NCBI GenBank assembly: GCA_016930215.1
Contig: JAFGHH010000322.1
Span: forward strand, 1 to 54,578
DNA from: Deltaproteobacteria bacterium
GTDB taxonomy: Bacteria > Myxococcota_A > Polyangia > DRWM01 > JAAZOP01
Direction: 5' to 3'
DNA length: 54,578 nucleotides
Part shown: positions 1-54,578 of the stretch, piece after piece
Numbering within the stretch: position 1 is the stretch's first letter
Layout: each line of letters opens with the position of its first letter
Notes under the pieces: model-generated
The model's database searches: none
Seen by the model: only the letters and a program-made list of their open reading frames with translations
What the model was told of the DNA's origin: nothing
Translations under genes and position numbers: made by a program

Positions 1-970
1 CGCGGTCGAGCCCCGCCTCGGCGGCGATGTCCATCGCGCGCATCGCGTCCTCGACGCGGTACGGCTTGCCCATCCGCCGCATCACGGCGGGGTCGGCCGA
101 CTCGAACGGGATCGTGATCGCGACGGTTCCGGCGGCCTTCATCCGTGCGGCGAGGTCGCGGGTCAGCAGGTGGGGCGCGATCCCCATGTCGAACCGCAGG
201 CTCAGCGGCGGGCCGCCGCGGGCGACGGCGTCGAGGAACCCCCCAAGAGCCTCCGGGGCGAGCATCACGTTGGGGTCCCAGTTGCAGAACTTCGTGATGC
301 CGTATTCCCGGCGGACGCGGTGGAGGTCGGCGGCCGCCTCGCGCGGCGGCTGGAGCACCTCGACGGGGCTCGAGGCGTTGAGGCAGAACGAGCAGCGGTA
401 GCGGCAGCCGGCGACGAGCCGGAACAGCCAGATGCGCGGGGGCTCCTCGCCCGGCGCCAGGCGGGGGAAGACCCGGTCGGCCTCCGCCCAGCGCCCGCGG
501 AACACCTCGTCGGCGCCGCTCCGGGTTGCGTGCTCGGGGAACGTCGTCGGATAGAAGCCGCCGAACCGGACACGGGCCTTCGGGAAGGCACGGCGGCAGG
601 CGGCGACGACCCGGTGCGCCGGCTCCCAGTTGAAGGTGATGCAGCAGGTGACCAGCACCTCGTCCGGCGGCTCCAGCTCCGCGAGACGCTCGTCCAGCCA
701 GGCGAAGTCGCGGCCGTACAGATGGACGTCGCGGACGAGCCGGGTCCGGTTGTCGCCGCACGGCTTCCGGGCGACGCGGGTTTCCGGGCGCAGCGCGCGG
801 TCGTAGTCGCCCTCGAGGTACCCCATCATGTCGAGCAGCCGGACCTCGTGGCCCTGGTCGCGCAGCAGCGTCGCGATCTGGTGCAGGCCGTACGGGAAGA
901 CGTCGGCGTAGGCGTACACCTGCAGCTCGTCGACGGCGAGGACGGGCGGGTTGACGAGCAGGAAGCGCAT
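1..970 (-). CDS. B12-binding-domain (class B) radical SAM protein, C-terminus cut by the window edge
   Basis: Not in the ORF track because it runs off the left edge. My manual reverse-complement translation from ATG 970..968 gives MRFLLVNPPVLAVDELQVYAYADVFPYGLHQIATLLRDQGHEVRLLDMMGY... (B12-binding-like N-domain). An in-frame LVAGCRYRCSFC (CxxxCxxC) lies at about 406..383. The frame checked at the start (781..970), the motif region (361..420) and the left end (1..61) is free of stops and mutually in phase; the rest was not translated. Confidence 0.8.
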   Translation of the reverse strand, partial: MRFLLVNPPVLAVDELQVYAYADVFPYGLHQIATLLRDQGHEVRLLDMMGYLEGDYDRALRPETRVARKPCGDNRTRLVRDVHLYGRDFAWLDERLAELEPPDEVLVTCCITFNWEPAHRVVAACRRAFPKARVRFGGFYPTTFPEHATRSGADEVFRGRWAEADRVFPRLAPGEEPPRIWLFRLVAGCRYRCSFCLNASSPVEVLQPPREAAADLHRVRREYGITKFCNWDPNVMLAPEALGGFLDAVARGGPPLSLRFDMGIAPHLLTRDLAARMKAAGTVAITIPFESADPAVMRRMGKPYRVEDAMRAMDIAAEAGLDR

Positions 971-1021
971 CGGGGGGATCCTACGACATGCGGCGGCGCC
1001 CGGATACGGCGCGCGCGGCGG

Positions 1022-2029
1022 TCAGCCCTTGCCGTCGCGGCCGAAGTCCTTGGGGGTCGGCAGGCGGACCAGGTGGGCCTCGCACCAGCCGCAGACCGCG
1101 CAGGCCCGGTCGCAGGTGGTGATCCGATCCCAGGCCTCGGGCGGCTCGCGGTAGAACGGTCCGTCGTTGGTCAGGTCCTTCATCGCCGCGTAGCGCTCGA
1201 TCGAGGCGACGATGCTCGGGGTGGGGGTGCCGCGGCCGCTGAGCTTGACCAGCTCCACCAGCCCGACCAGGTGGCGCAGATGTCCCGGGAGGATGTCCTT
1301 GATCGCCACGAGCCAGAACTGCTCGTGCTTGAGCTTGAGGCTGCAGCGGCGGCAGCCGACGTAGCCCGAGAAGGCGCCGGGCTCGGGCCAGGCGTGGCGC
1401 ACCTCGTCGTAGAGTTGGATCTGCGTGCCGTGGTTGCGTTCGGTCGGGCAGTCGGGCAGGCACTTGTCGTTGGCCACGACCCGCACGGTCAGGCCGAGCT
1501 TGCGGATGGCGCGGATGGCGTCGAGTCGCTTGTTGGCGGCGCGATGGAGCGTGATGCCGCGGCTGCCGACCTCGGACTTCCAGTACCAGGCGGCTACGGG
1601 GTCGCCGACGTGCGCGACGGTGGACGGCTGGAGCGCGAGCTTCGGCTGCCGGCGATGCAGCTCGACCGCCAGCTCGAAATCGCTCAGCGTGAAGACGCTC
1701 CGGGGGTAGGTCCCGTGGAGGCGCAGGATCTCGCGCCCCAGCAGGGTCGTGCGGTGCGGCGAGCCGAGCTGGTTGGCGACGAAGTTGAGCGGGATGCGGA
1801 GGCGGCGGCAGGCGCGGGCCAGCTTCGCCACCTGCCGGTCGTAGACGTCGGGGTCGTGCGGTCCGGTCCACGGCCGGCCCGTGTGGCAGTACACCTCGTG
1901 GACCGGGAGGTAGACCTCGCCGATGCACGCCTTCCACGGCTCGAGGACCTTCGCGACGTAGTCGGGGTCGTGGTTGTACGGCGCGCTGATGCGCAGCGGG
2001 GTGTCGAGCAGCGGCAGGCGCTTGGCCAT
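1022..2029 (-). CDS. Cys-rich hypothetical protein (possible Fe-S enzyme), family not recognised
   Basis: The 335-aa listed ORF has normal composition, unlike the overlapping Arg/Pro-rich frames. Cys motifs are KCLPDC, GCRRC and a C-terminal CDRACAVCGWC. It lies 51 nt downstream of, and co-directional with, the rSAM gene at 1..970. Confidence 0.6.
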   Translation of the reverse strand: MAKRLPLLDTPLRISAPYNHDPDYVAKVLEPWKACIGEVYLPVHEVYCHTGRPWTGPHDPDVYDRQVAKLARACRRLRIPLNFVANQLGSPHRTTLLGREILRLHGTYPRSVFTLSDFELAVELHRRQPKLALQPSTVAHVGDPVAAWYWKSEVGSRGITLHRAANKRLDAIRAIRKLGLTVRVVANDKCLPDCPTERNHGTQIQLYDEVRHAWPEPGAFSGYVGCRRCSLKLKHEQFWLVAIKDILPGHLRHLVGLVELVKLSGRGTPTPSIVASIERYAAMKDLTNDGPFYREPPEAWDRITTCDRACAVCGWCEAHLVRLPTPKDFGRDGKG

Positions 2030-2205
2030 GTGATCCTCGCGGCTCCGCCGCCCGGCGGCGGACCACTTCGGCCCATAGGGGAAACCGATCGTTCCGTCAA
2101 TCGTGCGAGCCGAACTCGGCGACTGCTCGCGGTCGGCCGCTTGACCCGGCGTGCGGCGGACTGTCAGACTCCTGGGGGCCGGGCGAGCCGGCCAGGGGAT
2201 GCGGC

Positions 2206-3750
2206 ATGCCCAGGACCCGGCTGGTGTTCGTCAACCAGTACCACGCCAACCGCAGCGAGATGAGCGCGGCGGTGTTCTTCCACAACGCCGCCTATCAGCT
2301 CAAGGCGTACCTCGAGACGGTCCCCCGCCTGCGCCGGACCTACGACATCGAGATTCCGGACCTCTCGAGCCTGCCCTCGCACCAGCGCGGACTGACCGAC
2401 GAGGACGACCTGAACCTGCTCGGCGCCGTCCTGCGCCGCCGTCCCGGGATCCTGGCGTTCAGCCTGTACTGCTGGAACAGTCCGGCGCTGCACGAGCTGG
2501 CCCGCACGTTGAAACGCCTGGCGCCCGGGGTATTGACGGTGGCCGGCGGTCCGGAGGTCTATGACCGGCGCGAGTTCGCCGCGCTGTTCCCGGCGTTCGA
2601 CGTCCTCGTGGAGGGCGACGGCGAGCTGCCGTTGCGCGCCATCCTCGAGCGGCTGCCGGACCGGGACTTCCGCAGGATCGCGAACGTGTCGTTCCGTCGC
2701 GGGGGGCGGTGGATCCACAATCGCTCGGCGCCCGCGGTCTGCGACATCGATGAGATCCCGAACTACTACCGGGCGGAGCGGCGGAACATCGGCGGGATCG
2801 GCTGGTACCTGACGACCCGCGGTTGCCGCAACGCATGCGACTATTGCCTGTGGGCGCGGCAGCCGATGCGGCAGAAGAGCCGGGCCAAGGTACTCGAGGA
2901 GCTCGAGACGCTGATCGCGCAGACCCGGCTGCGCAAGCTGATCCTGTTCGACTACGACCTGCTCGAGTTGTACGGCGCGGACCACGAGTTGCTGGAGACG
3001 ATCGCCGGGCTCGTGCGTCGGCGCGGGTCCGACTTCGCGTTCAACCTGTTCACGAACCCGGGCTCGATCGCCCGCCCCGGGATACGGGAACTGGTGGAAC
3101 GGCTGCCGGTCCGGCGGATCACGGTCGGGCTGCAGACGGGCCACCGGCCCGCGGCCTGCGCCGTCAACCGTGCCTGGGGCGGGCAGGGGCTCGCGCCGTT
3201 CGTTGCCGTGCCGGAGGACCTGCGTTCGCGCATGGTCGTCGAGCTGATGTATCCGTTGCCGAAGGAGACGCCGGCGACCTTTCGCGCGACGCTCGAACGG
3301 CTGTTCGGCCTGGGCTACTTCCGGCTGCGCGTCTACCACCTGATGGTGCTTCGCGGCACGCGCCTGCGGCGGCGCGCGTCGGAGATGGGGCTGGGGTACC
3401 TGGACCGGCCGCCCTACTTCTGCCTCGAGACTCCCACTTCTTCGGCGGCCCAGACCTTGCGGATCGGCCGGCTCGGCTTCGTGCTGACGCTGATGACGAC
3501 CGTGCTCGACGGGCTGCGGGACGCCGAGGCCATCCGGCGCTGGTTCGTGGCCGACCGGGGGCGGATCGTGGGACGGATTCTCGCGGCGATCGACGGCGGC
3601 CGGGGTCCCGACGAGATCCTGCGGAGCGAGATCCGCTCGATCTGCGGCGTGGACTACCCCGGCAGCTTCGTCCTGGGTGAGTACAAGGGTCCGCCGGAGG
3701 CACCGCCTTCGTTGTACGCGTTGGTGGATGACTCCGGGCGACGCCGCTGA
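2206..3750 (+). CDS. B12-binding-domain (class B) radical SAM protein
   Basis: 514-aa listed ORF. The N-terminal Rossmann-like part (RLVFVNQYH, ILAFSLYCWNS, VAGGPE) is followed by TTRGCRNACDYC (CxxxCxxC). It is divergent from 1022..2029. Confidence 0.85.
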   Translation: MPRTRLVFVNQYHANRSEMSAAVFFHNAAYQLKAYLETVPRLRRTYDIEIPDLSSLPSHQRGLTDEDDLNLLGAVLRRRPGILAFSLYCWNSPALHELARTLKRLAPGVLTVAGGPEVYDRREFAALFPAFDVLVEGDGELPLRAILERLPDRDFRRIANVSFRRGGRWIHNRSAPAVCDIDEIPNYYRAERRNIGGIGWYLTTRGCRNACDYCLWARQPMRQKSRAKVLEELETLIAQTRLRKLILFDYDLLELYGADHELLETIAGLVRRRGSDFAFNLFTNPGSIARPGIRELVERLPVRRITVGLQTGHRPAACAVNRAWGGQGLAPFVAVPEDLRSRMVVELMYPLPKETPATFRATLERLFGLGYFRLRVYHLMVLRGTRLRRRASEMGLGYLDRPPYFCLETPTSSAAQTLRIGRLGFVLTLMTTVLDGLRDAEAIRRWFVADRGRIVGRILAAIDGGRGPDEILRSEIRSICGVDYPGSFVLGEYKGPPEAPPSLYALVDDSGRRR

Positions 3751-3858
3751 TGCGGGCGCGGAGCGCCGGGCGGCGGCGGCACGGTCGGATCGGGCCCGGC
3801 GCCGCGCTGCAGGGGCGCAGGGGGCTGCGCCACGCGGCGCGCGAAGCGGCATCCTCGG

Positions 3859-4953
3859 CTATCGGCGCGGGTTGATGACGTGCCGGTTCACCCGCCGGGC
3901 CTCGTAGGCGGACGGGGTGAAACGCAGCGACAGCGCGTGGGTCGGGCAGGCCCGCAGGCACAGCCCGCAGCCGACGCACAGCCCGTCGTCGATCCGCAGT
4001 GCCCCTTCCCGGAGGCTCAGCGCCCCGAAGCCGCAGCGGCCAAGGCAGTTCCCGCAACCGGTGCATTTCGCGGCGTCGACCTCCGCCCGGTAGTGCGTGA
4101 CGAACCCGAGCTTCCGGCCGGAAGCCATGTAGGATTCGAGCAGTTCGCAGCTGCACGGGCAGCAGCTGCAGATGAACTCGGTGCCCGAACGGGCCGGTGT
4201 CAGGTAGTCGGCGCTCGACGTGTGGACCAGGCCGGCGCGCGTTCCGCGCTCGAGGGCGTCCAGCGCCTCCGTCACCGAGACTTCCCGGCCGCAGCCGCGG
4301 GCGACCGCCTCGTCGGCCAGGTGGTCGAAGACGAGGCAGATGTCGTCGTGCGGCTTCTCGCAGGTCGTGCTGCGGAAGCGACAGGCGCATTGCTGGAGCA
4401 CGCGCCGCCGGGCGGCGCGGACGATCGCGCGGGCATCGACGGACGGCACGACGGCGCGGCCCTTCCCGCGGGGGAGGTTGGCCGGGAGCACGCGGAAGCC
4501 GGGACGGGCGTCCGGGCCGAGGTCGAACCGCCGGCGGGCCCGGTGCTCGCGCGTCCAACTCTGCCAGAGCGCGCGGAAGCGGGAACCCAGCCGGTTGTTG
4601 CGGGCGTCGCACAGGATGTTGTCCACGTAGACGTCCGGGAACGCGTACCGCGGCTCGCCGCCCGGCCCGCAGAGCTCCAGCACCAGCCCCGAACGGCAGG
4701 CCTTCCGGAGGGTGGCCCGCAGCTCGCGGCGGCGGGCATCCGTCCACGCGAGGAGCTGTTCGAGGGTTGCCGGCAGCGCCAGGAGCAGCTCGGCCTCTCG
4801 CGGGGTCACCATCAGGGCGAGGATCTTCGGCAGCGAAGGCACTTGTCGCGGGTCGTCGAGCCGCTCGGCCAGCCGAACGAACGGGTCCGGCCGCTTCCTC
4901 GCCGGGGGCTTCCTCTTCGCCCGGTCCTTCTTGGGTCGGTGTGCCTTCTTCAC
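3859..4953 (-). CDS. 4Fe-4S dicluster ferredoxin-domain protein with extra Cys clusters
   Basis: The C-terminus carries CTGCGNCLGRC and CVGCGLCLRACP ferredoxin motifs. Upstream are FICSCCPCSC and CACRFRSTTC. I chose GTG 4953 as the start because it forms a GTGA overlap with the stop of 4950..6656. The longer listed ORF (to 6243) overlaps that gene and is Arg/Pro-rich. Confidence 0.75.
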   Translation of the reverse strand: MKKAHRPKKDRAKRKPPARKRPDPFVRLAERLDDPRQVPSLPKILALMVTPREAELLLALPATLEQLLAWTDARRRELRATLRKACRSGLVLELCGPGGEPRYAFPDVYVDNILCDARNNRLGSRFRALWQSWTREHRARRRFDLGPDARPGFRVLPANLPRGKGRAVVPSVDARAIVRAARRRVLQQCACRFRSTTCEKPHDDICLVFDHLADEAVARGCGREVSVTEALDALERGTRAGLVHTSSADYLTPARSGTEFICSCCPCSCELLESYMASGRKLGFVTHYRAEVDAAKCTGCGNCLGRCGFGALSLREGALRIDDGLCVGCGLCLRACPTHALSLRFTPSAYEARRVNRHVINPRR

Positions 4954-6656
4954 GGAAGCGGCGCCTCCACCCCGTCGTCCAGTCGGCGGCGGAGCAGCTT
5001 GGCGACGAACAGCACGTCGCGGATCCAGTTGTTCCACCAGCCTTTCCCGCAGCGCTCGCGAAGGACGGTTTCCAGGTCGGCCAGGGACGTCTCCATGACC
5101 CGCCGATCCGTCAGGCTGCTTTGGCCGCCGCGGTCGTAGTACGGCAGCATCAGCCGCACGCCCGCCCCGTCCCGCTCGGCCAGCTCGCAGAAGTCGACCA
5201 GTTCGTGGTGGTTGGCCCGCAGCAGCACCATGCTGTAGACGAGACCGCCTCGCAGCCGGCCGTCGGCGAAGGCGGTTCGCAGCAGGTCGATCTTCGGCCG
5301 AATTCTCGCGAGCGGCAGGCCGCGATTGACCCGCCGGTAGGTCGCCGCCGTGGCGGCGTTCAGGCTGACGACGACGTCGCAGCGCGGGACGCGGCCGAGC
5401 GTCTCGACGGTGCGCTCGTCGAGGAGCGAGGCGTTGGTGACCATCGTCAGCTCGAGCCACGGGGCGTCGGCGAACGGAAAGGAGGCGACGAAGCGGCGGA
5501 ACGCCGGCGACAGCAGCGGCTCGCCGGCGGACGAGACGAGTACGCGCTTCAGGCCGGGCAGGAGGCGTCCGAGGCCGGTCCAGAACACGTCGGACAGCTC
5601 GTCGTCGAGCGTCCCGTCCTCGCCCCATTCGCACATCAGGCAGTCGTAGTTGCAGGCGGAGACGGGCGGCAGGTGCAGCATCTCGGGCCCCATGTCGAGG
5701 CGCAGGCGACCGTCCAGGATCGCCTCGACGCGGTCGAGCTGTGCCTCGACGAACGGCGCCGGCCCGCCGGCGAGCACGTGATCTTCCAGCCGTGCGTTGC
5801 GCATCTGGAGCATCGGGCAGGTCTCCCGGCAGAGCCGCTCGGGCTCGCCCGCGAGCATGGCGCGGCGGAAGTCCTGCATCCAATCGGAGTCGAACAGTTC
5901 TGCCGGCGACGCGCCGGGCGGCGCGGATCGCATCTCCTTGGGGAAGACGGAACAGCACGGCCCGTAGGTGTGCCGCGCGGGCGGTTTGCCGCCGGGGAAC
6001 AGGTCGAGACGGGTCCATGGCAGGATGCAGGCGAGCGCGGGGAGGCGGTCGAGGGGCAGGAGGTCGCCGACCCGCAAGGCGCGTCCGGGCCGTCCGGTCA
6101 GCGTCTCGCGGGCCTGCTTTCGCCAATCCGCAGGACCGACGCGCCGGGCGGGACGTCTCGCCCGCGGCCGGAGGCCGGTGGGCAGATCGTTCGGCCGGAG
6201 GCGGCGCAGTCCGTCGTCGCCCACCAGCACCGCGTACGCGCACGACAGTCCCGGGCAGCGGTCGGACAGGGCGCAGCCGCGGCAGGCCGCGCCGAAGTAG
6301 CGATCCGCGTGCGACGGCGCCGCGCCCGGTCCCGCTTGCAGCGCCTCGTGGCGGCGGAGCTCCGGTCCCAGGCAGCAGGGCGGCAGGTCCGAGTCGGCCG
6401 CGACGACGACGGGAACGCCGCCCGCCGTCGCGTCGGCCAGGATTCCCGGCAGCCGCTCCGCCGCCAGGGGCAGCGGGACGGCGGTGCGCACGAAGTCGGT
6501 CACCGACCCGTCGAACACCGGTCCGCGCAGCCGGACCGGCGCGGCCTGCCCGCGGGAGGCGCGCGTCCGGAGGCTCCGCGCGAGCGTGTCGAATCCGTCC
6601 CGCGTCAGCACGAAGTCGCGTGCGGTCCGCTTGCTCCCGGCGCCTCGGATCGCCAT
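4950..6656 (-). CDS. radical SAM protein with N-terminal Cys-rich SPASM/twitch-like region
   Basis: 568-aa listed ORF. The rSAM core is in the C-terminal half (LHLPPVSACNYDCLMCEWG, SSAGEPLL). The N-terminal half has CRGCALSDRCPGLSC, CILPWTRLDL...GPCCSVFP and CRETCP. Confidence 0.75.
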   Translation of the reverse strand: MAIRGAGSKRTARDFVLTRDGFDTLARSLRTRASRGQAAPVRLRGPVFDGSVTDFVRTAVPLPLAAERLPGILADATAGGVPVVVAADSDLPPCCLGPELRRHEALQAGPGAAPSHADRYFGAACRGCALSDRCPGLSCAYAVLVGDDGLRRLRPNDLPTGLRPRARRPARRVGPADWRKQARETLTGRPGRALRVGDLLPLDRLPALACILPWTRLDLFPGGKPPARHTYGPCCSVFPKEMRSAPPGASPAELFDSDWMQDFRRAMLAGEPERLCRETCPMLQMRNARLEDHVLAGGPAPFVEAQLDRVEAILDGRLRLDMGPEMLHLPPVSACNYDCLMCEWGEDGTLDDELSDVFWTGLGRLLPGLKRVLVSSAGEPLLSPAFRRFVASFPFADAPWLELTMVTNASLLDERTVETLGRVPRCDVVVSLNAATAATYRRVNRGLPLARIRPKIDLLRTAFADGRLRGGLVYSMVLLRANHHELVDFCELAERDGAGVRLMLPYYDRGGQSSLTDRRVMETSLADLETVLRERCGKGWWNNWIRDVLFVAKLLRRRLDDGVEAPLP

Positions 6657-6663
6657 GCCCTTC

Positions 6664-7842
6664 TCACCGTCGCCCGAAGGCCATGTCCCGGAACTCGCAC
6701 GGCTGGGTCTCGCAGACCGACCGTCCCTGGTGCCCGGAGAACGGGTCGAGCAGGTAGCCTCGGCAGGCGCGCATCGCGGGCCCGTTCCAGACCTCCTCGA
6801 ACGGCTGCTCGAGCAGGTTGCCCACGGTCATGTTCGTGCCCCACGCCGTGCAGCAGGGCGTCACCGACCCGTCCGAGTTGACGTACAGCGTCTCGAACGG
6901 GTGCCGGCAGCACCAGGGGAGTCGCGGGTCGAGCGCCAACTCGACGATGTTCACGGGGAACGACCGGCGCCGCGGGGGCCGGGCAGGATCCAGGGCCGGG
7001 TCCCGTCGGCCCAAGTAGCGGCTCGTGGGCACGTGGTTCTGCCAGGCGATCCGGAACATTTCGCCCGCCAGCTCGACCTCGAGCGGTGCTCCGGGCGGAA
7101 GCCGGTCGCTCCGGTCGTGGAACGACGAGAGCCAGTCGGGGTCGCCGTCGGTCGAGAGGAGTTGGAAGAGGATCGGCACGCCGAGCTCCCGCGCCGACCG
7201 GACGGCGGCCTCCAACTCGTGCTCGTTGTGGCGATGGACGATGAACTTCCAGGCCAGCTCGATCGGCACGCGCAGGCGGTCGCGGGCCTCGGCCAGGCGG
7301 CGCAGGTTGTGCATCGCCAGCGCCAGGTCGCCGCCGACCCGGTACCGCTCGTACGCCGTCTGGCTGGTGCCATCGATCGAGGCGTGCAGGCTGCGCAGCC
7401 CCGACCGCACCAGACGCTCGGCCGCGGCCCGGTCGAGGGCCGGGAAGTTGAAGTTGGAGTCGGCGTGGACGCGGCGTCCGGACCCGGCGGCCAGCGTGAT
7501 GATCTCGTGGAGTTCCGGGTTCAGGAACGGCTCGCCCCAGTTGTGCAGGGTGAGCGTTTCAGCGAACGGCGCGACACGCTCGAGGAGCACGGCGAAGCGT
7601 TCGGCCGTCAGCACCCGGTGCGGGAACGATCGCTCCCGGCGGCCGGTGGGGCAGCAGGGGCACCGCAGCCCGCACAGGTTGCAGATGTCGATGAAGACCG
7701 CGTGGGGCGGGGAGCAGGTCAGGTCCTTGCGGAGCACGCGGGGCGCGACGCGCGGGGCGGCGGACCCGCGCACGCCGGTTCGACCCGCGGCGGGCTTTCG
7801 GGGGCCGGCCGGCCGGTTTCCGGGTGTCAGGTCGTCCACCAC
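6664..7842 (-). CDS. radical SAM/SPASM-domain protein
   Basis: 392-aa listed ORF. FIDICNLCGLRCPCC contains CxxxCxxC, and NWGEPFLNP is present. The C-terminal region is SPASM-like (LPWCCRHPFETLYVNSDGSVTPCC ... CETQPC). The GTG start at 7842 is uncertain. Confidence 0.8.
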   Translation of the reverse strand: MVDDLTPGNRPAGPRKPAAGRTGVRGSAAPRVAPRVLRKDLTCSPPHAVFIDICNLCGLRCPCCPTGRRERSFPHRVLTAERFAVLLERVAPFAETLTLHNWGEPFLNPELHEIITLAAGSGRRVHADSNFNFPALDRAAAERLVRSGLRSLHASIDGTSQTAYERYRVGGDLALAMHNLRRLAEARDRLRVPIELAWKFIVHRHNEHELEAAVRSARELGVPILFQLLSTDGDPDWLSSFHDRSDRLPPGAPLEVELAGEMFRIAWQNHVPTSRYLGRRDPALDPARPPRRRSFPVNIVELALDPRLPWCCRHPFETLYVNSDGSVTPCCTAWGTNMTVGNLLEQPFEEVWNGPAMRACRGYLLDPFSGHQGRSVCETQPCEFRDMAFGRR

Positions 7843-7942
7843 GGCTCACCGCTAGCAGATCGATGCGATCGGGACAAGGCGGAGGGACGAATCCGGCGCA
7901 GGGATTGCTCCCTCGGCGCGGCTGTGCCAAGTTGGCCCCGGG

Positions 7943-7956
7943 AGCGCCCGGGCGCT
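7943..7956 (+). promoter_or_regulatory. perfect 14-nt palindrome AGCGCCCGGGCGCT 20 nt upstream of ATG 7976
   Basis: Read directly from the sequence. It lies in the 133-nt divergent intergenic region between 6664..7842 and 7976..9808. Confidence 0.25.
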
Positions 7957-7975
7957 TCCCCGTGCCGGACGCGCG

Positions 7976-9808
7976 ATGCAGATCGACCTCGTTTTCCCCC
8001 CGTTCGACTACTCGGTTCTGGTGCCCGAGGTTGGCCTTCCGGTCCTGACGGCCAACCTGCGGCGTGGCGGCTTCGAGGTACGTCAGGCGGACTGGAATGT
8101 CGAGTTCCTCGTGCGGGAGTTGGGCCGGTTGTCCGGGCCGGCGCGGCTGGTCGAGCGTTTCCCGGCCGGGTCCGTGGAGGAGTGGCGGGAGGCCGCGGCG
8201 CAGCCGTCCCGGCTGCTGACCGCGATCGCCCGGGCGCTCGGATGGAACCCTGCACGGCCGGCCGGCCCGGGCCGGCCGGGGCGAAGCGGGGTGGACGATT
8301 CCGCGGCGGATCCCTTCGAGCCGATCCGGGTGATCGAGCGGCGGACGCAGAAGTCGTGCCACCTTCGTCCGCACCAGATCCTCGGGGACTGGCGCGAGGA
8401 GTTCGAGCGACTGCCTTCCAGATGGCGCGACCCGCGCGATTTCCGTTCCGTGGTGTTGGCCGGCCTGGCCCGCTGGGGAGCGCGGGATCCGGACTTTCGC
8501 GCGCGGCTGCTGCGCCTCCTGCAGCACCTGCACTTCGCGCCGGCGAGCTACCGGATGGAGGACCTCCTGGCCGCGGCCGACCGGCCCGATCCGCTGCTCG
8601 ACCCGTTCTACGCTGCACGGTTGGAGGCGTTGTTCGCCACGCGGACGCCGCGGATCTTCGGGATCGCCCTCTGGTCGCCGCTGCAGCTCGCCCCGGCGTT
8701 GCGTCTGGCCCGCAGCGTGCGGCGCCTGATCCCCGGAGCGATGCTGGTCGCCGGTGGGGCCTGGTGCAGCTATGCCGCTCCGCGGCTCGGCGCCGTGCCC
8801 GAGCTGTTCGACCGGTTCGACGCCGTGCTGCCGGGCGAGGCCGAGACGAGTTTCGTCGCGCTGGCCCGGGCCGCGACGGAGGGCCAGCCTGTCGCGGGGC
8901 TGCCCGGGGTGGTCGATCGGGAGGCCGCTCTTGCCGGTCGCACGTCCTCGCCGACCCCGCGACCGCTCGAGGCGATCGCCCTGCCCGAATACGACGATCT
9001 GCCGTTGGACCTGTATCCGGAGCGGAAGCTGATCCTGCGGCTCGCGCGCGGCTGCTACTGGGGCCGCTGCGCCGTCTGCTCCCACGTTCTCCCCGAGACG
9101 AACCGGCACCATGCCTCGCCGAAGGAGGCGCGGCTGACGAAGGGGCACCTGCGGGCCCTGGCCGGACACATCCGCCGGGTCGGCGAGCGGCACGGCATCC
9201 GGCAGTTCACGACGGCCGACAACCTGGTTTCGCCCGGCGTCATGCAGCAGCTCTGCGAGCTGAACCGACGCGAGGGCCTCGGCTTCACTTGGGACTCGCT
9301 GGCCCGGTTCCACCGCGAGTACGATCTGGAGTTCTGCCGGATGCTCGTCGCGGGCGGCTGCACGCGGCTCGACCTGGGCCTGGAGGTCGCCGACGACGCG
9401 GAGCTCCGGCGGATCCACAAGGGGCTGCAGCTCGAAACCGCGTTGCGCGGCCTCCGCAACCTCCACCGGGCCGGGGTCGGGGTGATGGTGTTCGTGCTCG
9501 ACTACCCGGGCCTGCCGCCGGAGGCGCTGGAGCGGACGCTGGAGTGGCTGGCGGAACACCGGGAGCTGGTGCCGGCGGTCTCGATCTCGCGCTTCCACCT
9601 CGCCTGCGGCACGCGGCCCTGGCGGGAGCCGGACGCCTTGGGGATCCGCCCGGTCCCCGGGCGGGACCGGGACCTCAACGTCTTCGACCTGGAGTACACC
9701 GCCGAGAGCGCGCTCGACGATGCGGCGTTCGCCGCCCTGGTCCGACGCCATGCCGATCGGCTGCCGCTGGGCGGCTTCGTCTATGGCGGCGAGGAGCGGG
9801 GAGAATGA
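7976..9808 (+). CDS. B12-binding-domain radical SAM protein with variant Cx4Cx2C motif
   Basis: 610-aa listed ORF starting at ATG 7976. The N-domain is MQIDLVFPPFDY... The cluster motif is LARGCYWGRCAVCSH. Its stop overlaps the next start (ATGA). Confidence 0.8.
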   Translation: MQIDLVFPPFDYSVLVPEVGLPVLTANLRRGGFEVRQADWNVEFLVRELGRLSGPARLVERFPAGSVEEWREAAAQPSRLLTAIARALGWNPARPAGPGRPGRSGVDDSAADPFEPIRVIERRTQKSCHLRPHQILGDWREEFERLPSRWRDPRDFRSVVLAGLARWGARDPDFRARLLRLLQHLHFAPASYRMEDLLAAADRPDPLLDPFYAARLEALFATRTPRIFGIALWSPLQLAPALRLARSVRRLIPGAMLVAGGAWCSYAAPRLGAVPELFDRFDAVLPGEAETSFVALARAATEGQPVAGLPGVVDREAALAGRTSSPTPRPLEAIALPEYDDLPLDLYPERKLILRLARGCYWGRCAVCSHVLPETNRHHASPKEARLTKGHLRALAGHIRRVGERHGIRQFTTADNLVSPGVMQQLCELNRREGLGFTWDSLARFHREYDLEFCRMLVAGGCTRLDLGLEVADDAELRRIHKGLQLETALRGLRNLHRAGVGVMVFVLDYPGLPPEALERTLEWLAEHRELVPAVSISRFHLACGTRPWREPDALGIRPVPGRDRDLNVFDLEYTAESALDDAAFAALVRRHADRLPLGGFVYGGEERGE

Positions 9809-10581
9809 GCATGGCTGCGACGAAGGACGGTCCGCATCGCCGGATCCCACGGTTACAGGTGGTCGTCGCCGGCACGGGCCGCGACGGGACGATGTCGCTG
9901 GCGCGCCTGATCGGCGACCTGGCGGCGGCGAACGGGCGCCGCTGGGTGTCGGAGCACGAGCTATACGCCGACCACGTCTGCAACCTGCTGAGCCGCTACC
10001 ACGAGACCGGCCTGGAGCTGCACCGCCGGGCGTTGCGCGACCTGCTGGCGCAGCTTCCGGCCCACGCCGTCGCCGGGACCACCTACCAGTTCGCCCTCGA
10101 TCTGCTCCTCGAACTCCACGGCCCCCGCCTGAAGCTGGTCCACCTCCGGCGGCGGGACCGCGCCGAGTGCATCCGTTCGTTGGCGCAGATCATCCACTGG
10201 CGCCCGGCGATGGCGATCCACATGACGAAGGAGGCGTGCCGCACGGACCTGCCGGAGTACACGCTGCGCCTGGCGGCGTTTCATTTCGGCGAGACGACCC
10301 ACGCCGCCTGGGAGCGCATGTCGCTCGATCAACGGCTCGGCTGGCACTTCGACAAGACCCACCGGCTGATCGAACGGGCCGCGCCGCGCTTCGGTGGCTA
10401 CCTGCAGCTCGACACGGAGGACCTCGACCGGCCCGCCACGGTGCGCCGGCTCGCCCGGTTCCTCGACCCTTCCTGGAAGCGGGTCTGTCCGGCGGTGCAC
10501 GTCAACTCGCGCGACGAGTGGCGCGAGCGCGGGGAGTTCAACGAGGCGGTCCGCCGCAAGATGCTCGCCCCGAGGAGTTGA
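9805..10581 (+). CDS. sulfotransferase-like P-loop protein (tentative)
   Basis: ATG 9805 is in an ATGA overlap with the upstream stop. I chose it inside the long listed ORF 6484..10581, whose upstream part is antisense to real genes. VVVAGTGRDGTMSLARL and LVHLRRRDRAECIRSL resemble sulfotransferase PAPS-binding motifs. Confidence 0.5.
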   Translation: MSMAATKDGPHRRIPRLQVVVAGTGRDGTMSLARLIGDLAAANGRRWVSEHELYADHVCNLLSRYHETGLELHRRALRDLLAQLPAHAVAGTTYQFALDLLLELHGPRLKLVHLRRRDRAECIRSLAQIIHWRPAMAIHMTKEACRTDLPEYTLRLAAFHFGETTHAAWERMSLDQRLGWHFDKTHRLIERAAPRFGGYLQLDTEDLDRPATVRRLARFLDPSWKRVCPAVHVNSRDEWRERGEFNEAVRRKMLAPRS

Positions 10582-10664
10582 GCGGCGCTCGAGCCGCCCG
10601 TCCGTCGCCTGTCGTCGCCTGTCGCCGCCTTGACACCCCGGAGGCGATCCCGCAGATTGGCCGC

Positions 10665-13571
10665 GTGCCCGGGAAGGCGCCCAAGGGCGGGGCGAAACGC
10701 CTGCTGCTCGTGGAGTTCGCGGCCACCGACCGCTTCCATCGCGCGCTGCTGTTCCCGTTCGTTCTCGGCTACGCGCGGTCCGCGGGCCGGCCCGCGCGCT
10801 GGCTCCGGTTCGGCGTTCCGGCGGCCGCTCCGGCGGGCGTCGAGGGCGGGGGGGTGCCGCTGCCGCGCGAGGACGAGGCGCGGCTGCGGGCGGCGGCCCG
10901 CGCGTTTCGTCCCGACCTCGTGCTGTTCAACATGACGCCGTCGCCCGGCGTGCGGCGCGCGGCCGCCGCGGCCGGTCGCACGGAGGAGGCCGTCCTGACC
11001 GACGGCGGGACCGGCGCGGCCGACACCGGGGACGTTCCGCAGCTCGACCTCGCCCGCACGTCGCTCGACGCGGTCCTCGGCCGGCGCGACGCCGCCGTGC
11101 AGGGCACGGGGCTGTTCCAGAACGTCGAGCCGCACTACGGGCTCGAGGCGGCGAACGAGGCGGCGGAGACGATGGACCCGCTGCCGTTCGTCTTCCTGGG
11201 CGAGGAGTGCACGTACAACCGGCCGTTCCGCGCGAGCGCCTTCCTGGCGGGGCTGACGTTCGAGGGGTGCTTCCGCAAGGGCGGGTGCTCCTTCTGCGGC
11301 CGGCCGGAGGCGGGCCGGTGGACGACGCCCCCGCCGGAGCTGCTGCGGCGCCAGCTCGCCGCGATCGACCGGACGCTGCCGGGGACGGAGGGCCGCGGGC
11401 TCCGGATCCGCCTGCTGGGCGAGGCGGCCCTGCGCCATGTCGGGGCCGTGGCGCGCGAGGCGCTGCGCTTCGGCCGGCGCCCGCTGGGCCTGCTGCTCGA
11501 CTCGCGGGTGGACCACTTCCTGGCCGCCGCCGAGCCGCTGCGGCGGGCGCTGCGCGCGCTCGACGGGTCCGGCGTGCGGCTCGAGCTGAGCCTTCTCGGG
11601 GCCGAGAGCTTCGGCACCGCGGCGCTCGACCGGCTGAACAAGGGGCTGCGGCCGGAGCAGACGCTGCGCGCGGTCCGGCTGCTGTTCGACCTGGAGCGCG
11701 AGTTTCCCGCCGGGTTCGGCTTCCGCGAGCACGGCGGGCTGAGCATGATCACGATGACGCCGTGGACGACGCCGGCCGAACTGGCGCTCGACCTGGCCGT
11801 CGTCGGGGCGCTCGGGCTCGAGGGGATCGTCGGCAAGCTGTTCACCGGTCGCCTGCGTCTCTTCCGCGGCCTGCCGCTGGTCGAGGCGGCCCGGCGCGAC
11901 GGGCTGCTCGTCCGCCGCTACGCCGACCCGCTGCTCGATACCGCGCGCCGCAACCTCTACGAGACGGAGATTCCGTGGCGCTTCGCGCGGCCGGAGATGG
12001 AGAGCCTCTGCCGCATCCTGGTCCGCCTCGACGCGGACGTCGCCGCGGCGTCCGACCCGCTCTCGCGCCGCGTGGCGAAGAAGAAGGGAACGCTCGGCCG
12101 CGGCGTGACCGCGCGCAGCGTCGCCGCGGCGCTCGCGATGACGGACGCCGCGATGCTCGCCGCGGCCTCGGGGAAGAGGCTCGCCCCCGCGGCGCTCCTG
12201 CGCGCGGCCGAGCATGGGACCGGAGCGGCGCGGACGTCCCGGGCGGCGAAGGCGTCCGCCCCGCCGCGGCACGAGGCGTGGGTGCGGCACGCGGAATGGC
12301 GCGGCGGCGCCGACGACCGCGGTCGGCTGCCGCTGCCGGTGCTGCTGGCGCACAAGCCGGCGATCAAGGTCGAGCCGCTCACCGCGACCGAGTGCGACCG
12401 TTTCCGGCGCGACCCGGAGCTGCCGAACGTACGGGCTCGCCGTCGAGGCAGCCGTGCGGGCGGCGAGGCGTGGGAGGTCTTCGTCGGGCGCCGATCGCGG
12501 GACGTCGCCGCCGCCGTGGAGCTGGCCGAGCGGATCGAGCGTGCGCGGCCCGGGCCCGAGCTGCGGGACGCCGTGACCCGGATGGGCATCGCGCTCGGTT
12601 ACCCGAAGTGCTGTGCGCGGGGTTTTTCCCAGGAACGGCCGCCGCTGGTGGACAACGTGTTCTGGCTCCACGTGGCGCGCCGCGTCGCCGTCCCCGGCCG
12701 CGTGCCGCCGGAAATGAACCCGCTCGCCCCGTGGCTCGAGTACGTCCCGTGCTCGGCGGCCTGCCGGGCCTCCGTCGCCCGGGCCCGCAGCATGATCCGC
12801 GCCTGGGGCGCCGAAGGCCGCCGGCAGCTCGAGCGGTGCCGCCATCCCGTGCTGTTGTTCCGCGAGGTGCAGGGCCAGGCGGTCGAGCTGGTGCCCCGCG
12901 ACGAGCCCGGCGAGCGGTTCCGCTACCGCGCCGGCGTCGTCGGCGGCTCCGGGCCGCTCGTCGAGGCGGTCTGCCGCGGCGACGAGCTGGTGCTGGAGGA
13001 CGAGCGGACGCTGGTGCTGCGGCGCGGCCGGCCGCTGATCGGCCTGTCGGCCCGGGCGTTCCTGTGGTGGCACGAACGGGCGCTGCAGGCGGAATTCTGG
13101 CGGGGAATGGTCGATGTGCTACGGGCGCGCGGTCCGGAACGTCGGCTGCCGGCGACGCCCGAGCCACGTGCGGAGACGCCGTTCACGCGGGACACCGCCG
13201 GGCTGCTCGGGAAGCTGCAGCGACGCCGGCCGCGCTTCGCCGGCTTCGCCCTGGACTCGTGGGGCACGACGGGCCCGGAGTGCGTCCGTGTGGTCCTCGT
13301 CGAGCGCGGCGACCGCGTGGAGCTCGATCTGTTCCCGCGCCGGCCCGGCGCGCCGGCCTTCCTGGAAGCGGGCGCGTTCCGGCTGACCTACCCGACCACG
13401 CATCCGCTCGATTCGCCCGCGCGGCTCGCCGCCGCGCGGGCCTTCGCCGCGGCCCTGGCCGGCGCGAAACTCGCCGACCATGACGACGACCACGTTGGGA
13501 GGCCTCGGATGCTGCCCGACGACGACCACGACCACGACGACGACCACGTTGGGGAAAGGGGGCGGCGGTGA
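10665..13571 (+). CDS. large multidomain protein: B12-binding-like + variant (Cx5Cx2C) radical-SAM-like + GYPxCC/PCS domain + His/Asp-rich tail
   Basis: GTG 10665 was chosen inside listed ORF 9720..13571, giving about 968 aa. Motifs are KRLLLVEFAATDRF..., EGCFRKGGCSFCGRPE, and a C-terminal ALGYPKCCARGF ... YVPCSAACRAS pair reminiscent of DUF483-type domains. The tail is HDDDHVGRPRMLPDDDHDHDDDHVGERGRR. The exact start is uncertain. Confidence 0.65.
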   Translation: MPGKAPKGGAKRLLLVEFAATDRFHRALLFPFVLGYARSAGRPARWLRFGVPAAAPAGVEGGGVPLPREDEARLRAAARAFRPDLVLFNMTPSPGVRRAAAAAGRTEEAVLTDGGTGAADTGDVPQLDLARTSLDAVLGRRDAAVQGTGLFQNVEPHYGLEAANEAAETMDPLPFVFLGEECTYNRPFRASAFLAGLTFEGCFRKGGCSFCGRPEAGRWTTPPPELLRRQLAAIDRTLPGTEGRGLRIRLLGEAALRHVGAVAREALRFGRRPLGLLLDSRVDHFLAAAEPLRRALRALDGSGVRLELSLLGAESFGTAALDRLNKGLRPEQTLRAVRLLFDLEREFPAGFGFREHGGLSMITMTPWTTPAELALDLAVVGALGLEGIVGKLFTGRLRLFRGLPLVEAARRDGLLVRRYADPLLDTARRNLYETEIPWRFARPEMESLCRILVRLDADVAAASDPLSRRVAKKKGTLGRGVTARSVAAALAMTDAAMLAAASGKRLAPAALLRAAEHGTGAARTSRAAKASAPPRHEAWVRHAEWRGGADDRGRLPLPVLLAHKPAIKVEPLTATECDRFRRDPELPNVRARRRGSRAGGEAWEVFVGRRSRDVAAAVELAERIERARPGPELRDAVTRMGIALGYPKCCARGFSQERPPLVDNVFWLHVARRVAVPGRVPPEMNPLAPWLEYVPCSAACRASVARARSMIRAWGAEGRRQLERCRHPVLLFREVQGQAVELVPRDEPGERFRYRAGVVGGSGPLVEAVCRGDELVLEDERTLVLRRGRPLIGLSARAFLWWHERALQAEFWRGMVDVLRARGPERRLPATPEPRAETPFTRDTAGLLGKLQRRRPRFAGFALDSWGTTGPECVRVVLVERGDRVELDLFPRRPGAPAFLEAGAFRLTYPTTHPLDSPARLAAARAFAAALAGAKLADHDDDHVGRPRMLPDDDHDHDDDHVGERGRR
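13488..13499 (+). repeat. GACCACGTTGGG motif, copy 1 (codes DHVG)
   Basis: Read directly from the sequence. It lies in the tail-coding region of 10665..13571. Confidence 0.9.
13542..13554 (+). repeat. GACCACGTTGGGG motif, copy 2 (codes DHVG)
   Basis: Read directly from the sequence. It uses the same Val codon (GTT), which looks uncommon here among the Val codons I translated (mostly GTG/GTC), as copy 1. Confidence 0.9.
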
Positions 13572-14920
13572 CCTTGCGCAGGCCCGCGCTCGACGTGGTG
13601 GCGGACGGCGGCGGGTGGGTTGCGCGGCTTGTGGAGGCGCTGCGGCAGGGCGGCGCGCCGCTCCGGTCCGCCTCGCTCCACGACGGCACGCTGCGCCTCG
13701 CGCTCGAACTGGAAGGCGGCCGGGCGTTCGTCGTCACGGCGCGGCCCTGGCGCGAGGGGCTGCAGGGATGGCGGCGCACCGAGCGGCTCCTCGTGGGTTA
13801 CGACGGAGCGGGGGACCCGGGACCGGACGGCGGCCGGTGGCTGGAGCGGATCCACGGCCTGCTCTCGCGTGGCGAAGGCTCGTTCCCGGAAGGGCTGGCG
13901 GGGTTCGCGGCGCTCGGGGCGCGGGGAGGGCGGCCCGAGGAGTCGCTGGCCGCGATGTTCCCGTTCGTCACCGTCGAGCGCTCCTCGCCGACGGCGGGGC
14001 GCGGCCGGCGTCCGCGTCCCGGGGAAGGGGTCGAGGTGCTGGTGCGGGCGACGTCGCGCTGCAACCAGGCCTGCCCGTTCTGCTCGGGGCCCAAGCACGC
14101 CGAGCCGAGCGGCGAGGTGCTCCGGGCCTGCTTCCGGGCCGTGGGAGAGCTGCTGCCCGGCGCGCTGGTGTCGCTGACCGGGGGCGAGCCGACGCTGCGG
14201 CGGGGCTTTCCCGGCGAGGTGCGCGCGGCGCTGGAGGCGCTGCCGCGCGGGGAGGTGCAGGTCCAGACGAATGCCGTCCGCTTCGCGACGGCGCTGGATC
14301 CGACCGACCTCCCGCGCGACCCGCGCCTCAAGTTCTTCGTCTCGCTGCACGCGCTGGACGAGGCGGCCTACGACCGGTGCACCGGCAGCCGCGGGCAGCT
14401 CGGCCAGGCGGTCGCCGGAACCCGACGACTGCTGGCGGCGGGGCACGCGGTGACGCTCAACGCGGTCGTATGCCGCGAGAACGTCGGGCACGTCGAGGCG
14501 TACGTGCGGCGGATGCCGCGGGCGTTCCCGGGCCTGCGGCGGCCCGTGTTGCACTTCTCGACGCTGATCTGTCCGGAGTGGAACCCGCGGGCCGCCCGGA
14601 GCCTGGTCCGCTACCGGGAGGTCGTCGAGGTCCTTCGTCGGGCGGCCCGCGTTGCGCGGGAGCTCGGATGGGAGATGCTGCCGCTGCGCTCCTCGACGCA
14701 CGCGACGATGCCGGCCTGCGTGTTGCGTCCTTCCGAGCGGCCGCGGCGGGCCGAGTACCGGGTCGGCGTGCGCGAGACCGGCTACGAGGACCTGTCCCGG
14801 CCGTTCGTGAAGGCGGCCCGCTGCCGCGGCTGTCGCGAGACGTCGCGCTGCCTCGGAGTCCCGCGCCCCTACGCCCTGGCCTTCGGCCTCGACGAGCTGC
14901 GGCCGATCCGGGGCGACTGA
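13568..14920 (+). CDS. radical SAM protein (Cx2Cx5C-tail paralog family)
   Basis: 450-aa listed ORF. GTG 13568 is in a GTGA overlap with the upstream stop. Motifs are VLVRATSRCNQACPFC, LTGGEPTL and a C-terminal CRGCRETSRC...GLDELRP. Confidence 0.8.
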   Translation: MTLRRPALDVVADGGGWVARLVEALRQGGAPLRSASLHDGTLRLALELEGGRAFVVTARPWREGLQGWRRTERLLVGYDGAGDPGPDGGRWLERIHGLLSRGEGSFPEGLAGFAALGARGGRPEESLAAMFPFVTVERSSPTAGRGRRPRPGEGVEVLVRATSRCNQACPFCSGPKHAEPSGEVLRACFRAVGELLPGALVSLTGGEPTLRRGFPGEVRAALEALPRGEVQVQTNAVRFATALDPTDLPRDPRLKFFVSLHALDEAAYDRCTGSRGQLGQAVAGTRRLLAAGHAVTLNAVVCRENVGHVEAYVRRMPRAFPGLRRPVLHFSTLICPEWNPRAARSLVRYREVVEVLRRAARVARELGWEMLPLRSSTHATMPACVLRPSERPRRAEYRVGVRETGYEDLSRPFVKAARCRGCRETSRCLGVPRPYALAFGLDELRPIRGD

Positions 14921-14983
14921 GGGCCTCCAACCGCGCCCAGGGTCACGTCGACGGAGGGCGGGCCGCGTGGTAGGGTTCGTGCG

Positions 14984-15814
14984 ATGAAGAAGCCTACGCC
15001 GCTGCGGGTTGCGATCTACGGAAAGGGGGGCATCGGGAAATCGGTCGTTGCGACGGGGCTCTCGGCCGTGCTGGCGAAGAGCGGGCGCAGGGTCCTGCAC
15101 GTCGGCTGCGACCCGAAGCACGACTCGGCGGTGCGGCTGCTGCCGCCCGGGGTCAAGCTGCGGACGGTGATGGAGGTGCTGGGCGACGCGCCGGGCGGCG
15201 GGGGGCAGGAGCCGATCATCCACGAGGGGCGGCTGGGGATCCACTGCTGCGAGTCGGGCGGTCCGTCGCCGGGGCTCGGGTGCGCCGGGCGCGGCGTGGC
15301 CCGCATGCTGGAGTACATGGAGGAGACCGGGTTGATGGAGCCCGGGCGCTACGACGCGATCGTGTTCGACGTGCTGGGGGACGTGGTGTGCGGCGGCTTT
15401 GCCGCGCCGTTGCGCCTCGGGTTCGCCGACCGCGTGGTGATCGTCACCTCCGAGGAGCCGATGGCGCTGTACGCGGCGAACAACATCTCCCGCGCGGTGC
15501 ACGCGTACCAGGACAACGGCGTGGTGCTGGCCGGTCTGGTGACCAACCTGCGGGGCCCCGACGCGCGGCGGGACAAGCTGCGCGAGTTCGCCCGGCGGCT
15601 ATCGACCAGCATCCTGGCGACGCTCGCGCGCGATCCGAAGATCCTGGAGAGCGAGCGTCGCCGGTGCACCGTCGTGGAACACGCCCCGAGCGGTCCGAGC
15701 AGCCGGGCGTTGCGCACCCTGGCCGGGGCGCTCGAGAAGCTGGACAAGCGCCGCTGCGTCCTCCCGACGCCGCTGGAGGACGAAGAGTTCTACAGGTTCA
15801 TGGACTCGTGGTAG
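14984..15814 (+). CDS. nitrogenase iron protein-like ATPase (NifH/BchL/CfbC family)
   Basis: 276-aa listed ORF. It has the P-loop IYGKGGIGKS, switch I CDPKHDS, and both [4Fe-4S] cysteine regions: ESGGPSPGLGCAGRGV and FDVLGDVVCGGFAAP. Confidence 0.9.
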   Translation: MKKPTPLRVAIYGKGGIGKSVVATGLSAVLAKSGRRVLHVGCDPKHDSAVRLLPPGVKLRTVMEVLGDAPGGGGQEPIIHEGRLGIHCCESGGPSPGLGCAGRGVARMLEYMEETGLMEPGRYDAIVFDVLGDVVCGGFAAPLRLGFADRVVIVTSEEPMALYAANNISRAVHAYQDNGVVLAGLVTNLRGPDARRDKLREFARRLSTSILATLARDPKILESERRRCTVVEHAPSGPSSRALRTLAGALEKLDKRRCVLPTPLEDEEFYRFMDSW

Positions 15815-17853
15815 CCACCCGCAAGACACCGGCTTCCCCCTCCGCACGGCTCGGCGGCCGCTGCGTCGCCGCCGGCGCCCGCACGCGCCTGCTGGTCGAG
15901 GAGCTGCTCGGGATCTCGGAGACCCGCGGGCGCTACCACCTGCGCACCGTGGCCTGGCTCGACCGCGCCCTGGAGGCCGGCGTCGTGGTGGACGACCGGG
16001 AGGTCGTGATCCGCATCGAGCGACGGACGGCGGACGCCGAGGGGCTGGTGACGACCCCCGAGCTGGTCGTGTACTACCGCGGCAAGGACCTGCCGGTCGA
16101 GCTGCTCGAGGCGATCCGGGCCCACGCGCCGAAACGGCTGCAGGGGAGGACGCTCGAGTCGCTGGAGGCGGCGGTCGCCGCGGACCCGGAGCTGGGGGCC
16201 TCGACGCTGGCGATGCCGCCGAGCGTCGACGAGGGCGACCGTCCGGGCTCGTTGCTGGATACCTGGGGCGGGGAGGACGCGTACGCCGACTTCTTCGCCG
16301 GCGGCGAGCTGGCGCGCGAGCAGCTCGACTCGCTCGACCCGGGCGTGCTGTTCACCTTCGTCCAGCACAGCGACTGCGAGTGCCTGCACGTGAACCCGCA
16401 CGGCATCGCGCCGATCGTCTGGCTGGTCAACCACCCGTGGGACAACCGCGTGCGGTACGGCGCCGCGGCGGGCGTGCGGCAGGACCTGGTCGCCGCGGCG
16501 GCCGAGGGGATGATGACGTCGGACCTCGACGAGGACGACGTGATCATGGGCAACGCGGGGAAGTTCCGCCGGCTGCTGGCGCAGGCCGAGCGGGTGTACC
16601 GGCGCGCCGGCAAGACGCTGTTCATCAGCAACACGTGCACGCCGGTGGTGAACGGCGAGGACGTCGAGTCGGAGGTGAACCGCTTCCGGGCGCGGAGCGG
16701 CTGTCCGCTGCTCTACCTCACCGTCACCCCGCGCTCGATGGTCAACGTGTTCGAGGACGTGCTCGTGACCCGGCGGCTCGCGGCGGAGCGGAAGGCGAAG
16801 GCCCCGCGGCCGCGCAGCGTGAACCTGATCGGCTTCCGCGAGGACCCCGCGTTGGACGAGTTGCGTGCGCTGCTGGCCTGCCTGGACGTGGAGGTCCGCG
16901 GCGTGCTGCTGCCCGAGCTGACGCTCGAGCGCGTCGACCGCCTGCCCGAGGCGGCCTGCAACGTGTTCCTGCCGAACCAGCTCTGGCAGCACCTGTACGA
17001 CCAGCTGGTCTCCGGCAGCCGCATCCCGCACCTGGACCCGCCCGCGCCGTACGGCTTCGCGGGGACGCTGGGGTGGCTCGAGGCGGTCGGCGGCCGGTTC
17101 GGCCTGTCGGCCAGGCGACGCCGGGCGCTCGAGGCCGCCGCGGCCGGCGTCCAGGCCCGGTTCGCGGAGCTGCAGACCGAGGTCGAAGGCCGGCGGCTCG
17201 GCTTCGTCGTGCGCTGCGACCAGACCTACTACCTCACGCGCCCGGCCGCCACGGCCGGCGTGCCGCTGGTGGCGATGCTCGAGGAGCTGGGCTTCAGGCT
17301 CGACGTCTTGCTCCAGGCGCGGGATCGCGAGACGGCGCGGCGGGCTGCCGAGGAGATCCAGGCGGTCTTCTCGCGGCCCGAGCGCCACCGCTTGAAGGCG
17401 TTCGATTCCCCGGAGGGGATGGCCCGACGGCTCGCGGAGAGCGAGGCGGAGGCGTTCTTCAGCTCGCACTTCTTCGACTGGCGCATCACCGGCGCGGGGA
17501 AGAACCTGTTCTCGCTGCAGCACTTCGAGGCGGGGCTGCGGGGCGCCGTGCGGACCGCGGAGCGGCTGCTGGGCATCTGCCGGACCCCGTTCTACCGACG
17601 CTTCCGCGGCCAGCTGCAGCGCACGCCCGAAGGGCTGCGCCGCGCAACCGTTTCCCCGGGGGGGACCGCCTGGTCGCACGTCGGGCCGGAGACCGGATGC
17701 GGCCGCCGGGGCGACCGCTGCGTCCCCCCCGGACCCCCCGCGCATCGTCTCGGGCAAAGCCCTCGACGACGCGCCACTGGCTCGCCAACGTCGCGGGGAG
17801 GCGGTGAACGGCTACTGCGCCGCGAGCCGCCGGGGAAGAGGGGGACGCCGTGA
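15808..17853 (+). CDS. nitrogenase component-1-like subunit (NifD/NifE/BchN-like) with N- and C-terminal extensions
   Basis: GTG 15808 (7-nt overlap with the NifH-like stop) was chosen inside listed ORF 15280..17853. TSDLDEDDVIMGNAGKF and FISNTCTPVVNGEDVE resemble the xLxExDxVFGG and CPxGLIGDD regions of NifD/E-type subunits, from memory. There is an N-terminal extension of about 200 aa and an Arg/Gly/Pro-rich tail of about 80 aa. Confidence 0.7.
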   Translation: MVATRKTPASPSARLGGRCVAAGARTRLLVEELLGISETRGRYHLRTVAWLDRALEAGVVVDDREVVIRIERRTADAEGLVTTPELVVYYRGKDLPVELLEAIRAHAPKRLQGRTLESLEAAVAADPELGASTLAMPPSVDEGDRPGSLLDTWGGEDAYADFFAGGELAREQLDSLDPGVLFTFVQHSDCECLHVNPHGIAPIVWLVNHPWDNRVRYGAAAGVRQDLVAAAAEGMMTSDLDEDDVIMGNAGKFRRLLAQAERVYRRAGKTLFISNTCTPVVNGEDVESEVNRFRARSGCPLLYLTVTPRSMVNVFEDVLVTRRLAAERKAKAPRPRSVNLIGFREDPALDELRALLACLDVEVRGVLLPELTLERVDRLPEAACNVFLPNQLWQHLYDQLVSGSRIPHLDPPAPYGFAGTLGWLEAVGGRFGLSARRRRALEAAAAGVQARFAELQTEVEGRRLGFVVRCDQTYYLTRPAATAGVPLVAMLEELGFRLDVLLQARDRETARRAAEEIQAVFSRPERHRLKAFDSPEGMARRLAESEAEAFFSSHFFDWRITGAGKNLFSLQHFEAGLRGAVRTAERLLGICRTPFYRRFRGQLQRTPEGLRRATVSPGGTAWSHVGPETGCGRRGDRCVPPGPPAHRLGQSPRRRATGSPTSRGGGERLLRREPPGKRGTP

Positions 17854-19238
17854 CGGCCGGGAGCGAGCGGCAGCGCCGTTTGCTGGAGCGGCTGGTCGCG
17901 CGGCTGGAGGCCGACGCCGGGGAAGAGGACTTCTCCATGCGCGTCGCCTACCCCTACCTGCTCGGCGTGTACCTCGGGGTCAACGCCGTGCGGGACGCCT
18001 TCCTCGTCGTGGAGGGCCCCGACTGCAGCTACATGAAGACGCAGTACATCCAGGGCAACCACGACTGGCTGTCCACGCTGACCTCGGTCGCGGGTTACCA
18101 CCGGGTGGCGAACACCGCGCTCCACCCCTCGATGATGACTGCCTCGCGCGAGGAGCCGGTGCGCGCGCTGCTGCGCCGCGTGGCCTCGCGCCCGGCGACG
18201 GGCGGCACGCTGCTCACGACGATGCCGATGGCCGCGATCACCGGCGCGGACTACGACCGGCTGTGCCGCGAGGTCGCCCGCGAGACGCGGAAGGACGTGG
18301 CGCACGTCCCCGGCCGCTCGCTGTCCGGCGACTGGCTCGACGGCTACGACCGCACGCTGTACGCGTTGGCGCGGCAGCTCGATCTGTCCGGCGGCCGGCC
18401 CCGGCCGCGGAAGGTCGCGATCGTCGGCTACCTCCACGACCGCAATGAGGCCGACCACAGCGCCAACCTGCGCGTGCTCCGGGAGATGTGCGAGGCGGTC
18501 GGCCTCGAGCTGACCGGGGTCTGGTTGTCGGGCGGGAGCTGGGCGGGTTTGCGCGGTGTCGGCGACGCCGCGACGATCCTGTCGCTGCCCTACGGCCGCG
18601 CGGCGGCGCGGGAGGTGGCGCGTCGGACGGGCGCCGAGGTCGTCGAGCTGCCGCTGCCGTTCGGCCTGCGGGCCTGCGAGGAGTGGATGCGGGTGCTCGG
18701 CGAGCGTTTCGGCGCCGTCGACCGGGCCCGGGCCTACGTGGATCGCATGCTGGCCGACATCGGGCCGCGGCTGGAGTGGCTGATCCCGTTCCTGTTCCAG
18801 AACCGCGAGGTGGGATATGTCGGCGACCCGCACCTCGTGCCCGGCTTCCGCGACATCGTCGAGCTGCTCGGGGCGCGTCTGCGGTTCGCCGTGCTGACCA
18901 ACCGCCCGGCGCACGCCGGCCTCGCGCGGCCGGCGCTCGAGGGGGTCGCCGGGCTGCCGTGGCCGAAGCTGAAGGCCTTCGTCCACTTCCTGTGCCGGCA
19001 GCTGCTGGACGGGGAGCTGCACCTCCTGGTCGCGAACAACTACGGCATGAGCGTCCCGCTGCCGGACGCCGCGGTGGTCGAGTTCGGCTTCCCGTCGGTC
19101 TACACCCACGCGCTGTACGACCGGCCCTTTTTCGGGTATCCGGGATTCCTGGCGTTCGTCGATACGCTGGCCAACGCGTTGCGCCAGAACGAGCTTGCCC
19201 GCGCGCGGGCGGCGACGCTGGAGGCCGGGGAGTCCTGA
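17850..19238 (+). CDS. nitrogenase component-1-like subunit (NifK/NifN/BchB-like)
   Basis: 462-aa listed ORF. GTG 17850 is in a GTGA overlap. FLVVEGPDCSYMKTQYIQ carries the single conserved Cys region. LLTTMPMAAITGADYD stands where NifK has a TTC...IGDD motif. Rossmann-like segments are KVAIVGYL and EVGYVGDPH. Confidence 0.65.
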   Translation: MTAGSERQRRLLERLVARLEADAGEEDFSMRVAYPYLLGVYLGVNAVRDAFLVVEGPDCSYMKTQYIQGNHDWLSTLTSVAGYHRVANTALHPSMMTASREEPVRALLRRVASRPATGGTLLTTMPMAAITGADYDRLCREVARETRKDVAHVPGRSLSGDWLDGYDRTLYALARQLDLSGGRPRPRKVAIVGYLHDRNEADHSANLRVLREMCEAVGLELTGVWLSGGSWAGLRGVGDAATILSLPYGRAAAREVARRTGAEVVELPLPFGLRACEEWMRVLGERFGAVDRARAYVDRMLADIGPRLEWLIPFLFQNREVGYVGDPHLVPGFRDIVELLGARLRFAVLTNRPAHAGLARPALEGVAGLPWPKLKAFVHFLCRQLLDGELHLLVANNYGMSVPLPDAAVVEFGFPSVYTHALYDRPFFGYPGFLAFVDTLANALRQNELARARAATLEAGES

Positions 19239-20599
19239 TGGCCGGCGGCTCGACGCGCCTGCTGGACGACCTGCGCCGGGCCCTGGAGGTCGCGGCCGGA
19301 AGCTCCGGATGGTCCGTCGGCAGGCCGGTCCTCGCCGACCGCCTCCGCGTGCCGGTCTCCCGGCCGGCCGGTGCCCGCCCGGCGCTCGAGCTCGTGGTCG
19401 AGCAGCGGAGTCCGGCCGCGGCGACCGGCGGCTACGCCGAGGTGGGCGGCTTCCGGTTGTTCTACGCGGCCCCGCGGAACGCGCCGCTCCCGCCGTCCGA
19501 CTCCGTCCCCGTCGCGACGCTGATGGACGCGCTGGTCCGGTGGCTGCGCACTTCCGAGAACGCTCTTGCCGCGCTGTGGACCGTCCGACGGAAGCGCGGG
19601 CGGGGGGGCGGCGGCGCCGCGCCACGCGGCCGGTCGGACCCCCGGACGTCGCGCGTCCTGGAGCCGGGATACGGGCTCGAGCGCGAGCAGATCCTCCGTG
19701 TCGAGTTCCGCTGCAACCAGCGCTGTCCGTTCTGCTTCGTCCGGATCCGGCCCCATCGGCCGGAGTGGGAGACGATCCGGAGGGCCCTCGACCGGGCCAC
19801 GGGCGACCGGCCCGGGGCGAACATCGTCCTCTCCGGGGGCGAGCCGACGTTGCACCCGGAGCTGCTGGAGCTGGTGGCGCGGATCCGCGCGCGCCGGCCG
19901 CGGCGCCTGGTGCTGCAGACCAACGCGGTCCGGCTGGCCGACGCCGGCTTCGCGGACCGGCTGCACGCCGCGGGCGTCCTCATCCACTTCGTCTCGCTGC
20001 ACTCGCACCGCGAGGAGACCTACGACCGGATCACGCGGACGTCGGGGCAGTTCCCGAAGGCGATCCGGGGCATTCGGAACCTGCTCGCCTACGCCGACGC
20101 GGCCGTCACGCTGAACATCCTGGTGAACCGGCTGAACGTCCGCTCGCTGTCCGGGTACGTCCGGTTCGTGGGCCGGTTGCGCGGGGCGGACGGCCGGCCG
20201 CCCGGCCTGTTCTTCACGGTGATGAACGACGTGGGCCTGGCCCGGGCTCCCGAGCTGGCGGTCCCGCTGGAGACGGTTGCGCCTGCGCTGGCTCGCGCCG
20301 TCGCGCTCTGCGCGGAACTGGGCATCCGAGTGGACCCGTTCACCGGCGAGTGCGCGCCGCCGCTCTGCGTGCTGCGGGACCCGGCGCCCTACGCGCGGAA
20401 GTCCGAGGACGGGTTCCGCGGGGCGCTCTACGTCGAGCCCGGCGCGGAGTTCGCGCCGCACCGGCGGGTGAAGCGGGTCGAGTGCCGGACGTGCCGGTAC
20501 GACGCGGTGTGCGTGGGGGTCAGCGGCGCCTACGCGCGACGGTTCGGACTGGAGGCGCTGAAGCCGTTCCGCGGCCCCCGGCTGTCGCTCCACGATTGA
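19238..20599 (+). CDS. radical SAM protein (Cx2Cx5C-tail family), paralog of 13568..14920
   Basis: ATG 19238 shares one base with the upstream TGA and was chosen inside listed ORF 18488..20599. Motifs are LRVEFRCNQRCPFC, LSGGEPTLHPEL and a C-terminal CRTCRYDAVC...GLEALKP. Confidence 0.8.
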   Translation: MAGGSTRLLDDLRRALEVAAGSSGWSVGRPVLADRLRVPVSRPAGARPALELVVEQRSPAAATGGYAEVGGFRLFYAAPRNAPLPPSDSVPVATLMDALVRWLRTSENALAALWTVRRKRGRGGGGAAPRGRSDPRTSRVLEPGYGLEREQILRVEFRCNQRCPFCFVRIRPHRPEWETIRRALDRATGDRPGANIVLSGGEPTLHPELLELVARIRARRPRRLVLQTNAVRLADAGFADRLHAAGVLIHFVSLHSHREETYDRITRTSGQFPKAIRGIRNLLAYADAAVTLNILVNRLNVRSLSGYVRFVGRLRGADGRPPGLFFTVMNDVGLARAPELAVPLETVAPALARAVALCAELGIRVDPFTGECAPPLCVLRDPAPYARKSEDGFRGALYVEPGAEFAPHRRVKRVECRTCRYDAVCVGVSGAYARRFGLEALKPFRGPRLSLHD

Positions 20600-20631
20600 C
20601 ACCCCCCGCCGCGCGGGTTCACCGTTCCGGC

Positions 20632-22320
20632 GTGGACCACGACGACGCACCGGCGGCCGGGTCCGAGTCGCCGTTGGCCCGTGCCCGGTCGCTCGAGAAC
20701 TCCAGCCGCCCCGCCGAGGCCGAGGCGGCTGTGCGCCCGCTCGCGGCCCGCGCCGCCCGCGTGCTGCCCCGGCTGCTCGCGCGGCTCGTCCGGGAGGCGT
20801 CGGGCGAGGGCGAGGCGCCGCGCTCGCGGTACTGGACGCTGCTCGAGTTCGACCCTTTCCGGCGCGCGTTCCTGGCGCGACTGGCGCGACGGCCGGCCGA
20901 CCTGGGGCGCGTCGCCTCGGCGATGCGCGCCGCGCTCGACGGTGATCCCGCCCGCAACGCCGTGCGGACGCTGCTTGGGGACGTCCTCTTGGTGCAGGGA
21001 AAACAGGCGGCGGCCGAGCGGCTCGCGAAGGACGCGTTCCGGCGCGGCCGGACGGGCGGGGAGGACTCCCGCTTCCGGCTGCTGCTGCGGCTCGTGGATC
21101 GCGGCCGGTACGGCCGGGCGCTGGAGCGGTCCGTGCTGGCGCGGCTGTGGGAGGCGTCGCCGTCGGACCGGCTCCTCGTCGAGTGGTCGCAGTTCTACTC
21201 GGCCCTGATGTGCACCGGTCGCTACCGGGCCGCGTTCCGCGTGGCCGAGGCGGTGCTGGACAAGCTTGGGCGGTTCGAGTCGTTGTTGCCGCTGCAGTGG
21301 CCGTGGTGGCGGAGGGTCGGCCGGGCGGTGAACGAGGAGCGCTTCCTCGCGCGCGAGCTGCAGCGGCTTCGGGCCGCCTCGCGCTCGGGCCGCTTCCCCC
21401 ACTGGTTCGCCTACTATCGCGCGGTGCTGTCGGGCCAGCTCGGTCGCCTGCGCGAGGCGCTGGCGGAGTTTCCGCGCCTGGCGCGCCTCGCACCGAACCG
21501 CTACTCGTGGATGCGCCAGGCGTTCGTCCCCGTGCACCTCGAGCGGCTCGACTTCCGGGGCGTGATCGCCGCCTGCCGCGCCGTCCTGCGGCACGCGCCG
21601 GACCAGTGGTGGGTGCGGTGCCGGATGGCGGAGGCGTACTTGGCGCTGGGCGACCACGCGGAGGCGTTGCGCCAGCTCCGGCGGGCCCGGGCCGGAGCCG
21701 ACCCGCGGGTGGTGCGGGAGGTCCTGACCTGGCACGGCGAGGTGCTGCTGTGGCTGGGGCGGTACCGGGCGGCCCTGCGTCTCCTCGACCGTGCGATCCG
21801 GCTCGGCGCCACGACCTTCGTCTACGGCTGGCGCGGCGCCGCTCGGCTGAAGCTCGGGGACGCCGAAGGCGCGCTGGAGGATCTCGACCGTGCGATCGAG
21901 TTGGACGCGAAGGACATCGAGGCGTACGTGTGGCGGGGCGAGGCGCACCGGCTCGCGGGTCGGTACGCCGCGGCGCTCCGCGACCTGGATCGCTTCCTCG
22001 AGTCCCAGCCGGATTGCTGCTGGGGCCTGTTCAACCGTGGCCTGGTGCGGGCCGAGCTGGGCGACGACGCCGGCCTGGCCGCGGATCTCGCCGCCGTTCC
22101 GCGGGGGGTGGATCTCGCCGTCCGGCGCAGGCTGGACCTCCCCGACGACCGGGCGTTGACGGCGGCGGAGCAGCGTGCCCTGGCGACCGCCGCGCTGGAG
22201 TTGGGCCGGGGCATCCGGCGGTGGGAACCGTACCTGTATCCTATCTGGCTGGGTCGCGACGGACGCCCCGTGGAGCGCGACGCGAGACGACGGGCGCGCC
22301 GCGGCGCAGGCGGTCCTTGA
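20632..22320 (+). CDS. TPR-repeat protein
   Basis: GTG 20632 was chosen inside listed ORF 19195..22320; the start is uncertain. The C-terminal half has repeated TPR-like helices: AEAYLALGDHAEALRQLRRA, GRYRAALRLLDRAIRL, GDAEGALEDLDRAIELD and GRYAAALRDLDRFLES. Confidence 0.65.
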   Translation: MDHDDAPAAGSESPLARARSLENSSRPAEAEAAVRPLAARAARVLPRLLARLVREASGEGEAPRSRYWTLLEFDPFRRAFLARLARRPADLGRVASAMRAALDGDPARNAVRTLLGDVLLVQGKQAAAERLAKDAFRRGRTGGEDSRFRLLLRLVDRGRYGRALERSVLARLWEASPSDRLLVEWSQFYSALMCTGRYRAAFRVAEAVLDKLGRFESLLPLQWPWWRRVGRAVNEERFLARELQRLRAASRSGRFPHWFAYYRAVLSGQLGRLREALAEFPRLARLAPNRYSWMRQAFVPVHLERLDFRGVIAACRAVLRHAPDQWWVRCRMAEAYLALGDHAEALRQLRRARAGADPRVVREVLTWHGEVLLWLGRYRAALRLLDRAIRLGATTFVYGWRGAARLKLGDAEGALEDLDRAIELDAKDIEAYVWRGEAHRLAGRYAAALRDLDRFLESQPDCCWGLFNRGLVRAELGDDAGLAADLAAVPRGVDLAVRRRLDLPDDRALTAAEQRALATAALELGRGIRRWEPYLYPIWLGRDGRPVERDARRRARRGAGGP

Positions 22321-23050
22321 GCGCCTCGGTCCGGACGTGGTCGTGCTCCAGCCGGCGGAGCAGGGCCGCCTCGGCCGGGCTGCGGCGGACGACGGCCCGG
22401 ACCGCGCCGCCGGCCATCACGAGGCGCCGGTCGGCGCGCAGCGCGATCAGCGGGTCGTGCGTGGCCACCAGCGCGATCACCCGGTGGGCCAGCAGGAAGT
22501 CGAGCGCCCGCAGGCGGTCGATCCCGGCGTTCTCCAGCTCGTCGATCAGCACCACCGGGCAGGCGCTGACCAGCACGACGTCGGCGACCATCAGCGCGCG
22601 CGCCTGTCCGCCGCTCAGGAGCGCCAGCGGCACGTCGGCGTCGAACGGTTCGCCGACCAGGCCGTTGGCCGCCGCGAGCGCTTCGGCCGCCAACGCCGCC
22701 GGCTGGGCCCGGCCGCGGTGCTCGGCGTGGAGTCGCAGGAACTCGCCGGCCGTGGCGTCGAGGTAGAAGCCCATCGCCTGGCTCAGGCGGGCCACGAGGG
22801 TTTCGGGCGTCCGTCCCCTGGAGTCCGCCCCCTCGAGGCGCACGCGCCGGCCGGAGGGCGAGTCGCCGCGCGCCAGGCGTTCGACGTCGGCCAGCAGCCG
22901 GGTCTTGCCCGAGCCGGTGGGGCCGACGACGGCCAGCACCTCGCCGGCCTTCACCTGGAGGAGGCGCACGGGCTCCGGCTTGCCGTCCTTGCCGGTCCCA
23001 CCCTCGACGAGCAGCCGCAGCGAGCGGGGTCGAGCCTTCCCGGTCTTCAT
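22241..23050 (-). CDS. ABC-type ATPase (no adjacent permease)
   Basis: ATG 23050 (MKTGKARP...) is in an ATGA overlap with the upstream stop. It has Walker A GPTGSGKT, signature LSGGQ and Walker B VVLIDE. Confidence 0.75.
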   Translation of the reverse strand: MKTGKARPRSLRLLVEGGTGKDGKPEPVRLLQVKAGEVLAVVGPTGSGKTRLLADVERLARGDSPSGRRVRLEGADSRGRTPETLVARLSQAMGFYLDATAGEFLRLHAEHRGRAQPAALAAEALAAANGLVGEPFDADVPLALLSGGQARALMVADVVLVSACPVVLIDELENAGIDRLRALDFLLAHRVIALVATHDPLIALRADRRLVMAGGAVRAVVRRSPAEAALLRRLEHDHVRTEALKDRLRRGAPVVSRRAPRGVRRDPAR

Positions 23051-23685
23051 CGGATCCCTCCCCGGCACAGTGCGCAGCTTCCCCGCGGCAGGGGATGACG
23101 CAAGTGCTCCTCCGGCAGCAGCTCGATCGGCGGCAGCTTCCGCAGCCACGCCGCCAGCGCCTCGACCCCCTCACCGGTCAGGCCGTTCACCTCCAGGATC
23201 GGCAGCCCGGGCCGCAGGCGTCGGAGGACCGACCGCAGCACCTCGCGCTCGGCCTGGCTGACCAGCTCGCCCCGGGTCAGGACGACCGCATCGGCGCCCT
23301 CGATCAGCGGTCGCATCTTGGCCGGCGCGCGGAGGTTGCAGGCGGTCGACAGGACGCACAGGCTCGGGACGCGGCGCAGGAACGGGCTGCAGCGGTCGCA
23401 GAGGCCGGCGGTCTCGACGACGGCGAGGTCGGCGCCGCGCGCGGCGGCCCCGACGGCGAAGTCGCCGATCGCGACGGCGGTGTGGTGGTCCGGGCACAGC
23501 TCGCGGCTCAGCGTGACCTGCAGCTCGACGCCCGCGGCGCGGTACGCTTCCCGGTCGTGCGCGACGAGGCAGTCGCACTTGAGCGCCGCGACGCGGAGGC
23601 CGCGGCGCGCGAGGCGGCCGAGGGCCCGGGCGAGCACGGCGGTCTTGCCGGAGGCGGGCGGGCCGGCGGCGATCACCAGGCGCAC
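23047..23685 (-). CDS. G3E-type P-loop GTPase (HypB/UreG/CobW-like metallochaperone candidate)
   Basis: GTG 23685 is preceded by GGAGGAGG and was chosen inside listed ORF 23047..25599. Motifs are VIAAGPPASGKT, VETAGLCDRCSP, VVLTRGE and a C-terminal CALC. Confidence 0.65.
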   Translation of the reverse strand: MRLVIAAGPPASGKTAVLARALGRLARRGLRVAALKCDCLVAHDREAYRAAGVELQVTLSRELCPDHHTAVAIGDFAVGAAARGADLAVVETAGLCDRCSPFLRRVPSLCVLSTACNLRAPAKMRPLIEGADAVVLTRGELVSQAEREVLRSVLRRLRPGLPILEVNGLTGEGVEALAAWLRKLPPIELLPEEHLRHPLPRGSCALCRGGIR

Positions 23686-25028
23686 GGTGCCTCCTCCCGT
23701 GGGCCGTGCGGCACCGGTCGCAGCTCGTCCGTGCCGTACAGGTTCGCGTACGCGCGGTAGACGCCGAGGCAGCCGCGGCGGTGGACGCACGTCGCGCAGC
23801 CCGGCGGCTTGTGGCGCAGGAAGTCCAGGCCGGCGCGGTGCTGCAGGCTCCGGTCGCCCAGATCGACAACGTCGAAGATCGACATGTAGCGCTCCATGTC
23901 CCATTCGCGGTGCGCCGGCATCACGCAGGCCGGGACGCCGCGGAAGGTGAGCGGCAGGCCCAGGCGCCGGGCCTCGTCGAGCGCGGCCTCGAGGTGCGGG
24001 GTCGCCTCGGTCAGGCGGGGCACGAGCGCTCGGCGGTGCGCCCAGGCGTTCTCCTCGGGCATCACGAAATCGATCGCGGGGAGGTAGAGCCCGCGCCGGT
24101 CCCGCGCCAGCTCGGCGAGCAGCCGCACCAGCTCGGGCAGCAGGTGCATGTTGAGCCGGGTCAGCACCGAGATGCTCCCGACCACCAGCTCGTCGTGCGC
24201 CATCACGCGCCGGATGCCGTCCAGCACCTGGGTGTAGGCGTCGCGGCGCCAGAGCCGCCGGGAGACCGCGGGGTCGGGGGCGTCGAACGAGAAGCCGACG
24301 GCATCGACGCCGGCCTCCAGCAGCCGCTCGAGGTTGCGGCCCGCGCCGAGCAGGCTGGCGTTGGTGACGAGGATCACCCGCCGGTAGCCGAGCGCGCGTC
24401 CGCGCCGGATGATGCGCAGGAGGTCCGGGTGCAGCGACGGCTCGCCGCCGGTCAGCGACAAGCATTCCAGTCCGAGGCGGCGACCGTGGTGCAGGTCGGC
24501 CTCGAGCGCCTCGAGGCTGCGCGTGCTGCGCTTCTCGTGGCCCAGCAGGCAGTAGCGGCAGTTGAAGTTGCAGCGCGTTCCGAGGCGCAGATCCAGGTAC
24601 GGGAAGAGGGCGCGGAGATACGCGGTCACCGCCCGCGGCGGCGGCGGACCGTCGTCGGCGTGGGCGCGCTCCCGCGGGCTGATCACGGTGATCGAAGGGC
24701 GGCCGACCGCCTCGCGGACCTCGCGCAGGATTTCCAGCTCGAGCGCCAGGCGGTCGCCGTCGAGGTCGGTCCCGGCCGCGGTCCGTCGCGCGAGTCGCTC
24801 CAGCGTCTCGGCGTCGGCCAGCCCGTAGCGGCGGTCCCGGTCCGTCCCCCGTTCGATCAAGCCGTGCGAGCGCAGCTCGTCGAGCGCTGCGGGAACGACC
24901 TTCGGCTCGAGCCGGGCGAGGTGGGCGAGCCGGGCGTGCGGCTCGCGGCGGAACTGGAGGAACGACAGCAGCAGCGCGGAGGCCGCGGGCGAGAGCCGCC
25001 AGATCTTCGTCAGGGCTTCGAGCTCCAT
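23673..25028 (-). CDS. radical SAM protein with N-terminal winged-helix-like domain (Cx2Cx5C-tail family)
   Basis: 451-aa listed ORF. Motifs are VVPAALDELRSHGLIERG, LGTRCNFNCRYC, LTGGEPSLHPDL and a C-terminal CATCVHRRGC...GTDELRP. Confidence 0.8.
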   Translation of the reverse strand: MELEALTKIWRLSPAASALLLSFLQFRREPHARLAHLARLEPKVVPAALDELRSHGLIERGTDRDRRYGLADAETLERLARRTAAGTDLDGDRLALELEILREVREAVGRPSITVISPRERAHADDGPPPPRAVTAYLRALFPYLDLRLGTRCNFNCRYCLLGHEKRSTRSLEALEADLHHGRRLGLECLSLTGGEPSLHPDLLRIIRRGRALGYRRVILVTNASLLGAGRNLERLLEAGVDAVGFSFDAPDPAVSRRLWRRDAYTQVLDGIRRVMAHDELVVGSISVLTRLNMHLLPELVRLLAELARDRRGLYLPAIDFVMPEENAWAHRRALVPRLTEATPHLEAALDEARRLGLPLTFRGVPACVMPAHREWDMERYMSIFDVVDLGDRSLQHRAGLDFLRHKPPGCATCVHRRGCLGVYRAYANLYGTDELRPVPHGPREEAPCAW

Positions 25029-25055
25029 CGCCCCGTGTCTCCCCGGTCGCCCGGC

Positions 25056-25835
25056 TCAGAGGTCCAGGATTCCGACGCGCTGCCGTCCGAGGCAGTAGGA
25101 ACAGTAGAACTGGGGCAGACCGGCGCGCAGCCCGTCCTTCCCCGGGCGCCCGAGCAGCGCCGCCGTCCGTTTCCACAGCGCCTCGGCCCCTTCGCCGGTG
25201 AGGCCGTCCAGCGTGAGCGCGGCGGTCCGGCCCAGGTCGCGCGCCGCCGCGAGCAGCATCTCCCGCTCGGCGGGCGTGACCCGGTCCGGTCGGGTCAGCA
25301 CGCAGAGATCGCACGTCGTCAGCATCGGCCCGACCTTGGCGAGCGCCCCGCGGCCGGCGGACGCGTCGGCCGCAAACAGCGCCGCGCCGCGGACCGGGTA
25401 CGGGCTGCAGCGGCAGCAGAGCCCGGCGCTCTCCACGAGCAGCAGGTCCGCGTGCTCGCCCGCCGCCCAGTCCCGCATCTCCGGCAGGGCGAGGGCCAGC
25501 ACGTGGTCCGGGCAGGTGTCGCCGGCGGTCCAGCGCCGCCAGGGGACCGCGCGCGGCCCGGCGGTCGTCCAAACCGGGCGCGGTTCTGAAGGGAAGCACT
25601 CCAGCGCGGCGACGGCCGGCCGCCGAGACGCGGCCAGGGCCCGGCGGCCGAGCCAGCGGAGCACCGCCGACTTGCCGCTCGACGGGAACCCCGCCACCAC
25701 GACGCAGTCCACGGGCACGACGGCGGCGTCCGGACGCGAAGCCGGGCGACGCGTCGTCCCTCCGCTTCTCCCCGGTCCGCCGAGTTGTCTCGCTCCCACG
25801 TCCCGGACGCTACCATTCGTGGTGGATCGCGGCAA
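25056..25835 (-). CDS. G3E-type P-loop GTPase, paralog of 23047..23685
   Basis: Motifs are VVAGFPSSGKS, VESAGLCCRCSP, CVLTRPD and a C-terminal CSYC. The listed TTG start at 25835 is uncertain. In-frame GTGs at 25718 and 25712 would give an N-terminus like the paralog. Confidence 0.6.
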   Translation of the reverse strand: MPRSTTNGSVRDVGARQLGGPGRSGGTTRRPASRPDAAVVPVDCVVVAGFPSSGKSAVLRWLGRRALAASRRPAVAALECFPSEPRPVWTTAGPRAVPWRRWTAGDTCPDHVLALALPEMRDWAAGEHADLLLVESAGLCCRCSPYPVRGAALFAADASAGRGALAKVGPMLTTCDLCVLTRPDRVTPAEREMLLAAARDLGRTAALTLDGLTGEGAEALWKRTAALLGRPGKDGLRAGLPQFYCSYCLGRQRVGILDL

Positions 25836-25850
25836 CGGCGGGCGACCCGT

Positions 25851-27017
25851 CTACGGCGGCGGAATCATGCCGCGCTCGACTTCGATCCCCGGCAACTCGA
25901 GCGCTCCGAGCTCGAAGACGTCCGCGGCGTCGAGCAGCTCCGCCACGATGGCCGGGAGGGCGTCGGCGCAGCGCACGTGGGACCCGGTCGGGGCGACGTG
26001 CTCGCGCAGCAGCGTCCCGGCGGCGCTCGGTTGGCCGGCGGTCGCCGTGCCGGGTCCGAGGATCGCGTGGACCAGCGCGGCGCAGGTCCGCCGGCGCGAC
26101 GGCTCGGCCAGCGCCTCGCAGCGCGAAACGTCGCGCGCGGCCAGCGCGCGGCAGACCGGCCCGGACCACCGTTCGGCGGGATCCCGGCCGTCGAGCTCCA
26201 CGCAGGACGCCTCGTCCTGGCCGTGAAGCGCGACCAGCCAGATCCGTTCGTCGTTCTGCCGGCTCCACGTCCAGCCGAAGGCCCGGCCCACGGCGCTCGG
26301 CAGGCTCAGGCTCTGCGGCCGCGCCCGCGCCAGTCGGACCAGGTGCGCCACCGACAGGCAGCACGCGCCGTCGCCGTTCCCGTCGACATCGAGCCGATCG
26401 CAGTCCGTCCAGCCGCCCTCGAGCGTCCGGCAGACGGCGCCCCAGAAGGCGGCCTCCCGCAGCAACGGCTCGAGCAGCTCGGCCCCGACCGGCGCGGCGT
26501 CGGGAACCTCGGCGCAGCGGCGCGCGAGGTCCGCGGCGATCCTCGGGATGTCCTCCAGCGCCAGGTCCAGGGCGAGGCGCAGCGCCTGCGCCTGCAGGTC
26601 GGCGCGGAGCGCCGCCAGGGCCTCGCCGAGGCGCGCGTGGGCTTCCGCCATCCGGCGCATGTTCTCCCGCGCCGCCGTGCGCTCGGGCGGCTCGCCGCAG
26701 TGCTGGCCGGGGTCGACGAAGGGCACGGCCTCGAGCGTGGGGCCGCCGTCCGCGGGCTCGAGCGGTGCGGCGGCGCCGTCGTGGGAGACCGACGGTGCGG
26801 CGGCATCCTCGCCCGTTGCCGGCGGTGCGGGGGCGTCGGGCTCCCGGTCCGCGGATCCGGTCGTCGCCTCCGGCGGGGCATCGTCGGTCTGCCCTGCGGT
26901 CTGCTTCGTCGGCGAGCCGTCCGGCTGCCGGCGCTCGACGCGGGCGGAGCGGCAGGCGCCGGCCGCGGCGAGCAGGATCGCGAGGAGTCCCCAGCGGGCG
27001 AGCGTGCGGGTTTGCAT
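25851..27017 (-). CDS. lipoprotein, unknown function
   Basis: 388-aa listed ORF. MQTRTLARWGLLAILLAAAGAC is a signal peptide with a lipobox-like AAGAC. A Pro/Asp/Ala-rich linker follows, then a Cys-containing domain. Confidence 0.6.
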   Translation of the reverse strand: MQTRTLARWGLLAILLAAAGACRSARVERRQPDGSPTKQTAGQTDDAPPEATTGSADREPDAPAPPATGEDAAAPSVSHDGAAAPLEPADGGPTLEAVPFVDPGQHCGEPPERTAARENMRRMAEAHARLGEALAALRADLQAQALRLALDLALEDIPRIAADLARRCAEVPDAAPVGAELLEPLLREAAFWGAVCRTLEGGWTDCDRLDVDGNGDGACCLSVAHLVRLARARPQSLSLPSAVGRAFGWTWSRQNDERIWLVALHGQDEASCVELDGRDPAERWSGPVCRALAARDVSRCEALAEPSRRRTCAALVHAILGPGTATAGQPSAAGTLLREHVAPTGSHVRCADALPAIVAELLDAADVFELGALELPGIEVERGMIPPP

Positions 27018-27057
27018 TCCTTCCTCCGCCGGCGGTCGATGATAGCCGCGTTGTCCC

Positions 27058-27828
27058 TCAGCGCAAGGTGCCGCGGGCCCGGCCGCCCCGGCGTTTCGGC
27101 TCGCGGCGGTGGACGAGCAGCGCGAGGTCGGAGACGCCCTCCCAGCGGACGCGCGGATGGACCCGCAGCCACTCGCGCGCGGTCCGTGTGCGGACCTGGC
27201 TGGCGAACGGGAAGCGCGGTCCGGCAGTCTTGGTCAGATCGAAGAACAGGCTGACGCGGCGGTCGCCGCCGCCGCGGGCGGCGATCCGGCGCAGGCAGTC
27301 CGGCAGGTCCGCCACGGGCAGGAAGACCACGATCGGCTCGGTCGTGCGGGCCAGCGCCTCGCGCATCGCCGGGGCCAGGCGCCCGTCCGCGGGGCGGCAG
27401 AAGAAGGCGAAGGTGAAGCTGTTGCCGAGGTCCCCGGTCCACTCCACGCCGCTCAGCGAGAGCAGCGTCGTGAGGGCCGACGGGCCGGCCAGCGGGACGA
27501 CCCGCACGCCGCGCTCGCGGAGCTCCGCGACGACCCACGCGCCGGGGTCGCAGAAGCAGGGGGCGCCGCCGCCCGCGAGCAGGCCGACGTCCTCTCGCTC
27601 CAGTAGTCCCAGGACGCGTCGCCGGAAGGCGTCGTGCGGAGCCGGCGGCAGGCGCAGCAGAAGCCTGCCGGGGGCGCCCCGGGGGAGCAGGCGCGCCAGC
27701 TCCCGCCGGGTCGTCGGCGGGTCCTCGACCAGCAGCACGCGCAGGCGGCGCAGCGCCTGCAGGACGTTGACGGTCAGGTCCCCGTGGTCGCCGAGGTGCC
27801 AGGGCATCAGGAACAGGCGGCCGGTCAT
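27058..27828 (-). CDS. RsmI-like / tetrapyrrole-methylase-fold SAM-dependent methyltransferase
   Basis: ATG 27828 is in an ATGA overlap with the upstream stop. GRLFLMPWHLGDHGDLTVNVLQALRRLRVLLVED and GGAPCFCDPG resemble RsmI/TP_methylase motifs. Confidence 0.65.
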   Translation of the reverse strand: MTGRLFLMPWHLGDHGDLTVNVLQALRRLRVLLVEDPPTTRRELARLLPRGAPGRLLLRLPPAPHDAFRRRVLGLLEREDVGLLAGGGAPCFCDPGAWVVAELRERGVRVVPLAGPSALTTLLSLSGVEWTGDLGNSFTFAFFCRPADGRLAPAMREALARTTEPIVVFLPVADLPDCLRRIAARGGGDRRVSLFFDLTKTAGPRFPFASQVRTRTAREWLRVHPRVRWEGVSDLALLVHRREPKRRGGRARGTLR

Positions 27829-30146
27829 CGAGCCCTCCCCGTGCCGCGCGTCACGGCGTCGAACCGGTAGAAGCCGGGACAGCCCGCCGCGAACGGGCAC
27901 CCGCGACAGCGCGCGTCGCGCCGCCGCTTCTTCGCCAGCCAGGTCTGGAGGTTGACGCCGGTCTCGCCGACGAAGACCATCGCGCGCTCGGCCTTGCCGA
28001 AGTCGGCGAGCGCGGCGCGCTCGTGGCCCGGCAGCAGGCACGGCGGGCAGTTCACGACCTGGATCGCCAGTCCCGGCGGCGCTCCGTCGAGCAGCGCGCC
28101 GAGGTGCCGGCGCAGCGCCGCCTCCGACGGCACGTGCGACGCGCGCGCCCGGCCGAACGGGGTGACGACCTGCACGTTCCAGCGGGCGACGCCGAGACGC
28201 GCCAGCAGTCGCGCCAGCGCCGGGAGCGCGGCGAGGTTGCGGCGCACGACGGTCGTGTTGACGGCGACCCGCACGTCGTCGCCCGCGGCGGCGAGCAGGC
28301 TGCGCAGTCCGGTGACGGTCTGGGCGAAGCTGCCCGGGGCGCGCGTCAGCTCTTCCTGCCGTGCGCGCGTCGGCGCGTGGAGCGACACCAGCACCTCGGT
28401 GACCCCCGCGCGGACCAGCGCCGCCGCCACGCCCGGCAGGCTGAGCGTCCGGCCGTTGGTGGTGACGGCGATCCGCGCGTAGCCCAGGTCGCGGGCCGCG
28501 GCGACGAGCGTCGTGAGGTCCGGGTGCAGCGTCGGCTCGCCGCCATCGATGTCGAGCAGGTCGAAGCCGCGTTCGCGGTGGCGGCGCAGGGCGGCAAGCA
28601 CGTCGGCGGTCCGGGCGTCTCGGGCCGGGCGGTCGCCCACCGCGCAGAACACGCAGCGGTTGTTGCAGCGGTAGGTCAGGTTGACGATCACCTTGCGCTC
28701 GCGCGTCGCGGCGTCGGGGGCGTCGAGCGCGGCGAGCGCCCGCCGGAGGAACGCGGGGTCGAACTCGCGCGTCGTCAGGCCGCCGGTGCGGAACGCGGCG
28801 TGGAGGTCGGCATCGTCGTCGGCCGGCGTCCCGGCCCGGCGCGCCAGCTCGGTTCCGGGCAGCGGCACGGCGAGCTGCAGCAGCGGCTCGACGCCGCGCG
28901 TGCGCCGCAGGCGGGCGAGGAAGCGGATCGTCCGCACGATCTCCGCCCGCCGCTCGCCGGGGATGCCGATCATCCCGTGCACCCCGAGCGGCACCCCCTC
29001 GGCCGCGCACCATGCCGCCACGCGCTCGACCGCGGCCGGGTCGAGGTTCTTGTGCAGTACGCGCCGCTGGACGCGCGGGACGGCGCTCTCCAACGAGACC
29101 TTGAGCGTGGAGACCAGCGGGCGGAGCCGGCGGACGTGGCGGCGTTGGAGGCGGTCCGCGCGCAGGCCGTTCGGAAACTCGAGCCGCAGCCCGTGCCGCT
29201 CGGCCAGGGCGAGCAGTCGGTCGAAGCGCCGCTCGTCGAGGTTCGCCAGCTCGTCGAGGACCACCAGGCGCCGCAGGCCGAGCGTGCGGACCCAGCGGCC
29301 GACGTCACGCTCGACGCGGACCCACGGGAACGAGCGGACCTGGCGCCGCGGCTCGGGCAGGCCGGGGTTCTTCGAGCAGAAGATGCAGCCGTAGGGGCAG
29401 CCGCGCGTGGTGACCAGCGGCAGCGTCTCGGCGGGCTCGGGCGGGAACGGTCCGGGGCGCCAGGGCGTCGCCAGGACGCGGCGCAGGAAGCCGAACACGG
29501 CCGGCGCGTCGAGCAGCTCGTAGGCGGGCAGCGGCACGTCGTCGAGCGGGAAGGCGACGCGGTTCTCGCGGACGGCGCGGGCGGGCCGGACGCCGGCCTC
29601 CAGCTCCGTGGCGAGGCGGTCGAGCAGCGGCTCGGCCTCGTAGCGTAGCAGCAGGTCGAGCCGCGGGTTCGCGGCGAGCAGGGCGGCGCCGTCGTACTCG
29701 ACGTAGTGCATGCCGCCGACGACCAGGTCGGCGCAGGCCAGCGTGCCGGCCGCGGCGGGCACCGCGTCGAGCAGTCGGGCGAGCCACGGGCGGCCGGGAC
29801 CCGTGGTCAGGAACGGGCTGCCGGCGACCACGGTCAGGTCGGCGCGCAGTCCGGCGAGCCGGTCGAGGAACGGGCGGGCCGGTCGGCCGAGCCAGGCGTG
29901 ATCGGCATGCCGCAGGAGCGCCGCGTCGGGGCCGGCCAGTCCGTCGAGCAGCTCGACGCGCCAGCCGCGGGCGAGCAGCACGGCGGCGGCCTGGCAGGCG
30001 CCGAGGTGGGTCAGCCACGGGTAGTCGATGAACTCCGTCGAAAGGCGCAACGGAGGCAATACGACCGCGGCGCGAAGCGGCGAGCCGGGGGGTGGGGCCG
30101 CGGTCCGGCGGGCGGCGCCGGCGCCGGCGCCGCGGGCGGCGGTCAC
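27825..30146 (-). CDS. fusion protein with two radical SAM cores (class-B N-half + Cx2Cx5C-tail-family C-half)
   Basis: GTG 30146 is in a GTGA overlap and was chosen within listed ORF 27825..31598, giving about 773 aa. The N-half is B12-binding-like with TTRGCPYGCIFC. The C-half has NLTYRCNNRCVFC, IDGGEPTLHPDL and a terminal CRGCPFAAGC. Confidence 0.75.
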   Translation of the reverse strand: MTAARGAGAGAARRTAAPPPGSPLRAAVVLPPLRLSTEFIDYPWLTHLGACQAAAVLLARGWRVELLDGLAGPDAALLRHADHAWLGRPARPFLDRLAGLRADLTVVAGSPFLTTGPGRPWLARLLDAVPAAAGTLACADLVVGGMHYVEYDGAALLAANPRLDLLLRYEAEPLLDRLATELEAGVRPARAVRENRVAFPLDDVPLPAYELLDAPAVFGFLRRVLATPWRPGPFPPEPAETLPLVTTRGCPYGCIFCSKNPGLPEPRRQVRSFPWVRVERDVGRWVRTLGLRRLVVLDELANLDERRFDRLLALAERHGLRLEFPNGLRADRLQRRHVRRLRPLVSTLKVSLESAVPRVQRRVLHKNLDPAAVERVAAWCAAEGVPLGVHGMIGIPGERRAEIVRTIRFLARLRRTRGVEPLLQLAVPLPGTELARRAGTPADDDADLHAAFRTGGLTTREFDPAFLRRALAALDAPDAATRERKVIVNLTYRCNNRCVFCAVGDRPARDARTADVLAALRRHRERGFDLLDIDGGEPTLHPDLTTLVAAARDLGYARIAVTTNGRTLSLPGVAAALVRAGVTEVLVSLHAPTRARQEELTRAPGSFAQTVTGLRSLLAAAGDDVRVAVNTTVVRRNLAALPALARLLARLGVARWNVQVVTPFGRARASHVPSEAALRRHLGALLDGAPPGLAIQVVNCPPCLLPGHERAALADFGKAERAMVFVGETGVNLQTWLAKKRRRDARCRGCPFAAGCPGFYRFDAVTRGTGRAR

Positions 30147-31729
30147 TTGCGGCGGGCGCCCTTCTTCGCCCGGCGCGGCGGGGCCGCGGCCGGTCGGGCC
30201 TTCGCGCGTGCGGCGGGCTTGCCGGCGCGGCGCGGCTCGAACACGCTCGAGCGATCGCGCACCTCGGTCCAGCGGCGCAGCAGCTCCGACAAGCCCGGTT
30301 CGGCCAGGCGCTGGAACAGGTAGTCCAGCATGCCGAGCATGATCCTGCAGCGGTCGTTGGTCGCGCAGCGGGCCACCAGGTCGCCCTGCTCGACGTAGTT
30401 GTAGACCGGGCAGACGCCGCAGTACGGGGCGTAGGCGCAGTCGGCGCAGCCGGGCAGGCATTCCAGGCACGAGGAGACGCACAGCGAGCGGACGGTCGGG
30501 TGGGCGATCAGGTCGGCGTACGTGTGCCGGTGGACGTCGCCGATGCAGAACAGGTCGTCGCCCATCGCGCCGACCATCCGGCCCTCGTCGCAGGTGTAGA
30601 CGCGTCCGTCGTGGTTGTAGGCCAGCTGGCCGATCGCGGCGCCGCAGGGCGAGCGCAGGTCGGCGTAGTTCGGGTCGTCGTCGGTGAGGATCCGCGTCAG
30701 CAGCAGGGCGGCCATCTTCTCGGCCATCTCGATGCCCTGCCGGTTGAGCTCGAGGATGTGGTCGAGGGCGCGGGTCCAGAAGCGGAGGAACTCGTCGGCG
30801 GTGTACCCCTCGCGGGCCCAGATCTTCCGGCCCATGCCGAACGGGTTGAGCGGCCGCAGGTGGACCACCTTCTGGCCCATCCGGACATACTCGTCGACCA
30901 GCGCCTCGGGCCGCGCCAGCGACCCGCGCGAGACGGTGACCAGCGCGTTGACGTAGGCCAGCGCGGGGTCGAGCCGGCGCTTGCGGTAGGCGGCATCGAA
31001 CCGCGCCATCGCGGCCCGGGTCTTGCGGTGGCTCCCGCCGCCGGGCAGCCGGCGGTGGCGGTCGTGCAACTCCGCGGGACCATCGATCGAGGTGCAGACC
31101 GCAACCCCCTGGTCGACCAGATAATCGATCTGGGCCTGGGTCAGGGTCGTGAGGTTGCTGACCAGGCTGAAGTAGAGGTGCTTCGAGCCGTCCGCGGTGC
31201 GGCGCCGCCCCTCCTCGACGAACCAGCGCAGCACCGGGAAGTTGAGCGCCGGCTCGCCGCCCTGGAACTCGATCGTCAGGTCCGGCGCCGGACTCGCGAG
31301 AATCACGTCCAGCACGCGCGCGGCGGTCTCGAGGCTCATGTCGAACCCGGCGCGACGCTCGGGCTGCCGGCTGGCGTGGCAGTAGGTGCAGGCGTGGTTG
31401 CAGCGCAGGGTCAGGACCACGACATGGAGGGTCGGCCCGACCTGCAGGTGATGGCTGCGGCGCCGCACCCGCTCGACAACCCGCGCCTCGACGGCGGCGT
31501 CGTGGAGCATTTCGGTCCGGGCCAGCTCGGCCCACAGCGGGTGGTCGGCCTTCAGCTTTCCCGCCATCAGCGCCTCGAACGGCTCGCGATCGAGCCACAG
31601 GTAGTCGCCGCCGTCGTTCGTCACCAGCACCCGTCCGCCGAGCTCCCGCCAGCGCACGGGCATCAGGTCGGGCTTCCGGTCGGGTTCGGGGCCGGGCTTC
31701 CGGCCACGCGCGGGACGTCGGGCCTTCAT
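30143..31729 (-). CDS. radical SAM/SPASM maturase (HxsB / anaerobic-sulfatase-maturase-like)
   Basis: ATG 31729 (MKARRPARG...) is in an ATGA overlap. Motifs are LTLRCNHACTYC, FQGGEPAL and a SPASM-type array (YNHDGRVYTCDEG ... CLECLPGCADCAYAPYCGVCP). The N-terminal LVTNDGGDYLWLDREPFEAL is reminiscent of HxsB-type maturases, from memory. Confidence 0.8.
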   Translation of the reverse strand: MKARRPARGRKPGPEPDRKPDLMPVRWRELGGRVLVTNDGGDYLWLDREPFEALMAGKLKADHPLWAELARTEMLHDAAVEARVVERVRRRSHHLQVGPTLHVVVLTLRCNHACTYCHASRQPERRAGFDMSLETAARVLDVILASPAPDLTIEFQGGEPALNFPVLRWFVEEGRRRTADGSKHLYFSLVSNLTTLTQAQIDYLVDQGVAVCTSIDGPAELHDRHRRLPGGGSHRKTRAAMARFDAAYRKRRLDPALAYVNALVTVSRGSLARPEALVDEYVRMGQKVVHLRPLNPFGMGRKIWAREGYTADEFLRFWTRALDHILELNRQGIEMAEKMAALLLTRILTDDDPNYADLRSPCGAAIGQLAYNHDGRVYTCDEGRMVGAMGDDLFCIGDVHRHTYADLIAHPTVRSLCVSSCLECLPGCADCAYAPYCGVCPVYNYVEQGDLVARCATNDRCRIMLGMLDYLFQRLAEPGLSELLRRWTEVRDRSSVFEPRRAGKPAARAKARPAAAPPRRAKKGARRK

Positions 31730-31926
31730 GGCTCCACCATCAGGCAGGACAGGGCGTAGTTGGAGAATTCGTCGAGCAGCCGATCGCGGACCGCGGGGTC
31801 GATGGCGGAGAATCGGACCGTCCACCGGCGTCCCTCGCGGCGCGTCTCGATTTCGGCCAGGTGGGCGAACGCCTGCCGGGTCCGGTCGAGCGCCGACTCG
31901 GAGTAGACGGCGGTGTCCAGGTGCAG
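31726..31926 (-). CDS. HxsD-like small ORF lacking a canonical start (CTG start, or degenerate duplicate)
   Basis: A coding-like frame reads VLHLDTAVYSESALDRTRQAFAHLAEIETRREGRRWTVRFSAIDPAVRDRLLDEFSNYALSCLMVEP and ends in an ATGA overlap with the next gene. There is no in-frame ATG, GTG or TTG between the upstream stop (31946) and this segment, only CTG at 31926 and 31920. Confidence 0.3.
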   Translation of the reverse strand: MHLDTAVYSESALDRTRQAFAHLAEIETRREGRRWTVRFSAIDPAVRDRLLDEFSNYALSCLMVEP

Positions 31927-31945
31927 GACGGCGGGAGCCGATCGG

Positions 31946-32404
31946 CTAGCGCCGTTTCTTGCTCTTCTGCTTGGCCTTGCGCTTGTCACCGTACTTCTCC
32001 TCCCAGGGCACCGCGATACCCAGGGGGTCGTCCTGGAAATCGAGCGGGTCGGAGGCCGCCGCGGGCGCCGCGGCCTCGGCCGCCGGTTCCGGGTCGGCCG
32101 AGAGCAGGGCGCGTCCGACGATCGCGGCCCGTAGCGAATCGGTCCGCTCGGCGACCTGGTGGCGGACGAGCTGGTGCAGCAGCTCGTTGCGGAACTCGCC
32201 CGCCAGCGCGGCCAGCGCCGCCGGCGCCAGCGGCTCCTTGCCTTTGAGCCGGACGGACAGCCGTTGCCGCGGGTGGGTCTCGACCAGCACGTAGCAGCGG
32301 TCGAGGAACCGGTAGGCGGCGGCCAGCCCGACCGGACGCGGAAACACGCCTTCGTCGAGCAGCACGTCGACGCTGTTGGCCTTCCTGTCGACCTTGGGAT
32401 CCAT
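31946..32404 (-). CDS. HxsD-like small protein with acidic/Lys-rich tail
   Basis: ATG 32404 (MDPKVDRK...) has GGAAGG upstream and lies within listed ORF 31946..32485. VFPRPVGLAAAYRFLDRCYVLVE...LAGEFRNELLHQLVRHQVAERTDSLRAAIVGRAL fits my recollection of HxsD-type proteins. Confidence 0.6.
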   Translation of the reverse strand: MDPKVDRKANSVDVLLDEGVFPRPVGLAAAYRFLDRCYVLVETHPRQRLSVRLKGKEPLAPAALAALAGEFRNELLHQLVRHQVAERTDSLRAAIVGRALLSADPEPAAEAAAPAAASDPLDFQDDPLGIAVPWEEKYGDKRKAKQKSKKRR

Positions 32405-32456
32405 GGAGTCGGCACCTTCCGGCGGGCGGCGGCGAAGGCGCCGCCCCCGCCGATGG

Positions 32457-32485
32457 AAACTGTCACGCACCCCCGGGGGTGTCAA
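32457..32485 (-). promoter_or_regulatory. putative promoter (TTGACA-N17-CAGTTT) overlapping a perfect 14-nt palindrome CACCCCCGGGGGTG (32468..32481)
   Basis: Read on the minus strand about 50 nt upstream of ATG 32404. The -10 hexamer is weak, keeping only the A2 and T6 consensus positions. Confidence 0.25.
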
Positions 32486-32509
32486 GGGCGACCGGGCGCC
32501 GGCGGCGGG

Positions 32510-33604
<1,095 letters not shown>

Positions 33605-33702
33605 CGGAGCTGCCTCCCGGGTTCGATCCCCGCCGCAACTCTGGCACAACCCGCGAGCGTCGGCAAAGGGGTCGGGGTCGCGCCGCGCGGCGGGAGCCCG
33701 AC

Positions 33703-36024
33703 TCAAGGGTCGGCGTCGAGGATCCTGCGGACCCGGGTGCGCAACTCGGTCGGCCCGAACGGCTTGGACACGAACGGAACGCCGGAACTGCCCGTGCCGT
33801 CGTGGAACGCGGCGTCGTCGGCGTGGCCGGACATGAACAGGACCCGCAGCGCCGGGCGAGCGGCGATCAGCCGTTCGGCAAGCTGCCGACCGCCGAGCTC
33901 GGGCATGACCACGTCGGTGAGCAGCAGGTGGATCGCGTCGGGGTGCTCCGCGGCCAGTTGGAGCGCCTGGCGGCCGTCGGCGGCGAGCAGGACGCGATAG
34001 CCTGCGCTGCGCAGGACGTTCGCCGCGAGATTGCGGACCTGCTCGTCGTCCTCGGCGACCAGCACCGTCTCGGTGCCGCCGGGCGGGCTCTCGGCCGCCG
34101 CCGGGCGGTCCGATTCGTCCCGCGGCTGGTCCTCGGCGACCGGCAGGTAGACCTCGACGGTCGTTCCGCGTCCGACCGCGCTGCGCACCGCGAGTCCGCC
34201 GCCGCTCTGGGCCACGATGCCGTAGACCGTGGGCATTCCGAGGCCGGTGCCGCGGCCGGCGACCTTGGTCGTGAAGAACGGCTCGAACAGGTGCGCCAGC
34301 GTCTCCTCGCTCATCCCGCAGCCGTCGTCCTCGACGGTCAGCCGGATGTACGGGCCCGGGGGCAGCGTGGCGAGCGCGGGGGGCGGCGGGGAGCCGAGCT
34401 CCAGCCCGGCGGTGGCGATGGTGAGATGGCCGCCATCGGGCATGGCGTCGCGCGCGTTGACGGCCAGGTTCACCAGCACCTGTTCGATCTGCCCTGGATC
34501 GGCGTGGACCGCGCCCAGCTCGGGGGCCAGGTCGAGCTGCAGCAGGATGTCCTCGCCGAGGAGCCGGCACAGCAGCTTCTGGACGTCGACGACCAGGCGA
34601 TTGAGGTCGAAGGTCACGGGGTTCAGGACCTGGCGACGGCTGAAGGCGAGCAGCTGGCGGGTCAGCCCGGTGGCGCGCCGGGCGGCGTGGCGGATCTGCT
34701 CCAGGTCCTCGCGCGACGGGTCGTCCTCGCGGAGCCGCTCGAGGGCGAGGGCGGAGCAGCTCTGGACCACCGTGAGGATGTTGTTGAAGTCGTGTGCCAA
34801 GCCCCCGGCCAGCCGGCCGACCGCCTCCATCTTCTGCGCGTGCAGCAGCTGCTGCTCCAGCCGTCGCCGCTGCTCCTCGGCCTGGCGGCGCTCCGTGACG
34901 TCACGCGCCGCCGCGTAGATCACCTTGCCCTGGGACAGCCAACGCCACTCGATCCAACGATACGAGCCGTCCCGGCAGCGGCAGCGGTTCTCGAAGCTCA
35001 GGACCGACTGCTGCCGCTCGAACTGGACGACGCGCGCCACGGTCGCGGGGAGGTCGTCCGGGTGGACCAGGTCGAGGAACCGGCGTCCTTCCAGCTCCGC
35101 CAGCGGATAGCCGAGCGTCCGCTCCCACTGGGGATTGAGCCGCCGGAAGCACCCGTCGGTGTCGGTGATGCAGAACAGGTCGAGGCTGCTCTCGAAATAG
35201 CGGTCCAGCTCCTCCGACTTGCGGCGCAGCTCCTCCGCCGCGCGCTGCCGCTCGCGGAGGTCGCTGGCGATGCTGAGCAGGGCGGGCCGGCCCATCCAGG
35301 TGGTCAGGCGGACCGACACCTCGAGCGGCAAGCTCGAGCCGTCCTTGCACCGGTGGCGCACCTCGAAGGTCGCGGTGCCCTGCTCGCGGAGCGCGCGCAT
35401 CCGGGCTTCGATCAGCGTCGCGCTCTCCGGCACGTCGATCTCGTGCAGCCGCAGCGCCAGGAACTCCTCGCGGGTGTAGCCGTGGAGCCGGAAGGTCATC
35501 TCGTTGGCGTAGAGGAAGCTGCCCTCGAAGTCGTGGACCGTGATCGAGCTGGGGGCGTGGTCGAGCAGCTCGGCCATCACCCGCATCCGCTCCGCCGCGC
35601 GGTGCTGCTCGCTGATGTCGGTCATCACGGCGATCGAGCCGCCGAAGCCGCCCGCGGCGTCGCGCAAGGGCGTCGCCGAGACGCGGCAGCGCAGCTCGCT
35701 CCCGTCGGCGCGACGGAAGCGGTGCTCGTACCGCTGGCCTTCGCCCCGTCGGCGCGCCTGCATCCGCTCGTGGTGCGCCGCCAGATCCTCGTCGAACATG
35801 AAGGACTCGACCGTGCGCCCGAGCAGCTCGGCGGGAGCCCCGTAGCCCAGCAGCTCGACCAGCCGCCGGTTGACGTAGACGGTCTCGTGGCGGGCGTTCA
35901 TCGCCCACACGCCGTCCTCCGTCATCTCGAGCAGCGTGGTGCCCAGCGCGGCGAGGGCAGAATCGCCCGGCGTGTGGCTTGGCGGTCGCTCGTCGTTCTC
36001 CGCGTCTGGCTCCAAGTGCCTCAA
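33703..36024 (-). CDS. PAS-domain hybrid sensor histidine kinase with C-terminal receiver
   Basis: 773-aa listed ORF. It has multiple PAS-like segments, the H-box HAQKMEAVGRLAGGLAHDFNN, ATPase boxes (NARDAMPDGG, DDGCGM, GTGLGM), and a receiver domain (VLVAEDDEQVR...TDVVMPELGG). Confidence 0.9.
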   Translation of the reverse strand: MRHLEPDAENDERPPSHTPGDSALAALGTTLLEMTEDGVWAMNARHETVYVNRRLVELLGYGAPAELLGRTVESFMFDEDLAAHHERMQARRRGEGQRYEHRFRRADGSELRCRVSATPLRDAAGGFGGSIAVMTDISEQHRAAERMRVMAELLDHAPSSITVHDFEGSFLYANEMTFRLHGYTREEFLALRLHEIDVPESATLIEARMRALREQGTATFEVRHRCKDGSSLPLEVSVRLTTWMGRPALLSIASDLRERQRAAEELRRKSEELDRYFESSLDLFCITDTDGCFRRLNPQWERTLGYPLAELEGRRFLDLVHPDDLPATVARVVQFERQQSVLSFENRCRCRDGSYRWIEWRWLSQGKVIYAAARDVTERRQAEEQRRRLEQQLLHAQKMEAVGRLAGGLAHDFNNILTVVQSCSALALERLREDDPSREDLEQIRHAARRATGLTRQLLAFSRRQVLNPVTFDLNRLVVDVQKLLCRLLGEDILLQLDLAPELGAVHADPGQIEQVLVNLAVNARDAMPDGGHLTIATAGLELGSPPPPALATLPPGPYIRLTVEDDGCGMSEETLAHLFEPFFTTKVAGRGTGLGMPTVYGIVAQSGGGLAVRSAVGRGTTVEVYLPVAEDQPRDESDRPAAAESPPGGTETVLVAEDDEQVRNLAANVLRSAGYRVLLAADGRQALQLAAEHPDAIHLLLTDVVMPELGGRQLAERLIAARPALRVLFMSGHADDAAFHDGTGSSGVPFVSKPFGPTELRTRVRRILDADP

Positions 36025-36192
36025 GAAACCCCCGACCGAGCCCGATTATCGGGCGTGCGGTGGACACGGTCAAGCGAGCGCGGCGCGTCGTTCGGCGCGC
36101 TTGCCGTTCGATCGGCCGCGTGCGATCATCGCAGGTCGATGGACGGTGGCGGGCCGGGTGGGGCGAGCCCGGCGGACTCGGCGGAGGGCTCG

Positions 36193-37302
36193 ATGACGAC
36201 GGAGGGGGAGCGGGACCCCGCGGCGCACGGCGACCAGACGCGGGTCCTGTACGTCGACGACGATCCGGACCTGGGCCGCGCCGTCCAGCGCGTGTTGGCG
36301 GCCGTCGGGATGCCGATCGACTTCGCCGAGGACGCCGAGCGGGGACTGGAGATGCTGGCGCGGTGTGAGTACGCCGTCGTCGCCTCGGACCTGCGGATGC
36401 CCGGGATGGACGGGATCGCGTTCCTCGAGCAGGTGCGACAGCTCTACCCCGACACGGTCTGCATCCTCGTCTCGGGACAGGCCGACGTCAACGCGGTGTC
36501 GCAGGTGATTCGGCGAGTCGGCGTGTTCCGGTTCCTGGTCAAGCCCTGGGACAACGAGGACCTGCGCTCGGCCGTGGCGCGGGCCTGCGAGCAGTTCGAG
36601 CTGAGGCGCCAGAACCGGTGGCTGGTCGAGGCGCTGGAGCGCAACAACGCCGAGCTGAGCCAGGTGAACCGGTCGCTCGAGGCCGAGGTGCACCGCCGGA
36701 CGGTCGACGTCCTGTTCGGACTGCTCAATGCGCTCGACCTGCGCGACACCGAGACCCAGGGCCACTCGCGGCGGGTCGCGTTGTACGCCCGCCGGCTGGC
36801 CGGGCAGCTCAAGCTGCCGCCGCCGGAGGTGCTGATCGTCGAGCGGGGGGCGCTGCTGCACGACCTGGGGAAGATCGGCGTTTCGGACACGATCCTGCTC
36901 AAGCCCGGCAAGCTGACCGAGGAGGAGTGGGTCGAGATGCGCCGGCACACCCTGTACGGGCACGAGATCCTCCGCTCGATGGACTTCCTGGGCGATGCGC
37001 GCCTGGTGGTACGCAGCCACCACGAGCGGTTCGACGGGACCGGCTACCCGGACGGCCTGAAGGGCGCGGCGATCCACATCGGCGCGCGGATCTTCGCCGT
37101 GATCGATACCTACGACGCGATGACCTCCGACCGCCCCTACCGCAAGGCGCTGCCGAACCGCGTGGCTCGCGAGGAGATCGTCAAGCAGCGCGGGCGCCAG
37201 TTCGATCCGGCGTGCGCCGACGCCTTCGTCGCCATCGCCGACGACGAGTTGGAGCGGATTCGCGCGCTCGTCGCCGAGTCGCCGCAGGCCGGTCTGGAGT
37301 AG
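36193..37302 (+). CDS. response regulator with HD-GYP domain (c-di-GMP phosphodiesterase type)
   Basis: ATG 36193 is preceded by GGAGGG; ATG 36139 is an alternative. The receiver domain is RVLYVDDDPDL...SDLRMPGMDG...KPW. The HD-GYP domain is HSRRVALYA, LLHDLGKIGV and HHERFDGTGYPDGL. Confidence 0.9.
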   Translation: MTTEGERDPAAHGDQTRVLYVDDDPDLGRAVQRVLAAVGMPIDFAEDAERGLEMLARCEYAVVASDLRMPGMDGIAFLEQVRQLYPDTVCILVSGQADVNAVSQVIRRVGVFRFLVKPWDNEDLRSAVARACEQFELRRQNRWLVEALERNNAELSQVNRSLEAEVHRRTVDVLFGLLNALDLRDTETQGHSRRVALYARRLAGQLKLPPPEVLIVERGALLHDLGKIGVSDTILLKPGKLTEEEWVEMRRHTLYGHEILRSMDFLGDARLVVRSHHERFDGTGYPDGLKGAAIHIGARIFAVIDTYDAMTSDRPYRKALPNRVAREEIVKQRGRQFDPACADAFVAIADDELERIRALVAESPQAGLE

Positions 37303-37436
37303 CCGTCCGGCCGTCCGCCGGCGGCCGGTCGGGCGCCGCTGCATCCCCGGCCACGACGACATCGCCGGCCACGGCTCTTGCCAGCGGCGGGACCCGGCGG
37401 CAGACTGCGGCGGTTCGAAGGAAGGAGGCGTGAGCG

Positions 37437-38426
37437 ATGCGGAAGTGGACCTGGTTCGTGCTGGTGGCGACGGCGGCCTGCGGGCCGCGGGCGCCGGCGG
37501 GCGGGGCGACGGAGCCGGTGGAGCCCGTGGAGCCGGTGGAACCGGCCGGTGGCGGCGACCCGGGCGCCGTGGAGCCCGACGTCGTCGAACCGACCGTCGA
37601 TGACGAGACGGCGTCGACGGATCCGTGCGCGACGCTGGGGCGCGTGATGTGCGAGCTGCAGGGGCTGGACGGCGAGCGGTGCACGGCGCTGCAGACGCAG
37701 GTGCTCGAGAAGGGGGCCGAGTACTGTTCGACGCGGCTGCCGGACATGCGGGCCCAGATCGAGATCGCCCGCGCCCTGCTGGCCGAGGAGGTTCCGCCCG
37801 GCCAGGAGATCCCGCTGCGCGCGACGTGCCCGGCGGCGGAGCAGGTTCCGGCGCCGACCACCCCCGACCCCGAGCAGGGCGATTTCACGCTCCAGGAGGC
37901 GCTGGCGGGGCTCGAGGGCGACGGGCCGCTGCGCGCGCGGATCGTCACCCGCGTCGGGATGCTCGACTGCGAGCTGTACCCGGACCGCGCCCCGCGGACC
38001 GTGGCGAACTTCGTCGGCCTGGCCCGCGGCCTGCGGCCGTTCTGGGACCCGTGCCTCAAGGAATGGCGGCGCGCGCCGTTCTACGACGGGCTGGTATTCC
38101 ACCGGGTGATCCCGGGCTTCATGATCCAGGGCGGCGACCAGCTCGGTACCGGCACCGGCGACGGGGGCTACAAGTTCGCCGACGAGTTTCATCCCACGCT
38201 GCGCCACGACGGACCCGGCGTGCTGTCGATGGCCAACTCCGGCCCCGGCACCAACGGCACCCAGTTCTTCGTCACCGAAGGCGCCACCGGCTGGCTCGAC
38301 GACAAGCACTCGGTGTTCGGCCGGTGCCGCAACGCCGGCGTCGTGGCCCGCATGGGCCGCGAGCCGCGCGACGACGACGACCGGCCGCGGACCCCCGTGG
38401 CGATGCGCGTCGAGATCTACCGGTAG
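37437..38426 (+). CDS. cyclophilin-type peptidyl-prolyl cis-trans isomerase lipoprotein
   Basis: 329-aa listed ORF. MRKWTWFVLVATAAC is the lipobox. An EPVEPVEPVEP linker follows. Cyclophilin motifs are FHRVIPGFMIQGGD and SMANSGPGTNGTQFF. Confidence 0.9.
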   Translation: MRKWTWFVLVATAACGPRAPAGGATEPVEPVEPVEPAGGGDPGAVEPDVVEPTVDDETASTDPCATLGRVMCELQGLDGERCTALQTQVLEKGAEYCSTRLPDMRAQIEIARALLAEEVPPGQEIPLRATCPAAEQVPAPTTPDPEQGDFTLQEALAGLEGDGPLRARIVTRVGMLDCELYPDRAPRTVANFVGLARGLRPFWDPCLKEWRRAPFYDGLVFHRVIPGFMIQGGDQLGTGTGDGGYKFADEFHPTLRHDGPGVLSMANSGPGTNGTQFFVTEGATGWLDDKHSVFGRCRNAGVVARMGREPRDDDDRPRTPVAMRVEIYR

Positions 38427-38463
38427 GGCGCGGGGACGGGGCAGAGGGTCCGCGTGCGGGCGG

Positions 38464-39213
38464 TCAGCGGCTCCGCGACCGGCGCGCCGCAGACTTCGAC
38501 GGCCGCTTGGAGCCGCGGCCGGGCGATCCGGCGGCTCGCGGGGCTTCGGCGGTGACCCCGCCGGACGACCGCTCGGGCAGCGGTAGCTCCGCGGCCAGCG
38601 CCTCGAGAAACGCCCGCATCGCGGCGACGCGCGGGCGCGCCAGCCCGCGGGCCGTCGCGGTGTGCAGGCGGGGTTCCAGGCGCAGCAGCTTGCGGAGGAA
38701 ATGGTCGACGGCCCAGCGGCGGTCGTCGGGCTCCCGCGCGCGGCAGAACGGGTCCTCGGGGTGGACCAGCGGCCGCCCCAGCTCGCCCGTCGTGGCGAAG
38801 CAGCGGGCGATGCCGACGGCACCCATCGCGTCGAGCCGGTCGGCGTCCTGCAGCACGGCGGCGACGCGCGAGCCCGGCGCGACGCCCTTGGAGAACGAGT
38901 GGTCGCGGATCGCGCCCACGATCGTCCCGACGTCGTCCCGGGCCACCTGGTGCTGGAGCAGCAGGTTCTCCGCCTCGGCGGCGGCGAGGTTCCCCGCCCG
39001 GGCGCGTTCCGGACGGTCCTTCGGCACGTGGACCAGCTCGTGCAGCAGCGCGGCGGCCACGGCGAGGTCGGTGCGGACGCCCTCGGCCGCCGCGATCCGC
39101 TCGGCCAGCGCCGCCACGCGGCGCACGTGGCCGTCGTCGTGTGCCGGGCCGTTGCGGGCCGCGCGGGCCAGGCCGACGGTGCGGAGCCGCTCGAGCGTGG
39201 CGTCGTCGATCAC
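38464..39213 (-). CDS. HD-superfamily phosphohydrolase
   Basis: GTG 39213 is preceded by GAGGAGG at 7-nt spacing; the listed ORF extends to GTG 39306. Motifs are HDDGHVRRV, AAALLHELVHV and LQDADRLDAMGAVG. Confidence 0.75.
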   Translation of the reverse strand: MIDDATLERLRTVGLARAARNGPAHDDGHVRRVAALAERIAAAEGVRTDLAVAAALLHELVHVPKDRPERARAGNLAAAEAENLLLQHQVARDDVGTIVGAIRDHSFSKGVAPGSRVAAVLQDADRLDAMGAVGIARCFATTGELGRPLVHPEDPFCRAREPDDRRWAVDHFLRKLLRLEPRLHTATARGLARPRVAAMRAFLEALAAELPLPERSSGGVTAEAPRAAGSPGRGSKRPSKSAARRSRSR

Positions 39214-39245
39214 GGTCGGACCTCCTCGTCTGCCTGCATACCACA

Positions 39246-39258
39246 CCCCAACGTGGTC
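39246..39258 (-). repeat. GACCACGTTGGGG motif, copy 3 (inverted relative to copies 1 and 2)
   Basis: This is an exact 13-mer match to 13542..13554, read on the minus strand. It lies in the HD/lipase intergenic region, or in an N-terminal extension of the HD gene if that gene starts at 39306. Confidence 0.9.
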
Positions 39259-39486
39259 GTGGCCGTGGTCGTCTTCGTGGACGGGCGGGCCTCCGGCCTC
39301 CCGCACTCCCCGACGACGTCTACGACGACGACCGCGACCAGGTTCGGGGGCCGGGGAGAGCGCAGGTGGTCGAGCGCGAGCGTGAGCGCGTCCACGAGCA
39401 CGACGACGACCGCGAGGACGAGGAAGGGGGGAGTTGCCAGGCGGGAGGGTGGTGACCTACGGTCGACCGCTGGAAGGGGAGGGCGG

Positions 39487-40665
39487 ATGCGGCACGCGGT
39501 GTTCCTGGTGCCGGGTTTTTTCGGTTTCGCGCGGCTCGGCGGGATCCGCTACTTCCGTCACGTGCGCCAGCAGCTCGAGGCGGCGTTCGCTCTGGTGGGG
39601 CACGAGGTCGAGGTGTTCGCGGTGCACACGCTGCCGACGGCTTCGATCCGGCGGCGCGCGCGGCTGCTGGTCGACGCGATGGTCGAGGCGAAGGTCGAGC
39701 GGTTCGAGCGGGTGCACGTGATCGGCCACAGCACCGGCGGCCTCGACGCCCGGCTGCTCGTCACGCCGGGCGTCGCCCTCGGACGCGACGTCGACCATTT
39801 CGAGGACGCGGTCCATTCGGTCGTGACGATCTCGGCGCCGCACCACGGCACGCCGATCGCGGCGTTCTTCACGCAGGTGGCGGGGAAGCACCTGCTGTGG
39901 GCCCTGACGCTGGTGCTGATCGTCAGCCTGGGCGGCGTCGGCGGCCGGTCGCTCGCCTGGGCCGGTCGGCTGCTCGGCTGGCTCACGCAGCTCGACGACC
40001 TGCTGGGCCTCGACGACACCGTGGCCGACTACTTCGCGGAAAAACTGCTGGCGGACTTCACGCCCGAGCGGCGCGAGGAGGTGCGGAGCTTCCTGGAGGA
40101 GGTCGAGCGGGACCGCGGCTCGCTGCTGCAGCTCACCCCCGAGGCGATGGACATCTTCAACGCCGCGGTCGCCGACCATCCGCGGGTCCGCTACTGGTCG
40201 TACCTGACGGCGGCGCCGCGGCCGGGGCCGCGGGTCGTGCGGGCCCACCTCTTCCGGCCGAAGTTCTACGCCTCGTACCCGGTTTTTTCGGCGATGCACG
40301 CGCTGGCCCGCGGCGGCTCGGAGCTGTATCCGCTGCCCGAGCTGCCGGAGGCGCTTGCGCCCGCGGCGGTGCGGGCGTTCGGCGGCATCCCCGACGGGCG
40401 CGACAACGACGGCGTGGTGCCCGTCCTGTCGCAGCCGTGGGGCGAGGTCGCCGGGCTGGTGCGCGCCGACCACCTCGACGTGTGCGGCCACTTCGCCGGC
40501 GGCGCGTCGGGGCGCAAGCACACCGACTGGCTCTCCTCGGGGGCCGATTTCGGCTGGGACGACTTCGTGGCGCTGTACCGCGACGTCGCCGGCCGGCTGC
40601 TCGGCACGCCGCTGCCGGCCCCGCCCAGCTCGCGCGTGATCGCGCTGCCCTGGAAGACGACGTGA
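39487..40665 (+). CDS. alpha/beta hydrolase, lipase-like
   Basis: ATG 39487 lies within listed ORF 38662..40665. Motifs are FLVPGFFGF, the nucleophile elbow GHSTGG, and DNDGVVP. Confidence 0.75.
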   Translation: MRHAVFLVPGFFGFARLGGIRYFRHVRQQLEAAFALVGHEVEVFAVHTLPTASIRRRARLLVDAMVEAKVERFERVHVIGHSTGGLDARLLVTPGVALGRDVDHFEDAVHSVVTISAPHHGTPIAAFFTQVAGKHLLWALTLVLIVSLGGVGGRSLAWAGRLLGWLTQLDDLLGLDDTVADYFAEKLLADFTPERREEVRSFLEEVERDRGSLLQLTPEAMDIFNAAVADHPRVRYWSYLTAAPRPGPRVVRAHLFRPKFYASYPVFSAMHALARGGSELYPLPELPEALAPAAVRAFGGIPDGRDNDGVVPVLSQPWGEVAGLVRADHLDVCGHFAGGASGRKHTDWLSSGADFGWDDFVALYRDVAGRLLGTPLPAPPSSRVIALPWKTT

Positions 40666-40752
40666 GCCGCCGGGCGGGCCGGCCGGTACTGGAGGTGCGT
40701 CGGCGGCCGCGGCGTTGACGCGGACGGGCCGTCGCGAGGAGCAGCGGGAGGT

Positions 40753-41397
40753 TTGCGGAGCGCCGTGCCGGAGGACGACGGAACGCGACGCGCGGGACTG
40801 CGCGTCGTGCGCCCCGACGCACGCGCGGACGAGGCGTCCCTCGCGGCGCTGCGGCGGCGCGACCCCGCGGCGGTCGGCGCGCTGTTCGACCGGCATGCGC
40901 GGCGAATCGAACGGCTGCTCTTGAGCGTGCTGGGCCCCGACCCCGACCTGCCCGACCTGGTGCAGCAGACGTTCCTCGGGGTGTTGTCGTCGCTCCCGTC
41001 GTTCCGCGGCGACGCCGCGTCGTTCGTGCCGTGGCTGAACCGCATCTGCGTGTTCACGGCGCGCAAGCACATCCGCCAGCGACGGGCGCGGCGCTGGCTG
41101 CGCTTCGGGGCGCCGGAGGAACTGCCCGAGCTGCCGGCCTCGGCCGCGGGGCCGGAGCTGCGCGCGGCGGCGGCGCGGGCCTATCGGCTGCTCGACCGGC
41201 TGCCGACCGAGGAGCGTCTCGCCTTCGGCCTGCGCTTCGTCGAGCAGCTCGAGCTGGCCGAGGTGGCGGAGGTGATGGACGTGTCGCTGGCGACGGTCAA
41301 GCGGCGGCTCGCCGCGGCGCGGGCGCGGTTCACGGCGCGGGCGCGGCACGACCCGCTGCTGCGGCCGTGGCTGGACGAGGAGACCGATGGAACCTGA
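40753..41397 (+). CDS. ECF (sigma-70 family) RNA polymerase sigma factor
   Basis: 214-aa listed ORF; the TTG start is uncertain. Region 2 is LFDRHARRIERLLLSVLG...LVQQTFLGV. The region 4 HTH is LELAEVAEVMDVSLATVKRRLAAARARF. Confidence 0.85.
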   Translation: MRSAVPEDDGTRRAGLRVVRPDARADEASLAALRRRDPAAVGALFDRHARRIERLLLSVLGPDPDLPDLVQQTFLGVLSSLPSFRGDAASFVPWLNRICVFTARKHIRQRRARRWLRFGAPEELPELPASAAGPELRAAAARAYRLLDRLPTEERLAFGLRFVEQLELAEVAEVMDVSLATVKRRLAAARARFTARARHDPLLRPWLDEETDGT

Positions 41398-42715
41398 TCC
41401 CCGCGGAGTCGAACGGCTCGGGGCCGAGCTGGGGCGCGCCCACGACGCCCTGCTCGCGGACCGGTCGGCGGCCGAACGGGCAGCGGCCCGCCGGAGGGTC
41501 GTCGCCGCCGCGACCGCGCAGCCGTCGCGTTCACCCTGGACGACGGCGCTCGTGGCCTCGTCGGCGCTGGCGGCCGCCGCGGCCGTGGCCGCCGTCGTCT
41601 GGTGGGCCTGGCCGGCCTCGGAGAAGCAGGCCGGCCCGCCGCCGGTCCCGCACACCGCCGAACGCTGGCTGGCGGCACCGGCCGACGCGCCGCTGGAGGT
41701 GACGCTTGCCGACGAGACCCGACTGACCGTGGCGGCCGGCGGACGGATCCGCGTCGCGGAGCCGACGGCGGAGGAACAGCGGATCGTGCTCGAGGCGGGT
41801 GCGCTGCGGACGAGGATGCCGAAGGACCGGGGCGGGCGCTGGCGCGTGGCGGCCGGGCCGTTCGAGGTGCGGGTGACCGGCACCGAGTTCACCGTCGGCT
41901 GGGAGCCCGAGGTCGAGTGGTTCTCGGTCGAGCTGCACGAGGGTTCGGTGCGGGTGGTCGGTCCGCTGCTCGCCGACGGGCGGGAGGTGACGGCCGGGCA
42001 GACGCTGCGGGTGTTCGGGCGCGAGCGGTTGGAGCTGACGGAGCGCACCGCGGCGGTCGAGCCGCCGGTGGAGCGGCCGCACTTGCCTTCGCCGCCGCCC
42101 GAGCGGCCGACGGTCGAGCCGCCTTCCGTGGGGTCGCCGCCGGTCGTCGAGCCGCCGGCGGCCGTGGTCCCCGAGCCGGAGCCGCCGCCGCCGCCGCCGC
42201 CGCCGGCGGTGTCGCCGTCGTCGCCGGTCGCGGTCTCGCCCGTCCCGGCGGCGGCGGACTGGGAGGAGCTGGCGCGCGCGCGGCAGTACGCGGAGGCGCT
42301 GGCCGCGGCCCGCGCGGCGGGGCTCGAACGGCTGTGCGAATCGCTGCCCGCCTCCGGCCTGGCGCGGCTGGCCGACGTCGCGCGCTTCGCCCGGGACTCC
42401 GACGCGGCGACCGGGACGCTCGACTGCCTGCGCCGGCGATTTCCCGGAACTCCGGCCGCCGCCGAGGCGGCCTTCACCTACGGGCGCGTCGTGGCCGACG
42501 TGCGCGGCAACGCGGTGGCGGCGACGGCCTGGTTCGAGACCTACCTGCGGGAGGCGCCGGACGGCGCGCTGGCCCGCGAGGCGCTCGGCCGGCTGCTCGA
42601 GATGTACGACCGGCTCGGCAACGCGGCGGCGGCGCGACGCACGGCGGTCCGGTACCTGGAGCGGTTCCCGGACGGTGCCCACGCGGCGCTTGCGCGGCGG
42701 CTCGTGGCACCCTAG
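41387..42715 (+). CDS. FecR-like anti-sigma factor with Pro-rich linker and C-terminal helical repeats
   Basis: 442-aa listed ORF overlapping the sigma gene by 11 nt. It has a TM segment (ALVASSALAAAAAVAAVVWW) and a FecR-like region (RWRVAAGPFEVRVTGTEFTV...VELHEGSVRV). Confidence 0.75.
   Translation: MEPDPRGVERLGAELGRAHDALLADRSAAERAAARRRVVAAATAQPSRSPWTTALVASSALAAAAAVAAVVWWAWPASEKQAGPPPVPHTAERWLAAPADAPLEVTLADETRLTVAAGGRIRVAEPTAEEQRIVLEAGALRTRMPKDRGGRWRVAAGPFEVRVTGTEFTVGWEPEVEWFSVELHEGSVRVVGPLLADGREVTAGQTLRVFGRERLELTERTAAVEPPVERPHLPSPPPERPTVEPPSVGSPPVVEPPAAVVPEPEPPPPPPPPAVSPSSPVAVSPVPAAADWEELARARQYAEALAAARAAGLERLCESLPASGLARLADVARFARDSDAATGTLDCLRRRFPGTPAAAEAAFTYGRVVADVRGNAVAATAWFETYLREAPDGALAREALGRLLEMYDRLGNAAAARRTAVRYLERFPDGAHAALARRLVAP
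42181..42204. repeat. (GCC)8 trinucleotide repeat, read in-frame as CCG codons (Pro8)
   Basis: Read directly from the sequence. It lies within the Pro-rich linker of the anti-sigma factor gene. Confidence 0.9.
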
Positions 42716-42744
42716 CGTCGACGCCGCGGGAGCGGCGGGAGCGG

Positions 42745-43752
42745 ATGCGGACGATCGTCGTCGCGGGATGGTTGGCGGTCACGGCGTGGACGGGCCTGGC
42801 TCGTCCGGCGGCGGCCCAGTCCGCCGGGGTGCTGGTGATCGGGCCCGCGGAATCACCGGTGGTCGCGCAGCTGCAGGACGAGCTGGTGGCGGCGGGCTGG
42901 GAGGTGCGGGCGATCGCGCTCGACGCCGCGCCGGCCGACGAGTCGCTCGACCGGATGACGCGGATGCGTCGGGCGACGGCGGTCGTCGTGGCGACGGATC
43001 CGTCCGCCGCGATCCGGATCCGGATCCTCGACCCGGCGGGCGGAGCGTCCGACGAGCGGTCGGTGACGGTTCCGGACGGGGACGTCGAGGATGCGGTGCG
43101 GTTGACGGCGATTCAGGTCGTCGAGGCGCTGCGGGCGAGCCGGCCGCGGGCGGTCGAAGCCGCCGCGGGGCGGGTCGAGCCGCCGGTGGAACCGCCGGAG
43201 GCGGCGCCGGAGGAGCCGCCGCCGCCCGAGCCGAAGGCGCACTGGTGGGCGACGGCCGGGCCGGGGTTCGTCTGGTCGACCGGTGGCGTGGATGCGGTGG
43301 CGACGTTCGACGTCGGGCTGCGCTGGCACTGTTGGGAGTACCTGACGGTCGCCGCGGCGTTCGCCGCGCCGCTCGGGACGCCGACGGTCACGGCCGCGGA
43401 GGGTTCGGCCGACCTGCAGCCGTGGCGCGCGTACGCCGACCTGCGGTGGCTGCCGCTGGCGGGTCGCGGGTGGTTCCAGCCCGACTTCGGCGTCGGGCTG
43501 GGCGCGGCGTTCGTGCTGATGAGCGGGACCGCGGAGGGGCCGTACGTCGGGGCCGAGGACCTGGTGACGACGTTCGTGGCGCACGTGGTCGCGGGGTTGG
43601 AGTACCGGGCGCTGGACTGGCTGGCGCTGCGGCTCGACGGGTGGGTCGGGATGACGGTGCCGGGGGTCGGCGTGCGGTTCGGCGACCGGCGGGTGGCCGA
43701 ATGGGGCTGGCCGCTGCTCGGAGTGACCCTGGCGGCGGCGGTGGGGTGGTGA
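42745..43752 (+). CDS. secreted protein, possible outer-membrane beta-barrel
   Basis: ATG 42745 lies within listed ORF 41602..43752. The signal peptide is MRTIVVAGWLAVTAWTGLARPAAAQ. The C-terminal half is Gly/aromatic-rich with alternating hydrophobic residues and ends in W. Confidence 0.6.
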   Translation: MRTIVVAGWLAVTAWTGLARPAAAQSAGVLVIGPAESPVVAQLQDELVAAGWEVRAIALDAAPADESLDRMTRMRRATAVVVATDPSAAIRIRILDPAGGASDERSVTVPDGDVEDAVRLTAIQVVEALRASRPRAVEAAAGRVEPPVEPPEAAPEEPPPPEPKAHWWATAGPGFVWSTGGVDAVATFDVGLRWHCWEYLTVAAAFAAPLGTPTVTAAEGSADLQPWRAYADLRWLPLAGRGWFQPDFGVGLGAAFVLMSGTAEGPYVGAEDLVTTFVAHVVAGLEYRALDWLALRLDGWVGMTVPGVGVRFGDRRVAEWGWPLLGVTLAAAVGW

Positions 43753-43804
43753 GGCGGGCCGCGCGGCGTGAGCCGCGGGACCGGGGTGACGGTACTGGTG
43801 GGGC

Positions 43805-45367
43805 ATGAACGAAGCAACGACGCAACCACGGAGCTCGGTGATCCCGGTCGCGCGGGCGCACTCGGGCCGCTCGCTGCGCTCGCGCCCCAGCGTAGCGCCC
43901 CTGCCGGATCGGGATTTCCGGCCCTTCGCACTGGCCGCGCTGGTGCTGCTGGCGCTCGTCGGCGGCCCGGCCTGCGACTTCGCGGACGGGACGCCGATCC
44001 TGACCTCGGAGGATGACGGCGGGGACGTCGGCGGTTGCGACCTGGTGGACTGCATGTCGAGCTGCATCGCGGCCGGTCACCGGACAGGCTCGTGTCGTGG
44101 CGATTCCTGCGTTTGCGACGACACGCCCCCGGTCGATGCGGACGCGGATGCGGATGCGGACGCGGATGCGGATGCGGATGCGGATGCGGATGCGGATGCG
44201 GACGCCGACGGGGACGACGACGGCGCCGCCGACGACGGCGAGCAACCGTGCGAGGCGGTGCTGAGCGCGGCGCGGCTGGTGGGCAGAGATGCGGCCGACG
44301 CGGACGAACGACCCGTGGCGTTGCGCTCGGGCGGCGGGTTCGTGGCCTTCAGCCGGCTGGCGGGGCTGGTGGTGGCGGACGCCCTGCGGTTCCAGCGGAT
44401 CGGCCTCGACGGGTCGGAAGCCACGGCGGCCCAATGGACGCTCAGCTCGGTGGAGCTCGGCCCGAGCCACCCGCTGATCGAGCTGCCGGGCGGGTCGTTC
44501 ATGACGGCGTTCTCCGTGCCGGAGGGTGCAGGTCCCGGGATCTGGCTCAAAGCCGTTCCGTCGTCGGGCACGGGCGGAGAGGTCCCGCGACAGGTGCCCG
44601 GGACGGACGAGTTGGACTCCGGTCCGACGCTGACGTTCGACGGCACGGATGCCGTGGTTGCCTGGACGTTGGTCGCGAGGGGCTCGGGACGGGTCGATGT
44701 GAAGATCCAGCGGTTCGTCGCGGCGACGGGCGTGGCCGTCGGCGAGCCGGTCGTGGTTGCGACCGTTCCCGCCGGGTCGGGCGAGCCGCGGCTCGTCTGG
44801 GGTGGCGGGCGGTTCGTGCTGGCGTTCTTCGACGCGGGCACCGGCGCGCTGCGCGTGCTGTCGCTGGACGGGACGTTCGCGGTGACGCGCGAGGACATGC
44901 TGGCGCCCGCGGCAGACGAGGAGATCCTCGGCCATCCGGCACTGGTCTGGAACGGTGCGGAGTTCGGTCTGGCGTGGGAGACGGTCGGGTCGACGGCAGG
45001 CGCGCTGCTGCATCTGGCCACGTTCCGCCCGGACGAGGCGCCCGTGGAGCACGCGATCCTGGCGGAATTGCCGCTGACCAGCGCCTTGCCGAAGCAGGTG
45101 GCGTTGGCGTGGGGCGAGTTGACGGGAGAGTGGGGCCTCGCGTGGCACTTCGTCACGCCGGCCCGTGACGGGATCGCGCTGGTCCGGATCGATGGCGTCG
45201 GCTTCCACACGCTCGACGGGCCGGTCGACGTCGATCCCGGCTCCCGGCTCGTCGCCTACCCGGGTCTGGCCTATAACGACGGCACCTACATGGTGATCTG
45301 GACCGACGATCCGGGCGGAACGGGCACGCGGTCGGTCTACGAAGCGACGTACGGTTGTGCGCCGTAG
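43805..45367 (+). CDS. lipoprotein with N-terminal CS-alpha/beta defensin-like Cys motif and (Asp-Ala)12 linker
   Basis: 520-aa listed ORF; the start is uncertain. LLALVGGPAC is the lipobox. CDLVDCMSSCIAAGHRTGSCRGDSCVC has the pattern C-x4-C-x3-C-x9-C-x4-C-x-C. A DA repeat and a large C-terminal domain follow. Confidence 0.65.
   Translation: MNEATTQPRSSVIPVARAHSGRSLRSRPSVAPLPDRDFRPFALAALVLLALVGGPACDFADGTPILTSEDDGGDVGGCDLVDCMSSCIAAGHRTGSCRGDSCVCDDTPPVDADADADADADADADADADADADADGDDDGAADDGEQPCEAVLSAARLVGRDAADADERPVALRSGGGFVAFSRLAGLVVADALRFQRIGLDGSEATAAQWTLSSVELGPSHPLIELPGGSFMTAFSVPEGAGPGIWLKAVPSSGTGGEVPRQVPGTDELDSGPTLTFDGTDAVVAWTLVARGSGRVDVKIQRFVAATGVAVGEPVVVATVPAGSGEPRLVWGGGRFVLAFFDAGTGALRVLSLDGTFAVTREDMLAPAADEEILGHPALVWNGAEFGLAWETVGSTAGALLHLATFRPDEAPVEHAILAELPLTSALPKQVALAWGELTGEWGLAWHFVTPARDGIALVRIDGVGFHTLDGPVDVDPGSRLVAYPGLAYNDGTYMVIWTDDPGGTGTRSVYEATYGCAP
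44135..44206. repeat. hexanucleotide tandem repeat (GAYGCS)x12 coding (Asp-Ala)12
   Basis: I counted 12 consecutive units directly: gatgcg, gacgcg and a final gacgcc. Confidence 0.95.
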
Positions 45368-45374
45368 GACGGGG

Positions 45375-45421
45375 TGCGGCCGGCGCGATTCGAACGCGCG
45401 ACCACCAGATTCGAAGTCTGA
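45375..45421 (-). tRNA. tRNA-Arg(TCG) 3' fragment (anticodon arm to discriminator), likely att-site remnant, not a functional gene
   Basis: The minus strand reads TCAGA-CTTCGAA-TCTGG (anticodon arm, anticodon TCG), TGGTC, GCGCG-TTCGAAT-CGCGC (T arm), then CGGCCGC-A. The upstream sequence GCGGAGA pairs with only 4 of the 7 acceptor positions, and no D arm with GG is present. Confidence 0.55.
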
Positions 45422-45773
45422 TTCGTAGGGTCTACGGCTCTCCGCAGCTTTCGGCGGCTCTCCCCACTTCTGCCATACGTACAGGAGAATCCGAGATCCA
45501 CGGCTCGACGGCTCTCGACAGCCCTCGACGGGGGGGTGGTTGGCATTCGGGTTGGCATGGTCCAACTTGGTGTCCCGGCTGTTGCACCGACCCCTCCGCG
45601 GCCGCCCCCGGAGCCGGCCGACCTGTGACCCGTCCGGGAGGGGGAGCGGCCACTGGCGGCCGTCCAGGGCCGCGTGGCGCGGTCCTGGCGCACGACCTGA
45701 GGACGAGAAGAACACCGCCGGCACTTCGCCGGCGGACGACGGCGGACCGCTGTGTCCGCGGAAGGAGGGTGCC

Positions 45774-46091
45774 ATGCGGGGGAGGTTCGTGACCGTGGTC
45801 CTGGTGGCGGCCTGGTTGGCCGGCGGGTGCGAGGAGTCGTTCGTGTCCCTGGGTGACGGCGACGCGTGCGAGCCGGAGGCGTGCGCGGCCTCCTGCGTCG
45901 ACGCGGCCCTCGGGCCCGGCGTCTGCCTGGACGAGCTCTGCGTCTGCGGCTGCGCGTGCGCGACCGACGACGACTGCGACGACGGAGACCCGTGCACGGA
46001 GGACCGGTGCGACGTGTCCGTGCACTACGGCGACCACGACGGGCCCGACATCTGCTGGCACTGGCCGGTCGCGGACTGCGAAGGGCCGTAG
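45774..46091 (+). CDS. small Cys-rich lipoprotein with CS-alpha/beta defensin-like motif
   Basis: ATG 45774 is preceded by GGAAGGAGG and lies within listed ORF 45540..46091. VVLVAAWLAGGC is the lipobox. CEPEACAASCVDAALGPGVCLDELCVC has the same Cys spacing as 43805..45367. A DDDCDDGDPCTEDRCD-type Cys repeat follows. Confidence 0.7.
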   Translation: MRGRFVTVVLVAAWLAGGCEESFVSLGDGDACEPEACAASCVDAALGPGVCLDELCVCGCACATDDDCDDGDPCTEDRCDVSVHYGDHDGPDICWHWPVADCEGP

Positions 46092-46176
46092 CGGCCGCGG
46101 TTGAGGGTGCGGTTCGTGAACGACGGCTCCGGCACGGTGCCGGGCCGATGACTGCCGGGATGCGGCCCGGCGAGGA

Positions 46177-46641
46177 GTGCGAACGATGGGGACGAAGGGC
46201 AACAACGTGGTGCGCAAGCTGAACGGCGGAAACGGGCAGGGCGCGGCGCAACCGACGTCGGTGCCGTGCCGGCAGTGCGAGCGGCTGGTGGCGGTGGATC
46301 ACCCGGACGACGACCGGCCGAGGCGAGAGGCCTTCGCCCAGGCCGTCCGGGCGATGATCGATGGCGACGACGGCTGGACGGTGGCGGGCGCCACCGCGGA
46401 CGCGCTGTTCAAATCGGCGAACCCGTGGGATCGTGTGCTGGCGCAGGTCCACTACCTGCAGGTCGGCATGGCTGACGTCGCCCCCGTGTCCGTGACGGCC
46501 GTGGCCTGCTTGGTGGGCGTTCTGCGGGAACTGCGGCTGTTGGACGATCGTGCGGCCGCGGCCGTGCGACAGCTCTGCCAGGCGCTGCTGGCCGTTGTCA
46601 CCGTGCTGGAGGCGGATGCGGATCAGGGGGTGCAGCGATGA
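46177..46641 (+). CDS. hypothetical protein
   Basis: 154-aa listed ORF with plausible composition. Its stop overlaps the next start (ATGA). Confidence 0.45.
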   Translation: MRTMGTKGNNVVRKLNGGNGQGAAQPTSVPCRQCERLVAVDHPDDDRPRREAFAQAVRAMIDGDDGWTVAGATADALFKSANPWDRVLAQVHYLQVGMADVAPVSVTAVACLVGVLRELRLLDDRAAAAVRQLCQALLAVVTVLEADADQGVQR

Positions 46642-47033
46642 AGCGGGCGGCGATGCTGGCCGGGGTTCCCGAACACGACGGCCGTACCGACGCCGAGCGG
46701 TGCCACTGCCTCCGGGAGTTCGCGCAGCAGATCGAGGCGGAGACGCGGGAGGCCACGATCACCGGAACGATCAACGTGTCGGCAATCCTGGTACCGCTCC
46801 AGCGTGCCGTCCGCCTGTTCCCGGAGAAGATGGCCGAGGGGTTCGACGACGAGCGCTCCGCGGTCGTCTGGCTCCTGGCGGCTCTGGAAGGTGCGCTCGT
46901 GCGGCTCGGGCTGCCGGACGCGCACGAGGTGCACGGCGGGCCCATGTTCGGCGACTGCCGCAACGCCGCGGCGCTGCGGCGGCTGTCCCTGGAGCTGGAA
47001 GCGCGACCGGGGCGCGGGCACATGGACGAGTAG
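46638..47033 (+). CDS. hypothetical protein
   Basis: 131-aa listed ORF with balanced composition and an ATGA overlap with the upstream gene. Confidence 0.5.
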   Translation: MKRAAMLAGVPEHDGRTDAERCHCLREFAQQIEAETREATITGTINVSAILVPLQRAVRLFPEKMAEGFDDERSAVVWLLAALEGALVRLGLPDAHEVHGGPMFGDCRNAAALRRLSLELEARPGRGHMDE

Positions 47034-47045
47034 GAGGGAAGCGGG

Positions 47046-47297
47046 ATGGGCGAGAAGACGACGAAGCCGACCGAGTTGATCCGCGTGGTCGACGTGGCGA
47101 AGGCGCTGGCCGTGTCGAAGGACACCGTCCGTCGGCTGATCGCGCTGCCGGCCGAGAACCCCGACCGCCTGCCGAGCGTGCGCGTGCTCGGGCTGGTCGC
47201 CGTGGACCGGGCCGAGCTCGAGGCCTGGATCGACCGGCACCGGACGTCGGCGCCGTCGGAGGTCGGCCACCGGCTGGCTGGGCGGCGGAGGAGTTGA
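47046..47297 (+). CDS. AlpA/excisionase-family HTH DNA-binding protein
   Basis: 83-aa listed ORF. LIRVVDVAKALAVSKDTVRRLIA...VAVDRAELEAWIDRH is typical of MerR-like Xis/AlpA HTH proteins. Confidence 0.7.
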   Translation: MGEKTTKPTELIRVVDVAKALAVSKDTVRRLIALPAENPDRLPSVRVLGLVAVDRAELEAWIDRHRTSAPSEVGHRLAGRRRS

Positions 47298-47317
47298 CGG
47301 CCCCACGGTAGGGGCCG
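47298..47317 (+). terminator. GC hairpin (7-bp stem CGGCCCC/GGGGCCG, 6-nt loop) immediately after the stop codon
   Basis: Read directly from the sequence. There is no U-tract. Confidence 0.3.
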
Positions 47318-47361
47318 CACGATTGGGCCGGGGCGGATGCGGCGTTGCAAACCGTGTCCGA

Positions 47362-47391
47362 GGGCTTGCGGTGCCGCACTCCCGCAAGCCC
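47362..47391 (+). other. perfect 10-bp stem hairpin (GGGCTTGCGG / CCGCAAGCCC, 10-nt loop)
   Basis: Read directly from the sequence. It lies 40 nt upstream of ATG 47431. Confidence 0.35.
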
Positions 47392-47430
47392 GCCCCCGGC
47401 ACCCTGAGCGAGAGGCGGAGGAGCGCGGGC

Positions 47431-48213
47431 ATGTCCAAGGGTTTGATCGCGGAACAGGACGTTGCCGAGCCGGAGCTGTACAGGCCGCGCTTGCTCGGCC
47501 CCGCGGATCCGCCAATCCCCACGGAGCAGGTCGCGGCCGGTCGAGACTTCACGAGGCGAACGGGGTTGCGCCTGGGTGACCCTAGTGCGATGCGCCGCGG
47601 CCTCGGGGCGTACAAGGTCCACCACGACGACAAGCACGATCCGGCTTGGTACTTCAGCGGTCCGCATCCGCCGTCGTGCGACCCGCGGATCGCCTGCTAC
47701 CTTCGCTGGTACGACGTCCTTGCGCGCCAGCGACGCGCCTCGCGCGAGGAACTGCTCGCGCGCTTCATGCGGGTCGGTTTCGACCGGAGACAAGCAAGGG
47801 CCCTCGCGAACGACACGATCCGCATGCAGGGCGCCGTCGCGAACACCAAGGCCAGACGGAAGGCGCTTCTGCGCTGCGCCCGACTGCTTCGTCTTGTCGC
47901 CGGCGATCCTGCCTGTCGAGAACGGATCGACAACCTCTTCGGGAAGATCGAGCGGAGGTCGTTGTGCGCGTGGTCCGCACGCCTCGAGCGCGCCAGTTCC
48001 GCGGATGGTTGGCCTGCGGTCTCGGCCGCGACCAGGGAGCAGAAGGTCTTCAAAACGACCGTGCGTTTCCTTCGGACGTGTGGCCTCCTGAGCGGCGCCC
48101 GAGGGCCGCTATCCGCACGGGACATCCGAGACCTCTTCGTCTGGTCTGGCTTCTACCGCGACCCGGACGAAATCCTGGTTGAACGAGTGCAGCGGGCGAT
48201 CACTCGGCTCTGA
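47431..48213 (+). CDS. hypothetical protein
   Basis: ATG 47431 (MSKGLIAEQD...) is preceded by GGAGGAG and lies within listed ORF 47323..48213. Confidence 0.5.
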   Translation: MSKGLIAEQDVAEPELYRPRLLGPADPPIPTEQVAAGRDFTRRTGLRLGDPSAMRRGLGAYKVHHDDKHDPAWYFSGPHPPSCDPRIACYLRWYDVLARQRRASREELLARFMRVGFDRRQARALANDTIRMQGAVANTKARRKALLRCARLLRLVAGDPACRERIDNLFGKIERRSLCAWSARLERASSADGWPAVSAATREQKVFKTTVRFLRTCGLLSGARGPLSARDIRDLFVWSGFYRDPDEILVERVQRAITRL

Positions 48214-48279
48214 CCCCGGACACAGCTACCCCCCGTAGAATCCAACCTCAGTCCAACACGCCCGCTCTGCGCATCTGAA

Positions 48280-48534
48280 ATGCTTACCCCTGGACGGCAG
48301 CGAAGCCGTCGGGAGGTGACCGTGGGAGAGGTCGTCAGCACGAAATCGGCCGGGCAAATGCTCGGCATGGGCGACGAGGCGGTGCGCAGGTTGATCCACA
48401 CGGGCGAGCTGCGCGCGATCCGCATCGGCCGCCGGCGTCTCGGCGTACCGGTGGAGGCGATCCGGGAGTGGCTCGCCGCGCGTCCGGTCGTGGAGCCCGA
48501 CGCAGCCAAGGGCGCCGCGGGGGCGACTCCGTGA
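48280..48534 (+). CDS. excisionase-family HTH DNA-binding protein
   Basis: 84-aa listed ORF containing STKSAGQMLGMGDEAVRRLIHTGELRAIRIGRRRLGVPVEAIREWL. Confidence 0.7.
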   Translation: MLTPGRQRSRREVTVGEVVSTKSAGQMLGMGDEAVRRLIHTGELRAIRIGRRRLGVPVEAIREWLAARPVVEPDAAKGAAGATP

Positions 48535-48920
48535 ACCAGCCCGCGGACGCCGCTCCGGCACCGGCCGGAACGCCGGACGTCGCGATGTCGGCCCTGGTGG
48601 CCGCCGCCCGTCCGCTGCTGACAGCGTTGGCCGCTGAGCTGGCACCGCTGCTGGCCCGGCAGCTCGGCGGCCGATCCGCGCCGCAGGCCGCCGACCCCGG
48701 CCCGGGGCTGCTGACCTACAAGGCCGCCGCCGAACGCTACGGCGTGACCAGCTCGCGGCTGCGCCGCGCCGTGGCCGCGCACGAACTGCCGGCCGTCGTG
48801 CTCGGTCGGTCGAGCGTGCTTCTCGAGCCGGCGGCGGTCGAGGCCTGGTTGGACCGCCATCGGGTCGGGACGGCCGACGCGGTCCCGCGGCTGCGGCGCG
48901 TCAACGGGGGCGGCCGGTGA
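48531..48920 (+). CDS. HTH DNA-binding protein (excisionase-like C-terminus)
   Basis: GTG 48531 is in a GTGA overlap and lies within listed ORF 48468..48920. It contains LLTYKAAAERYGVTSSRLRRAVAAHELPAVVLGRSSVLLEPAAVEAWLDRH. Confidence 0.55.
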   Translation: MNQPADAAPAPAGTPDVAMSALVAAARPLLTALAAELAPLLARQLGGRSAPQAADPGPGLLTYKAAAERYGVTSSRLRRAVAAHELPAVVLGRSSVLLEPAAVEAWLDRHRVGTADAVPRLRRVNGGGR

Positions 48921-49831
48921 CCGAGCCGGTGCAGCCCTGGGCGCGGGTCCCGCGGTGGGCGCTCGAGTGGGCGTGCGAGATCGCCCCATGGGGCGTCGCC
49001 GCCTTCGTTGCCCTGCTGACCTTCGACGGGAACGGAGCCGGTGCATGGGCGGCAGCCGAAACCCTGGCTGGCATCGTCCACCGGACCGAGCGGGCCGTGC
49101 GGCGGGCCCTGCGAGCCTACGCCGAGGCTGGTCTACTGGTCGCCGAGCGGCGACGCAAGGCCGACGGTAGGTACGACTCGGTCCGGTACAGGCTCGCACC
49201 ACCGGACGCCCGTAGCCGCCGGACGCCCGTAGCCGCCGGACATGCGTGTACCTCACCACCGGACGTCTGTGACCGTAGCCACCGGACGCCCACGTCCGGG
49301 TACCAGGTACATGACCAGGTACATGACCAGGTACATGACCAGGTACTCCCTCCGGGGGGCGCGGCTGCGCCGCCCGACCAGCGGGCGCTCCCGGGTCTGG
49401 CGCAGGAGCCCTCGAAGGCGAAGCCGAAGCCGGCGAGCGTGAGGAAGCCGAAGGCTGGGGATCCGACGTGGCTGAGCCCGTTCCTGGCAGCCTACGTCGA
49501 GCAGCTCCACGAGGCGTTCCCCGCGTCGACCGCGACCGTCGCGAGCATCGCGAAGGCGGACATCGGCGCGTTGGTGCGCCACCTGGGGGGTCCGGCGAAG
49601 GCACCAAGCGTTGAGGCCTTCCGCGCCGACCTGCGCACGTGGGCCGCAACGCTGGGGCCGCGTGACGGCGAGCGCGGTTTCGTGCGGCTCCGGAACTTCA
49701 TCGCCTGGGCCACGGGCCAAGTCCTGACCGGCGGTGCTCGTTCCGGTCGCAGCCAACCCATCCGCCGCGGCTACTCCGACACGGCGTGGCAGGGCGCCAG
49801 GACAGGTTTGGTCCCGATGGAGGGCAGGTAG
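48917..49831 (+). CDS. replication-initiator-like winged-helix protein containing internal iterons
   Basis: 304-aa listed ORF. GTG 48917 is in a GTGA overlap. The wHTH-like segment is ETLAGIVHRTERAVRRALRAYAEAGLLVAERRRKADGRYDSVRYRL. It lies immediately upstream of a DnaC-like gene. Confidence 0.55.
   Translation: MTEPVQPWARVPRWALEWACEIAPWGVAAFVALLTFDGNGAGAWAAAETLAGIVHRTERAVRRALRAYAEAGLLVAERRRKADGRYDSVRYRLAPPDARSRRTPVAAGHACTSPPDVCDRSHRTPTSGYQVHDQVHDQVHDQVLPPGGAAAPPDQRALPGLAQEPSKAKPKPASVRKPKAGDPTWLSPFLAAYVEQLHEAFPASTATVASIAKADIGALVRHLGGPAKAPSVEAFRADLRTWAATLGPRDGERGFVRLRNFIAWATGQVLTGGARSGRSQPIRRGYSDTAWQGARTGLVPMEGR
49202..49299. repeat. iteron-like array: five direct CCGGAC(G/A) copies (including two exact tandem 17-mers CCGGACGCCCGTAGCCG) plus an inverted copy (CCGGACG-ccca-CGTCCGG)
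   Basis: Read directly from the sequence. Direct copies begin at 49202, 49219, 49236, 49259 and 49282. Confidence 0.7.
49303..49346. repeat. 12-nt tandem repeat CCAGGTACATGA x3.7 (codes QVHD repeats), locally low GC
   Basis: Read directly from the sequence. Confidence 0.95.
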
Positions 49832-50617
49832 ATGCCGCTGCGACTCTCGAACCTCTGCCTCGACGATCCCGCGCTCGCCGCCCAGGCGCGGAAGATGGGG
49901 GCCTACTACGACTCGCGGCCCTGCTCGATGGAGTTCGCCGAGGACTGCTCGCGCGAGGACGAGGCGGTGTGTCAGCTGCGCAGCGCCGCCGATTGCCCGA
50001 AGCGGGTGCTGGAAACCTCCGACGCCGAACGCGAACGCCGGCGCCAGGCGCGAGAGGCGTGCGAGATGTCGGAAGCGCGTCGATGCCGCATCCCGGAGCA
50101 CTTCTTTGGCGTGCTCGGCGTCGCGGGAATCTCCACCTTGCGCGAGACGCCGGCGGTTCTCGAGCAGCGGCGCCATCGCAGGGGCGTGCTTGTGCTGATG
50201 GGTCCAACCGGGACGGGGAAGAGCGTAGCGGCCGCGGCCTGGGCCTGGGACTTGCGCGGCGCGTTCTGGCGAGCCGAGGAGATCCAGGCGAGCGATCCGT
50301 TCGATCGCGCGGGAGTCGCAGCGGTCCTCAATGCCCGGGCCCTCGTCGTCGACGACCTCGGGACCGAATACGACGACGCGCACGGGTATTGGAGAACGCG
50401 CCTCGATGCCCTGTTCGCCCGCCGCTTCGACGCCGATCTGCCGACCGTCGTCACGACCAACCTGACGGCGGCGTCCCTCCATGCATTGGTCGGTGACCGC
50501 GTGTGGCGCAGGGTCGGCGAGGCGGGACACCTGTTCGCCTGCACCGAACGGGTGTTCCCCGACGATGCGCGAGAGCCGGAACAGCTTGCGATTGGGGCAG
50601 GGGGTCCAACCGGATGA
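49832..50617 (+). CDS. DnaC/IstB-like AAA+ ATPase (helicase loader type)
   Basis: 261-aa listed ORF with Walker A LMGPTGTGKS and Walker B LVVDDLGTE. It follows directly after the initiator-like gene. Confidence 0.7.
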   Translation: MPLRLSNLCLDDPALAAQARKMGAYYDSRPCSMEFAEDCSREDEAVCQLRSAADCPKRVLETSDAERERRRQAREACEMSEARRCRIPEHFFGVLGVAGISTLRETPAVLEQRRHRRGVLVLMGPTGTGKSVAAAAWAWDLRGAFWRAEEIQASDPFDRAGVAAVLNARALVVDDLGTEYDDAHGYWRTRLDALFARRFDADLPTVVTTNLTAASLHALVGDRVWRRVGEAGHLFACTERVFPDDAREPEQLAIGAGGPTG

Positions 50618-51123
50618 CGACGAACCGACGACGACCACCGCACGGCGCCCGGCCGAGCGCCCCCCCGGTTCCCTCACCCCTTGCTGGCAAGCGATGCAAG
50701 GCGACGAGGCGCGACGGAACGCCGTGCCAAGCGGCGGCCCTGGCCGACGGCTTCTGCGCATTCCACTCGCCGAAGAAGGCTGCCGCCTTCCGCCGCGGTC
50801 GGGCGGCCGGCGGCCGCGAGCGGATGCGGCCGAGGGCGGTCACGCCGCCGGAGACGCCCCCGGCCGACTTGAGCGACACGGCGGCGGTCGTCCGCTACCT
50901 CGGCGTCCTGGTGAACAGGTGCGAGCGTGGGCTGCTGGACGTGAAGATCGCCAACGCCGTGACCGGCCTGGTCAACCTGCTGCTCCGCGGGCTGTCGCAA
51001 ACCGAGATGCTCGCGCGGTTCGCCCGCATCGAAGCCGCGGTGGCGGCGTTGCCCGCCGAGCAGGCGGCCGACGTGCGCGACGAGCTGGCGGCTGTGCGAG
51101 CGGCCTCGGAGACCAGGCAGTAG
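50614..51123 (+). CDS. hypothetical phage protein with CxnCxnCxxH motif
   Basis: ATG 50614 is in an ATGA overlap and lies within listed ORF 50503..51123. It contains KRCKATRRDGTPCQAAALADGFCAFH. Confidence 0.5.
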   Translation: MTTNRRRPPHGARPSAPPVPSPLAGKRCKATRRDGTPCQAAALADGFCAFHSPKKAAAFRRGRAAGGRERMRPRAVTPPETPPADLSDTAAVVRYLGVLVNRCERGLLDVKIANAVTGLVNLLLRGLSQTEMLARFARIEAAVAALPAEQAADVRDELAAVRAASETRQ

Positions 51124-51169
51124 GGGTTGCGGTGGTGTCAGTGAACCAACCAAGGCTGACGGGCACGGG

Positions 51170-51460
51170 ATGAGACAGGTGGGACACATGCCGAAGAGGA
51201 CGACCGCCCGGGTGACAGACGAACTCGAGCACGTGTCGCGGATGATCGCGTTGCTCGAGCTCCGTGGCGCCAGGGTGTTCGACCTAGTTCGCGAGGGCCC
51301 GGCGGATCCGGACGTGCCGCTCGCGACGCATGAGACCGTTGCTGACCTGGAGTTCCTCACCCTGCTGCGCGAACTGCTGCGGCAGCCGAACCTCGAGGCC
51401 GCGGTCGATGCGCTCATCGCGATGGGTCGTCGTCGGCTGCGTCGGGCAGGGGGCGGCTGA
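51170..51460 (+). CDS. hypothetical protein
   Basis: 96-aa listed ORF with plausible composition. Its stop shares one base with the next ATG. Confidence 0.4.
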   Translation: MRQVGHMPKRTTARVTDELEHVSRMIALLELRGARVFDLVREGPADPDVPLATHETVADLEFLTLLRELLRQPNLEAAVDALIAMGRRRLRRAGGG

Positions 51461-51969
51461 TGCGGTCGGCCGACCTGCTGCGGCTCGAGGGGCTGCTCGG
51501 CGTGAAGGCAGGGAGCGACCCGTCCGCGCGCTTGGAGGCCGTGGCCGCGGGTGTGCGAGCGGCCGTCGAGCGGGCCAACGAGGCGAAGCCGCGCCCTTGG
51601 TGCGACGGGTGCCCCCTACGCTGCCCGCCGCCCACCGCGGCGCTCGACACCACGTTCGGCCGCCAGGTGGCCGCCCAGTGGCTCCTCGATTGGGCCAAGG
51701 CTGGATGCGTCGCGGCGCGTCGCGCCGGCGAGGAAAGCGCGGCGTGTCAACTACTCCGACTGCAACGACGGCTTGTCGCGGCCGCGGCCCAGCGCCGCGC
51801 CGGCGAGCTGCAGGACGCCGGCGTCGCCGGCGAGAAGGAAGGGAAGAAGGCATGCCGCTGTTCGGAGAAGAAGAACGGAAAGCGTTCGAGGCGGAGCGAC
51901 GCGCGGAGGTGTTCTCGCACGTCCAGGCGACGGCTGAGGCGGCCGGCTACCAGGCGCCGCGCAAGCTGA
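51460..51969 (+). CDS. hypothetical protein (3' part doubtful)
   Basis: Listed ORF. Its N-terminal two-thirds look plausible. The last 118 nt overlap the next gene and are Arg/Ser-rich. Confidence 0.35.
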   Translation: MRSADLLRLEGLLGVKAGSDPSARLEAVAAGVRAAVERANEAKPRPWCDGCPLRCPPPTAALDTTFGRQVAAQWLLDWAKAGCVAARRAGEESAACQLLRLQRRLVAAAAQRRAGELQDAGVAGEKEGKKACRCSEKKNGKRSRRSDARRCSRTSRRRLRRPATRRRAS

Positions 51970-52238
51970 CGGAGGCGATCATGTCCGACCCCCAATTCAT
52001 ATTCACCCTCGAAGACGGCAGGTTCCACGTCGGCGGGAAGGTGGCGGGCAACTGCACCCTCGACGTCGCGCTCGAGCGGTTCGTCGGGGGACTACCGCCG
52101 GACGAGGCGAAGCGGTTCCGGCGGCCGCCGCCCACCCCGGTGGACCCCGCGGCGACGATCGCCGAAGGCTACCGCCGTGCCGATCGTGAGCGGGCGGAGA
52201 AGCTGTACGGGACGCCCTCGGGGAGGGCGGCGTCGTGA
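51852..52238 (+). CDS. hypothetical protein
   Basis: ATG 51852 is preceded by the purine-rich GGAAGGGAAGAAGG and lies within listed ORF 51330..52238. It begins MPLFGEEERKAFEAERR... Confidence 0.45.
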   Translation: MPLFGEEERKAFEAERRAEVFSHVQATAEAAGYQAPRKLTEAIMSDPQFIFTLEDGRFHVGGKVAGNCTLDVALERFVGGLPPDEAKRFRRPPPTPVDPAATIAEGYRRADRERAEKLYGTPSGRAAS

Positions 52239-52708
52239 CCGCCGACGCGGAGGTGACCGTGCGGGTCACGCGCGTGACCGAGGACCGTGCCTACACGGTC
52301 CTGCTCGCGATGCGGCGCGGGTTGCTGCCGTCGAAGCGACTCCCGGTTGGCCGCGGTGCGGATCAGGCTACGCCGCCGGAACGCGTGTGGACCGCCGGAT
52401 TCGTGGCAGGCCTGGAGTCGTTCGAGGCACTGGCGGAAGCCGGCCAGTCCGTGCCGCTGCCGGCTCGAGCCGCTCCGACGCGCTGCCGTGAGCAGCGGAT
52501 CGGCCTGACCAACGACCTGTCCCAGCGGCTGGGCGCGCTCCGGTCGGCTCTGCTCGCGGCGTACACCGTCCAGCACGGTGCCCCCGCGGAGGGCACCGAC
52601 CCGGTGCCGATCGGCCGGCTCCAGGAGGCGATCGTTGACACGGGCCTTCGGTCGCTGCGTGAGGACTGGGCCGGGGTACGTGGCCCCGCTCCGCGGGGTC
52701 GGAGGTAG
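52235..52708 (+). CDS. hypothetical protein
   Basis: 157-aa listed ORF. Its GTG start is in a GTGA overlap. Confidence 0.45.
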   Translation: MTADAEVTVRVTRVTEDRAYTVLLAMRRGLLPSKRLPVGRGADQATPPERVWTAGFVAGLESFEALAEAGQSVPLPARAAPTRCREQRIGLTNDLSQRLGALRSALLAAYTVQHGAPAEGTDPVPIGRLQEAIVDTGLRSLREDWAGVRGPAPRGRR

Positions 52709-52711
52709 ACC

Positions 52712-53905
52712 ATGGAGGGCAAGTTCCTCCCGATGCACCCGATGGGCATCGTGCTGCCGGACGGCACGGCCCTGCGACGGTGGCAGTCCTGGGAGGTCAA
52801 CTCCGACTGCCAGAAGATCCCGACCTCGAGCTGGCGAGCGACCTTCGGGCCCGCCAACCGGGCGGAGGTCAGGCGGATCGAGGCGATGCTGGCCGGGAAT
52901 CCGGTCGTGACCATCGAGCTCTGTGGAACGCCGCAGGTCACGGGCCGGGTCCAGGAACTGGACAGCTACACCTCCAGGGATCAGGGCTCGATCCTGAACG
53001 TGGCCGGTACCGACACGATGTGCTCGGCCGTCAAGGCGTCGCTCGACCTCGGCTTCCAGGCCCATGGCGCGCAGTCGGTACGTGACCTGATCGCGGCGGC
53101 CGTGGCCCGGTGGCACGTGCAGGTGGTCGGCGACGACTCGGCGGACCGTCAGGTGCGCATGACGCGCCGGCGAACAAACCCCGGCCTGCACTGCGACGAG
53201 GGCACCCTCGACGAAGAAGGGGAAACCGTCTACACGACGGAGGACCTCGCGGCAGAGCAGTCCGACGAGGTCGAGACGAAGGAGTCCAGGGAACTGCATG
53301 CGAGGCCGGGCGAGAAGGTCATCGCGTGGATCCGTCGGCTCTTGGAGGCGCACAACCTGTGCGCCTGGGTGCAGAGCGATGGCAAGCTGTGGATCGGGAG
53401 GCCGAACTACCGCCAGCCCGTAGCGATCGCGCTGCATCGGGCACACCCAAGAGAAGAACCGAACGAGGGCACGATCATCGAAGGGGGCAAGACGAGCACC
53501 CCTGGCGACCAGCTGACGTCCGTGCGCGTTGTGGGACGCGTCGGCCGTGGCGGCGAGACGCGCCTGGATGCCAGTGTGATGGACATGCAGGCGATCCTCG
53601 CCGGCTGGGACACGCCGGTCATCGAGGAGGTGCGCGACATCCGGTCTCAGGCCCAGGCCCTGGCTCGGGCAAAGCGTACGCTCGCGGAATCGCAGGTCGC
53701 CTGCTGGCGCTATGTGGCGAAGATGGCAGGGATTGGAGTCGGCCCGCGGATGCCGACCTACGGCTGCATGGTCGGCATCCACGACGACGACGAGGGTGTC
53801 CACCGCGACGCGTTCGTGATCAAGCGCCAGGTCAAAGCGAGCCGCGAGGACGCCGTCGAGACGAGGCTGGAGTGTATCCTCCCGAACCTCTGGGGGGTCG
53901 CATGA
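52712..53905 (+). CDS. phage tail/baseplate protein (Mu gpP-like, tentative)
   Basis: 397-aa listed ORF. Its N-terminal pattern (WQSWEVNSD...VTIELCGTPQVTGRVQELDSYTSRDQGSILNVAGTD) resembles Mu gpP / late-control-D-type proteins, from memory. Confidence 0.45.
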   Translation: MEGKFLPMHPMGIVLPDGTALRRWQSWEVNSDCQKIPTSSWRATFGPANRAEVRRIEAMLAGNPVVTIELCGTPQVTGRVQELDSYTSRDQGSILNVAGTDTMCSAVKASLDLGFQAHGAQSVRDLIAAAVARWHVQVVGDDSADRQVRMTRRRTNPGLHCDEGTLDEEGETVYTTEDLAAEQSDEVETKESRELHARPGEKVIAWIRRLLEAHNLCAWVQSDGKLWIGRPNYRQPVAIALHRAHPREEPNEGTIIEGGKTSTPGDQLTSVRVVGRVGRGGETRLDASVMDMQAILAGWDTPVIEEVRDIRSQAQALARAKRTLAESQVACWRYVAKMAGIGVGPRMPTYGCMVGIHDDDEGVHRDAFVIKRQVKASREDAVETRLECILPNLWGVA

Positions 53906-53949
53906 ACGCGGCCGATCCTCCCAAGTAGCGGCACAGTGGGCGCAGCAAC

Positions 53950-54525
53950 ATGATCGACGCACGGGCGGTATCAACACCTGTCTTTGCCGACGACCTCCGA
54001 CACCAGCTTGTCGACTCCGGCTTGCATCCTGGCTCGGCCGCGTCGTTCCTCCGCGTGCTCCTGTTGTCGTGCGAGGCGGTCGCGCACCGTGAGGCCGCCG
54101 CCCAGGCAGCCGCGCTGCACCGTGGTCTACCCCCCGGCCCGGACGCTGCGAACTCCCGCGCCATCCGCCGCACCCTGCTCGACTACCTGGTGAACGTCGG
54201 CCGCCGCGAGGAACTGGCGGCTCGCTGGTGTTCGACCGCTGCCCGCCGGCAGGCGACGGCTCGGACGAGGTGCGCGGCGGAGGCCTGCGCCAGGAGGACC
54301 GCGGGGCAGCCGGCGATCCTTGAGCTGGATGGCGTGCGGATCGTCTTGGCCGGCGGCTTGCTGCCGGCGGTCGGCGGAGACCAGCCGTTCGGCGGGGCCG
54401 GGCCGGCGGTCGAGCGGGTCGCCCTGGAGCACGACGACGAGGACTGGGAGGCCGAGGTGGAGTCGGCGCGACGTGCGGCCGACGACTTGGTGCGGGGCCT
54501 CCGCGCGGGAAGGGGCGAGGGATGA
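53950..54525 (+). CDS. hypothetical protein
   Basis: 191-aa listed ORF. Its stop overlaps the next ATG (ATGA). Confidence 0.4.
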   Translation: MIDARAVSTPVFADDLRHQLVDSGLHPGSAASFLRVLLLSCEAVAHREAAAQAAALHRGLPPGPDAANSRAIRRTLLDYLVNVGRREELAARWCSTAARRQATARTRCAAEACARRTAGQPAILELDGVRIVLAGGLLPAVGGDQPFGGAGPAVERVALEHDDEDWEAEVESARRAADDLVRGLRAGRGEG

Positions 54526-54578
54526 ACGACGAGACGAAGTTGACTCCGGACCAGGAACGCAAGCTCCGCGACGTGCCG
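54522..54578 (+). CDS. hypothetical protein, 5' fragment cut by the window edge
   Basis: ATG 54522 is in an ATGA overlap. It begins MNDETKLTPDQERKLRDVP. Confidence 0.3.
   Translation, partial: MNDETKLTPDQERKLRDVP

Follow-up and report, generated by a model that had tools for sequence, protein, structure and literature searches.

Characterised nitrogenase-like (NFL) enzymes with a simple [4Fe-4S] cluster, namely DPOR (BchLNB), COR (BchXYZ), and CfbCD, act on tetrapyrroles. They are two-component, ATP-dependent reductases in which a NifH-like donor, with equivalents of Cys97 and Cys132, is paired with a catalytic part that lacks an M-cluster and holds a simple Fe-S cluster between its subunits. 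Méheust et al. (2020, ISME J / bioRxiv 10.1101/765248) described Group VI NFL systems, in which nitrogenase paralogs are surrounded by radical SAM (rSAM) genes, in Elusimicrobia, Gracilibacteria, and MAGs of aquatic Myxococcales, and a recent review (Chem Rev 2026, PMC13474568) says that neither NifB nor the FeMo-co ligands occur in Group VI organisms. An rSAM gene also lies beside nifH/D/K-like genes in NifB-NifH-NifEN and in the Group IV systems (NfaBHDK, MarBHDK, and IsrBHDK). Two further comparisons bear on the rSAM enzymes themselves: the RiPP maturases SkfB, SuiB, CteB, and PqqE-PqqD, in which an rSAM barrel is preceded by an N-terminal accessory domain and followed by an auxiliary cluster at the C terminus, and the HXS protein-maturation system, HxsD-HxsB-HxsC-HxsA (Nat Commun 2026, PMC13128918).

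The stretch of DNA analyzed here (the window; 54,578 nucleotides) comes from a contig of an NCBI MAG labelled “Deltaproteobacteria bacterium” and holds a real operon of an uncultured myxobacterium-type genome. Five of its genes, encoding rSAM1, NflH, NflD, NflK, and rSAM2 (Table 1), keep the GC3 coding pattern of a window of ~74% GC. The ORF list and Pfam bear out a first-pass annotation of these genes, and the motifs it quoted (RCNQACPFC, CRGCRETSRC, and GLDELRP in rSAM1; RCNQRCPFC, CRTCRYDAVC, and GLEALKP in rSAM2) all occur in the translations. The junctions, too, read as it gave them: GTGA at 13568 on the 5' side of rSAM1, a gap of 63 nt (14921-14983) before NflH, an overlap of 7 nt (15808-15814) between NflH and NflD, GTGA at 17850 between NflD and NflK, and TGATG at 19238, a 1-nt overlap, between NflK and rSAM2. 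Because start/stop overlaps persist outside 13568-20599 (ATGA at 9805, TTGA at 10578, and TTGA at 20596), the five genes belong to a nine-gene plus-strand unit spanning 7976..22320, within which promoter and terminator signals did not exceed chance in a consensus scan. The surrounding cluster covers ~33 kb and contains 12 rSAM domains as well as HxsB and HxsD-like genes. We put at roughly 55% the probability that the five genes constitute the core of a Group VI NFL system belonging to a Myxococcota-type MAG and act as a reductase coupled to rSAM enzymes.

Table 1. Genes of the nine-gene unit and the surrounding cluster, in window coordinates
Feature	Position	Strand	Evidence or remark
B12-rSAM	2-970	-	cut by window end
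335-aa unknown protein	within 2..7842		upstream cluster
B12-rSAM	2206-3750	+	
Protein with 2x[4Fe-4S] ferredoxin domain	3859-4953	-	
Twitch-type rSAM	4950-6656	-	fused to J-type rSAM in other loci
rSAM-SPASM protein	6664-7842	-	
B12-binding radical SAM protein	7976..9808	+	opens unit; TIGR03975 best match, 94 bits, under cutoff
258-aa protein, weakly sulfotransferase-like	9805..10581	+	PF17784, E 1.2e-3, under cutoff
997-aa protein	10578..13571	+	divergent B12-rSAM-like core; translationally coupled to rSAM1
rSAM1	13568..14920	+	450 aa; Pfam Radical_SAM
NflH	14984..15814	+	276 aa; Pfam Fer4_NifH PF00142, E 5e-75
NflD	15808..17853	+	681 aa; Pfam Oxidored_nitro, E 1.5e-24
NflK	17850..19238	+	462 aa; Pfam Oxidored_nitro PF00148, E 1.1e-37
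rSAM2	19238..20599	+	453 aa; Pfam Radical_SAM
TPR-repeat protein	20596..22320	+	closes unit; start 20596 or 20632; kept in L001
ABC-type ATPase	22241-23068	-	family match
CobW/HypB-like GTPase, one of two paralogs	23047-23685	-	flanks 451-aa rSAM
451-aa radical SAM protein	23673..25028	-	third rSAM1/rSAM2 paralog; N-terminal region different
CobW/HypB-like GTPase, one of two paralogs	25056-25718	-	flanks 451-aa rSAM
TP_methylase-fold SAM methyltransferase	27058..27900	-	PF00590, E 7e-16
Double radical SAM protein	27825..30059	-	HxsC4 119.6 bits, HxsC 80 bits, under cutoffs
HxsB-family radical SAM/SPASM maturase	30143..31729	-	TIGR03978, 482 bits vs cutoff 370, E 1.7e-144
87-aa HxsD-related (HxsD_rel) small protein	31726..31989	-	NF038315, 62.3 bits vs cutoff 41
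174-aa HxsD-like protein	31946..32470	-	TIGR03976, 44.9 bits vs cutoff 50, E 1e-11

By its sequence NflH has all the features of a [4Fe-4S] electron donor that hydrolyses ATP: alignment to NifH structures locates a P-loop (GKGGIGKS) and places Cys100 and Cys136 at Av NifH Cys97 and Cys132, and in NCBIfam it scores 258 bits against nifH and 254 bits against CfbC, each under cutoff. NflD and NflK are component-1 homologs that have diverged strongly and lack the M-cluster cysteine. In NflD the component-1 fold begins at about residue 150, the invariant cysteines are Cys192 and Cys277, the latter aligned with the cluster cysteine of NifE “NTCVP,” and Pro/Asn stand where NifE Cys250 and NifD Cys275 bind cofactor; among its best solved-structure matches are MarD-type chains and NifE. 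A low-complexity insertion of ~60 aa (residues ~612-672, about 17641-17850) is lineage specific, being missing from the closest relative, L001. NflK is the best-conserved protein of the system (328 homologs, mostly in Myxococcota MAGs; mean column identity of 62% in alignment A1) and matches NifK, VnfK, NifN, and MarK-type chains among solved structures. Its many invariant polar residues include those of QGNHD and EGPDC, and its sole invariant cysteine is Cys59 of EGPDC. Only three invariant cysteines thus fall in the N-terminal halves of NflD and NflK, suggesting an interface cluster of the simple [4Fe-4S] type; the alignment did not equate NflD Cys192 or NflK Cys59 with P-cluster positions.

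Measured by published criteria and gene content, the locus appears to match Group VI, and nothing known contradicts its membership. As in that group, it has a NifH paralog with the P-loop and both bridging cysteines, highly diverged NflD and NflK with no FeMo-co ligands and at most four P-cluster-type cysteines, and a large rSAM suite, B12-binding members included, with NifB missing. An Elusimicrobiota cluster (L002) has NflD (31% identity), NflK (42% identity), a TP_methylase, HxsC-like rSAMs, and a double rSAM in common with the window. The first-pass annotation had called the arrangement unusual; nitrogenase paralogs surrounded by rSAM genes had in fact been published in 2020 as Group VI.

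BLAST confirms that rSAM1 and rSAM2 are paralogs, as had been claimed (38% identity over 318 aa, E 2e-36), with the match confined to the core and C terminus and the N-terminal domains lying outside it. The layout of rSAM1, for which the AF2 model has a pLDDT of 89.9, comprises an alpha+beta N-domain of ~140 aa (about 13568-13990), a core with CxxxCxxC at C165/C169/C172, and a C-terminal auxiliary-cluster site of four cysteines (C384, C419, C422, and C428); rSAM2 has the same architecture, with a diverged copy of the N-domain. Both have as their nearest relatives rSAMs that modify peptides or small molecules. In the PDB profile search with rSAM1, SkfB came out on top (1.5e-14), followed by GDGT-MAS, PqqE, and MoaA, and NifB was absent from the matches at E<=0.01. 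SkfB also ranked first in Foldseek, in which NifB appeared at ranks 26 and 38 with a TM of about 0.38; viperin and SuiB are among the closest solved structures as well, and the similarity to NifB is that of rSAMs in general. HxsC and HxsC4 score best in NCBIfam for rSAM1, rSAM2, and the 451-aa rSAM, under cutoff. The suspicion that the flanking rSAMs are not NifB therefore holds in the family, PDB-profile, and Foldseek comparisons alike, and these enzymes are best classed, by homology, as SkfB/HxsC-like with a single auxiliary cluster.

The N-terminal domains of these rSAMs, previously described as of unknown type, are instead one recurring domain that is found on NflD too. The rSAM1 N-domain aligns with NflD residues ~1-150 (hhalign 95.7%, E 8.6e-9) and with the rSAM2 N-domain (87.8%, E 3.3e-6), the latter at the level of profile kinship only; rSAM2 matches the shared domain at E 3.9e-4. 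Among the six-frame ORFs of the window, just four products matched at E<0.02: rSAM1, rSAM2, NflD, and the 997-aa protein, whose copy is C-terminal (aa ~904-948; E 0.013 in the window and 7.7e-4 in L035). All four carry one homologous alpha+beta domain of ~100 aa. In related loci it occurs at the C termini of B12-rSAMs, at the N termini of twitch-rSAMs, and on Elusimicrobiota rSAMs; overall it is very rare, with 71 matches at E<=1e-3 among 1.84 billion representative proteins. Its fold, beta-alpha-beta4-alpha, differs from the winged helix of the RRE/PqqD domains of RiPP maturases, and its best PDB match, a KA1 domain (E 4.6e-3), is not significant. A relationship to HxsD was considered and rejected, the two being unrelated on comparison.

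Across 40 species-level loci, a gene of the rSAM1 type directly adjoins NflH-D-K or NflD-K in 22, preceding H-D-K in 9 and following (H-)D-K in 13, with junctions of -7 to +80 nt. More than 120 full-length representatives of the rSAM1 family were gathered, and the comparison identifies rSAM1 as the conserved “J-type” partner of NflH-D-K; the conserved unit is a single rSAM1-type gene with NflH-D-K, in either order. In one lineage (L031 and P0379) NflK, a linker, and an rSAM form a single polypeptide. The five-gene core of the first-pass annotation is accordingly kept in part: rSAM1 with NflHDK recurs, and rSAM2 is restricted to a lineage, with orthologs in L001 and P0002 only. Two-sided bracketing by rSAMs is complete in only four loci, the window counted. 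A close relative with 84% NflK identity (L004) has no rSAM2, the next relatives of rSAM2 (P0004 and P0005) sit outside Nfl clusters, and rSAM2 may be a recent duplicate filling an alternative slot after NflK. The suggestion of co-expression and of a functional or physical complex is strengthened by the adjacency in 22 of 40 loci, the NflK-rSAM fusion, and the N-domain shared with NflD.

The wider cluster contains a module whose gene order, HxsD-HxsB-HxsC-like, matches that of the HXS system. HxsB and HxsD_rel score above cutoff, and the 174-aa HxsD-like protein matches TIGR03976 over the full length of the model. The HxsD_rel gene, examined for codon-position GC, has a strong ribosome-binding site and a stop that overlaps the HxsB start (ATGA). 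In the double rSAM protein, the C-terminal half resembles HxsC/HxsC4 and is a paralog of rSAM1 and rSAM2. Homologs of HxsB occur in L005, L013, L033, and L036, and of the HxsD-like protein in L013, L032, L033, and L036. The module differs from HXS in that the window has neither HxsA nor an HxS-repeat effector, the HxsC-like proteins are far under cutoff and carry extra domains, and it sits inside an NFL cluster, with no evidence here of a defence role. Immediately upstream of rSAM1, the 997-aa protein has invariant C211 and C237xxC240 in its core, with a match to OxsB (E 0.045), a Cys-rich “GYPxCC” region with weak similarity to DUF483, and a His/Asp-rich tail confined to this lineage; proteins of this type lie beside a J-type rSAM again in L001, L035, and L046.

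We infer an ATP-driven reductase physically coupled to rSAM tailoring enzymes. NflH would use ATP to drive low-potential electrons through the inter-subunit [4Fe-4S] cluster of NflDK, as in DPOR and NifEN; the rSAMs would carry out radical C-H chemistry, and NflHDK, coupled to ATP, would reduce either the substrate or an intermediate that the radical step generates. NflDK would form a single assembly with the rSAM enzymes, acting on one substrate. The shared domain would be a recruitment module that binds either the other enzymes or a substrate or carrier that they have in common; given its non-RRE/PqqD fold, the non-significant KA1 match, and the lack of kinship with HxsD, this binding role is one that we purely infer. 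By analogy with HXS we lean, less firmly, toward a peptide- or protein-derived molecule as the substrate, not a free tetrapyrrole, because HxsB, HxsD_rel, and an HxsD-like gene occur in D-B-C order and because there are rSAM-SPASM and RiPP-type B12-rSAM matches, TIGR03975 being an rSAM C-methyltransferase of RiPPs. Against this reading we count that searches for a substrate gene turned up no leader peptidase, no ORF with HxS repeats in the window, and no small ORF that is conserved among 42 related loci, that some 10 loci have NflD-K with neither NflH nor a J-type rSAM within 10 kb, and that L046 has a J-type rSAM with no Nfl gene within 6 kb. The tetrapyrrole substrates of NFL relatives with a simple [4Fe-4S] cluster, and the presence of a TP_methylase and two CobW/HypB-like GTPases, also count against it.

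It is possible, if doubtful, that the cluster makes a tetrapyrrole-derived cofactor, with NflHDK, like DPOR, COR, and CfbCD, reducing a porphyrinoid C=C, the rSAMs, B12-rSAMs, and TP_methylase tailoring the macrocycle, and the GTPases delivering metal. Such a function has been proposed in print for Group VI, and the window lends it weak support: the low cysteine count resembles the simple [4Fe-4S] of DPOR and NifEN, the TP_methylase-fold gene is 48% identical to its counterpart in L002, the Elusimicrobiota locus has a HemN-like rSAM, and the ABC ATPase has as its best, weak match the heme exporter CcmA. However, the best NCBIfam match of the TP_methylase, RsmI, is far under cutoff, with no match to the CobA, CysG, or Cbi families, and the window has no chelatase, uroporphyrinogen, or HemN_C genes. 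The B12-binding domains point to a cofactor rather than to what the pathway acts on, HxsB, HxsD_rel, and the HxsC-like genes are genes of a system for maturing proteins, and a domain that recruits many enzymes is uncommon in free small-molecule pathways. Compared with DPOR, COR, and CfbCD themselves, the window proteins have NCBIfam equivalog scores far under cutoff throughout, the additional ~150-aa domain on NflD, and tight rSAM coupling. It seems unlikely that NflH and NflDK serve as a reductive activase, an ATP-driven pump feeding low-potential electrons to the rSAM [4Fe-4S] clusters through a docked or fused N-domain interface, with the pathway substrate not reduced by NflDK. The NflK-rSAM fusion, the fact that NflD and five or more rSAM families bear the shared domain, the 12 rSAM domains, each of which must be reduced, the ferredoxin-domain protein, and the ATP-driven activation chemistry and versatile electron delivery reviewed for NFL relatives (PMC13474568) would suit such a pump, but it has no known precedent, NflH by itself would be a sufficient donor, the conservation and invariant polar residues of NflK speak for a defined active site more than for a relay, and ~10 loci retain NflD-K with no nearby NflH.

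Far less probable is the view, taken from the “minimal logic of FeMo-cofactor maturation” that the first-pass annotation had seen in the locus, that the rSAMs assemble or insert a complex metallocluster, with a NifEN-like NflDK as scaffold and NflH as maturation ATPase. The gene order is analogous to nifB-nifH-nifEN, Group IV systems (Nfa, Mar, and Isr) have adjacent NifB homologs, and NifE is among the best solved-structure matches of NflD. That logic fails here on the Pro/Asn at the cofactor cysteine of NflD, on the three invariant cysteines, and on the rSAMs: rSAM1 has no NifB family match at E<=0.01, in structure it resembles NifB no more closely than it does any rSAM barrel, and it has one four-Cys auxiliary site against the K1 and K2 of NifB and no NifX domain. 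The reported lack of NifB and FeMo-co ligands in Group VI organisms (PMC13474568) also speaks against it. A genuine unusual nitrogenase fixing N2 can be dismissed with near certainty. NflH is about equally similar to NifH and CfbC, but all component-1 scores are far under the Nif cutoffs, the M-cluster cysteine is missing, at most three of six P-cluster-type cysteines are present, and the window has no nifB, nifE, nifN, or nifV; the nitrogenase look-alike is almost certainly not nitrogen-fixing.

We thus return to an ATP-driven reductase coupled to rSAM tailoring enzymes as the preferred reading of this Group VI locus. The homology between the N-domains of NflD and the rSAMs, the recurrence of this rare domain on other enzymes of such clusters, and the NflK-rSAM fusion appear to be new; the N-domain homology, the fusion, and the HxsB/HxsD module are not in the Group VI papers (Méheust et al. 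2020; PMC13474568). The coupling to rSAM enzymes offers a route by which the function of Group VI may be tested.

The window has a GC content of about 74%, at which raw open reading frame (ORF) lists are full of spurious frames, so genes were called by codon-position GC content and a codon model fitted to the clear-cut genes, with start codons chosen with the aid of homolog alignments. An ORF search recovered all five genes of the core proposed in the first-pass annotation, and Pfam identified them in order as Radical_SAM, Fer4_NifH (E = 5e-75), Oxidored_nitro (E = 1.5e-24), Oxidored_nitro (E = 1.1e-37), and Radical_SAM. The peptide motifs quoted for the two flanking radical SAM (rSAM) enzymes were all read in the translations, the two proteins are paralogs as described (38% identity over 318 aa; E = 2e-36), and every junction was reproduced: GTGA at 13568 and at 17850, overlaps of 7 nt at 15808 and 1 nt at 19238, and a 63-nt gap 5' of nflH. 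Translational coupling runs beyond these genes on both sides to give a nine-gene plus-strand unit, inside which no promoter- or terminator-like signals rose above shuffled expectation.

Coordinates of the nitrogenase-like core and neighboring features in the window
Feature	Positions	Strand	Remarks
Twitch-type rSAM	4950-6656	-	Encoded separately in the window
B12-binding rSAM	7976-9808	+	Upstream member of the nine-gene unit
Sulfotransferase-like	9805-10581	+	Upstream member of the nine-gene unit
997-aa protein	10578-13571	+	Leads into rSAM1
rSAM1	13568-14920	+	Core gene
NflH	14984-15814	+	Core gene
NflD	15808-17853	+	Core gene
NflK	17850-19238	+	Core gene
rSAM2	19238-20599	+	Core gene
TPR protein	20596-22320	+	Directly after rSAM2
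CobW/HypB-like GTPases, two paralogs	23047-23685; 25056-25718	-	39% identical; bracket the 451-aa rSAM
451-aa rSAM, third paralog	23673-25028	-	Residues ~1-140 unlike the rSAM1 N-terminal domain
388-aa protein, predicted exported, lipoprotein-like	25851-27017	-	Cys-rich C-terminal half; conserved in the closest relative (L001) only; no family match
Double rSAM	27825-30059	-	Follows HxsB
HxsB	30143-31729	-
HxsD-related protein, 87 aa	31726-31989	-
364-aa protein, predicted exported	32510-33604	-	Gly/Asn-rich, beta-helix-like; no family match; inside or at the cluster edge
PAS-PAS-PAS histidine kinase/receiver hybrid	within 33703-37302	-	Immediately beside the cluster
Receiver-HD-domain protein	36139-37302	+	Divergent from the histidine kinase hybrid; beside the cluster

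The first-pass annotation had judged the flanking rSAMs not to be NifB, and it was correct in the NCBIfam, PDB profile, and Foldseek comparisons alike. NifB gave no match at E ≤ 0.01 to rSAM1 in NCBIfam or to the rSAM1 family profile in the PDB, where the profile instead matched SkfB (1.5e-14), GDGT-MAS, PqqE, MoaA, BlsE, YydG, and viperin. When an AF2 model of rSAM1 (pLDDT 89.9) was searched with Foldseek, SkfB came first and NifB ranked 26 and 38 with a TM score of about 0.38, the level of any rSAM barrel. The rSAM1 family comprises more than 120 full-length cluster representatives, none informatively named, in which C165/C169/C172 (the SAM cluster) and C384/C419/C422/C428 (one auxiliary cluster) are invariant. 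NifB was thus ruled out by family, profile, and structure searches, and the single four-cysteine auxiliary motif contrasts with the extra K-cluster ligands, and often NifX, of NifB. The best NCBIfam matches were HxsC (TIGR03977) and HxsC4 (NF038332), but the scores fell far under cutoff (rSAM1, 62 bits against 268 for HxsC; rSAM2, 90 against 500 for HxsC4 and 71 against 268 for HxsC), making both proteins HxsC-like rather than members of these families. The nearest relatives of the flanking rSAMs are peptide- and small-molecule-tailoring enzymes.

NflH can be aligned to NifH structures from end to end and has the P-loop GKGGIGKS, Cys100 (Av Cys97), and Cys136 (Av Cys132); its scores lie under the equivalog cutoffs of nifH (258 of 394 bits), CfbC (254 of 402), and BchL (182 of 345). 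Only two cysteines of NflD, C192 and C277, are invariant among 31 homologs, and C277, in 'SNTCvPvvtGEDVES', aligns to the cluster cysteine of NifE 'NTCVPALIGDDV'. The NifE 'MVCSK' cysteine, which corresponds to the cofactor-binding Cys275 of NifD, aligns to 'llPNq' in the NflD profile, a Pro/Asn position. The single invariant cysteine of NflK is C59, within EGPDC (26 homologs). Because the N-terminal region of NflK gave no meaningful alignment to solved nitrogenase-family chains, the equivalence of Cys59 to NifK Cys70 or NifN Cys44 is judged from position only, as is the assignment of NflD C192 and NflK C59 to P-cluster-type positions. With three cysteines and no M-cluster site, the pair would suit a DPOR- or NifEN-style [4Fe-4S] cluster in which one ligand is not a cysteine.

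The C terminus of NflD (window ~17641-17850) carries a Pro/Gly/Arg-rich, low-complexity insertion of about 60 aa with a weak coding signal, placed before the last nine residues. It is absent from the closest relative, locus L001, in which NflD has a true length of 621 aa, and represents a disordered linker or else a recent insertion. A 682-aa NflD in L001, a 1089-aa NflD in L020, and large negative gaps were rejected as artefacts of ORF extension through a stop.

Nitrogenase paralogs of Group VI were described by Méheust et al. (10.1101/765248), and their features match those of the window and of L002, an Elusimicrobiota cluster. The group is completely uncharacterised, lacks NifB and FeMo-co ligands, retains at most four P-cluster cysteines, and is the sole clade of the nitrogenase superfamily without a characterised member (PMC13474568). 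The window encodes a NifH paralog with a P-loop and two [4Fe-4S]-bridging cysteines, and of the FeMo-co ligands (NifD Cys275 and His442) the cysteine is absent at the Cys275/NifE-Cys250 position. No more than four of the six P-cluster cysteine positions are occupied (NflD C192 and C277 and NflK C59, with C277 alone aligned), and the accompanying rSAM suite has B12-binding members and, within the window, no NifB. All Nif, Bch, and Cfb equivalog models scored far under cutoff, and the full P- and M-cluster ligands of the Nif, Vnf, and Anf nitrogenases are missing. By its sequence the locus is probably a Group VI nitrogenase-like (NFL) locus with an rSAM suite, in agreement at every residue and context feature that could be assessed. 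L002, found through its rSAM2 homolog, encodes a NifH-NifD fusion, an NflK-like protein (42% identity), HxsC4-like rSAMs, a double rSAM, a HemN-like rSAM, and a TP_methylase 48% identical to the window copy; accessory genes are thus held in common with the window. Group VI loci with rSAM suites are already published; the fresh evidence here concerns a physically coupled rSAM-reductase machine, which is testable.

A search seeded on the NflK alignment, with one genome per GTDB species, returned 40 loci, all from MAGs of Myxococcota, Bradymonadales, or Oligoflexales, onto which all 25 window proteins were mapped. NflD and NflK are adjacent in every locus, as the design of the search would lead one to expect. 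A full-length rSAM1-type gene with the N-terminal domain is present in 25 of the 40. It lies directly upstream of H-D-K in 9 and directly downstream of (H-)D-K in 13, the downstream junctions usually being overlaps of 1 to 8 nt or gaps of a few tens of nucleotides. Bracketing on both sides by HxsC-like rSAMs is confined to the window, L001, L005, and L038, and a specific rSAM2 ortholog to L001 (64% identity) and the protein P0002 (85%); L004, with 84% NflK identity, has something else in the rSAM2 slot. About 10 loci pair NflD-K with other rSAMs, with neither NflH nor an rSAM1-type gene inside 10 kb. When the rSAM1 family served as the seed, the outcome was mixed: one locus with D-K followed by an rSAM1-type gene, one with a 997-aa-like protein and an rSAM and no Nfl gene within 6 kb, and one uninformative contig.

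The survey indicates that the conserved unit consists of four genes, a J-type (rSAM1-type) rSAM with NflH, NflD, and NflK, and that rSAM2 is a lineage-specific duplicate. Of the five-gene order whose recurrence in other genomes had been at issue, the module of four genes is conserved, and strict bracketing by both rSAMs is a lineage-specific elaboration of it. The first-pass interpretation as a whole was borne out in part: its exclusion of NifB holds, and its FeMo-co-like reading is very unlikely. When unmatched ORFs were clustered across the loci, no family reached beyond 8 loci, and no conserved small peptide emerged.

Two variant arrangements were seen among the loci. In one subtype (L006, L008, L009, L011, L012, L013, L041, and L042), for which NflH and rSAM1-type genes are missing at least from the nearest 10 kb, NflD-NflK is flanked by B12-binding rSAMs, some with a C-terminal copy of the domain described below. 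In L038 (Guaymas MAG B64_G9; 3099-13761), a complete Nfl set of the order rSAM-H-D-K is followed in tandem by a second complete set, ordered differently as rSAM'-D'-H'-K'. Polyangia rSAMs of ~600 aa and the 430-aa rSAM2 relatives P0004 and P0005, which lie in unrelated contexts, were set aside as evidence on the system.

Homology links the ~140-aa N terminus of the rSAM1 family with residues ~1-150 of NflD, upstream of the nitrogenase fold (hhalign probability 95.7%, E = 8.6e-9, 60 columns). Searched against the six-frame ORFs of the window at E < 0.02, an HMM of this domain found, besides rSAM1, the N termini of rSAM2 (3.9e-4; backed by profile-profile comparison at 87.8%, E = 3.3e-6) and NflD (1.8e-3) and the C terminus of the 997-aa protein (0.013), the next match being at E = 0.54. 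In related loci, 26 NflD proteins and twitch-type rSAMs carry it N-terminally and B12-binding rSAMs C-terminally, and two rSAMs in the Elusimicrobiota cluster have it as well. The domain is very rare: at E ≤ 1e-3 it matched 71 of 1.84 billion representative proteins, and almost all of these are rSAM1-type proteins or fusions thereof. In isolation it was modeled by AF2 (pLDDT 88) as a beta-alpha-beta4-alpha fold with no Pfam or NCBIfam family match and no significant Foldseek match in the PDB (best, a KA1 domain at E = 4.6e-3). It is not RRE- or PqqD-like, which would be a winged helix with a three-stranded sheet, and Foldseek found no RRE; nor is it a fused HxsD (hhalign probability <1%, no NCBIfam match). 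Multirepeat matches in the long proteins P0385 and P0396 were Big_2 Ig-like repeats and reflect spurious beta-strand similarity. The sharing of this domain by NflD and rSAMs appears to be new and is not mentioned by Méheust et al. (2020) or the 2026 review.

Gene fusions link the same partners. In L031 (4513-7356, plus strand) and the independent representative P0379, a single polypeptide of 947 to 948 aa comprises NflK (52% identical to that of the window), a Gly/Pro/Glu-rich linker, the shared domain, and an rSAM1-type enzyme. The rSAM1-type enzyme is often fused to the twitch-type rSAM in loci of the H-D-K-rSAM1-type order (apparent fusions in ORFs of 811 to 1019 aa in L014, L018, L020, L022, and L027 and in P0366, P0374, P0378, and P0381), and in L002 NflH is joined to NflD. 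Three independent kinds of evidence, namely gene fusion, the shared domain, and synteny, suggest that the reductase is physically assembled with rSAM enzymes, and from these sequence data we predict an rSAM-reductase complex.

The core lies in a single rSAM-rich cluster that spans positions 1 to ~33.6 kb and encodes 12 rSAM-type domains, spread over 11 proteins, with at least three B12-binding ones among them. Three B12-binding enzymes are joined by a SPASM enzyme, a twitch-type enzyme, the OxsB-like, divergent 997-aa protein, and four HxsC-like paralogs. These last are rSAM1, rSAM2, the 451-aa rSAM, and the C-terminal half of the double rSAM, which has another rSAM domain as its N-terminal half. 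The N-terminal region of the 451-aa protein looks winged helix-turn-helix-like by eye (…LARLEPKVVPAALDELRSHGLIERG…), with no match in family searches. The cluster also encodes two CobW/HypB-like GTPases, an adjoining ABC-type ATPase with no permease gene nearby, a TP_methylase-fold methyltransferase, and a ferredoxin-domain protein; the GTPases and the ATPase hint at metal delivery.

The 997-aa protein has invariant cysteines at C211, C237-x2-C240, a 'GYPxCC' pair (678/679), and C725/C729 and weak similarity to the B12-binding rSAM OxsB (E = 0.045) and to DUF483, and it may be a noncanonical rSAM or another metalloprotein. In several loci its neighbor is an rSAM1-type gene, and in L046 this holds with no Nfl gene close by. 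Its His/Asp-rich C-terminal tail (window 13400-13571; …DHDDDHVGRPRMLPDDDHDHDDDHVGERGRR), metal-binding in look, is found only in the window and the L001 lineage, and as it is not conserved it was discarded as a precursor-like candidate. Regulators lie beyond 33.7 kb, where the PAS histidine kinase hybrid and the receiver-HD protein are possible regulators. Farther on, a plus-strand stretch of lower GC content (~0.70-0.72) at ~47000-54578 is prophage-like, with excisionase-like, replication initiator O-like, DnaC-like helicase loader, and baseplate-hub-like genes. No tRNA was found in the window.

Within the cluster, HxsB is an equivalog (482 bits against a cutoff of 370), and the 87-aa protein scores 62 bits against the cutoff of 41 for NF038315, 'HxsD-like protein.' The 87-aa gene escapes simple ORF filters. 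Its GTG start follows a GGAGGAG ribosome-binding site, it shares 44 nt with the 3' end of a 174-aa HxsD-like gene, and its stop and the HxsB ATG overlap as ATGA. It was the only convincing intergenic ORF in the window. The 174-aa product scores just under the HxsD cutoff, so the cluster has two tandem HxsD-type genes. After HxsB comes the double rSAM, with an HxsC/HxsC4-like C-terminal half scoring under cutoff. In the HXS antiphage system, HxsB together with HxsC and its binding partner HxsD matures the protein HxsA (PMC13128918). The window shares the canonical HxsD-HxsB-HxsC order of that system but lacks its effector HxsA with His-Xaa-Ser repeats, so the full HXS set is not present; a regular-expression search of all six frames of the window for H-x-S or His-rich repeats found no HxsA-like precursor.

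We propose that ATP use by NflH would drive low-potential electrons onto an interfacial [4Fe-4S] cluster of NflD and NflK, in the manner of DPOR, COR, and CfbCD, that NflDK and the rSAMs would act on one common substrate, and that the shared domain would serve as a recruitment or docking module. We lean toward a peptide- or protein-derived substrate, given the above-cutoff HxsB and HxsD-related proteins in canonical HXS D-B-C order, the HxsC- and SkfB-like character of the flanking rSAMs, the SPASM and RiPP-type B12-binding rSAM signatures in the cluster, and a recruitment domain carried by many enzymes, as is typical of pathways with macromolecular or carrier-bound substrates; against this, neither searches of the window nor ORF clustering across loci found a precursor gene. 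The published proposal for Group VI, that such proteins act on a tetrapyrrole, carries real weight: DPOR, COR, and CfbCD offer the analogy, and the TP_methylase-fold gene is conserved, alongside CobW/HypB-like GTPases and the HemN-like rSAM of L002. However, the window TP_methylase is nearer to RsmI than to any corrin or siroheme methylase, and the window has no chelatase or tetrapyrrole synthesis gene.

NflHDK may possibly be an ATP-driven electron pump for docked rSAM partners. The FeMo-cofactor maturation logic seen in the arrangement by the first-pass annotation found no support, with no NifB match and Pro/Asn at the cofactor cysteine position, and a NifB-like or FeMo-co-like role for the flanking rSAMs is very unlikely. 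The boldest reading, less likely than not at a probability of roughly 0.3, is a nitrogenase-family reductase built into an rSAM assembly line through a dedicated docking domain, and through fusion in some lineages, which would either carry out ATP-driven reduction of a ribosomal peptide or protein or pump, with ATP, the electrons that activate its partner rSAMs.

Gene context has so far given Group VI only a vague tetrapyrrole guess. The window and its 40-plus relatives provide three handles on the group: the J-type rSAM-NflH-D-K module, a rare shared domain of ~100 aa, and an NflK-rSAM fusion. Reduction of a peptide or protein would make this the first NFL enzyme in peptide or protein maturation. 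Such a substrate, or the feeding of electrons to rSAMs, would extend the known chemistry of nitrogenase homologs, and a tetrapyrrole substrate would define a new cofactor pathway.

Follow-up and report, generated by a model that had tools for sequence, protein, structure and literature searches.

The whole stretch of DNA that was analysed, a 54,578-nucleotide Myxococcota MAG contig (hereafter the window), carries a nitrogenase-like operon, NflHDK. The locus is a genuine nitrogenase look-alike and appears to be of a kind already described, the Group VI NFL systems of Méheust et al. (2020, bioRxiv 10.1101/765248), for which there is a review in Chem Rev 2026 (PMC13474568). Taken together, the observations are best explained by a Group VI two-component reductase with a single interface [4Fe-4S]-type cluster on three conserved cysteines, a reading that we hold with moderate confidence.

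Operon architecture and family placement

The three genes of the operon are translationally coupled:

14984–15814, forward strand: NflH, a NifH-like ATP-dependent reductase of 276 aa (Pfam, NCBIfam, alignment with NifH and BchL)
15808–17853, forward strand: NflD-like subunit of 681 aa (open reading frame, codon-position GC, PF00148 at residues 235–490)
17850–19238, forward strand: NflK-like subunit of 462 aa (PF00148 over the full length, 130.3 bits)

The GTG start of the D-like gene overlaps the NflH stop, and its own stop overlaps the K-like start (GTGA). The K-like product is identical to a deposited hypothetical protein, JXB32_14305 of a Deltaproteobacteria bacterium.

The gene identities are established directly. 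Pfam, sequence searches of the PDB and Foldseek assign H, D and K to the superfamily. PF00148 (Oxidored_nitro) exceeds its gathering score in both large subunits (87.1 bits in D and 130.3 bits in K; cut-off 28.6), and the adjoining NflH reaches 252.9 bits with Fer4_NifH (cut-off 25), the combination that characterizes the nitrogenase component 1 superfamily. Alignment of NflH with annotated NifH and BchL reveals the P-loop GKGGIGKS, the switch I motif CDPKHDS and the switch II motif DVLGDVVCGGF. Cys100 and Cys136, the latter inside the switch II motif, correspond to the cluster ligands Cys97 and Cys132 of NifH. With NifH and BchL, NflH shares only about 41% identity, and its scores with the NCBIfam models nifH (258 bits, cut-off 394) and CfbC (253.6 bits, cut-off 402) both stay under the cut-off.

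By its sequence features, the locus appears to match the Group VI NFL systems, which are published yet uncharacterised (Méheust 2020). That it belongs to this clade, which Méheust et al. define by NifH phylogeny and HMM, is indicated indirectly, by synteny and identity with one related locus (L007). This locus, from Deltaproteobacteria bacterium B64_G9, is syntenic with the window (radical SAM-H-D-K) and shares 64% identity in H, 56% in D and 61% in K. Supplementary Dataset 2 of Méheust et al. (10.1101/765248) includes the B64_G9 genome among those with a Group VI nifH.

Conserved cysteines in the D-like and K-like subunits

We aligned the two large subunits with annotated NifD/K/E/N (Pantoea pPAT9B03) and BchN/B (Sulfitobacter pSD118) by MAFFT L-INS-i. 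Profile–profile comparison of D with NifD/E/BchN by hhalign (97% probability) agrees with this joint alignment, and the D and K profiles were also aligned with each other. The D-like homologues comprise 59 clusters of about 600–630 aa and the K-like homologues 328 clusters. Conservation was counted in a sample of 46 D-like relatives, 52 K-like relatives and 39 genome loci, the most divergent having about 30% identity. The following features bear on the cluster site:

16375–16383, forward strand: C190-E191-C192 in QHSDCEC of D (MAFFT joint alignment, hhalign 97% probability, column counts)
16636–16638, forward strand: Cys277 in SNTCTPVVNGED (NTC277TPVVNGEDV) of D (HMMER, MAFFT, hhalign, conservation)
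16972–16974, forward strand: Pro389 of D, in the column of the FeMo-co ligand NifD Cys275 and of NifE Cys250 (joint alignment)
18021–18026, forward strand: Asp58-Cys59 in VEGPDC of K (MAFFT, hhalign, conservation)
18225–18227, forward strand: Pro126 in TTMPMAAITGADY of K (MAFFT, hhalign of D versus K profiles, conservation)

Exactly three cysteine columns are invariant across the 46 D-like and 52 K-like relatives and the 39 loci, namely D-Cys192, D-Cys277 and K-Cys59, and this pattern is not due to chance. Both their conservation and their equivalence to ligand positions are observed directly. D-Cys192 occupies the second canonical position, in the HGPxGC motif, and corresponds to NifD Cys88, NifE Cys62 and BchN Cys54 in both MAFFT and hhalign. 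D-Cys277 occupies the third canonical position (NifD Cys154, NifE Cys124, BchN Cys115), and direct HMMER alignments to the NifE and MarD chains likewise pair it with NifE Cys124. In K, Cys59 (EGPDC59SY, codon 18024–18026) falls in the column of NifK Cys95, NifN Cys44 and BchB Asp36 and is the sole invariant cysteine of the K-like family. Two neighboring carboxylates, D-Glu191 and K-Asp58, are also invariant.

At the first canonical position (NifD Cys62, NifE Cys37, BchN Cys29), neither MAFFT nor hhalign finds a cysteine in the D-like subunit; hhalign puts D-Asp161 there with low confidence. The K-like subunit likewise has no cysteine in the aligned NifK Cys70 column. Cys299 of D (SGCPLLY), which the preliminary description did not mention, is variable among relatives.

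In the AlphaFold2 (AF2) model of D, Cys192 opens a helix (residues 191–195) after a β-strand (residues 182–186), and Cys277 directly follows another strand (residues 270–275). The core segment carrying Cys192 (residues 150–235) is the least confident region of the model, with a pLDDT of 44–80. The same segment is divergent, so the PF00148 match begins only at residue 235. The top Foldseek matches of the model are NifE, MarD and NifD, with E-values of 4e-15 to 1e-13.

The preliminary description proposed a ‘3+1’ ligand set of the NifEN/DPOR type, with three cysteines in D and a single site cysteine in K. The cysteine motifs in D are all present in their reading frames. K also keeps only Cys59, as described, with Pro126 at the NifK Cys153 site and a histidine near residue 84, about 25 residues on, where no cysteine is found. 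That description took HSDCEC as two of the three NifD/E-type ligands and K-Cys59 as the ‘first’ cysteine.

An all-cysteine interface [4Fe-4S] cluster on D-Cys190, D-Cys192, D-Cys277 and K-Cys59 would make use of four thiols that do lie near canonical positions in this protein. K-Cys59 stands exactly in the NifN Cys44 column, and 32 of the 46 D relatives have a cysteine two or four residues ahead of Cys192, as if an extra thiol were often useful. However, both MAFFT and hhalign pair Cys190 with the non-ligand residue NifD Ile86 instead of NifD Cys62, NifE Cys37 or BchN Cys29. The extra cysteine is lineage-specific: it is found at position 190 in 14 relatives and at position 188 in 18, never at both. 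The remaining 14, which include members of the most distant lineages, have neither and keep all other site residues. A CxC on one short turn would probably be geometrically awkward for two irons of one cubane. We consider this all-cysteine arrangement unlikely.

Since Cys190 is neither at a ligand position nor conserved, the conserved set is 2+1 instead of 3+1, with a CfbD-like pair in D and a NifN-type cysteine in K. Of the cysteines listed earlier, Cys192, Cys277 and K-Cys59 thus occupy ligand positions and Cys190 does not. The comparison with NifEN and DPOR itself was apt, because K-Cys59 aligns with the one ligand that the K-type subunit contributes to their [4Fe-4S] clusters.

Ligand positions of the P-cluster and FeMo-cofactor

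The same alignment bears on the claim that NflDK is not a P-cluster or FeMo-co enzyme, which it upholds. Only three of the six P-cluster positions are cysteine, the equivalents of NifD Cys88, NifD Cys154 and NifK Cys95, and the NifK Cys153 column, which is also that of D-Cys277, is filled by the invariant Pro126. The M-cluster ligands are directly seen to be missing, with Pro389 in the Cys275 column and a gap in the NifD His442 column of all D-likes. No additional ligand that would rebuild a P- or M-cluster site aligns in the comparison with NifD/K/E/N and BchN/B. Among the genes scanned on the 54.6-kb contig, none reaches the cut-off of the NCBIfam models for NifB, NifE or NifN. The aligned ligand columns support the view that NflDK would be unable to hold a P-cluster or FeMo-cofactor, and probably contains one interface [4Fe-4S] cluster.

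A complex-cluster enzyme, resembling methylthio-alkane reductase or true nitrogenase with a P-like and an L- or M-like cluster, might be suggested by the best PDB sequence matches of D. These are the MarD chains 9d9u_A and 9fmg_A of methylthio-alkane reductase (profile E-value 4e-20, D residues 237–466). In addition, the many nearby radical SAM genes could in principle include a cluster-maturing enzyme. Yet half of the P-cluster positions have no cysteine, and the two FeMo-co ligand columns hold a proline and a gap; no radical SAM gene of the window reaches the NifB model, nor is NifB among the matches listed. The published group-level view of Group VI agrees that such clusters are absent, and we regard this alternative as very improbable.

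On the other hand, the conserved thiols number only three, and NflDK might hold a different metal centre ([2Fe-2S], [3Fe-4S] or mononuclear) or none, its cysteines being structural or redox-active. It would then be a NifEN-like scaffold or chaperone instead of a reductase. The scaffold NifEN is among the closest structural matches, and two CobW-like metallochaperone GTPases and an ABC-type ATPase nearby hint at metal or cofactor delivery. Against this, the three cysteines lie exactly where characterised family members all ligate [4Fe-4S] or P-clusters, and the proline in the NifE Cys250 column speaks against a NifEN-like scaffold. NflH is intact, keeps its own cluster ligands and is translationally coupled to D and K; such an ATP-dependent partner speaks for an acceptor cluster to which electrons are passed. 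We judge a different or missing centre to be quite unlikely, and continue with the reductase reading.

N-terminal domain and C-terminal tail of the D-like subunit

Two segments set the D-like subunit apart:

15844–16236, forward strand: family-specific N-terminal domain of NflD, residues 13–143 (AF2)
17645–17824, forward strand: 180-nt (60-codon) in-frame Arg/Gly/Pro-rich insertion in the NflD linker (comparison with relatives)

The N-terminal domain is predicted as an antiparallel β-sheet packed with helices, with a pLDDT of about 90 or more both in the full-length model and alone. It has no significant match in the PDB, the best Foldseek E-value being 0.38. The extension had been described as about 200 aa of unknown fold; the lack of a known fold holds, and the length does not. 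Given that the NifD Cys88 equivalent is residue 192 and the folded domain spans residues 13–143, the extension amounts to about 105–140 aa. In a set of 1.84 billion proteins, the domain has matches in only 67 representative clusters; besides shorter fragments, they are mostly about 590–850 aa long, consistent with D-like proteins. A few long proteins hold the domain internally. It is missing in the most distant relatives (L038–L042).

The Arg/Gly/Pro-rich tail was suggested to be either disordered or a read-through artefact. The first possibility agrees with the AF2 model, in which residues 619–681 have a pLDDT below 50 and are predicted to be disordered. The tail is genuine open reading frame sequence, yet its codon bias collapses, with GC3 falling from about 0.97 to about 0.7 past position 17620. 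The insertion is flanked by a 10-bp direct repeat, CTGCGCCGCG, at 17635–17644 and 17815–17824. It is missing in the relatives compared there (the C-termini of P0001, P0002 and P0004, together with L003 and L004), and no second copy occurs in the window or in the related loci compared. The closest relatives without the insertion keep an identical ...RGTP stop and the overlapping K start. The tail is a variable disordered linker with a lineage-specific insertion, neither simple read-through nor wholly conserved.

Radical SAM and Hxs-like genes around the operon

The genomic context, which is observed directly, is rich in radical SAM genes. Ten genes exceed the Radical_SAM cut-off within about 32 kb; two of these also have a B12-binding domain above the cut-off, and a third has a weak one. 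The upstream genes were called from codon-position GC, and domains were assigned by Pfam and NCBIfam:

2–970, reverse strand: B12-binding radical SAM (Pfam)
2206–3750, forward strand: B12-binding radical SAM (Pfam)
3859–4953, reverse strand: ferredoxin-domain protein (Pfam/NCBIfam)
4950–6656, reverse strand: radical SAM (Pfam/NCBIfam)
6664–7842, reverse strand: radical SAM/SPASM (Pfam/NCBIfam)
8021–9808, forward strand: radical SAM with a weak B12-binding match under the Pfam cut-off
10665–13571, forward strand: 968-aa protein with a faint radical SAM match only (Pfam/NCBIfam)
13568–14920, forward strand: radical SAM gene directly upstream of NflH (Pfam; best NCBIfam models HxsC and MoaA, far under their cut-offs)
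19238–20599, forward strand: radical SAM gene directly downstream of NflK (Pfam; NCBIfam HxsC4 and HxsC under their cut-offs)
20596–22320, forward strand: TPR protein (Pfam)
22241–23068, reverse strand: ABC-type ATPase (Pfam)
23047–23685, reverse strand: CobW/HypB/UreG-like GTPase (Pfam)
23673–25028, reverse strand: radical SAM (Pfam)
25056–25718, reverse strand: CobW/HypB/UreG-like GTPase (Pfam)
27058–27900, reverse strand: TP_methylase-fold protein (Pfam; best NCBIfam model the rRNA methylase RsmI, far under its cut-off)
27825–30146, reverse strand: 773-aa double radical SAM protein with an HxsC-like end (Pfam/NCBIfam)
30143–31729, reverse strand: HxsB (NCBIfam, 482 bits; cut-off 370)
31946–32404, reverse strand: HxsD-like protein (NCBIfam, 45.4 bits; cut-off 50)

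In most related loci a radical SAM gene adjoins NflH, usually directly upstream. The downstream part of the cluster (20596–32404) shows synteny with L003. Among the His-Xaa-Ser (Hxs) components, HxsB scores above its cut-off, HxsD just under and the HxsC-like matches far under. A six-frame scan found no ORF with the His-Xaa-Ser repeats expected of an HxsA peptide.

Proposed mechanism

In the mechanism that we propose, the homodimeric ATPase NflH would bridge a [4Fe-4S] cluster through Cys100 and Cys136 and deliver low-potential electrons to the NflD/NflK catalytic component. The latter would contain neither a P-cluster nor a FeMo-co or L-type cluster. The most likely arrangement would be one [4Fe-4S]-type cluster per D/K interface, with D-Cys192, D-Cys277 and K-Cys59 as ligands. 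The fourth iron ligand would not be a canonical cysteine. The nearby Cys190 may serve in this protein, but across the family an oxygen from an invariant carboxylate beside the ligand cysteines (D-Glu191, D-Asp189 or K-Asp58), a water or the substrate seems more likely. A carboxylate would make the cluster site-differentiated, as in the ‘3 Cys + carboxylate’ type of DPOR. From this cluster, electrons may pass to an organic substrate that the surrounding radical SAM enzymes would make or tailor.

We infer the binding of the cluster, its nuclearity, its fourth ligand, a D2K2 assembly and the substrate. The three cysteines would also fit a [2Fe-2S] cluster, a [3Fe-4S] cluster or a cluster with substrate at the fourth site. 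As for the substrate, a tetrapyrrole-type cofactor has been proposed in the literature. This idea is weak here, because the only ‘tetrapyrrole’ gene is the TP_methylase-fold protein nearest to RsmI. The neighboring HxsB/C/D genes are more suggestive of radical SAM chemistry on peptides.

We further speculate that the three cysteines, flanked by the invariant D-Glu191 and K-Asp58, may form a new kind of catalytic cluster in the superfamily, a site-differentiated [4Fe-4S] cluster. Its fourth iron would be held by a carboxylate or open to substrate, as in IspG, IspH and aconitase, and the substrate would be peptide-derived or otherwise new instead of a tetrapyrrole. This extension is tentative, and we think it improbable. 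If true, then, taken with the N-terminal domain specific to the clade and the recurring HxsB/C/D-type neighbors, it would describe an enzyme whose reaction is the reduction of such a cofactor or natural product.

Comparison with known systems

Methylthio-alkane reductase MarDK (Group IV-C; PDB 9d9u, 9fmg) gives the best sequence match to D among solved structures, over residues 237–466. MAR, however, has a P-cluster and an L-like cluster on Cys270 and His429, the MarD equivalents of NifD Cys275 and His442 (PMC13474568), and these positions are not kept in the D-like subunit.

NifEN provides the top Foldseek match of D (9ian, E-value 4e-15). The SNTC(V/T)P...GED sequence around Cys277 is almost the same as that around NifE Cys124, and NifN, like K, has no Cys153 equivalent. 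The equivalents of NifE Cys62, NifE Cys124 and NifN Cys44 are present, whereas that of NifE Cys37 is missing and the Cys250 column is a proline. There are no nif genes in the neighborhood, and the nifE model (TIGR01283) gives 34.2 bits where its cut-off is 505; the pair is not a NifEN.

DPOR (BchNB/ChlNB, Group V) ligates its cluster by three cysteines and an Asp at the NifK Cys95 column (PMC13474568). It resembles the arrangement proposed for NflDK in its heteromeric N/B-type component with a single asymmetric interface [4Fe-4S] cluster on three cysteines and one non-cysteine ligand. The one ligand of its second subunit stands in the same column as K-Cys59. In DPOR, however, all three cysteines are on BchN, including the Cys62 equivalent, and the Asp is on BchB, whereas here D would give two cysteines and K one. 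With the first BchN cysteine missing, Cys instead of Asp in the BchB Asp36 column, and about 24–30 bits for the models TIGR01279 and TIGR01278 (cut-offs 420–490), the locus falls outside DPOR. Over the NCBIfam BchN and BchB models, the scores are about 26–30 bits, with cut-offs of 324–490.

For CfbCD, the pair of cysteines kept in D is exactly that of CfbD: Cys39 and Cys94, which ligate its [4Fe-4S] cluster, are given as the NifD Cys88 and Cys154 equivalents in the review (PMC13474568). Neither has an M-cluster site, and NflH scores nearly the same with the CfbC as with the nifH model (254 versus 258 bits). CfbD, in contrast, forms a homodimer, and its 2+2 site is symmetric. In NflDK a distinct K subunit would supply only one cysteine, its Cys153 column being the invariant proline, so the site would be asymmetric. 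This one-cysteine partner and the sub-threshold CfbC score place the locus outside CfbCD as well.

Group VI NflDK sets are reported to retain no more than four of the six P-cluster cysteines and to ‘lack some conserved cysteine motifs’ (PMC13474568; 10.1101/765248). These publications describe the site at group level, whereas here it is resolved to three of six (the D Cys88 and Cys154 and K Cys95 equivalents). This myxobacterial clade further differs in its D N-terminal domain of about 130 aa and its HxsB/C/D-like neighbors, neither of which we found in the consulted passages of Méheust et al. or the Group VI section of PMC13474568. In other respects the locus resembles Group VI. It combines a NifH-like protein that keeps the Cys97/Cys132 equivalents and the ATP-binding Walker and switch motifs with very divergent D and K subunits that lack the FeMo-co ligands (no Cys275 or His442 equivalent) and several P-cluster cysteines. 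No gene scanned on the contig reaches the NifB model, and the locus shares with the group an origin in aquatic Myxococcales and a large set of radical SAM genes, some of them fused to B12-binding domains.

NflHDK is a probable member of the Group VI nitrogenase-like systems

The window has a GC content of about 74%. From open reading frames and Pfam matches, we identified three translationally coupled genes (14984–19238, +).

14984–15814, +: NflH, NifH-family protein of 276 aa (Pfam, 253 bits)
15808–17853, +: NflD, D-like protein of 681 aa (PF00148 over aa 235–490)
17850–19238, +: NflK, K-like protein of 462 aa (PF00148 across the full length)

The start of NflD (GTG, 15808) overlaps the stop codon of NflH, and the start of NflK (GTGA, 17850) overlaps that of NflD. 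The alignment of NflH revealed the P-loop, switch I and switch II, together with both cysteines that ligate the [4Fe-4S] cluster, Cys100 and Cys136. No named NCBIfam equivalog was found for H, D or K, and the scores all fall below cut-off (nifH, 258 bits vs 394; CfbC, 254 vs 402; nifE, 34 vs 505). Among PDB chains searched with HMMER, the top match is MarD of methylthio-alkane reductase (9d9u/9fmg; profile E-value 4e-20), followed by NifE (2e-16). The family comprises 59 D-like and 328 K-like clusters. The K-like protein is identical to the GenBank entry 'MAG: hypothetical protein JXB32_14305 [Deltaproteobacteria bacterium]', and the genomic context of its gene was read from a 92%-identical relative.

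The gene neighbourhood is characteristic of the nitrogenase paralogs that Méheust et al. (2020) termed 'Group VI'. That study (10.1101/765248) places these paralogs in Elusimicrobia, two Gracilibacteria and fourteen aquatic Myxococcales genomes, and an entry in its Supplementary Dataset 2 is Deltaproteobacteria bacterium B64_G9. The dataset also names a carrier in culture, Enhygromyxa salina SWB007. By scanning genomes, we recognized one of our related loci, L007, as the B64_G9 contig. Its order of radical SAM gene, H, D and K is that of the window, with identities of 47%, 64%, 56% and 61%, respectively. We regard NflHDK as a true nitrogenase-like system that probably belongs to this known, functionally unsolved group.

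Related genomes have further paralogous genes. In B64_G9, a second D-H-K set (L007, 9754–13737) directly follows the first, with identities of 32%, 58% and 48%. The 92%-identical relative L003 carries an additional K-like gene (19383–20750, 42% identity), which has no counterpart in the window.

Three canonical cysteine positions are retained at the putative cluster site

In order to locate the cluster ligands, we aligned subsets of the D and K families jointly with reference proteins by MAFFT L-INS-i, using hhalign as a profile-profile check. Pantoea plasmid pPAT9B03 supplied the reference NifD, NifK, NifE and NifN, and Sulfitobacter plasmid pSD118 supplied BchN and BchB. Profile alignments and the secondary structure of the AlphaFold2 (AF2) model took the place of a structure-guided comparison.

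Table. Ligand columns of the joint alignment
First column: NifD C62, NifK C70, NifE C37 (BchN C29 lies outside the column); NflD, no Cys (gap); NflK, no Cys (gap)
Second column: NifD C88, NifK C95, NifE C62, NifN C44, BchN C54, BchB D36; NflD, Cys192; NflK, Cys59
Third column: NifD C154, NifK C153, NifE C124, BchN C115; NflD, Cys277; NflK, Pro126

The motifs cited in the preliminary description are located where it had placed them, with HSDC190EC192 and NTC277TPVVNGEDV in NflD, and EGPDC59SY and TTMP126MAAITGADY in NflK. Comparing D with the NifD/NifE/BchN profile (97% probability), hhalign set QHSDCEC on SHGPIGC without a gap, pairing His187 with His83, Cys190 with Ile86 and Cys192 with Cys88. 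The equivalence of D Cys277 and NifE Cys124 is read directly from the HMMER alignment to PDB chains; these local alignments begin at about D residue 235 and K residue 87, with Cys192 and Cys59 outside their coverage. Aligning D against K, hhalign places Pro126 opposite Cys277. In the AF2 model of D, Cys192 locates at the start of a helix after a β-strand, and Cys277 directly follows a strand. At the columns of the FeMo-co ligands, D has Pro389 at NifD Cys275/NifE Cys250 and a gap at His442.

Conservation was assessed in two sets: aligned family members (46 D and 52 K sequences), and copies from the related loci (41 D and 39 K), with identities reaching down to about 30%. In both sets, no cysteine column other than D192, D277 and K59 is invariant. 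Further invariant residues are Glu191 of D, and Gly56-Pro57-Asp58 and Pro126 of K. A cysteine occupies position 190 in 14 of the 46 D sequences and position 188 in 18, never both, while another 14 have neither. The L007 and L008 proteins are natural examples without Cys at either position. The preliminary description had counted a 3+1 ligand set, as in NifEN and DPOR; the conserved pattern is 2+1, and Cys190, which falls in the column of NifD Ile86, is lineage-specific.

Other residues were considered as ligands and set aside. Cys299 is variable and was rejected as a universal extra ligand. Cys591 is kept in 35 of 42 D sequences; it aligns with NifD Leu466, where the last core helix reaches its C-terminal end, and was judged an unlikely universal ligand. 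For Asp161, a possible substitute for the Cys62 ligand, hhalign gives a column match of low confidence, and the residue is Asn, Arg or Gln in distant relatives.

An exceptionally conserved segment directly follows Cys59 in the K-like protein (aa 68–93, window 18051–18128; QGNHDWLSTLTSVSGxHRVANTALHP). Its Asn70, His71 and Asp72 are invariant; His84, which lies about 25 residues past Cys59, is nearly so, as are Arg85 and His92. The conserved residues of this segment may line the substrate pocket or act in a proton relay.

NflD begins with a predicted compact domain of restricted distribution

Residues 13–143 of NflD form a compact, confidently predicted domain (pLDDT about 90), whether modeled by AF2 within the full-length protein or alone, the latter from an alignment of truncated search matches. 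The N-terminal extension, previously put at about 200 aa, is shorter, at about 105–140 aa when measured from the Cys88-equivalent position. A fold search of the domain against the PDB gave nothing significant: the best E-value was 0.38, and the shapes matched were vaguely NTF2- or cystatin-like.

Searching 1.84 billion proteins with a profile of the domain, we retrieved only 67 representative clusters. Sorted by length, the matches are mostly of D-like size (about 590–850 aa), and the remainder are mainly short fragments. The most distant D relatives (loci L038–L042) do not have the domain. Some proteins of about 750–790 aa, the size of longer D-like relatives, contain it twice, and a few long proteins (850–1400 aa) have it at an internal or C-terminal position. 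Such duplicated or internal cases were seen among the proteins P0181, P0187, P0188, P0049, P0052, P0053 and P0055. The long proteins may result from gene fusion or from merged gene calls.

The C-terminal tail of NflD carries a 180-nt in-frame segment

The D homologs span approximately 88–91% of the query. In the closest relatives, the C-terminus of D reads ...EGLRRE(x)nRGTP, with the same stop/start overlap as in the window. The NflD gene of the window has an extra in-frame 180 nt (17645–17824) that these relatives lack. The segment could be a recent insertion; it could also be the ancestral state, lost from the relatives by repeat-mediated deletion, or an assembly artefact. A 10-bp direct repeat, CTGCGCCGCG, flanks it (region 17635–17824). 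This 10-mer recurs elsewhere in the GC-rich window, so the flanking repeat may be a matter of chance. A repeated or mobile element was tested as an explanation, and no other copy of the segment was found in the window or in the 39 loci.

Along the tail, GC3 drops to about 0.7 and pLDDT is below 50. The tail had been described as possibly disordered or possibly a read-through artefact. We take it to be a variable linker, predicted disordered, that contains a lineage-specific insertion.

Radical SAM neighbourhood of the operon

Ten genes of the neighbourhood score above the Radical_SAM cut-off; B12-binding is above cut-off in two and weak in a third, and one has SPASM. Other neighbors encode a ferredoxin-domain protein, a TPR protein and several of the following.

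10665–13571, +: 968-aa protein directly upstream of the rSAM-NflHDK block, with faint Radical_SAM and DUF483 matches
22241–23068, −: ABC-type ATPase, no adjoining permease
23047–23685, − and 25056–25718, −: two CobW/HypB/UreG-like GTPases, about 38–40% identical to each other
27058–27900, −: TP_methylase-fold protein (Pfam, 59 bits; best NCBIfam match RsmI, 47 bits vs cut-off 502)
27825–30146, −: 773-aa protein with two radical SAM stretches and an HxsC/HxsC4-like end
30143–31729, −: HxsB (482 bits vs cut-off 370)
31946–32404, −: HxsD-like protein (45.4 vs cut-off 50)
33703–36024, −: PAS-PAS-PAS histidine kinase/response regulator hybrid, outside the cluster
40753–42715, +: ECF sigma factor and FecR-like anti-sigma protein, outside the cluster

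Near the cluster, the TP_methylase-fold protein alone could count as a 'tetrapyrrole' marker, and it is closer to RsmI, a 16S rRNA 2'-O-methyltransferase, than to a corrin methylase. This suggests that it lends little support to the published idea of a tetrapyrrole substrate. Taken with the radical SAM genes, the HxsB/C/D module and the CobW-like GTPases, it calls for caution on that point.

The Hxs-like module (27825–32404, −) lies near the Nfl genes, and homologs of its genes occur within 10 kb of NflDK in other Myxococcota loci (L006, L009, L012, L014, L018, L023 and L036). A six-frame scan found no gene for the His-Xaa-Ser repeat peptide (HxsA). Within 22241–25718 (−), the two GTPases and the ABC-type ATPase flank a radical SAM gene, and all are kept in L003; they may serve metal or cofactor delivery. 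The 968-aa protein has no NCBIfam match; its identity is 85% in L003 and 32–38% in L017, L018 and L021. The kinase hybrid and the ECF sigma/FecR-like pair might be candidate regulators.

A proposed cluster site between CfbD and DPOR/NifEN

Three cysteines at canonical positions, an intact NflH and the lack of M-cluster ligands argue for an interface [4Fe-4S]-type cluster. From these sequence comparisons, we predict that NflDK probably holds one such cluster with a non-canonical fourth ligand. This ligand may be the local Cys190 in this lineage, an invariant carboxylate, the substrate or water.

The preliminary description had proposed a simple interface cluster, neither a P-cluster nor an M-cluster enzyme. 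It was right in spirit, with three of the six Cys columns filled and Pro or a gap at the FeMo-co columns. A 2026 review (PMC13474568) states that Group VI NflD/K have neither Cys275 nor His442 and keep no more than four of the six cysteines of the P-cluster. Their clusters are given there as probably [4Fe-4S]-type, and the systems as uncharacterised and 'elusive'. The main conclusion is therefore correct, yet already published at the group level. The present analysis adds the exact three-position cysteine map and the lineage-specific nature of the apparent fourth cysteine. Group VI is the one major branch of the nitrogenase superfamily without known substrate, product or cluster type, and the three-cysteine ligand set, with the invariant carboxylates adjacent to it, provides concrete targets for mutagenesis and spectroscopy.

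According to the same review, CfbD Cys39 and Cys94 are the equivalents of NifD Cys88 and Cys154. The conserved cysteine pair on the D side is thus the pair that ligates the symmetric [4Fe-4S] cluster of CfbD. On the K side, the single Cys59 resembles NifN and BchB, occupying the position used by NifN Cys44 and BchB Asp36. The site thereby takes a place between CfbD, with its symmetric cluster, and the asymmetric clusters of DPOR and NifEN. This placement is relevant to how, in evolution, nitrogenase-type components that are heteromeric arose from homomeric ones.

Follow-up and report, generated by a model that had tools for sequence, protein, structure and literature searches.

A fusion of two radical SAM cores in the HxsC slot of an Hxs-type maturation operon

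Among the described systems closest to the locus presented here is the HXS antiphage system, in which the protein HxsA is matured by HxsB and HxsC, HxsD is bound by HxsC, and the only reported change is a +8 Da shift on an SHRSS motif (PMC13128918). A variant Hxs system composed of HxsC4, HxsA4 and HxsD_rel (NF038332, NF038313 and NF038315) is curated but unpublished. Polypeptide chains with two radical SAM active sites are rare, and they are informative on how two radical reactions can be coupled on one substrate. One such protein is FbiC (FO synthase, a CofG-CofH fusion), which forms two separate 5'-deoxyadenosyl radicals within one pathway and is split as two proteins elsewhere (PMC11917521). 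MJ0619 was also considered as a precedent and dropped; going by its title, PMC9433317 concerns the discovery of a tetraether lipid synthase and not a two-core radical SAM enzyme. Our search of the literature on tandem or dual radical SAM proteins, HxsC4 and HxsD-like proteins found no description of the two-module family that we report here.

This family is represented by a fusion gene in a contig of 54,578 nucleotides (the whole stretch of DNA that was analysed, hereafter the window). Its source is apparently a Myxococcota bacterium; of the HXS systems described so far, 99.7% come from the Pseudomonadota (PMC13128918). The gene and the parts of its product are as follows:

27825..30146, (-) strand: fusion gene, 773 aa from the GTG at 30146, stop TGA at 27825-27827
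29547..30074, (-) strand: Rossmann-like, 'B12-binding-like' domain of the N-half, ~residues 25-200 (AF2 model, Foldseek)
28827..29429, (-) strand: N-half radical SAM core, ~residues 240-440 (AprD4 profile match, triad)
29376-29399, (-) strand: CPYGCIFC, N-half triad, Cys250/254/257
28695..28826, (-) strand: short helical junction, residues 441-484 (alignment, pLDDT 79-95)
28077..28694, (-) strand: C-half HxsC-like radical SAM core, ~residues 485-690 (Pfam stretch 488-643)
28644-28667, (-) strand: CNNRCVFC, C-half triad, Cys494/498/501
27828..28076, (-) strand: C-terminal region of the putative auxiliary cluster, with Cys703 (28038-28040) in NCPPCLLPG and Cys747/750/756
27879-27908, (-) strand: CRGCPFAAGC, CX2CX5C tail, Cys747/750/756

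The 773-codon frame is uninterrupted and stays open further upstream of the GTG. Its GC3 is 0.88-1.00 per 150-nt bin from 27900 to 30149, the sole exception being the bin 29850-29999, in which a second frame ties with that of the fusion. An earlier note on this DNA had read the gene as a single frame joining two radical SAM cores, each complete and from its own subfamily, and had singled out 28700..29000 as the region in which a frameshift could separate two ordinary genes; by GC3 in 150-nt bins, no frame switch was found there and one frame is kept throughout. Further, both overlapping junctions that it had described (GTGA and ATGA) are present in the sequence. At the upstream junction AAGTGACC, the TGA of HxsB shares 4 nt with the fusion GTG at 30146, and at the downstream junction CGATGACC, the fusion TGA shares 4 nt with an ATG at 27828. 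An alternative start at 30050 would yield 741 aa, equal to the length of the protein on record for this contig, and would abolish the HxsB overlap, putting a 93-nt gap between the two genes. The GTG start is backed by the predicted 'MTAAR' N-terminus of two close relatives (P0002 and P0007), with a third (P0008) beginning 'MTAS'; in another close relative (L109) the HxsB and fusion genes do not overlap. An exact-sequence look-up of the 773-aa and 741-aa products returned no record.

Pfam identifies two Radical_SAM (PF04055) stretches in the fusion (E = 8.9e-35), in line with the domain assignment made earlier, and each half belongs to the radical SAM superfamily in having a CX3CX2C triad inside its Radical_SAM match. 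The C-half also contains a GGEPT motif (IDGGEPTLH). Across 60 diverse homologues, down to 24% identity, Cys250/254/257, Cys494/498/501 and Cys703/747/750/756 are all invariant; with the continuous frame, the two invariant triads bear out the reading of one gene with two complete cores. The C-terminal four-cysteine site probably holds an auxiliary Fe-S cluster. It does not conform to the SPASM/twitch motif CX2CX5CX3C (PF13186), as the tail has no fourth cysteine at +4 and Pfam gives no SPASM match; an HxsC-type auxiliary site is likely because the distal fourth cysteine, Cys703, is invariant. For the complete chain, AF2 gives a pLDDT of 93.1 and a pTM of 0.89, with alternating strands and helices at pLDDT >90 in the Rossmann-like region, as would be expected if the two modules hold a defined position relative to each other.

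The N-half shares with AprD4, MgmA, TokK, TsrM and CysS a fold of two domains, in which a radical SAM barrel comes after a Rossmann-like domain, but identity is only about 20% and the score of the N-half lies under every curated family cut-off; unlike the fusion, these enzymes themselves have no second radical SAM core. A PDB profile match to AprD4 covers residues 222-458 (E = 6e-26), Foldseek recovers AprD4 (6fd2) and MgmA (9ccb) at a target TM of 0.66-0.67, and the Foldseek alignments to AprD4, MgmA, TokK and TsrM extend over ~450-505 columns. In NCBIfam, the N-half matches no families other than B12-domain radical SAM ones, with every score far under the respective cut-off. The Pfam family PF02310 gave no match to the window protein at E <= 1 and was sub-threshold in 23 of the 60 relatives (best E = 1e-4). 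By fold and profile, the half as a whole matches B12-domain-type enzymes; the 'B12-binding-like' description given earlier holds for its fold only. The structural matches include cobalamin enzymes (MgmA, TokK and TsrM), but the best of them, AprD4, is not known to be cobalamin-dependent, so that methylation, put forward earlier as one of two steps, is one option among others.

The best NCBIfam matches of the C-half are HxsC4 and HxsC, each far under its curated cut-off: 119.4 bits against 500 for HxsC4 (NF038332), over model positions 10-201 of 335 only, and 80.2 bits against 267.9 for HxsC (TIGR03977). The HxsC-like neighbours tested likewise all score below the curated cut-offs. The C-half can be aligned along its whole length with a Roseomonas plasmid HxsC (490-760 against 121-378, 29% identity) and has the same CX3CX2C, GGEPT, NxPxCLLP and C-terminal CX2CX5CxGF motifs as canonical HxsC (TIGR03977). 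However, where canonical HxsC has an N-terminal domain of ~115 residues, the fusion has a whole second radical SAM enzyme, tying an AprD4/MgmA-type module to the HxsC family. A PDB profile match to BlsE (E = 1.6e-24) agrees with the Foldseek neighbours BlsE, SuiB, SkfB, viperin and MoaA. The C-half had been assigned to a family of paralogues with a CX2CX5C tail, and this assignment stands: BLASTP identified three C-half paralogues within the window, and the tail is common to canonical HxsC. The closest of the three is:

23673..25028, (-) strand: C-half paralogue, 451 aa (BLASTP 31% identity, E = 5e-28)

It consists of a ~145-aa N-terminal extension, an HxsC-like core and the tail, and no other protein of the window matches the third module of the triple fusions (described below) as well. 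Pairwise BLAST could not resolve orthology among the many HxsC-like paralogues.

The genes next to the fusion place it in an Hxs-type operon:

31946..32485, (-) strand: HxsD-like protein, with which the D-D'-B-C block begins (TIGR03976, 44.9 bits, cut-off 50)
31726..31950, (-) strand: HxsD_rel, HxsD-like small protein, 74 aa (NF038315, 63 bits, cut-off 41)
30143..31729, (-) strand: HxsB radical SAM/SPASM maturase, directly upstream (TIGR03978, 481.7 bits, cut-off 370)
27058..27828, (-) strand: TP_methylase-fold (RsmI-like) gene (PF00590, E = 5e-16), its ATG overlapping the fusion stop
25851..27017, (-) strand: Cys-rich lipoprotein, 388 aa (48-67% identity in L107, L109 and L110)

The gene order HxsD, HxsD-like, HxsB and then the fusion puts the fusion in the HxsC slot. 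Like canonical HxsC (order D-B-C), it follows directly after HxsB with an HxsD gene in the same operon; the HxsD score is borderline, and Pfam assigns PF27806 HxsD to the orthologues of this gene in L107, L109 and L110. The order D-D'-B-fusion is kept in these same three loci, and a gene of 72-91 aa stands in the HxsD_rel position in L001, L003, L107, L109 and L110. The TP_methylase-fold gene is present in three of four syntenic close relatives. Whereas the HXS system includes HxsA, the window has no HxsA gene after the fusion; the 388-aa lipoprotein occupies the region of HxsA in canonical operons, has no HxS repeats and gave no family match, and is at most a tentative candidate for the substrate. 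The likeness to the HxsC4/HxsA4/HxsD_rel system lies in the top match to HxsC4, in an HxsD_rel score above the cut-off and in the HxsA4 scores of related loci, but no curated model covers a two-module protein. PADLOC gave generic radical SAM cross-hits only (pVip, the viperin model), and Rfam and tRNA scans of the window returned nothing.

Homologues of the fusion form 82 clusters, of which ~75 are full length at 33-84% identity, and its genomic relatives amount to at least 185 loci, with the two-module protein recognisable down to 24% identity. Of the best 150 representatives at 50% identity, roughly 50 cover the two halves in a single stretch. Nearly all are from Myxococcota, including cultured Nannocystis, Enhygromyxa, Chondromyces and Polyangium. 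That tandem fusions are uncommon, as the earlier note had it, is true of tandem radical SAM proteins generally, but here they make up a large conserved family with three-core and longer relatives. The search for split versions was also positive, with separate N-halves (466-483 aa) and C-halves (298-330 aa) in other genomes. One standalone N-half (P0152) lies within a multi-radical-SAM cluster, and a metagenome scan with another N-half relative (P0177) found distant relatives only, at 30% identity or less. In the triple fusions P0083, P0059 and P0081, the third module is orthologous to a separate gene that elsewhere lies just downstream of the fusion (L023, L042, L048, L057 and L083). Split, three-core and longer variants are an argument for cooperation between the modules. 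FbiC likewise carries two radical SAM domains on one polypeptide, but it is unrelated to the fusion in sequence, partner domains and pathway; its product is a small-molecule cofactor, while the fusion sits in an Hxs-type protein-maturation operon and has relatives with three or more cores.

Proteins that reach the HxsA4 (NF038313) cut-off are encoded in related fusion-carrying loci. Of 80 such loci, 18 encode an HxsA4-type (SHG)n protein and 17 encode HxsB no farther than 10 kb from the fusion; only 25 have any Hxs marker at this distance. In the more distant family members, the substrate is very likely to be the nearby HxsA4-type (Ser-His-Gly)n repeat protein, a simple repetitive substrate on which HxsC chemistry could be worked out. 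A scan of all frames of the 54.6-kb window and of six loci from close relatives found no HxS repeats (>=3 HxS within 40 aa). Assemblies tend to end at the 9-bp repeat of HxsA4-type genes, as the contigs of L002, L005 and L020 do. A tblastn search of HxsA4-like proteins against the window returned only compositional noise from off-frame ORFs, and small ORFs beside the fusion in L040 and L042 were rejected as precursor peptides, their translations resembling off-frame high-GC noise. Neither the HxsC slot nor the (Ser-His-Gly)n HxsA4 proteins of related clusters had figured in the earlier note.

The fusion is a real variant within a known class of proteins. We think it rather probable that it is a bifunctional radical SAM enzyme which acts in the HxsC slot and, with HxsB, modifies one protein or peptide substrate in two radical reactions, one after the other. 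Such an enzyme would cleave SAM at two independent [4Fe-4S] sites within a single chain. Module 1 (~residues 25-440), a Rossmann-like domain and a radical SAM barrel of AprD4/MgmA/TokK type, takes the place of the canonical HxsC N-terminal domain and would perform a further C-H functionalisation, namely methylation if cobalamin is bound and otherwise an AprD4-like rearrangement or abstraction. Module 2 (~residues 485-773), an HxsC-family barrel with the C-terminal four-cysteine site, would perform HxsC-type chemistry. The architecture and its conservation, the relationships in fold, the operon context and the pattern of fusion and fission are observed, while catalysis at both sites, the shared substrate and the chemistry are what we infer; that the two steps would be consecutive on one substrate is a reasonable reading of the fusion/fission pattern and of the confidently modelled single body.

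A different role is conceivable, if unlikely, in the window clade, where the fusion may build a cofactor or metallocluster for an adjacent NifH/NifDK-type enzyme, the Hxs components having been recruited for a task other than peptide modification. On four independent contigs this clade keeps a NifH-like gene, two Oxidored_nitro genes and two CobW/HypB-like GTPases beside the fusion, along with an ABC ATPase, the TP_methylase-fold gene and several more radical SAM genes. Consistent with such a role, the window and six close-relative loci have no HxsA-type gene, and the structural neighbours of the C-half include the small-molecule and cofactor enzymes BlsE, MoaA, PqqE and, weakly, NifB. However, HxsB, HxsD and HxsD_rel, which act on the protein HxsA in one characterised system (PMC13128918), are kept directly upstream, the fusion of distant relatives is linked to HxsA4 repeat proteins, and nitrogenase-like genes lie near the fusion in only 2-3 of 80 related loci. 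The nitrogenase-like genes of this HxsA-less clade suggest a use of Hxs-type maturases beyond the antiphage HXS system. We can also imagine, and hold to be similarly doubtful, a modular 'assembly line' that processes (Ser-His-Gly)n units to a cross-linked or methylated His-rich polymer, with two, three or more SAM-cleaving sites in one rigid polypeptide working processively on each repeat unit, and in whose window-clade form HxsA would have been lost and the machinery rewired to a nitrogenase-like NifH/NifDK enzyme and its metallochaperone GTPases. If so, the product would be a densely modified polymer of a new kind, and the window clade would mature a wholly different protein or cofactor.

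Two further alternatives to the bifunctional enzyme seem to us improbable, and to about the same degree. In one, a single half is catalytic and the other, a degenerate radical SAM fold, serves to bind the substrate or as a scaffold; the N-half, for instance, could be a recognition module. The N-half does sit where HxsC and the window paralogues have a non-catalytic N-terminal extension of 115-145 aa, but the invariance of both CX3CX2C triads down to 24% identity speaks against degeneration, as do standalone N-half homologues that exist as separate enzymes and the invariant non-cysteine residues (e.g. N302, N326, S351, E353, H390 and E398), which are at least as many in the N-half as in the C-half. 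In the other, each half has a reaction and a substrate of its own, and the fusion serves co-expression or stoichiometry alone. This would suit their membership in different radical SAM subfamilies and the standalone N-half relatives that have no HxsC-like gene nearby, such as P0177 in L106; against it, the fusion is kept over deep divergence, further HxsC-like modules from the neighbourhood have joined the chain more than once, and the model shows the complete chain as a single compact body (pTM 0.89).

Finally, a merger of two ordinary adjacent genes through a missed stop or indel, to which the 70-78% GC of the contig (long spurious ORFs being common in such sequence) and a junction whose residues 441-480 are the least conserved internal segment might point, is effectively refuted by the independent conservation of the two-module protein, since independent predictions of the same colinear protein come from more than 80 clusters and at least 185 genomes, out of many studies and including complete genomes of cultured strains, and the junction is nevertheless aligned essentially gap-free across homologues, lies in one GC3 frame and is confidently modelled. 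Conserved and confidently predicted as it is in cultured Myxococcota, the fusion is therefore open to experiment.

The fusion gene (27825-30146, minus strand) lies in DNA of 70-78% G+C, in which long spurious ORFs are common, so ORF length alone is no proof. Its frame, with the stop end at 27825, stays open back to 30146 and beyond it upstream, and GC3 in this frame is 0.88-1.00 in all 150-nt bins of 27900-30149 (in one bin, 29850-29999, a second frame ties); the GC3 lead passes to other frames both upstream and downstream of the gene. The same analysis found no frame switch across 28700-29000, where the earlier note had asked whether the read-through was genuine. Its motifs were found at their expected places in the translation:

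29376-29399, minus strand, CPYGCIFC of the N-half
28644-28667, minus strand, CNNRCVFC of the C-half
27879-27908, minus strand, CRGCPFAAGC of the C-terminal tail

IDGGEPTLH was also present in the translation, and a Pfam domain search returned two separate Radical_SAM stretches (E = 8.9e-35), in agreement with the claim of two cores in one gene. The claimed 4-nt overlaps, with the HxsB gene upstream (AAGTGACC) and with the TP_methylase-fold gene downstream (CGATGACC), are both in the sequence, but the upstream one needs the GTG start at 30146. The recorded protein for this contig is 741 aa, which fits a start at 30050. The predicted N-terminus MTAAR is common to the GTG start and two close homologs (P0002 and P0007), a third (P0008) starts MTAS, and at the related locus L109 the HxsB and fusion genes are separated by 69 nt.

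Our protein search of NCBI, JGI, ENA and Logan assemblies revealed 82 clusters, about 75 of them full length (745-790 aa) with 33-84% identity. When 1.84 billion representatives were searched exhaustively with a profile, 251 proteins matched at E <= 1e-30; among the top 150 representatives, about 50 aligned across the two halves in one stretch. Further, scanning a single genome for each species identified at least 185 relatives, nearly all Myxococcota, among them the cultured Chondromyces apiculatus, Enhygromyxa salina, three Nannocystis species and Polyangium. When 60 diverse members with 24-83% identity were aligned, Cys250/254/257, Cys494/498/501 and Cys703/747/750/756 proved invariant, and junction residues 441-480 are less conserved than the rest yet align essentially without gaps. 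Given the same two-half protein in many clusters and genomes, its invariant cysteines and its nearly gap-free junction, an assembly or sequencing artefact is excluded.

Foldseek matched the C-half to BlsE, SuiB, SkfB, viperins and MoaA in the PDB, where the profile match was BlsE over residues 463-676 (E = 1.6e-24). The best NCBIfam matches were HxsC4 (119 bits, cut-off 500) and HxsC (80 bits, cut-off 268). Aligned pairwise with an annotated canonical HxsC from a Roseomonas plasmid, the C-half is 29% identical between the CX3CX2C triad and the C-terminus, and the two proteins have in common this triad, NxPxCLLP and a CX2CX5CxGF tail. The CX2CX5C tail singled out previously is therefore an HxsC signature, and it probably binds an auxiliary cluster together with Cys703. 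The suggested paralog family was also recovered, with three C-half paralogs in the window:

23673-25028, minus strand, HxsC-like radical SAM gene, ~145-residue N-terminal extension without annotation
19238-20599, ~145-residue N-terminal extension
13568-14920, ~145-residue N-terminal extension

No close N-half paralog was found in the window. By Foldseek against the PDB, the N-half resembles AprD4 (6fd2) and the MCR glutamine methylase MgmA (9ccb) over ~480-505 columns (target TM 0.66-0.67), followed by CysS, TokK and TsrM. A profile comparison with PDB sequences agrees, matching AprD4 over fusion residues 222-458 (E = 6e-26). NCBIfam matches were exclusively B12-domain radical SAM families, including AprD4, P-methyltransferase, ladderane-lipid, PhpK, HpnJ, ApyD and MgmA, every one far under its cut-off. 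The Pfam B12-binding model had no match in the window protein and was sub-threshold in 23 of the 60 relatives, so the description "B12-binding-like" is right only at the level of fold. An AlphaFold2 model of the whole 773-residue chain, built from the family alignment (pLDDT 93.1, pTM 0.89), fits an arrangement in which the two modules are fixed relative to each other.

The minus-strand order is HxsD-like, HxsD_rel, HxsB, fusion, TP_methylase-fold, lipoprotein, GTPase-like, HxsC-like and CobW-like GTPase. Coordinates of genes in this order, and of a plus-strand nitrogenase-like trio outside it, are:

31946-32485, minus strand, HxsD-like (44.9 bits against a cut-off of 50)
31726-31950, minus strand, HxsD_rel, 74 aa, between HxsD and HxsB (NCBIfam 63 bits against a cut-off of 41)
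30143-31729, minus strand, HxsB (481.7 bits against a cut-off of 370)
25851-27017, minus strand, Cys-rich lipoprotein, 388 aa, nine invariant Cys, no family match
25056-25718, minus strand, CobW/HypB/UreG-like GTPase, one flank of the HxsC-like gene 23673-25028
23047-23685, minus strand, CobW/HypB/UreG-like GTPase, the other flank
15068-19238, plus strand, nitrogenase-like trio: NifH/CfbC-like ATPase and two Oxidored_nitro NifD/K/E/N-like genes

The HXS system is ordered HxsD-HxsB-HxsC, then HxsA (PMC13128918); the window matches the first three, and the fusion occupies the HxsC slot beside bona fide HxsB and HxsD-family genes. The HxsD_rel gene was absent from a simple gene call. The likely HxsB ATG, at 31729, overlaps the HxsD_rel stop and would give an HxsB shorter than the listed 560-aa ORF from 31825. 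Upstream of HxsD, 32510-37302 encodes a 364-aa lipoprotein with no Pfam match, a PAS histidine kinase with receiver and an HD-domain response regulator, a trio that also precedes HxsD in L109.

The window's gene order recurs in four independent contigs (L107, L109, L110 and L111), whose fusions share 81-84% identity with that of the window. The 388-aa lipoprotein is kept shortly downstream of the fusion in this clade (48-67% identity), in the region of the canonical HxsA place. After the shared genes, L107, L109 and L110 carry an ABC ATPase gene, and L109 and L110 also a NifH-like gene and two NifD/K-like genes. In relatives, an ABC ATPase gene comes after the counterpart of the 23047-23685 GTPase. 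A search of all frames for a His-Xaa-Ser repeat found none, either in the window or at the loci of its close relatives. For this clade, cofactor or metalloenzyme maturation tied to the nitrogenase-like genes is an alternative of appreciable weight. The nitrogenase-like trio, whose NifH/CfbC-like ATPase scores 224 bits on the nifH model (under cut-off), sits between the HxsC-like paralogs 13568-14920 and 19238-20599 and is kept near the fusion in L109 and L110.

Within 10 kb of the fusion at 80 wider-family loci, we found HxsB at 17, an HxsD relative at 8 and a (Ser-His-Gly)n repeat gene at 18, with at least one of the three at 25. In the repeat proteins (~100-280 aa), a leader is joined by a conserved AQHCSHG entry, 8 to >60 SHG units and a GSW end; they score 101-144 bits on the NCBIfam HxsA4 model (cut-off 55). 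Examples of these HxsA4-type genes, which lie close to the fusion in more distant Myxococcota, are:

L001, 6652-7050
L003, 19862-20239
L027, 183-878
L057, 3769-4182

L001 is ordered HxsD, 82-aa gene, HxsB, radical SAM gene, HxsA4. Often the SHG repeat is a contig break or N run (e.g. L002, L005, L020).

The fusion is one polypeptide with two intact SAM-cluster sites and a probable auxiliary site. Maturation of HxsA needs both HxsB and HxsC, HxsC binds HxsD, and a +8 Da change that would fit +C/-4H has been mapped to an SHRSS motif (PMC13128918). As an Hxs maturase, the fusion would carry out an HxsC-type step plus an additional radical step on one substrate, the latter being a methylation or other C-H functionalization; in the wider family the substrate would be the HxsA4 repeats. 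FbiC is a precedent for two radical SAM domains in one polypeptide (PMC11917521).

Split versions do exist in other genomes, as complete standalone N-half (466-483 aa) and C-half (298-330 aa) proteins; one N-half (P0152) lies inside a multi-radical-SAM cluster and another (P0177) in an unrelated context. Four homologs (P0059, P0081, P0083 and P0084; 1025-1069 aa) add a third HxsC-like core, most like the separate 300-325-aa gene (E = 1e-49 to 1e-58) that comes next after two-core fusions in L023, L042, L048, L057 and L083. We also found tandem HxsC-like proteins (P0116), a fusion extended at its N-terminus by a class I methyltransferase-like region (P0088, 1031 aa) and a protein of 1951 aa in which four stretches matched (P0189). 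Such a series of split and fused forms is a classic sign of modules that act jointly.

NCBIfam holds HxsA4, HxsC4 and HxsD_rel models, so a variant Hxs system has already been seen by curators. It has no curated model for the two-core protein, which is on record only as "radical SAM protein" and of which our literature searches found no description.

Positions 1-31700 hold about ten radical SAM genes. Those at 1-9808, a cluster that continues past the left contig end, include a further one of 568 aa and, with a ferredoxin-domain gene, the following:

2-970, radical SAM gene with Pfam B12-binding domain, cut by the contig end
2206-3750, radical SAM gene with Pfam B12-binding domain
3859-4953, ferredoxin-domain gene
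6664-7773, SPASM-type radical SAM gene
7976-9808, radical SAM gene resembling RiPP C-methyltransferases

Finally, a near-perfect hexamer array (GATGCG x 11; 44135-44202) lies inside the gene 43838-45367, and perfect 12- and 17-nt tandem repeats (49202-49346) sit in ~47.3-52.7 kb, where codon bias calls few genes.
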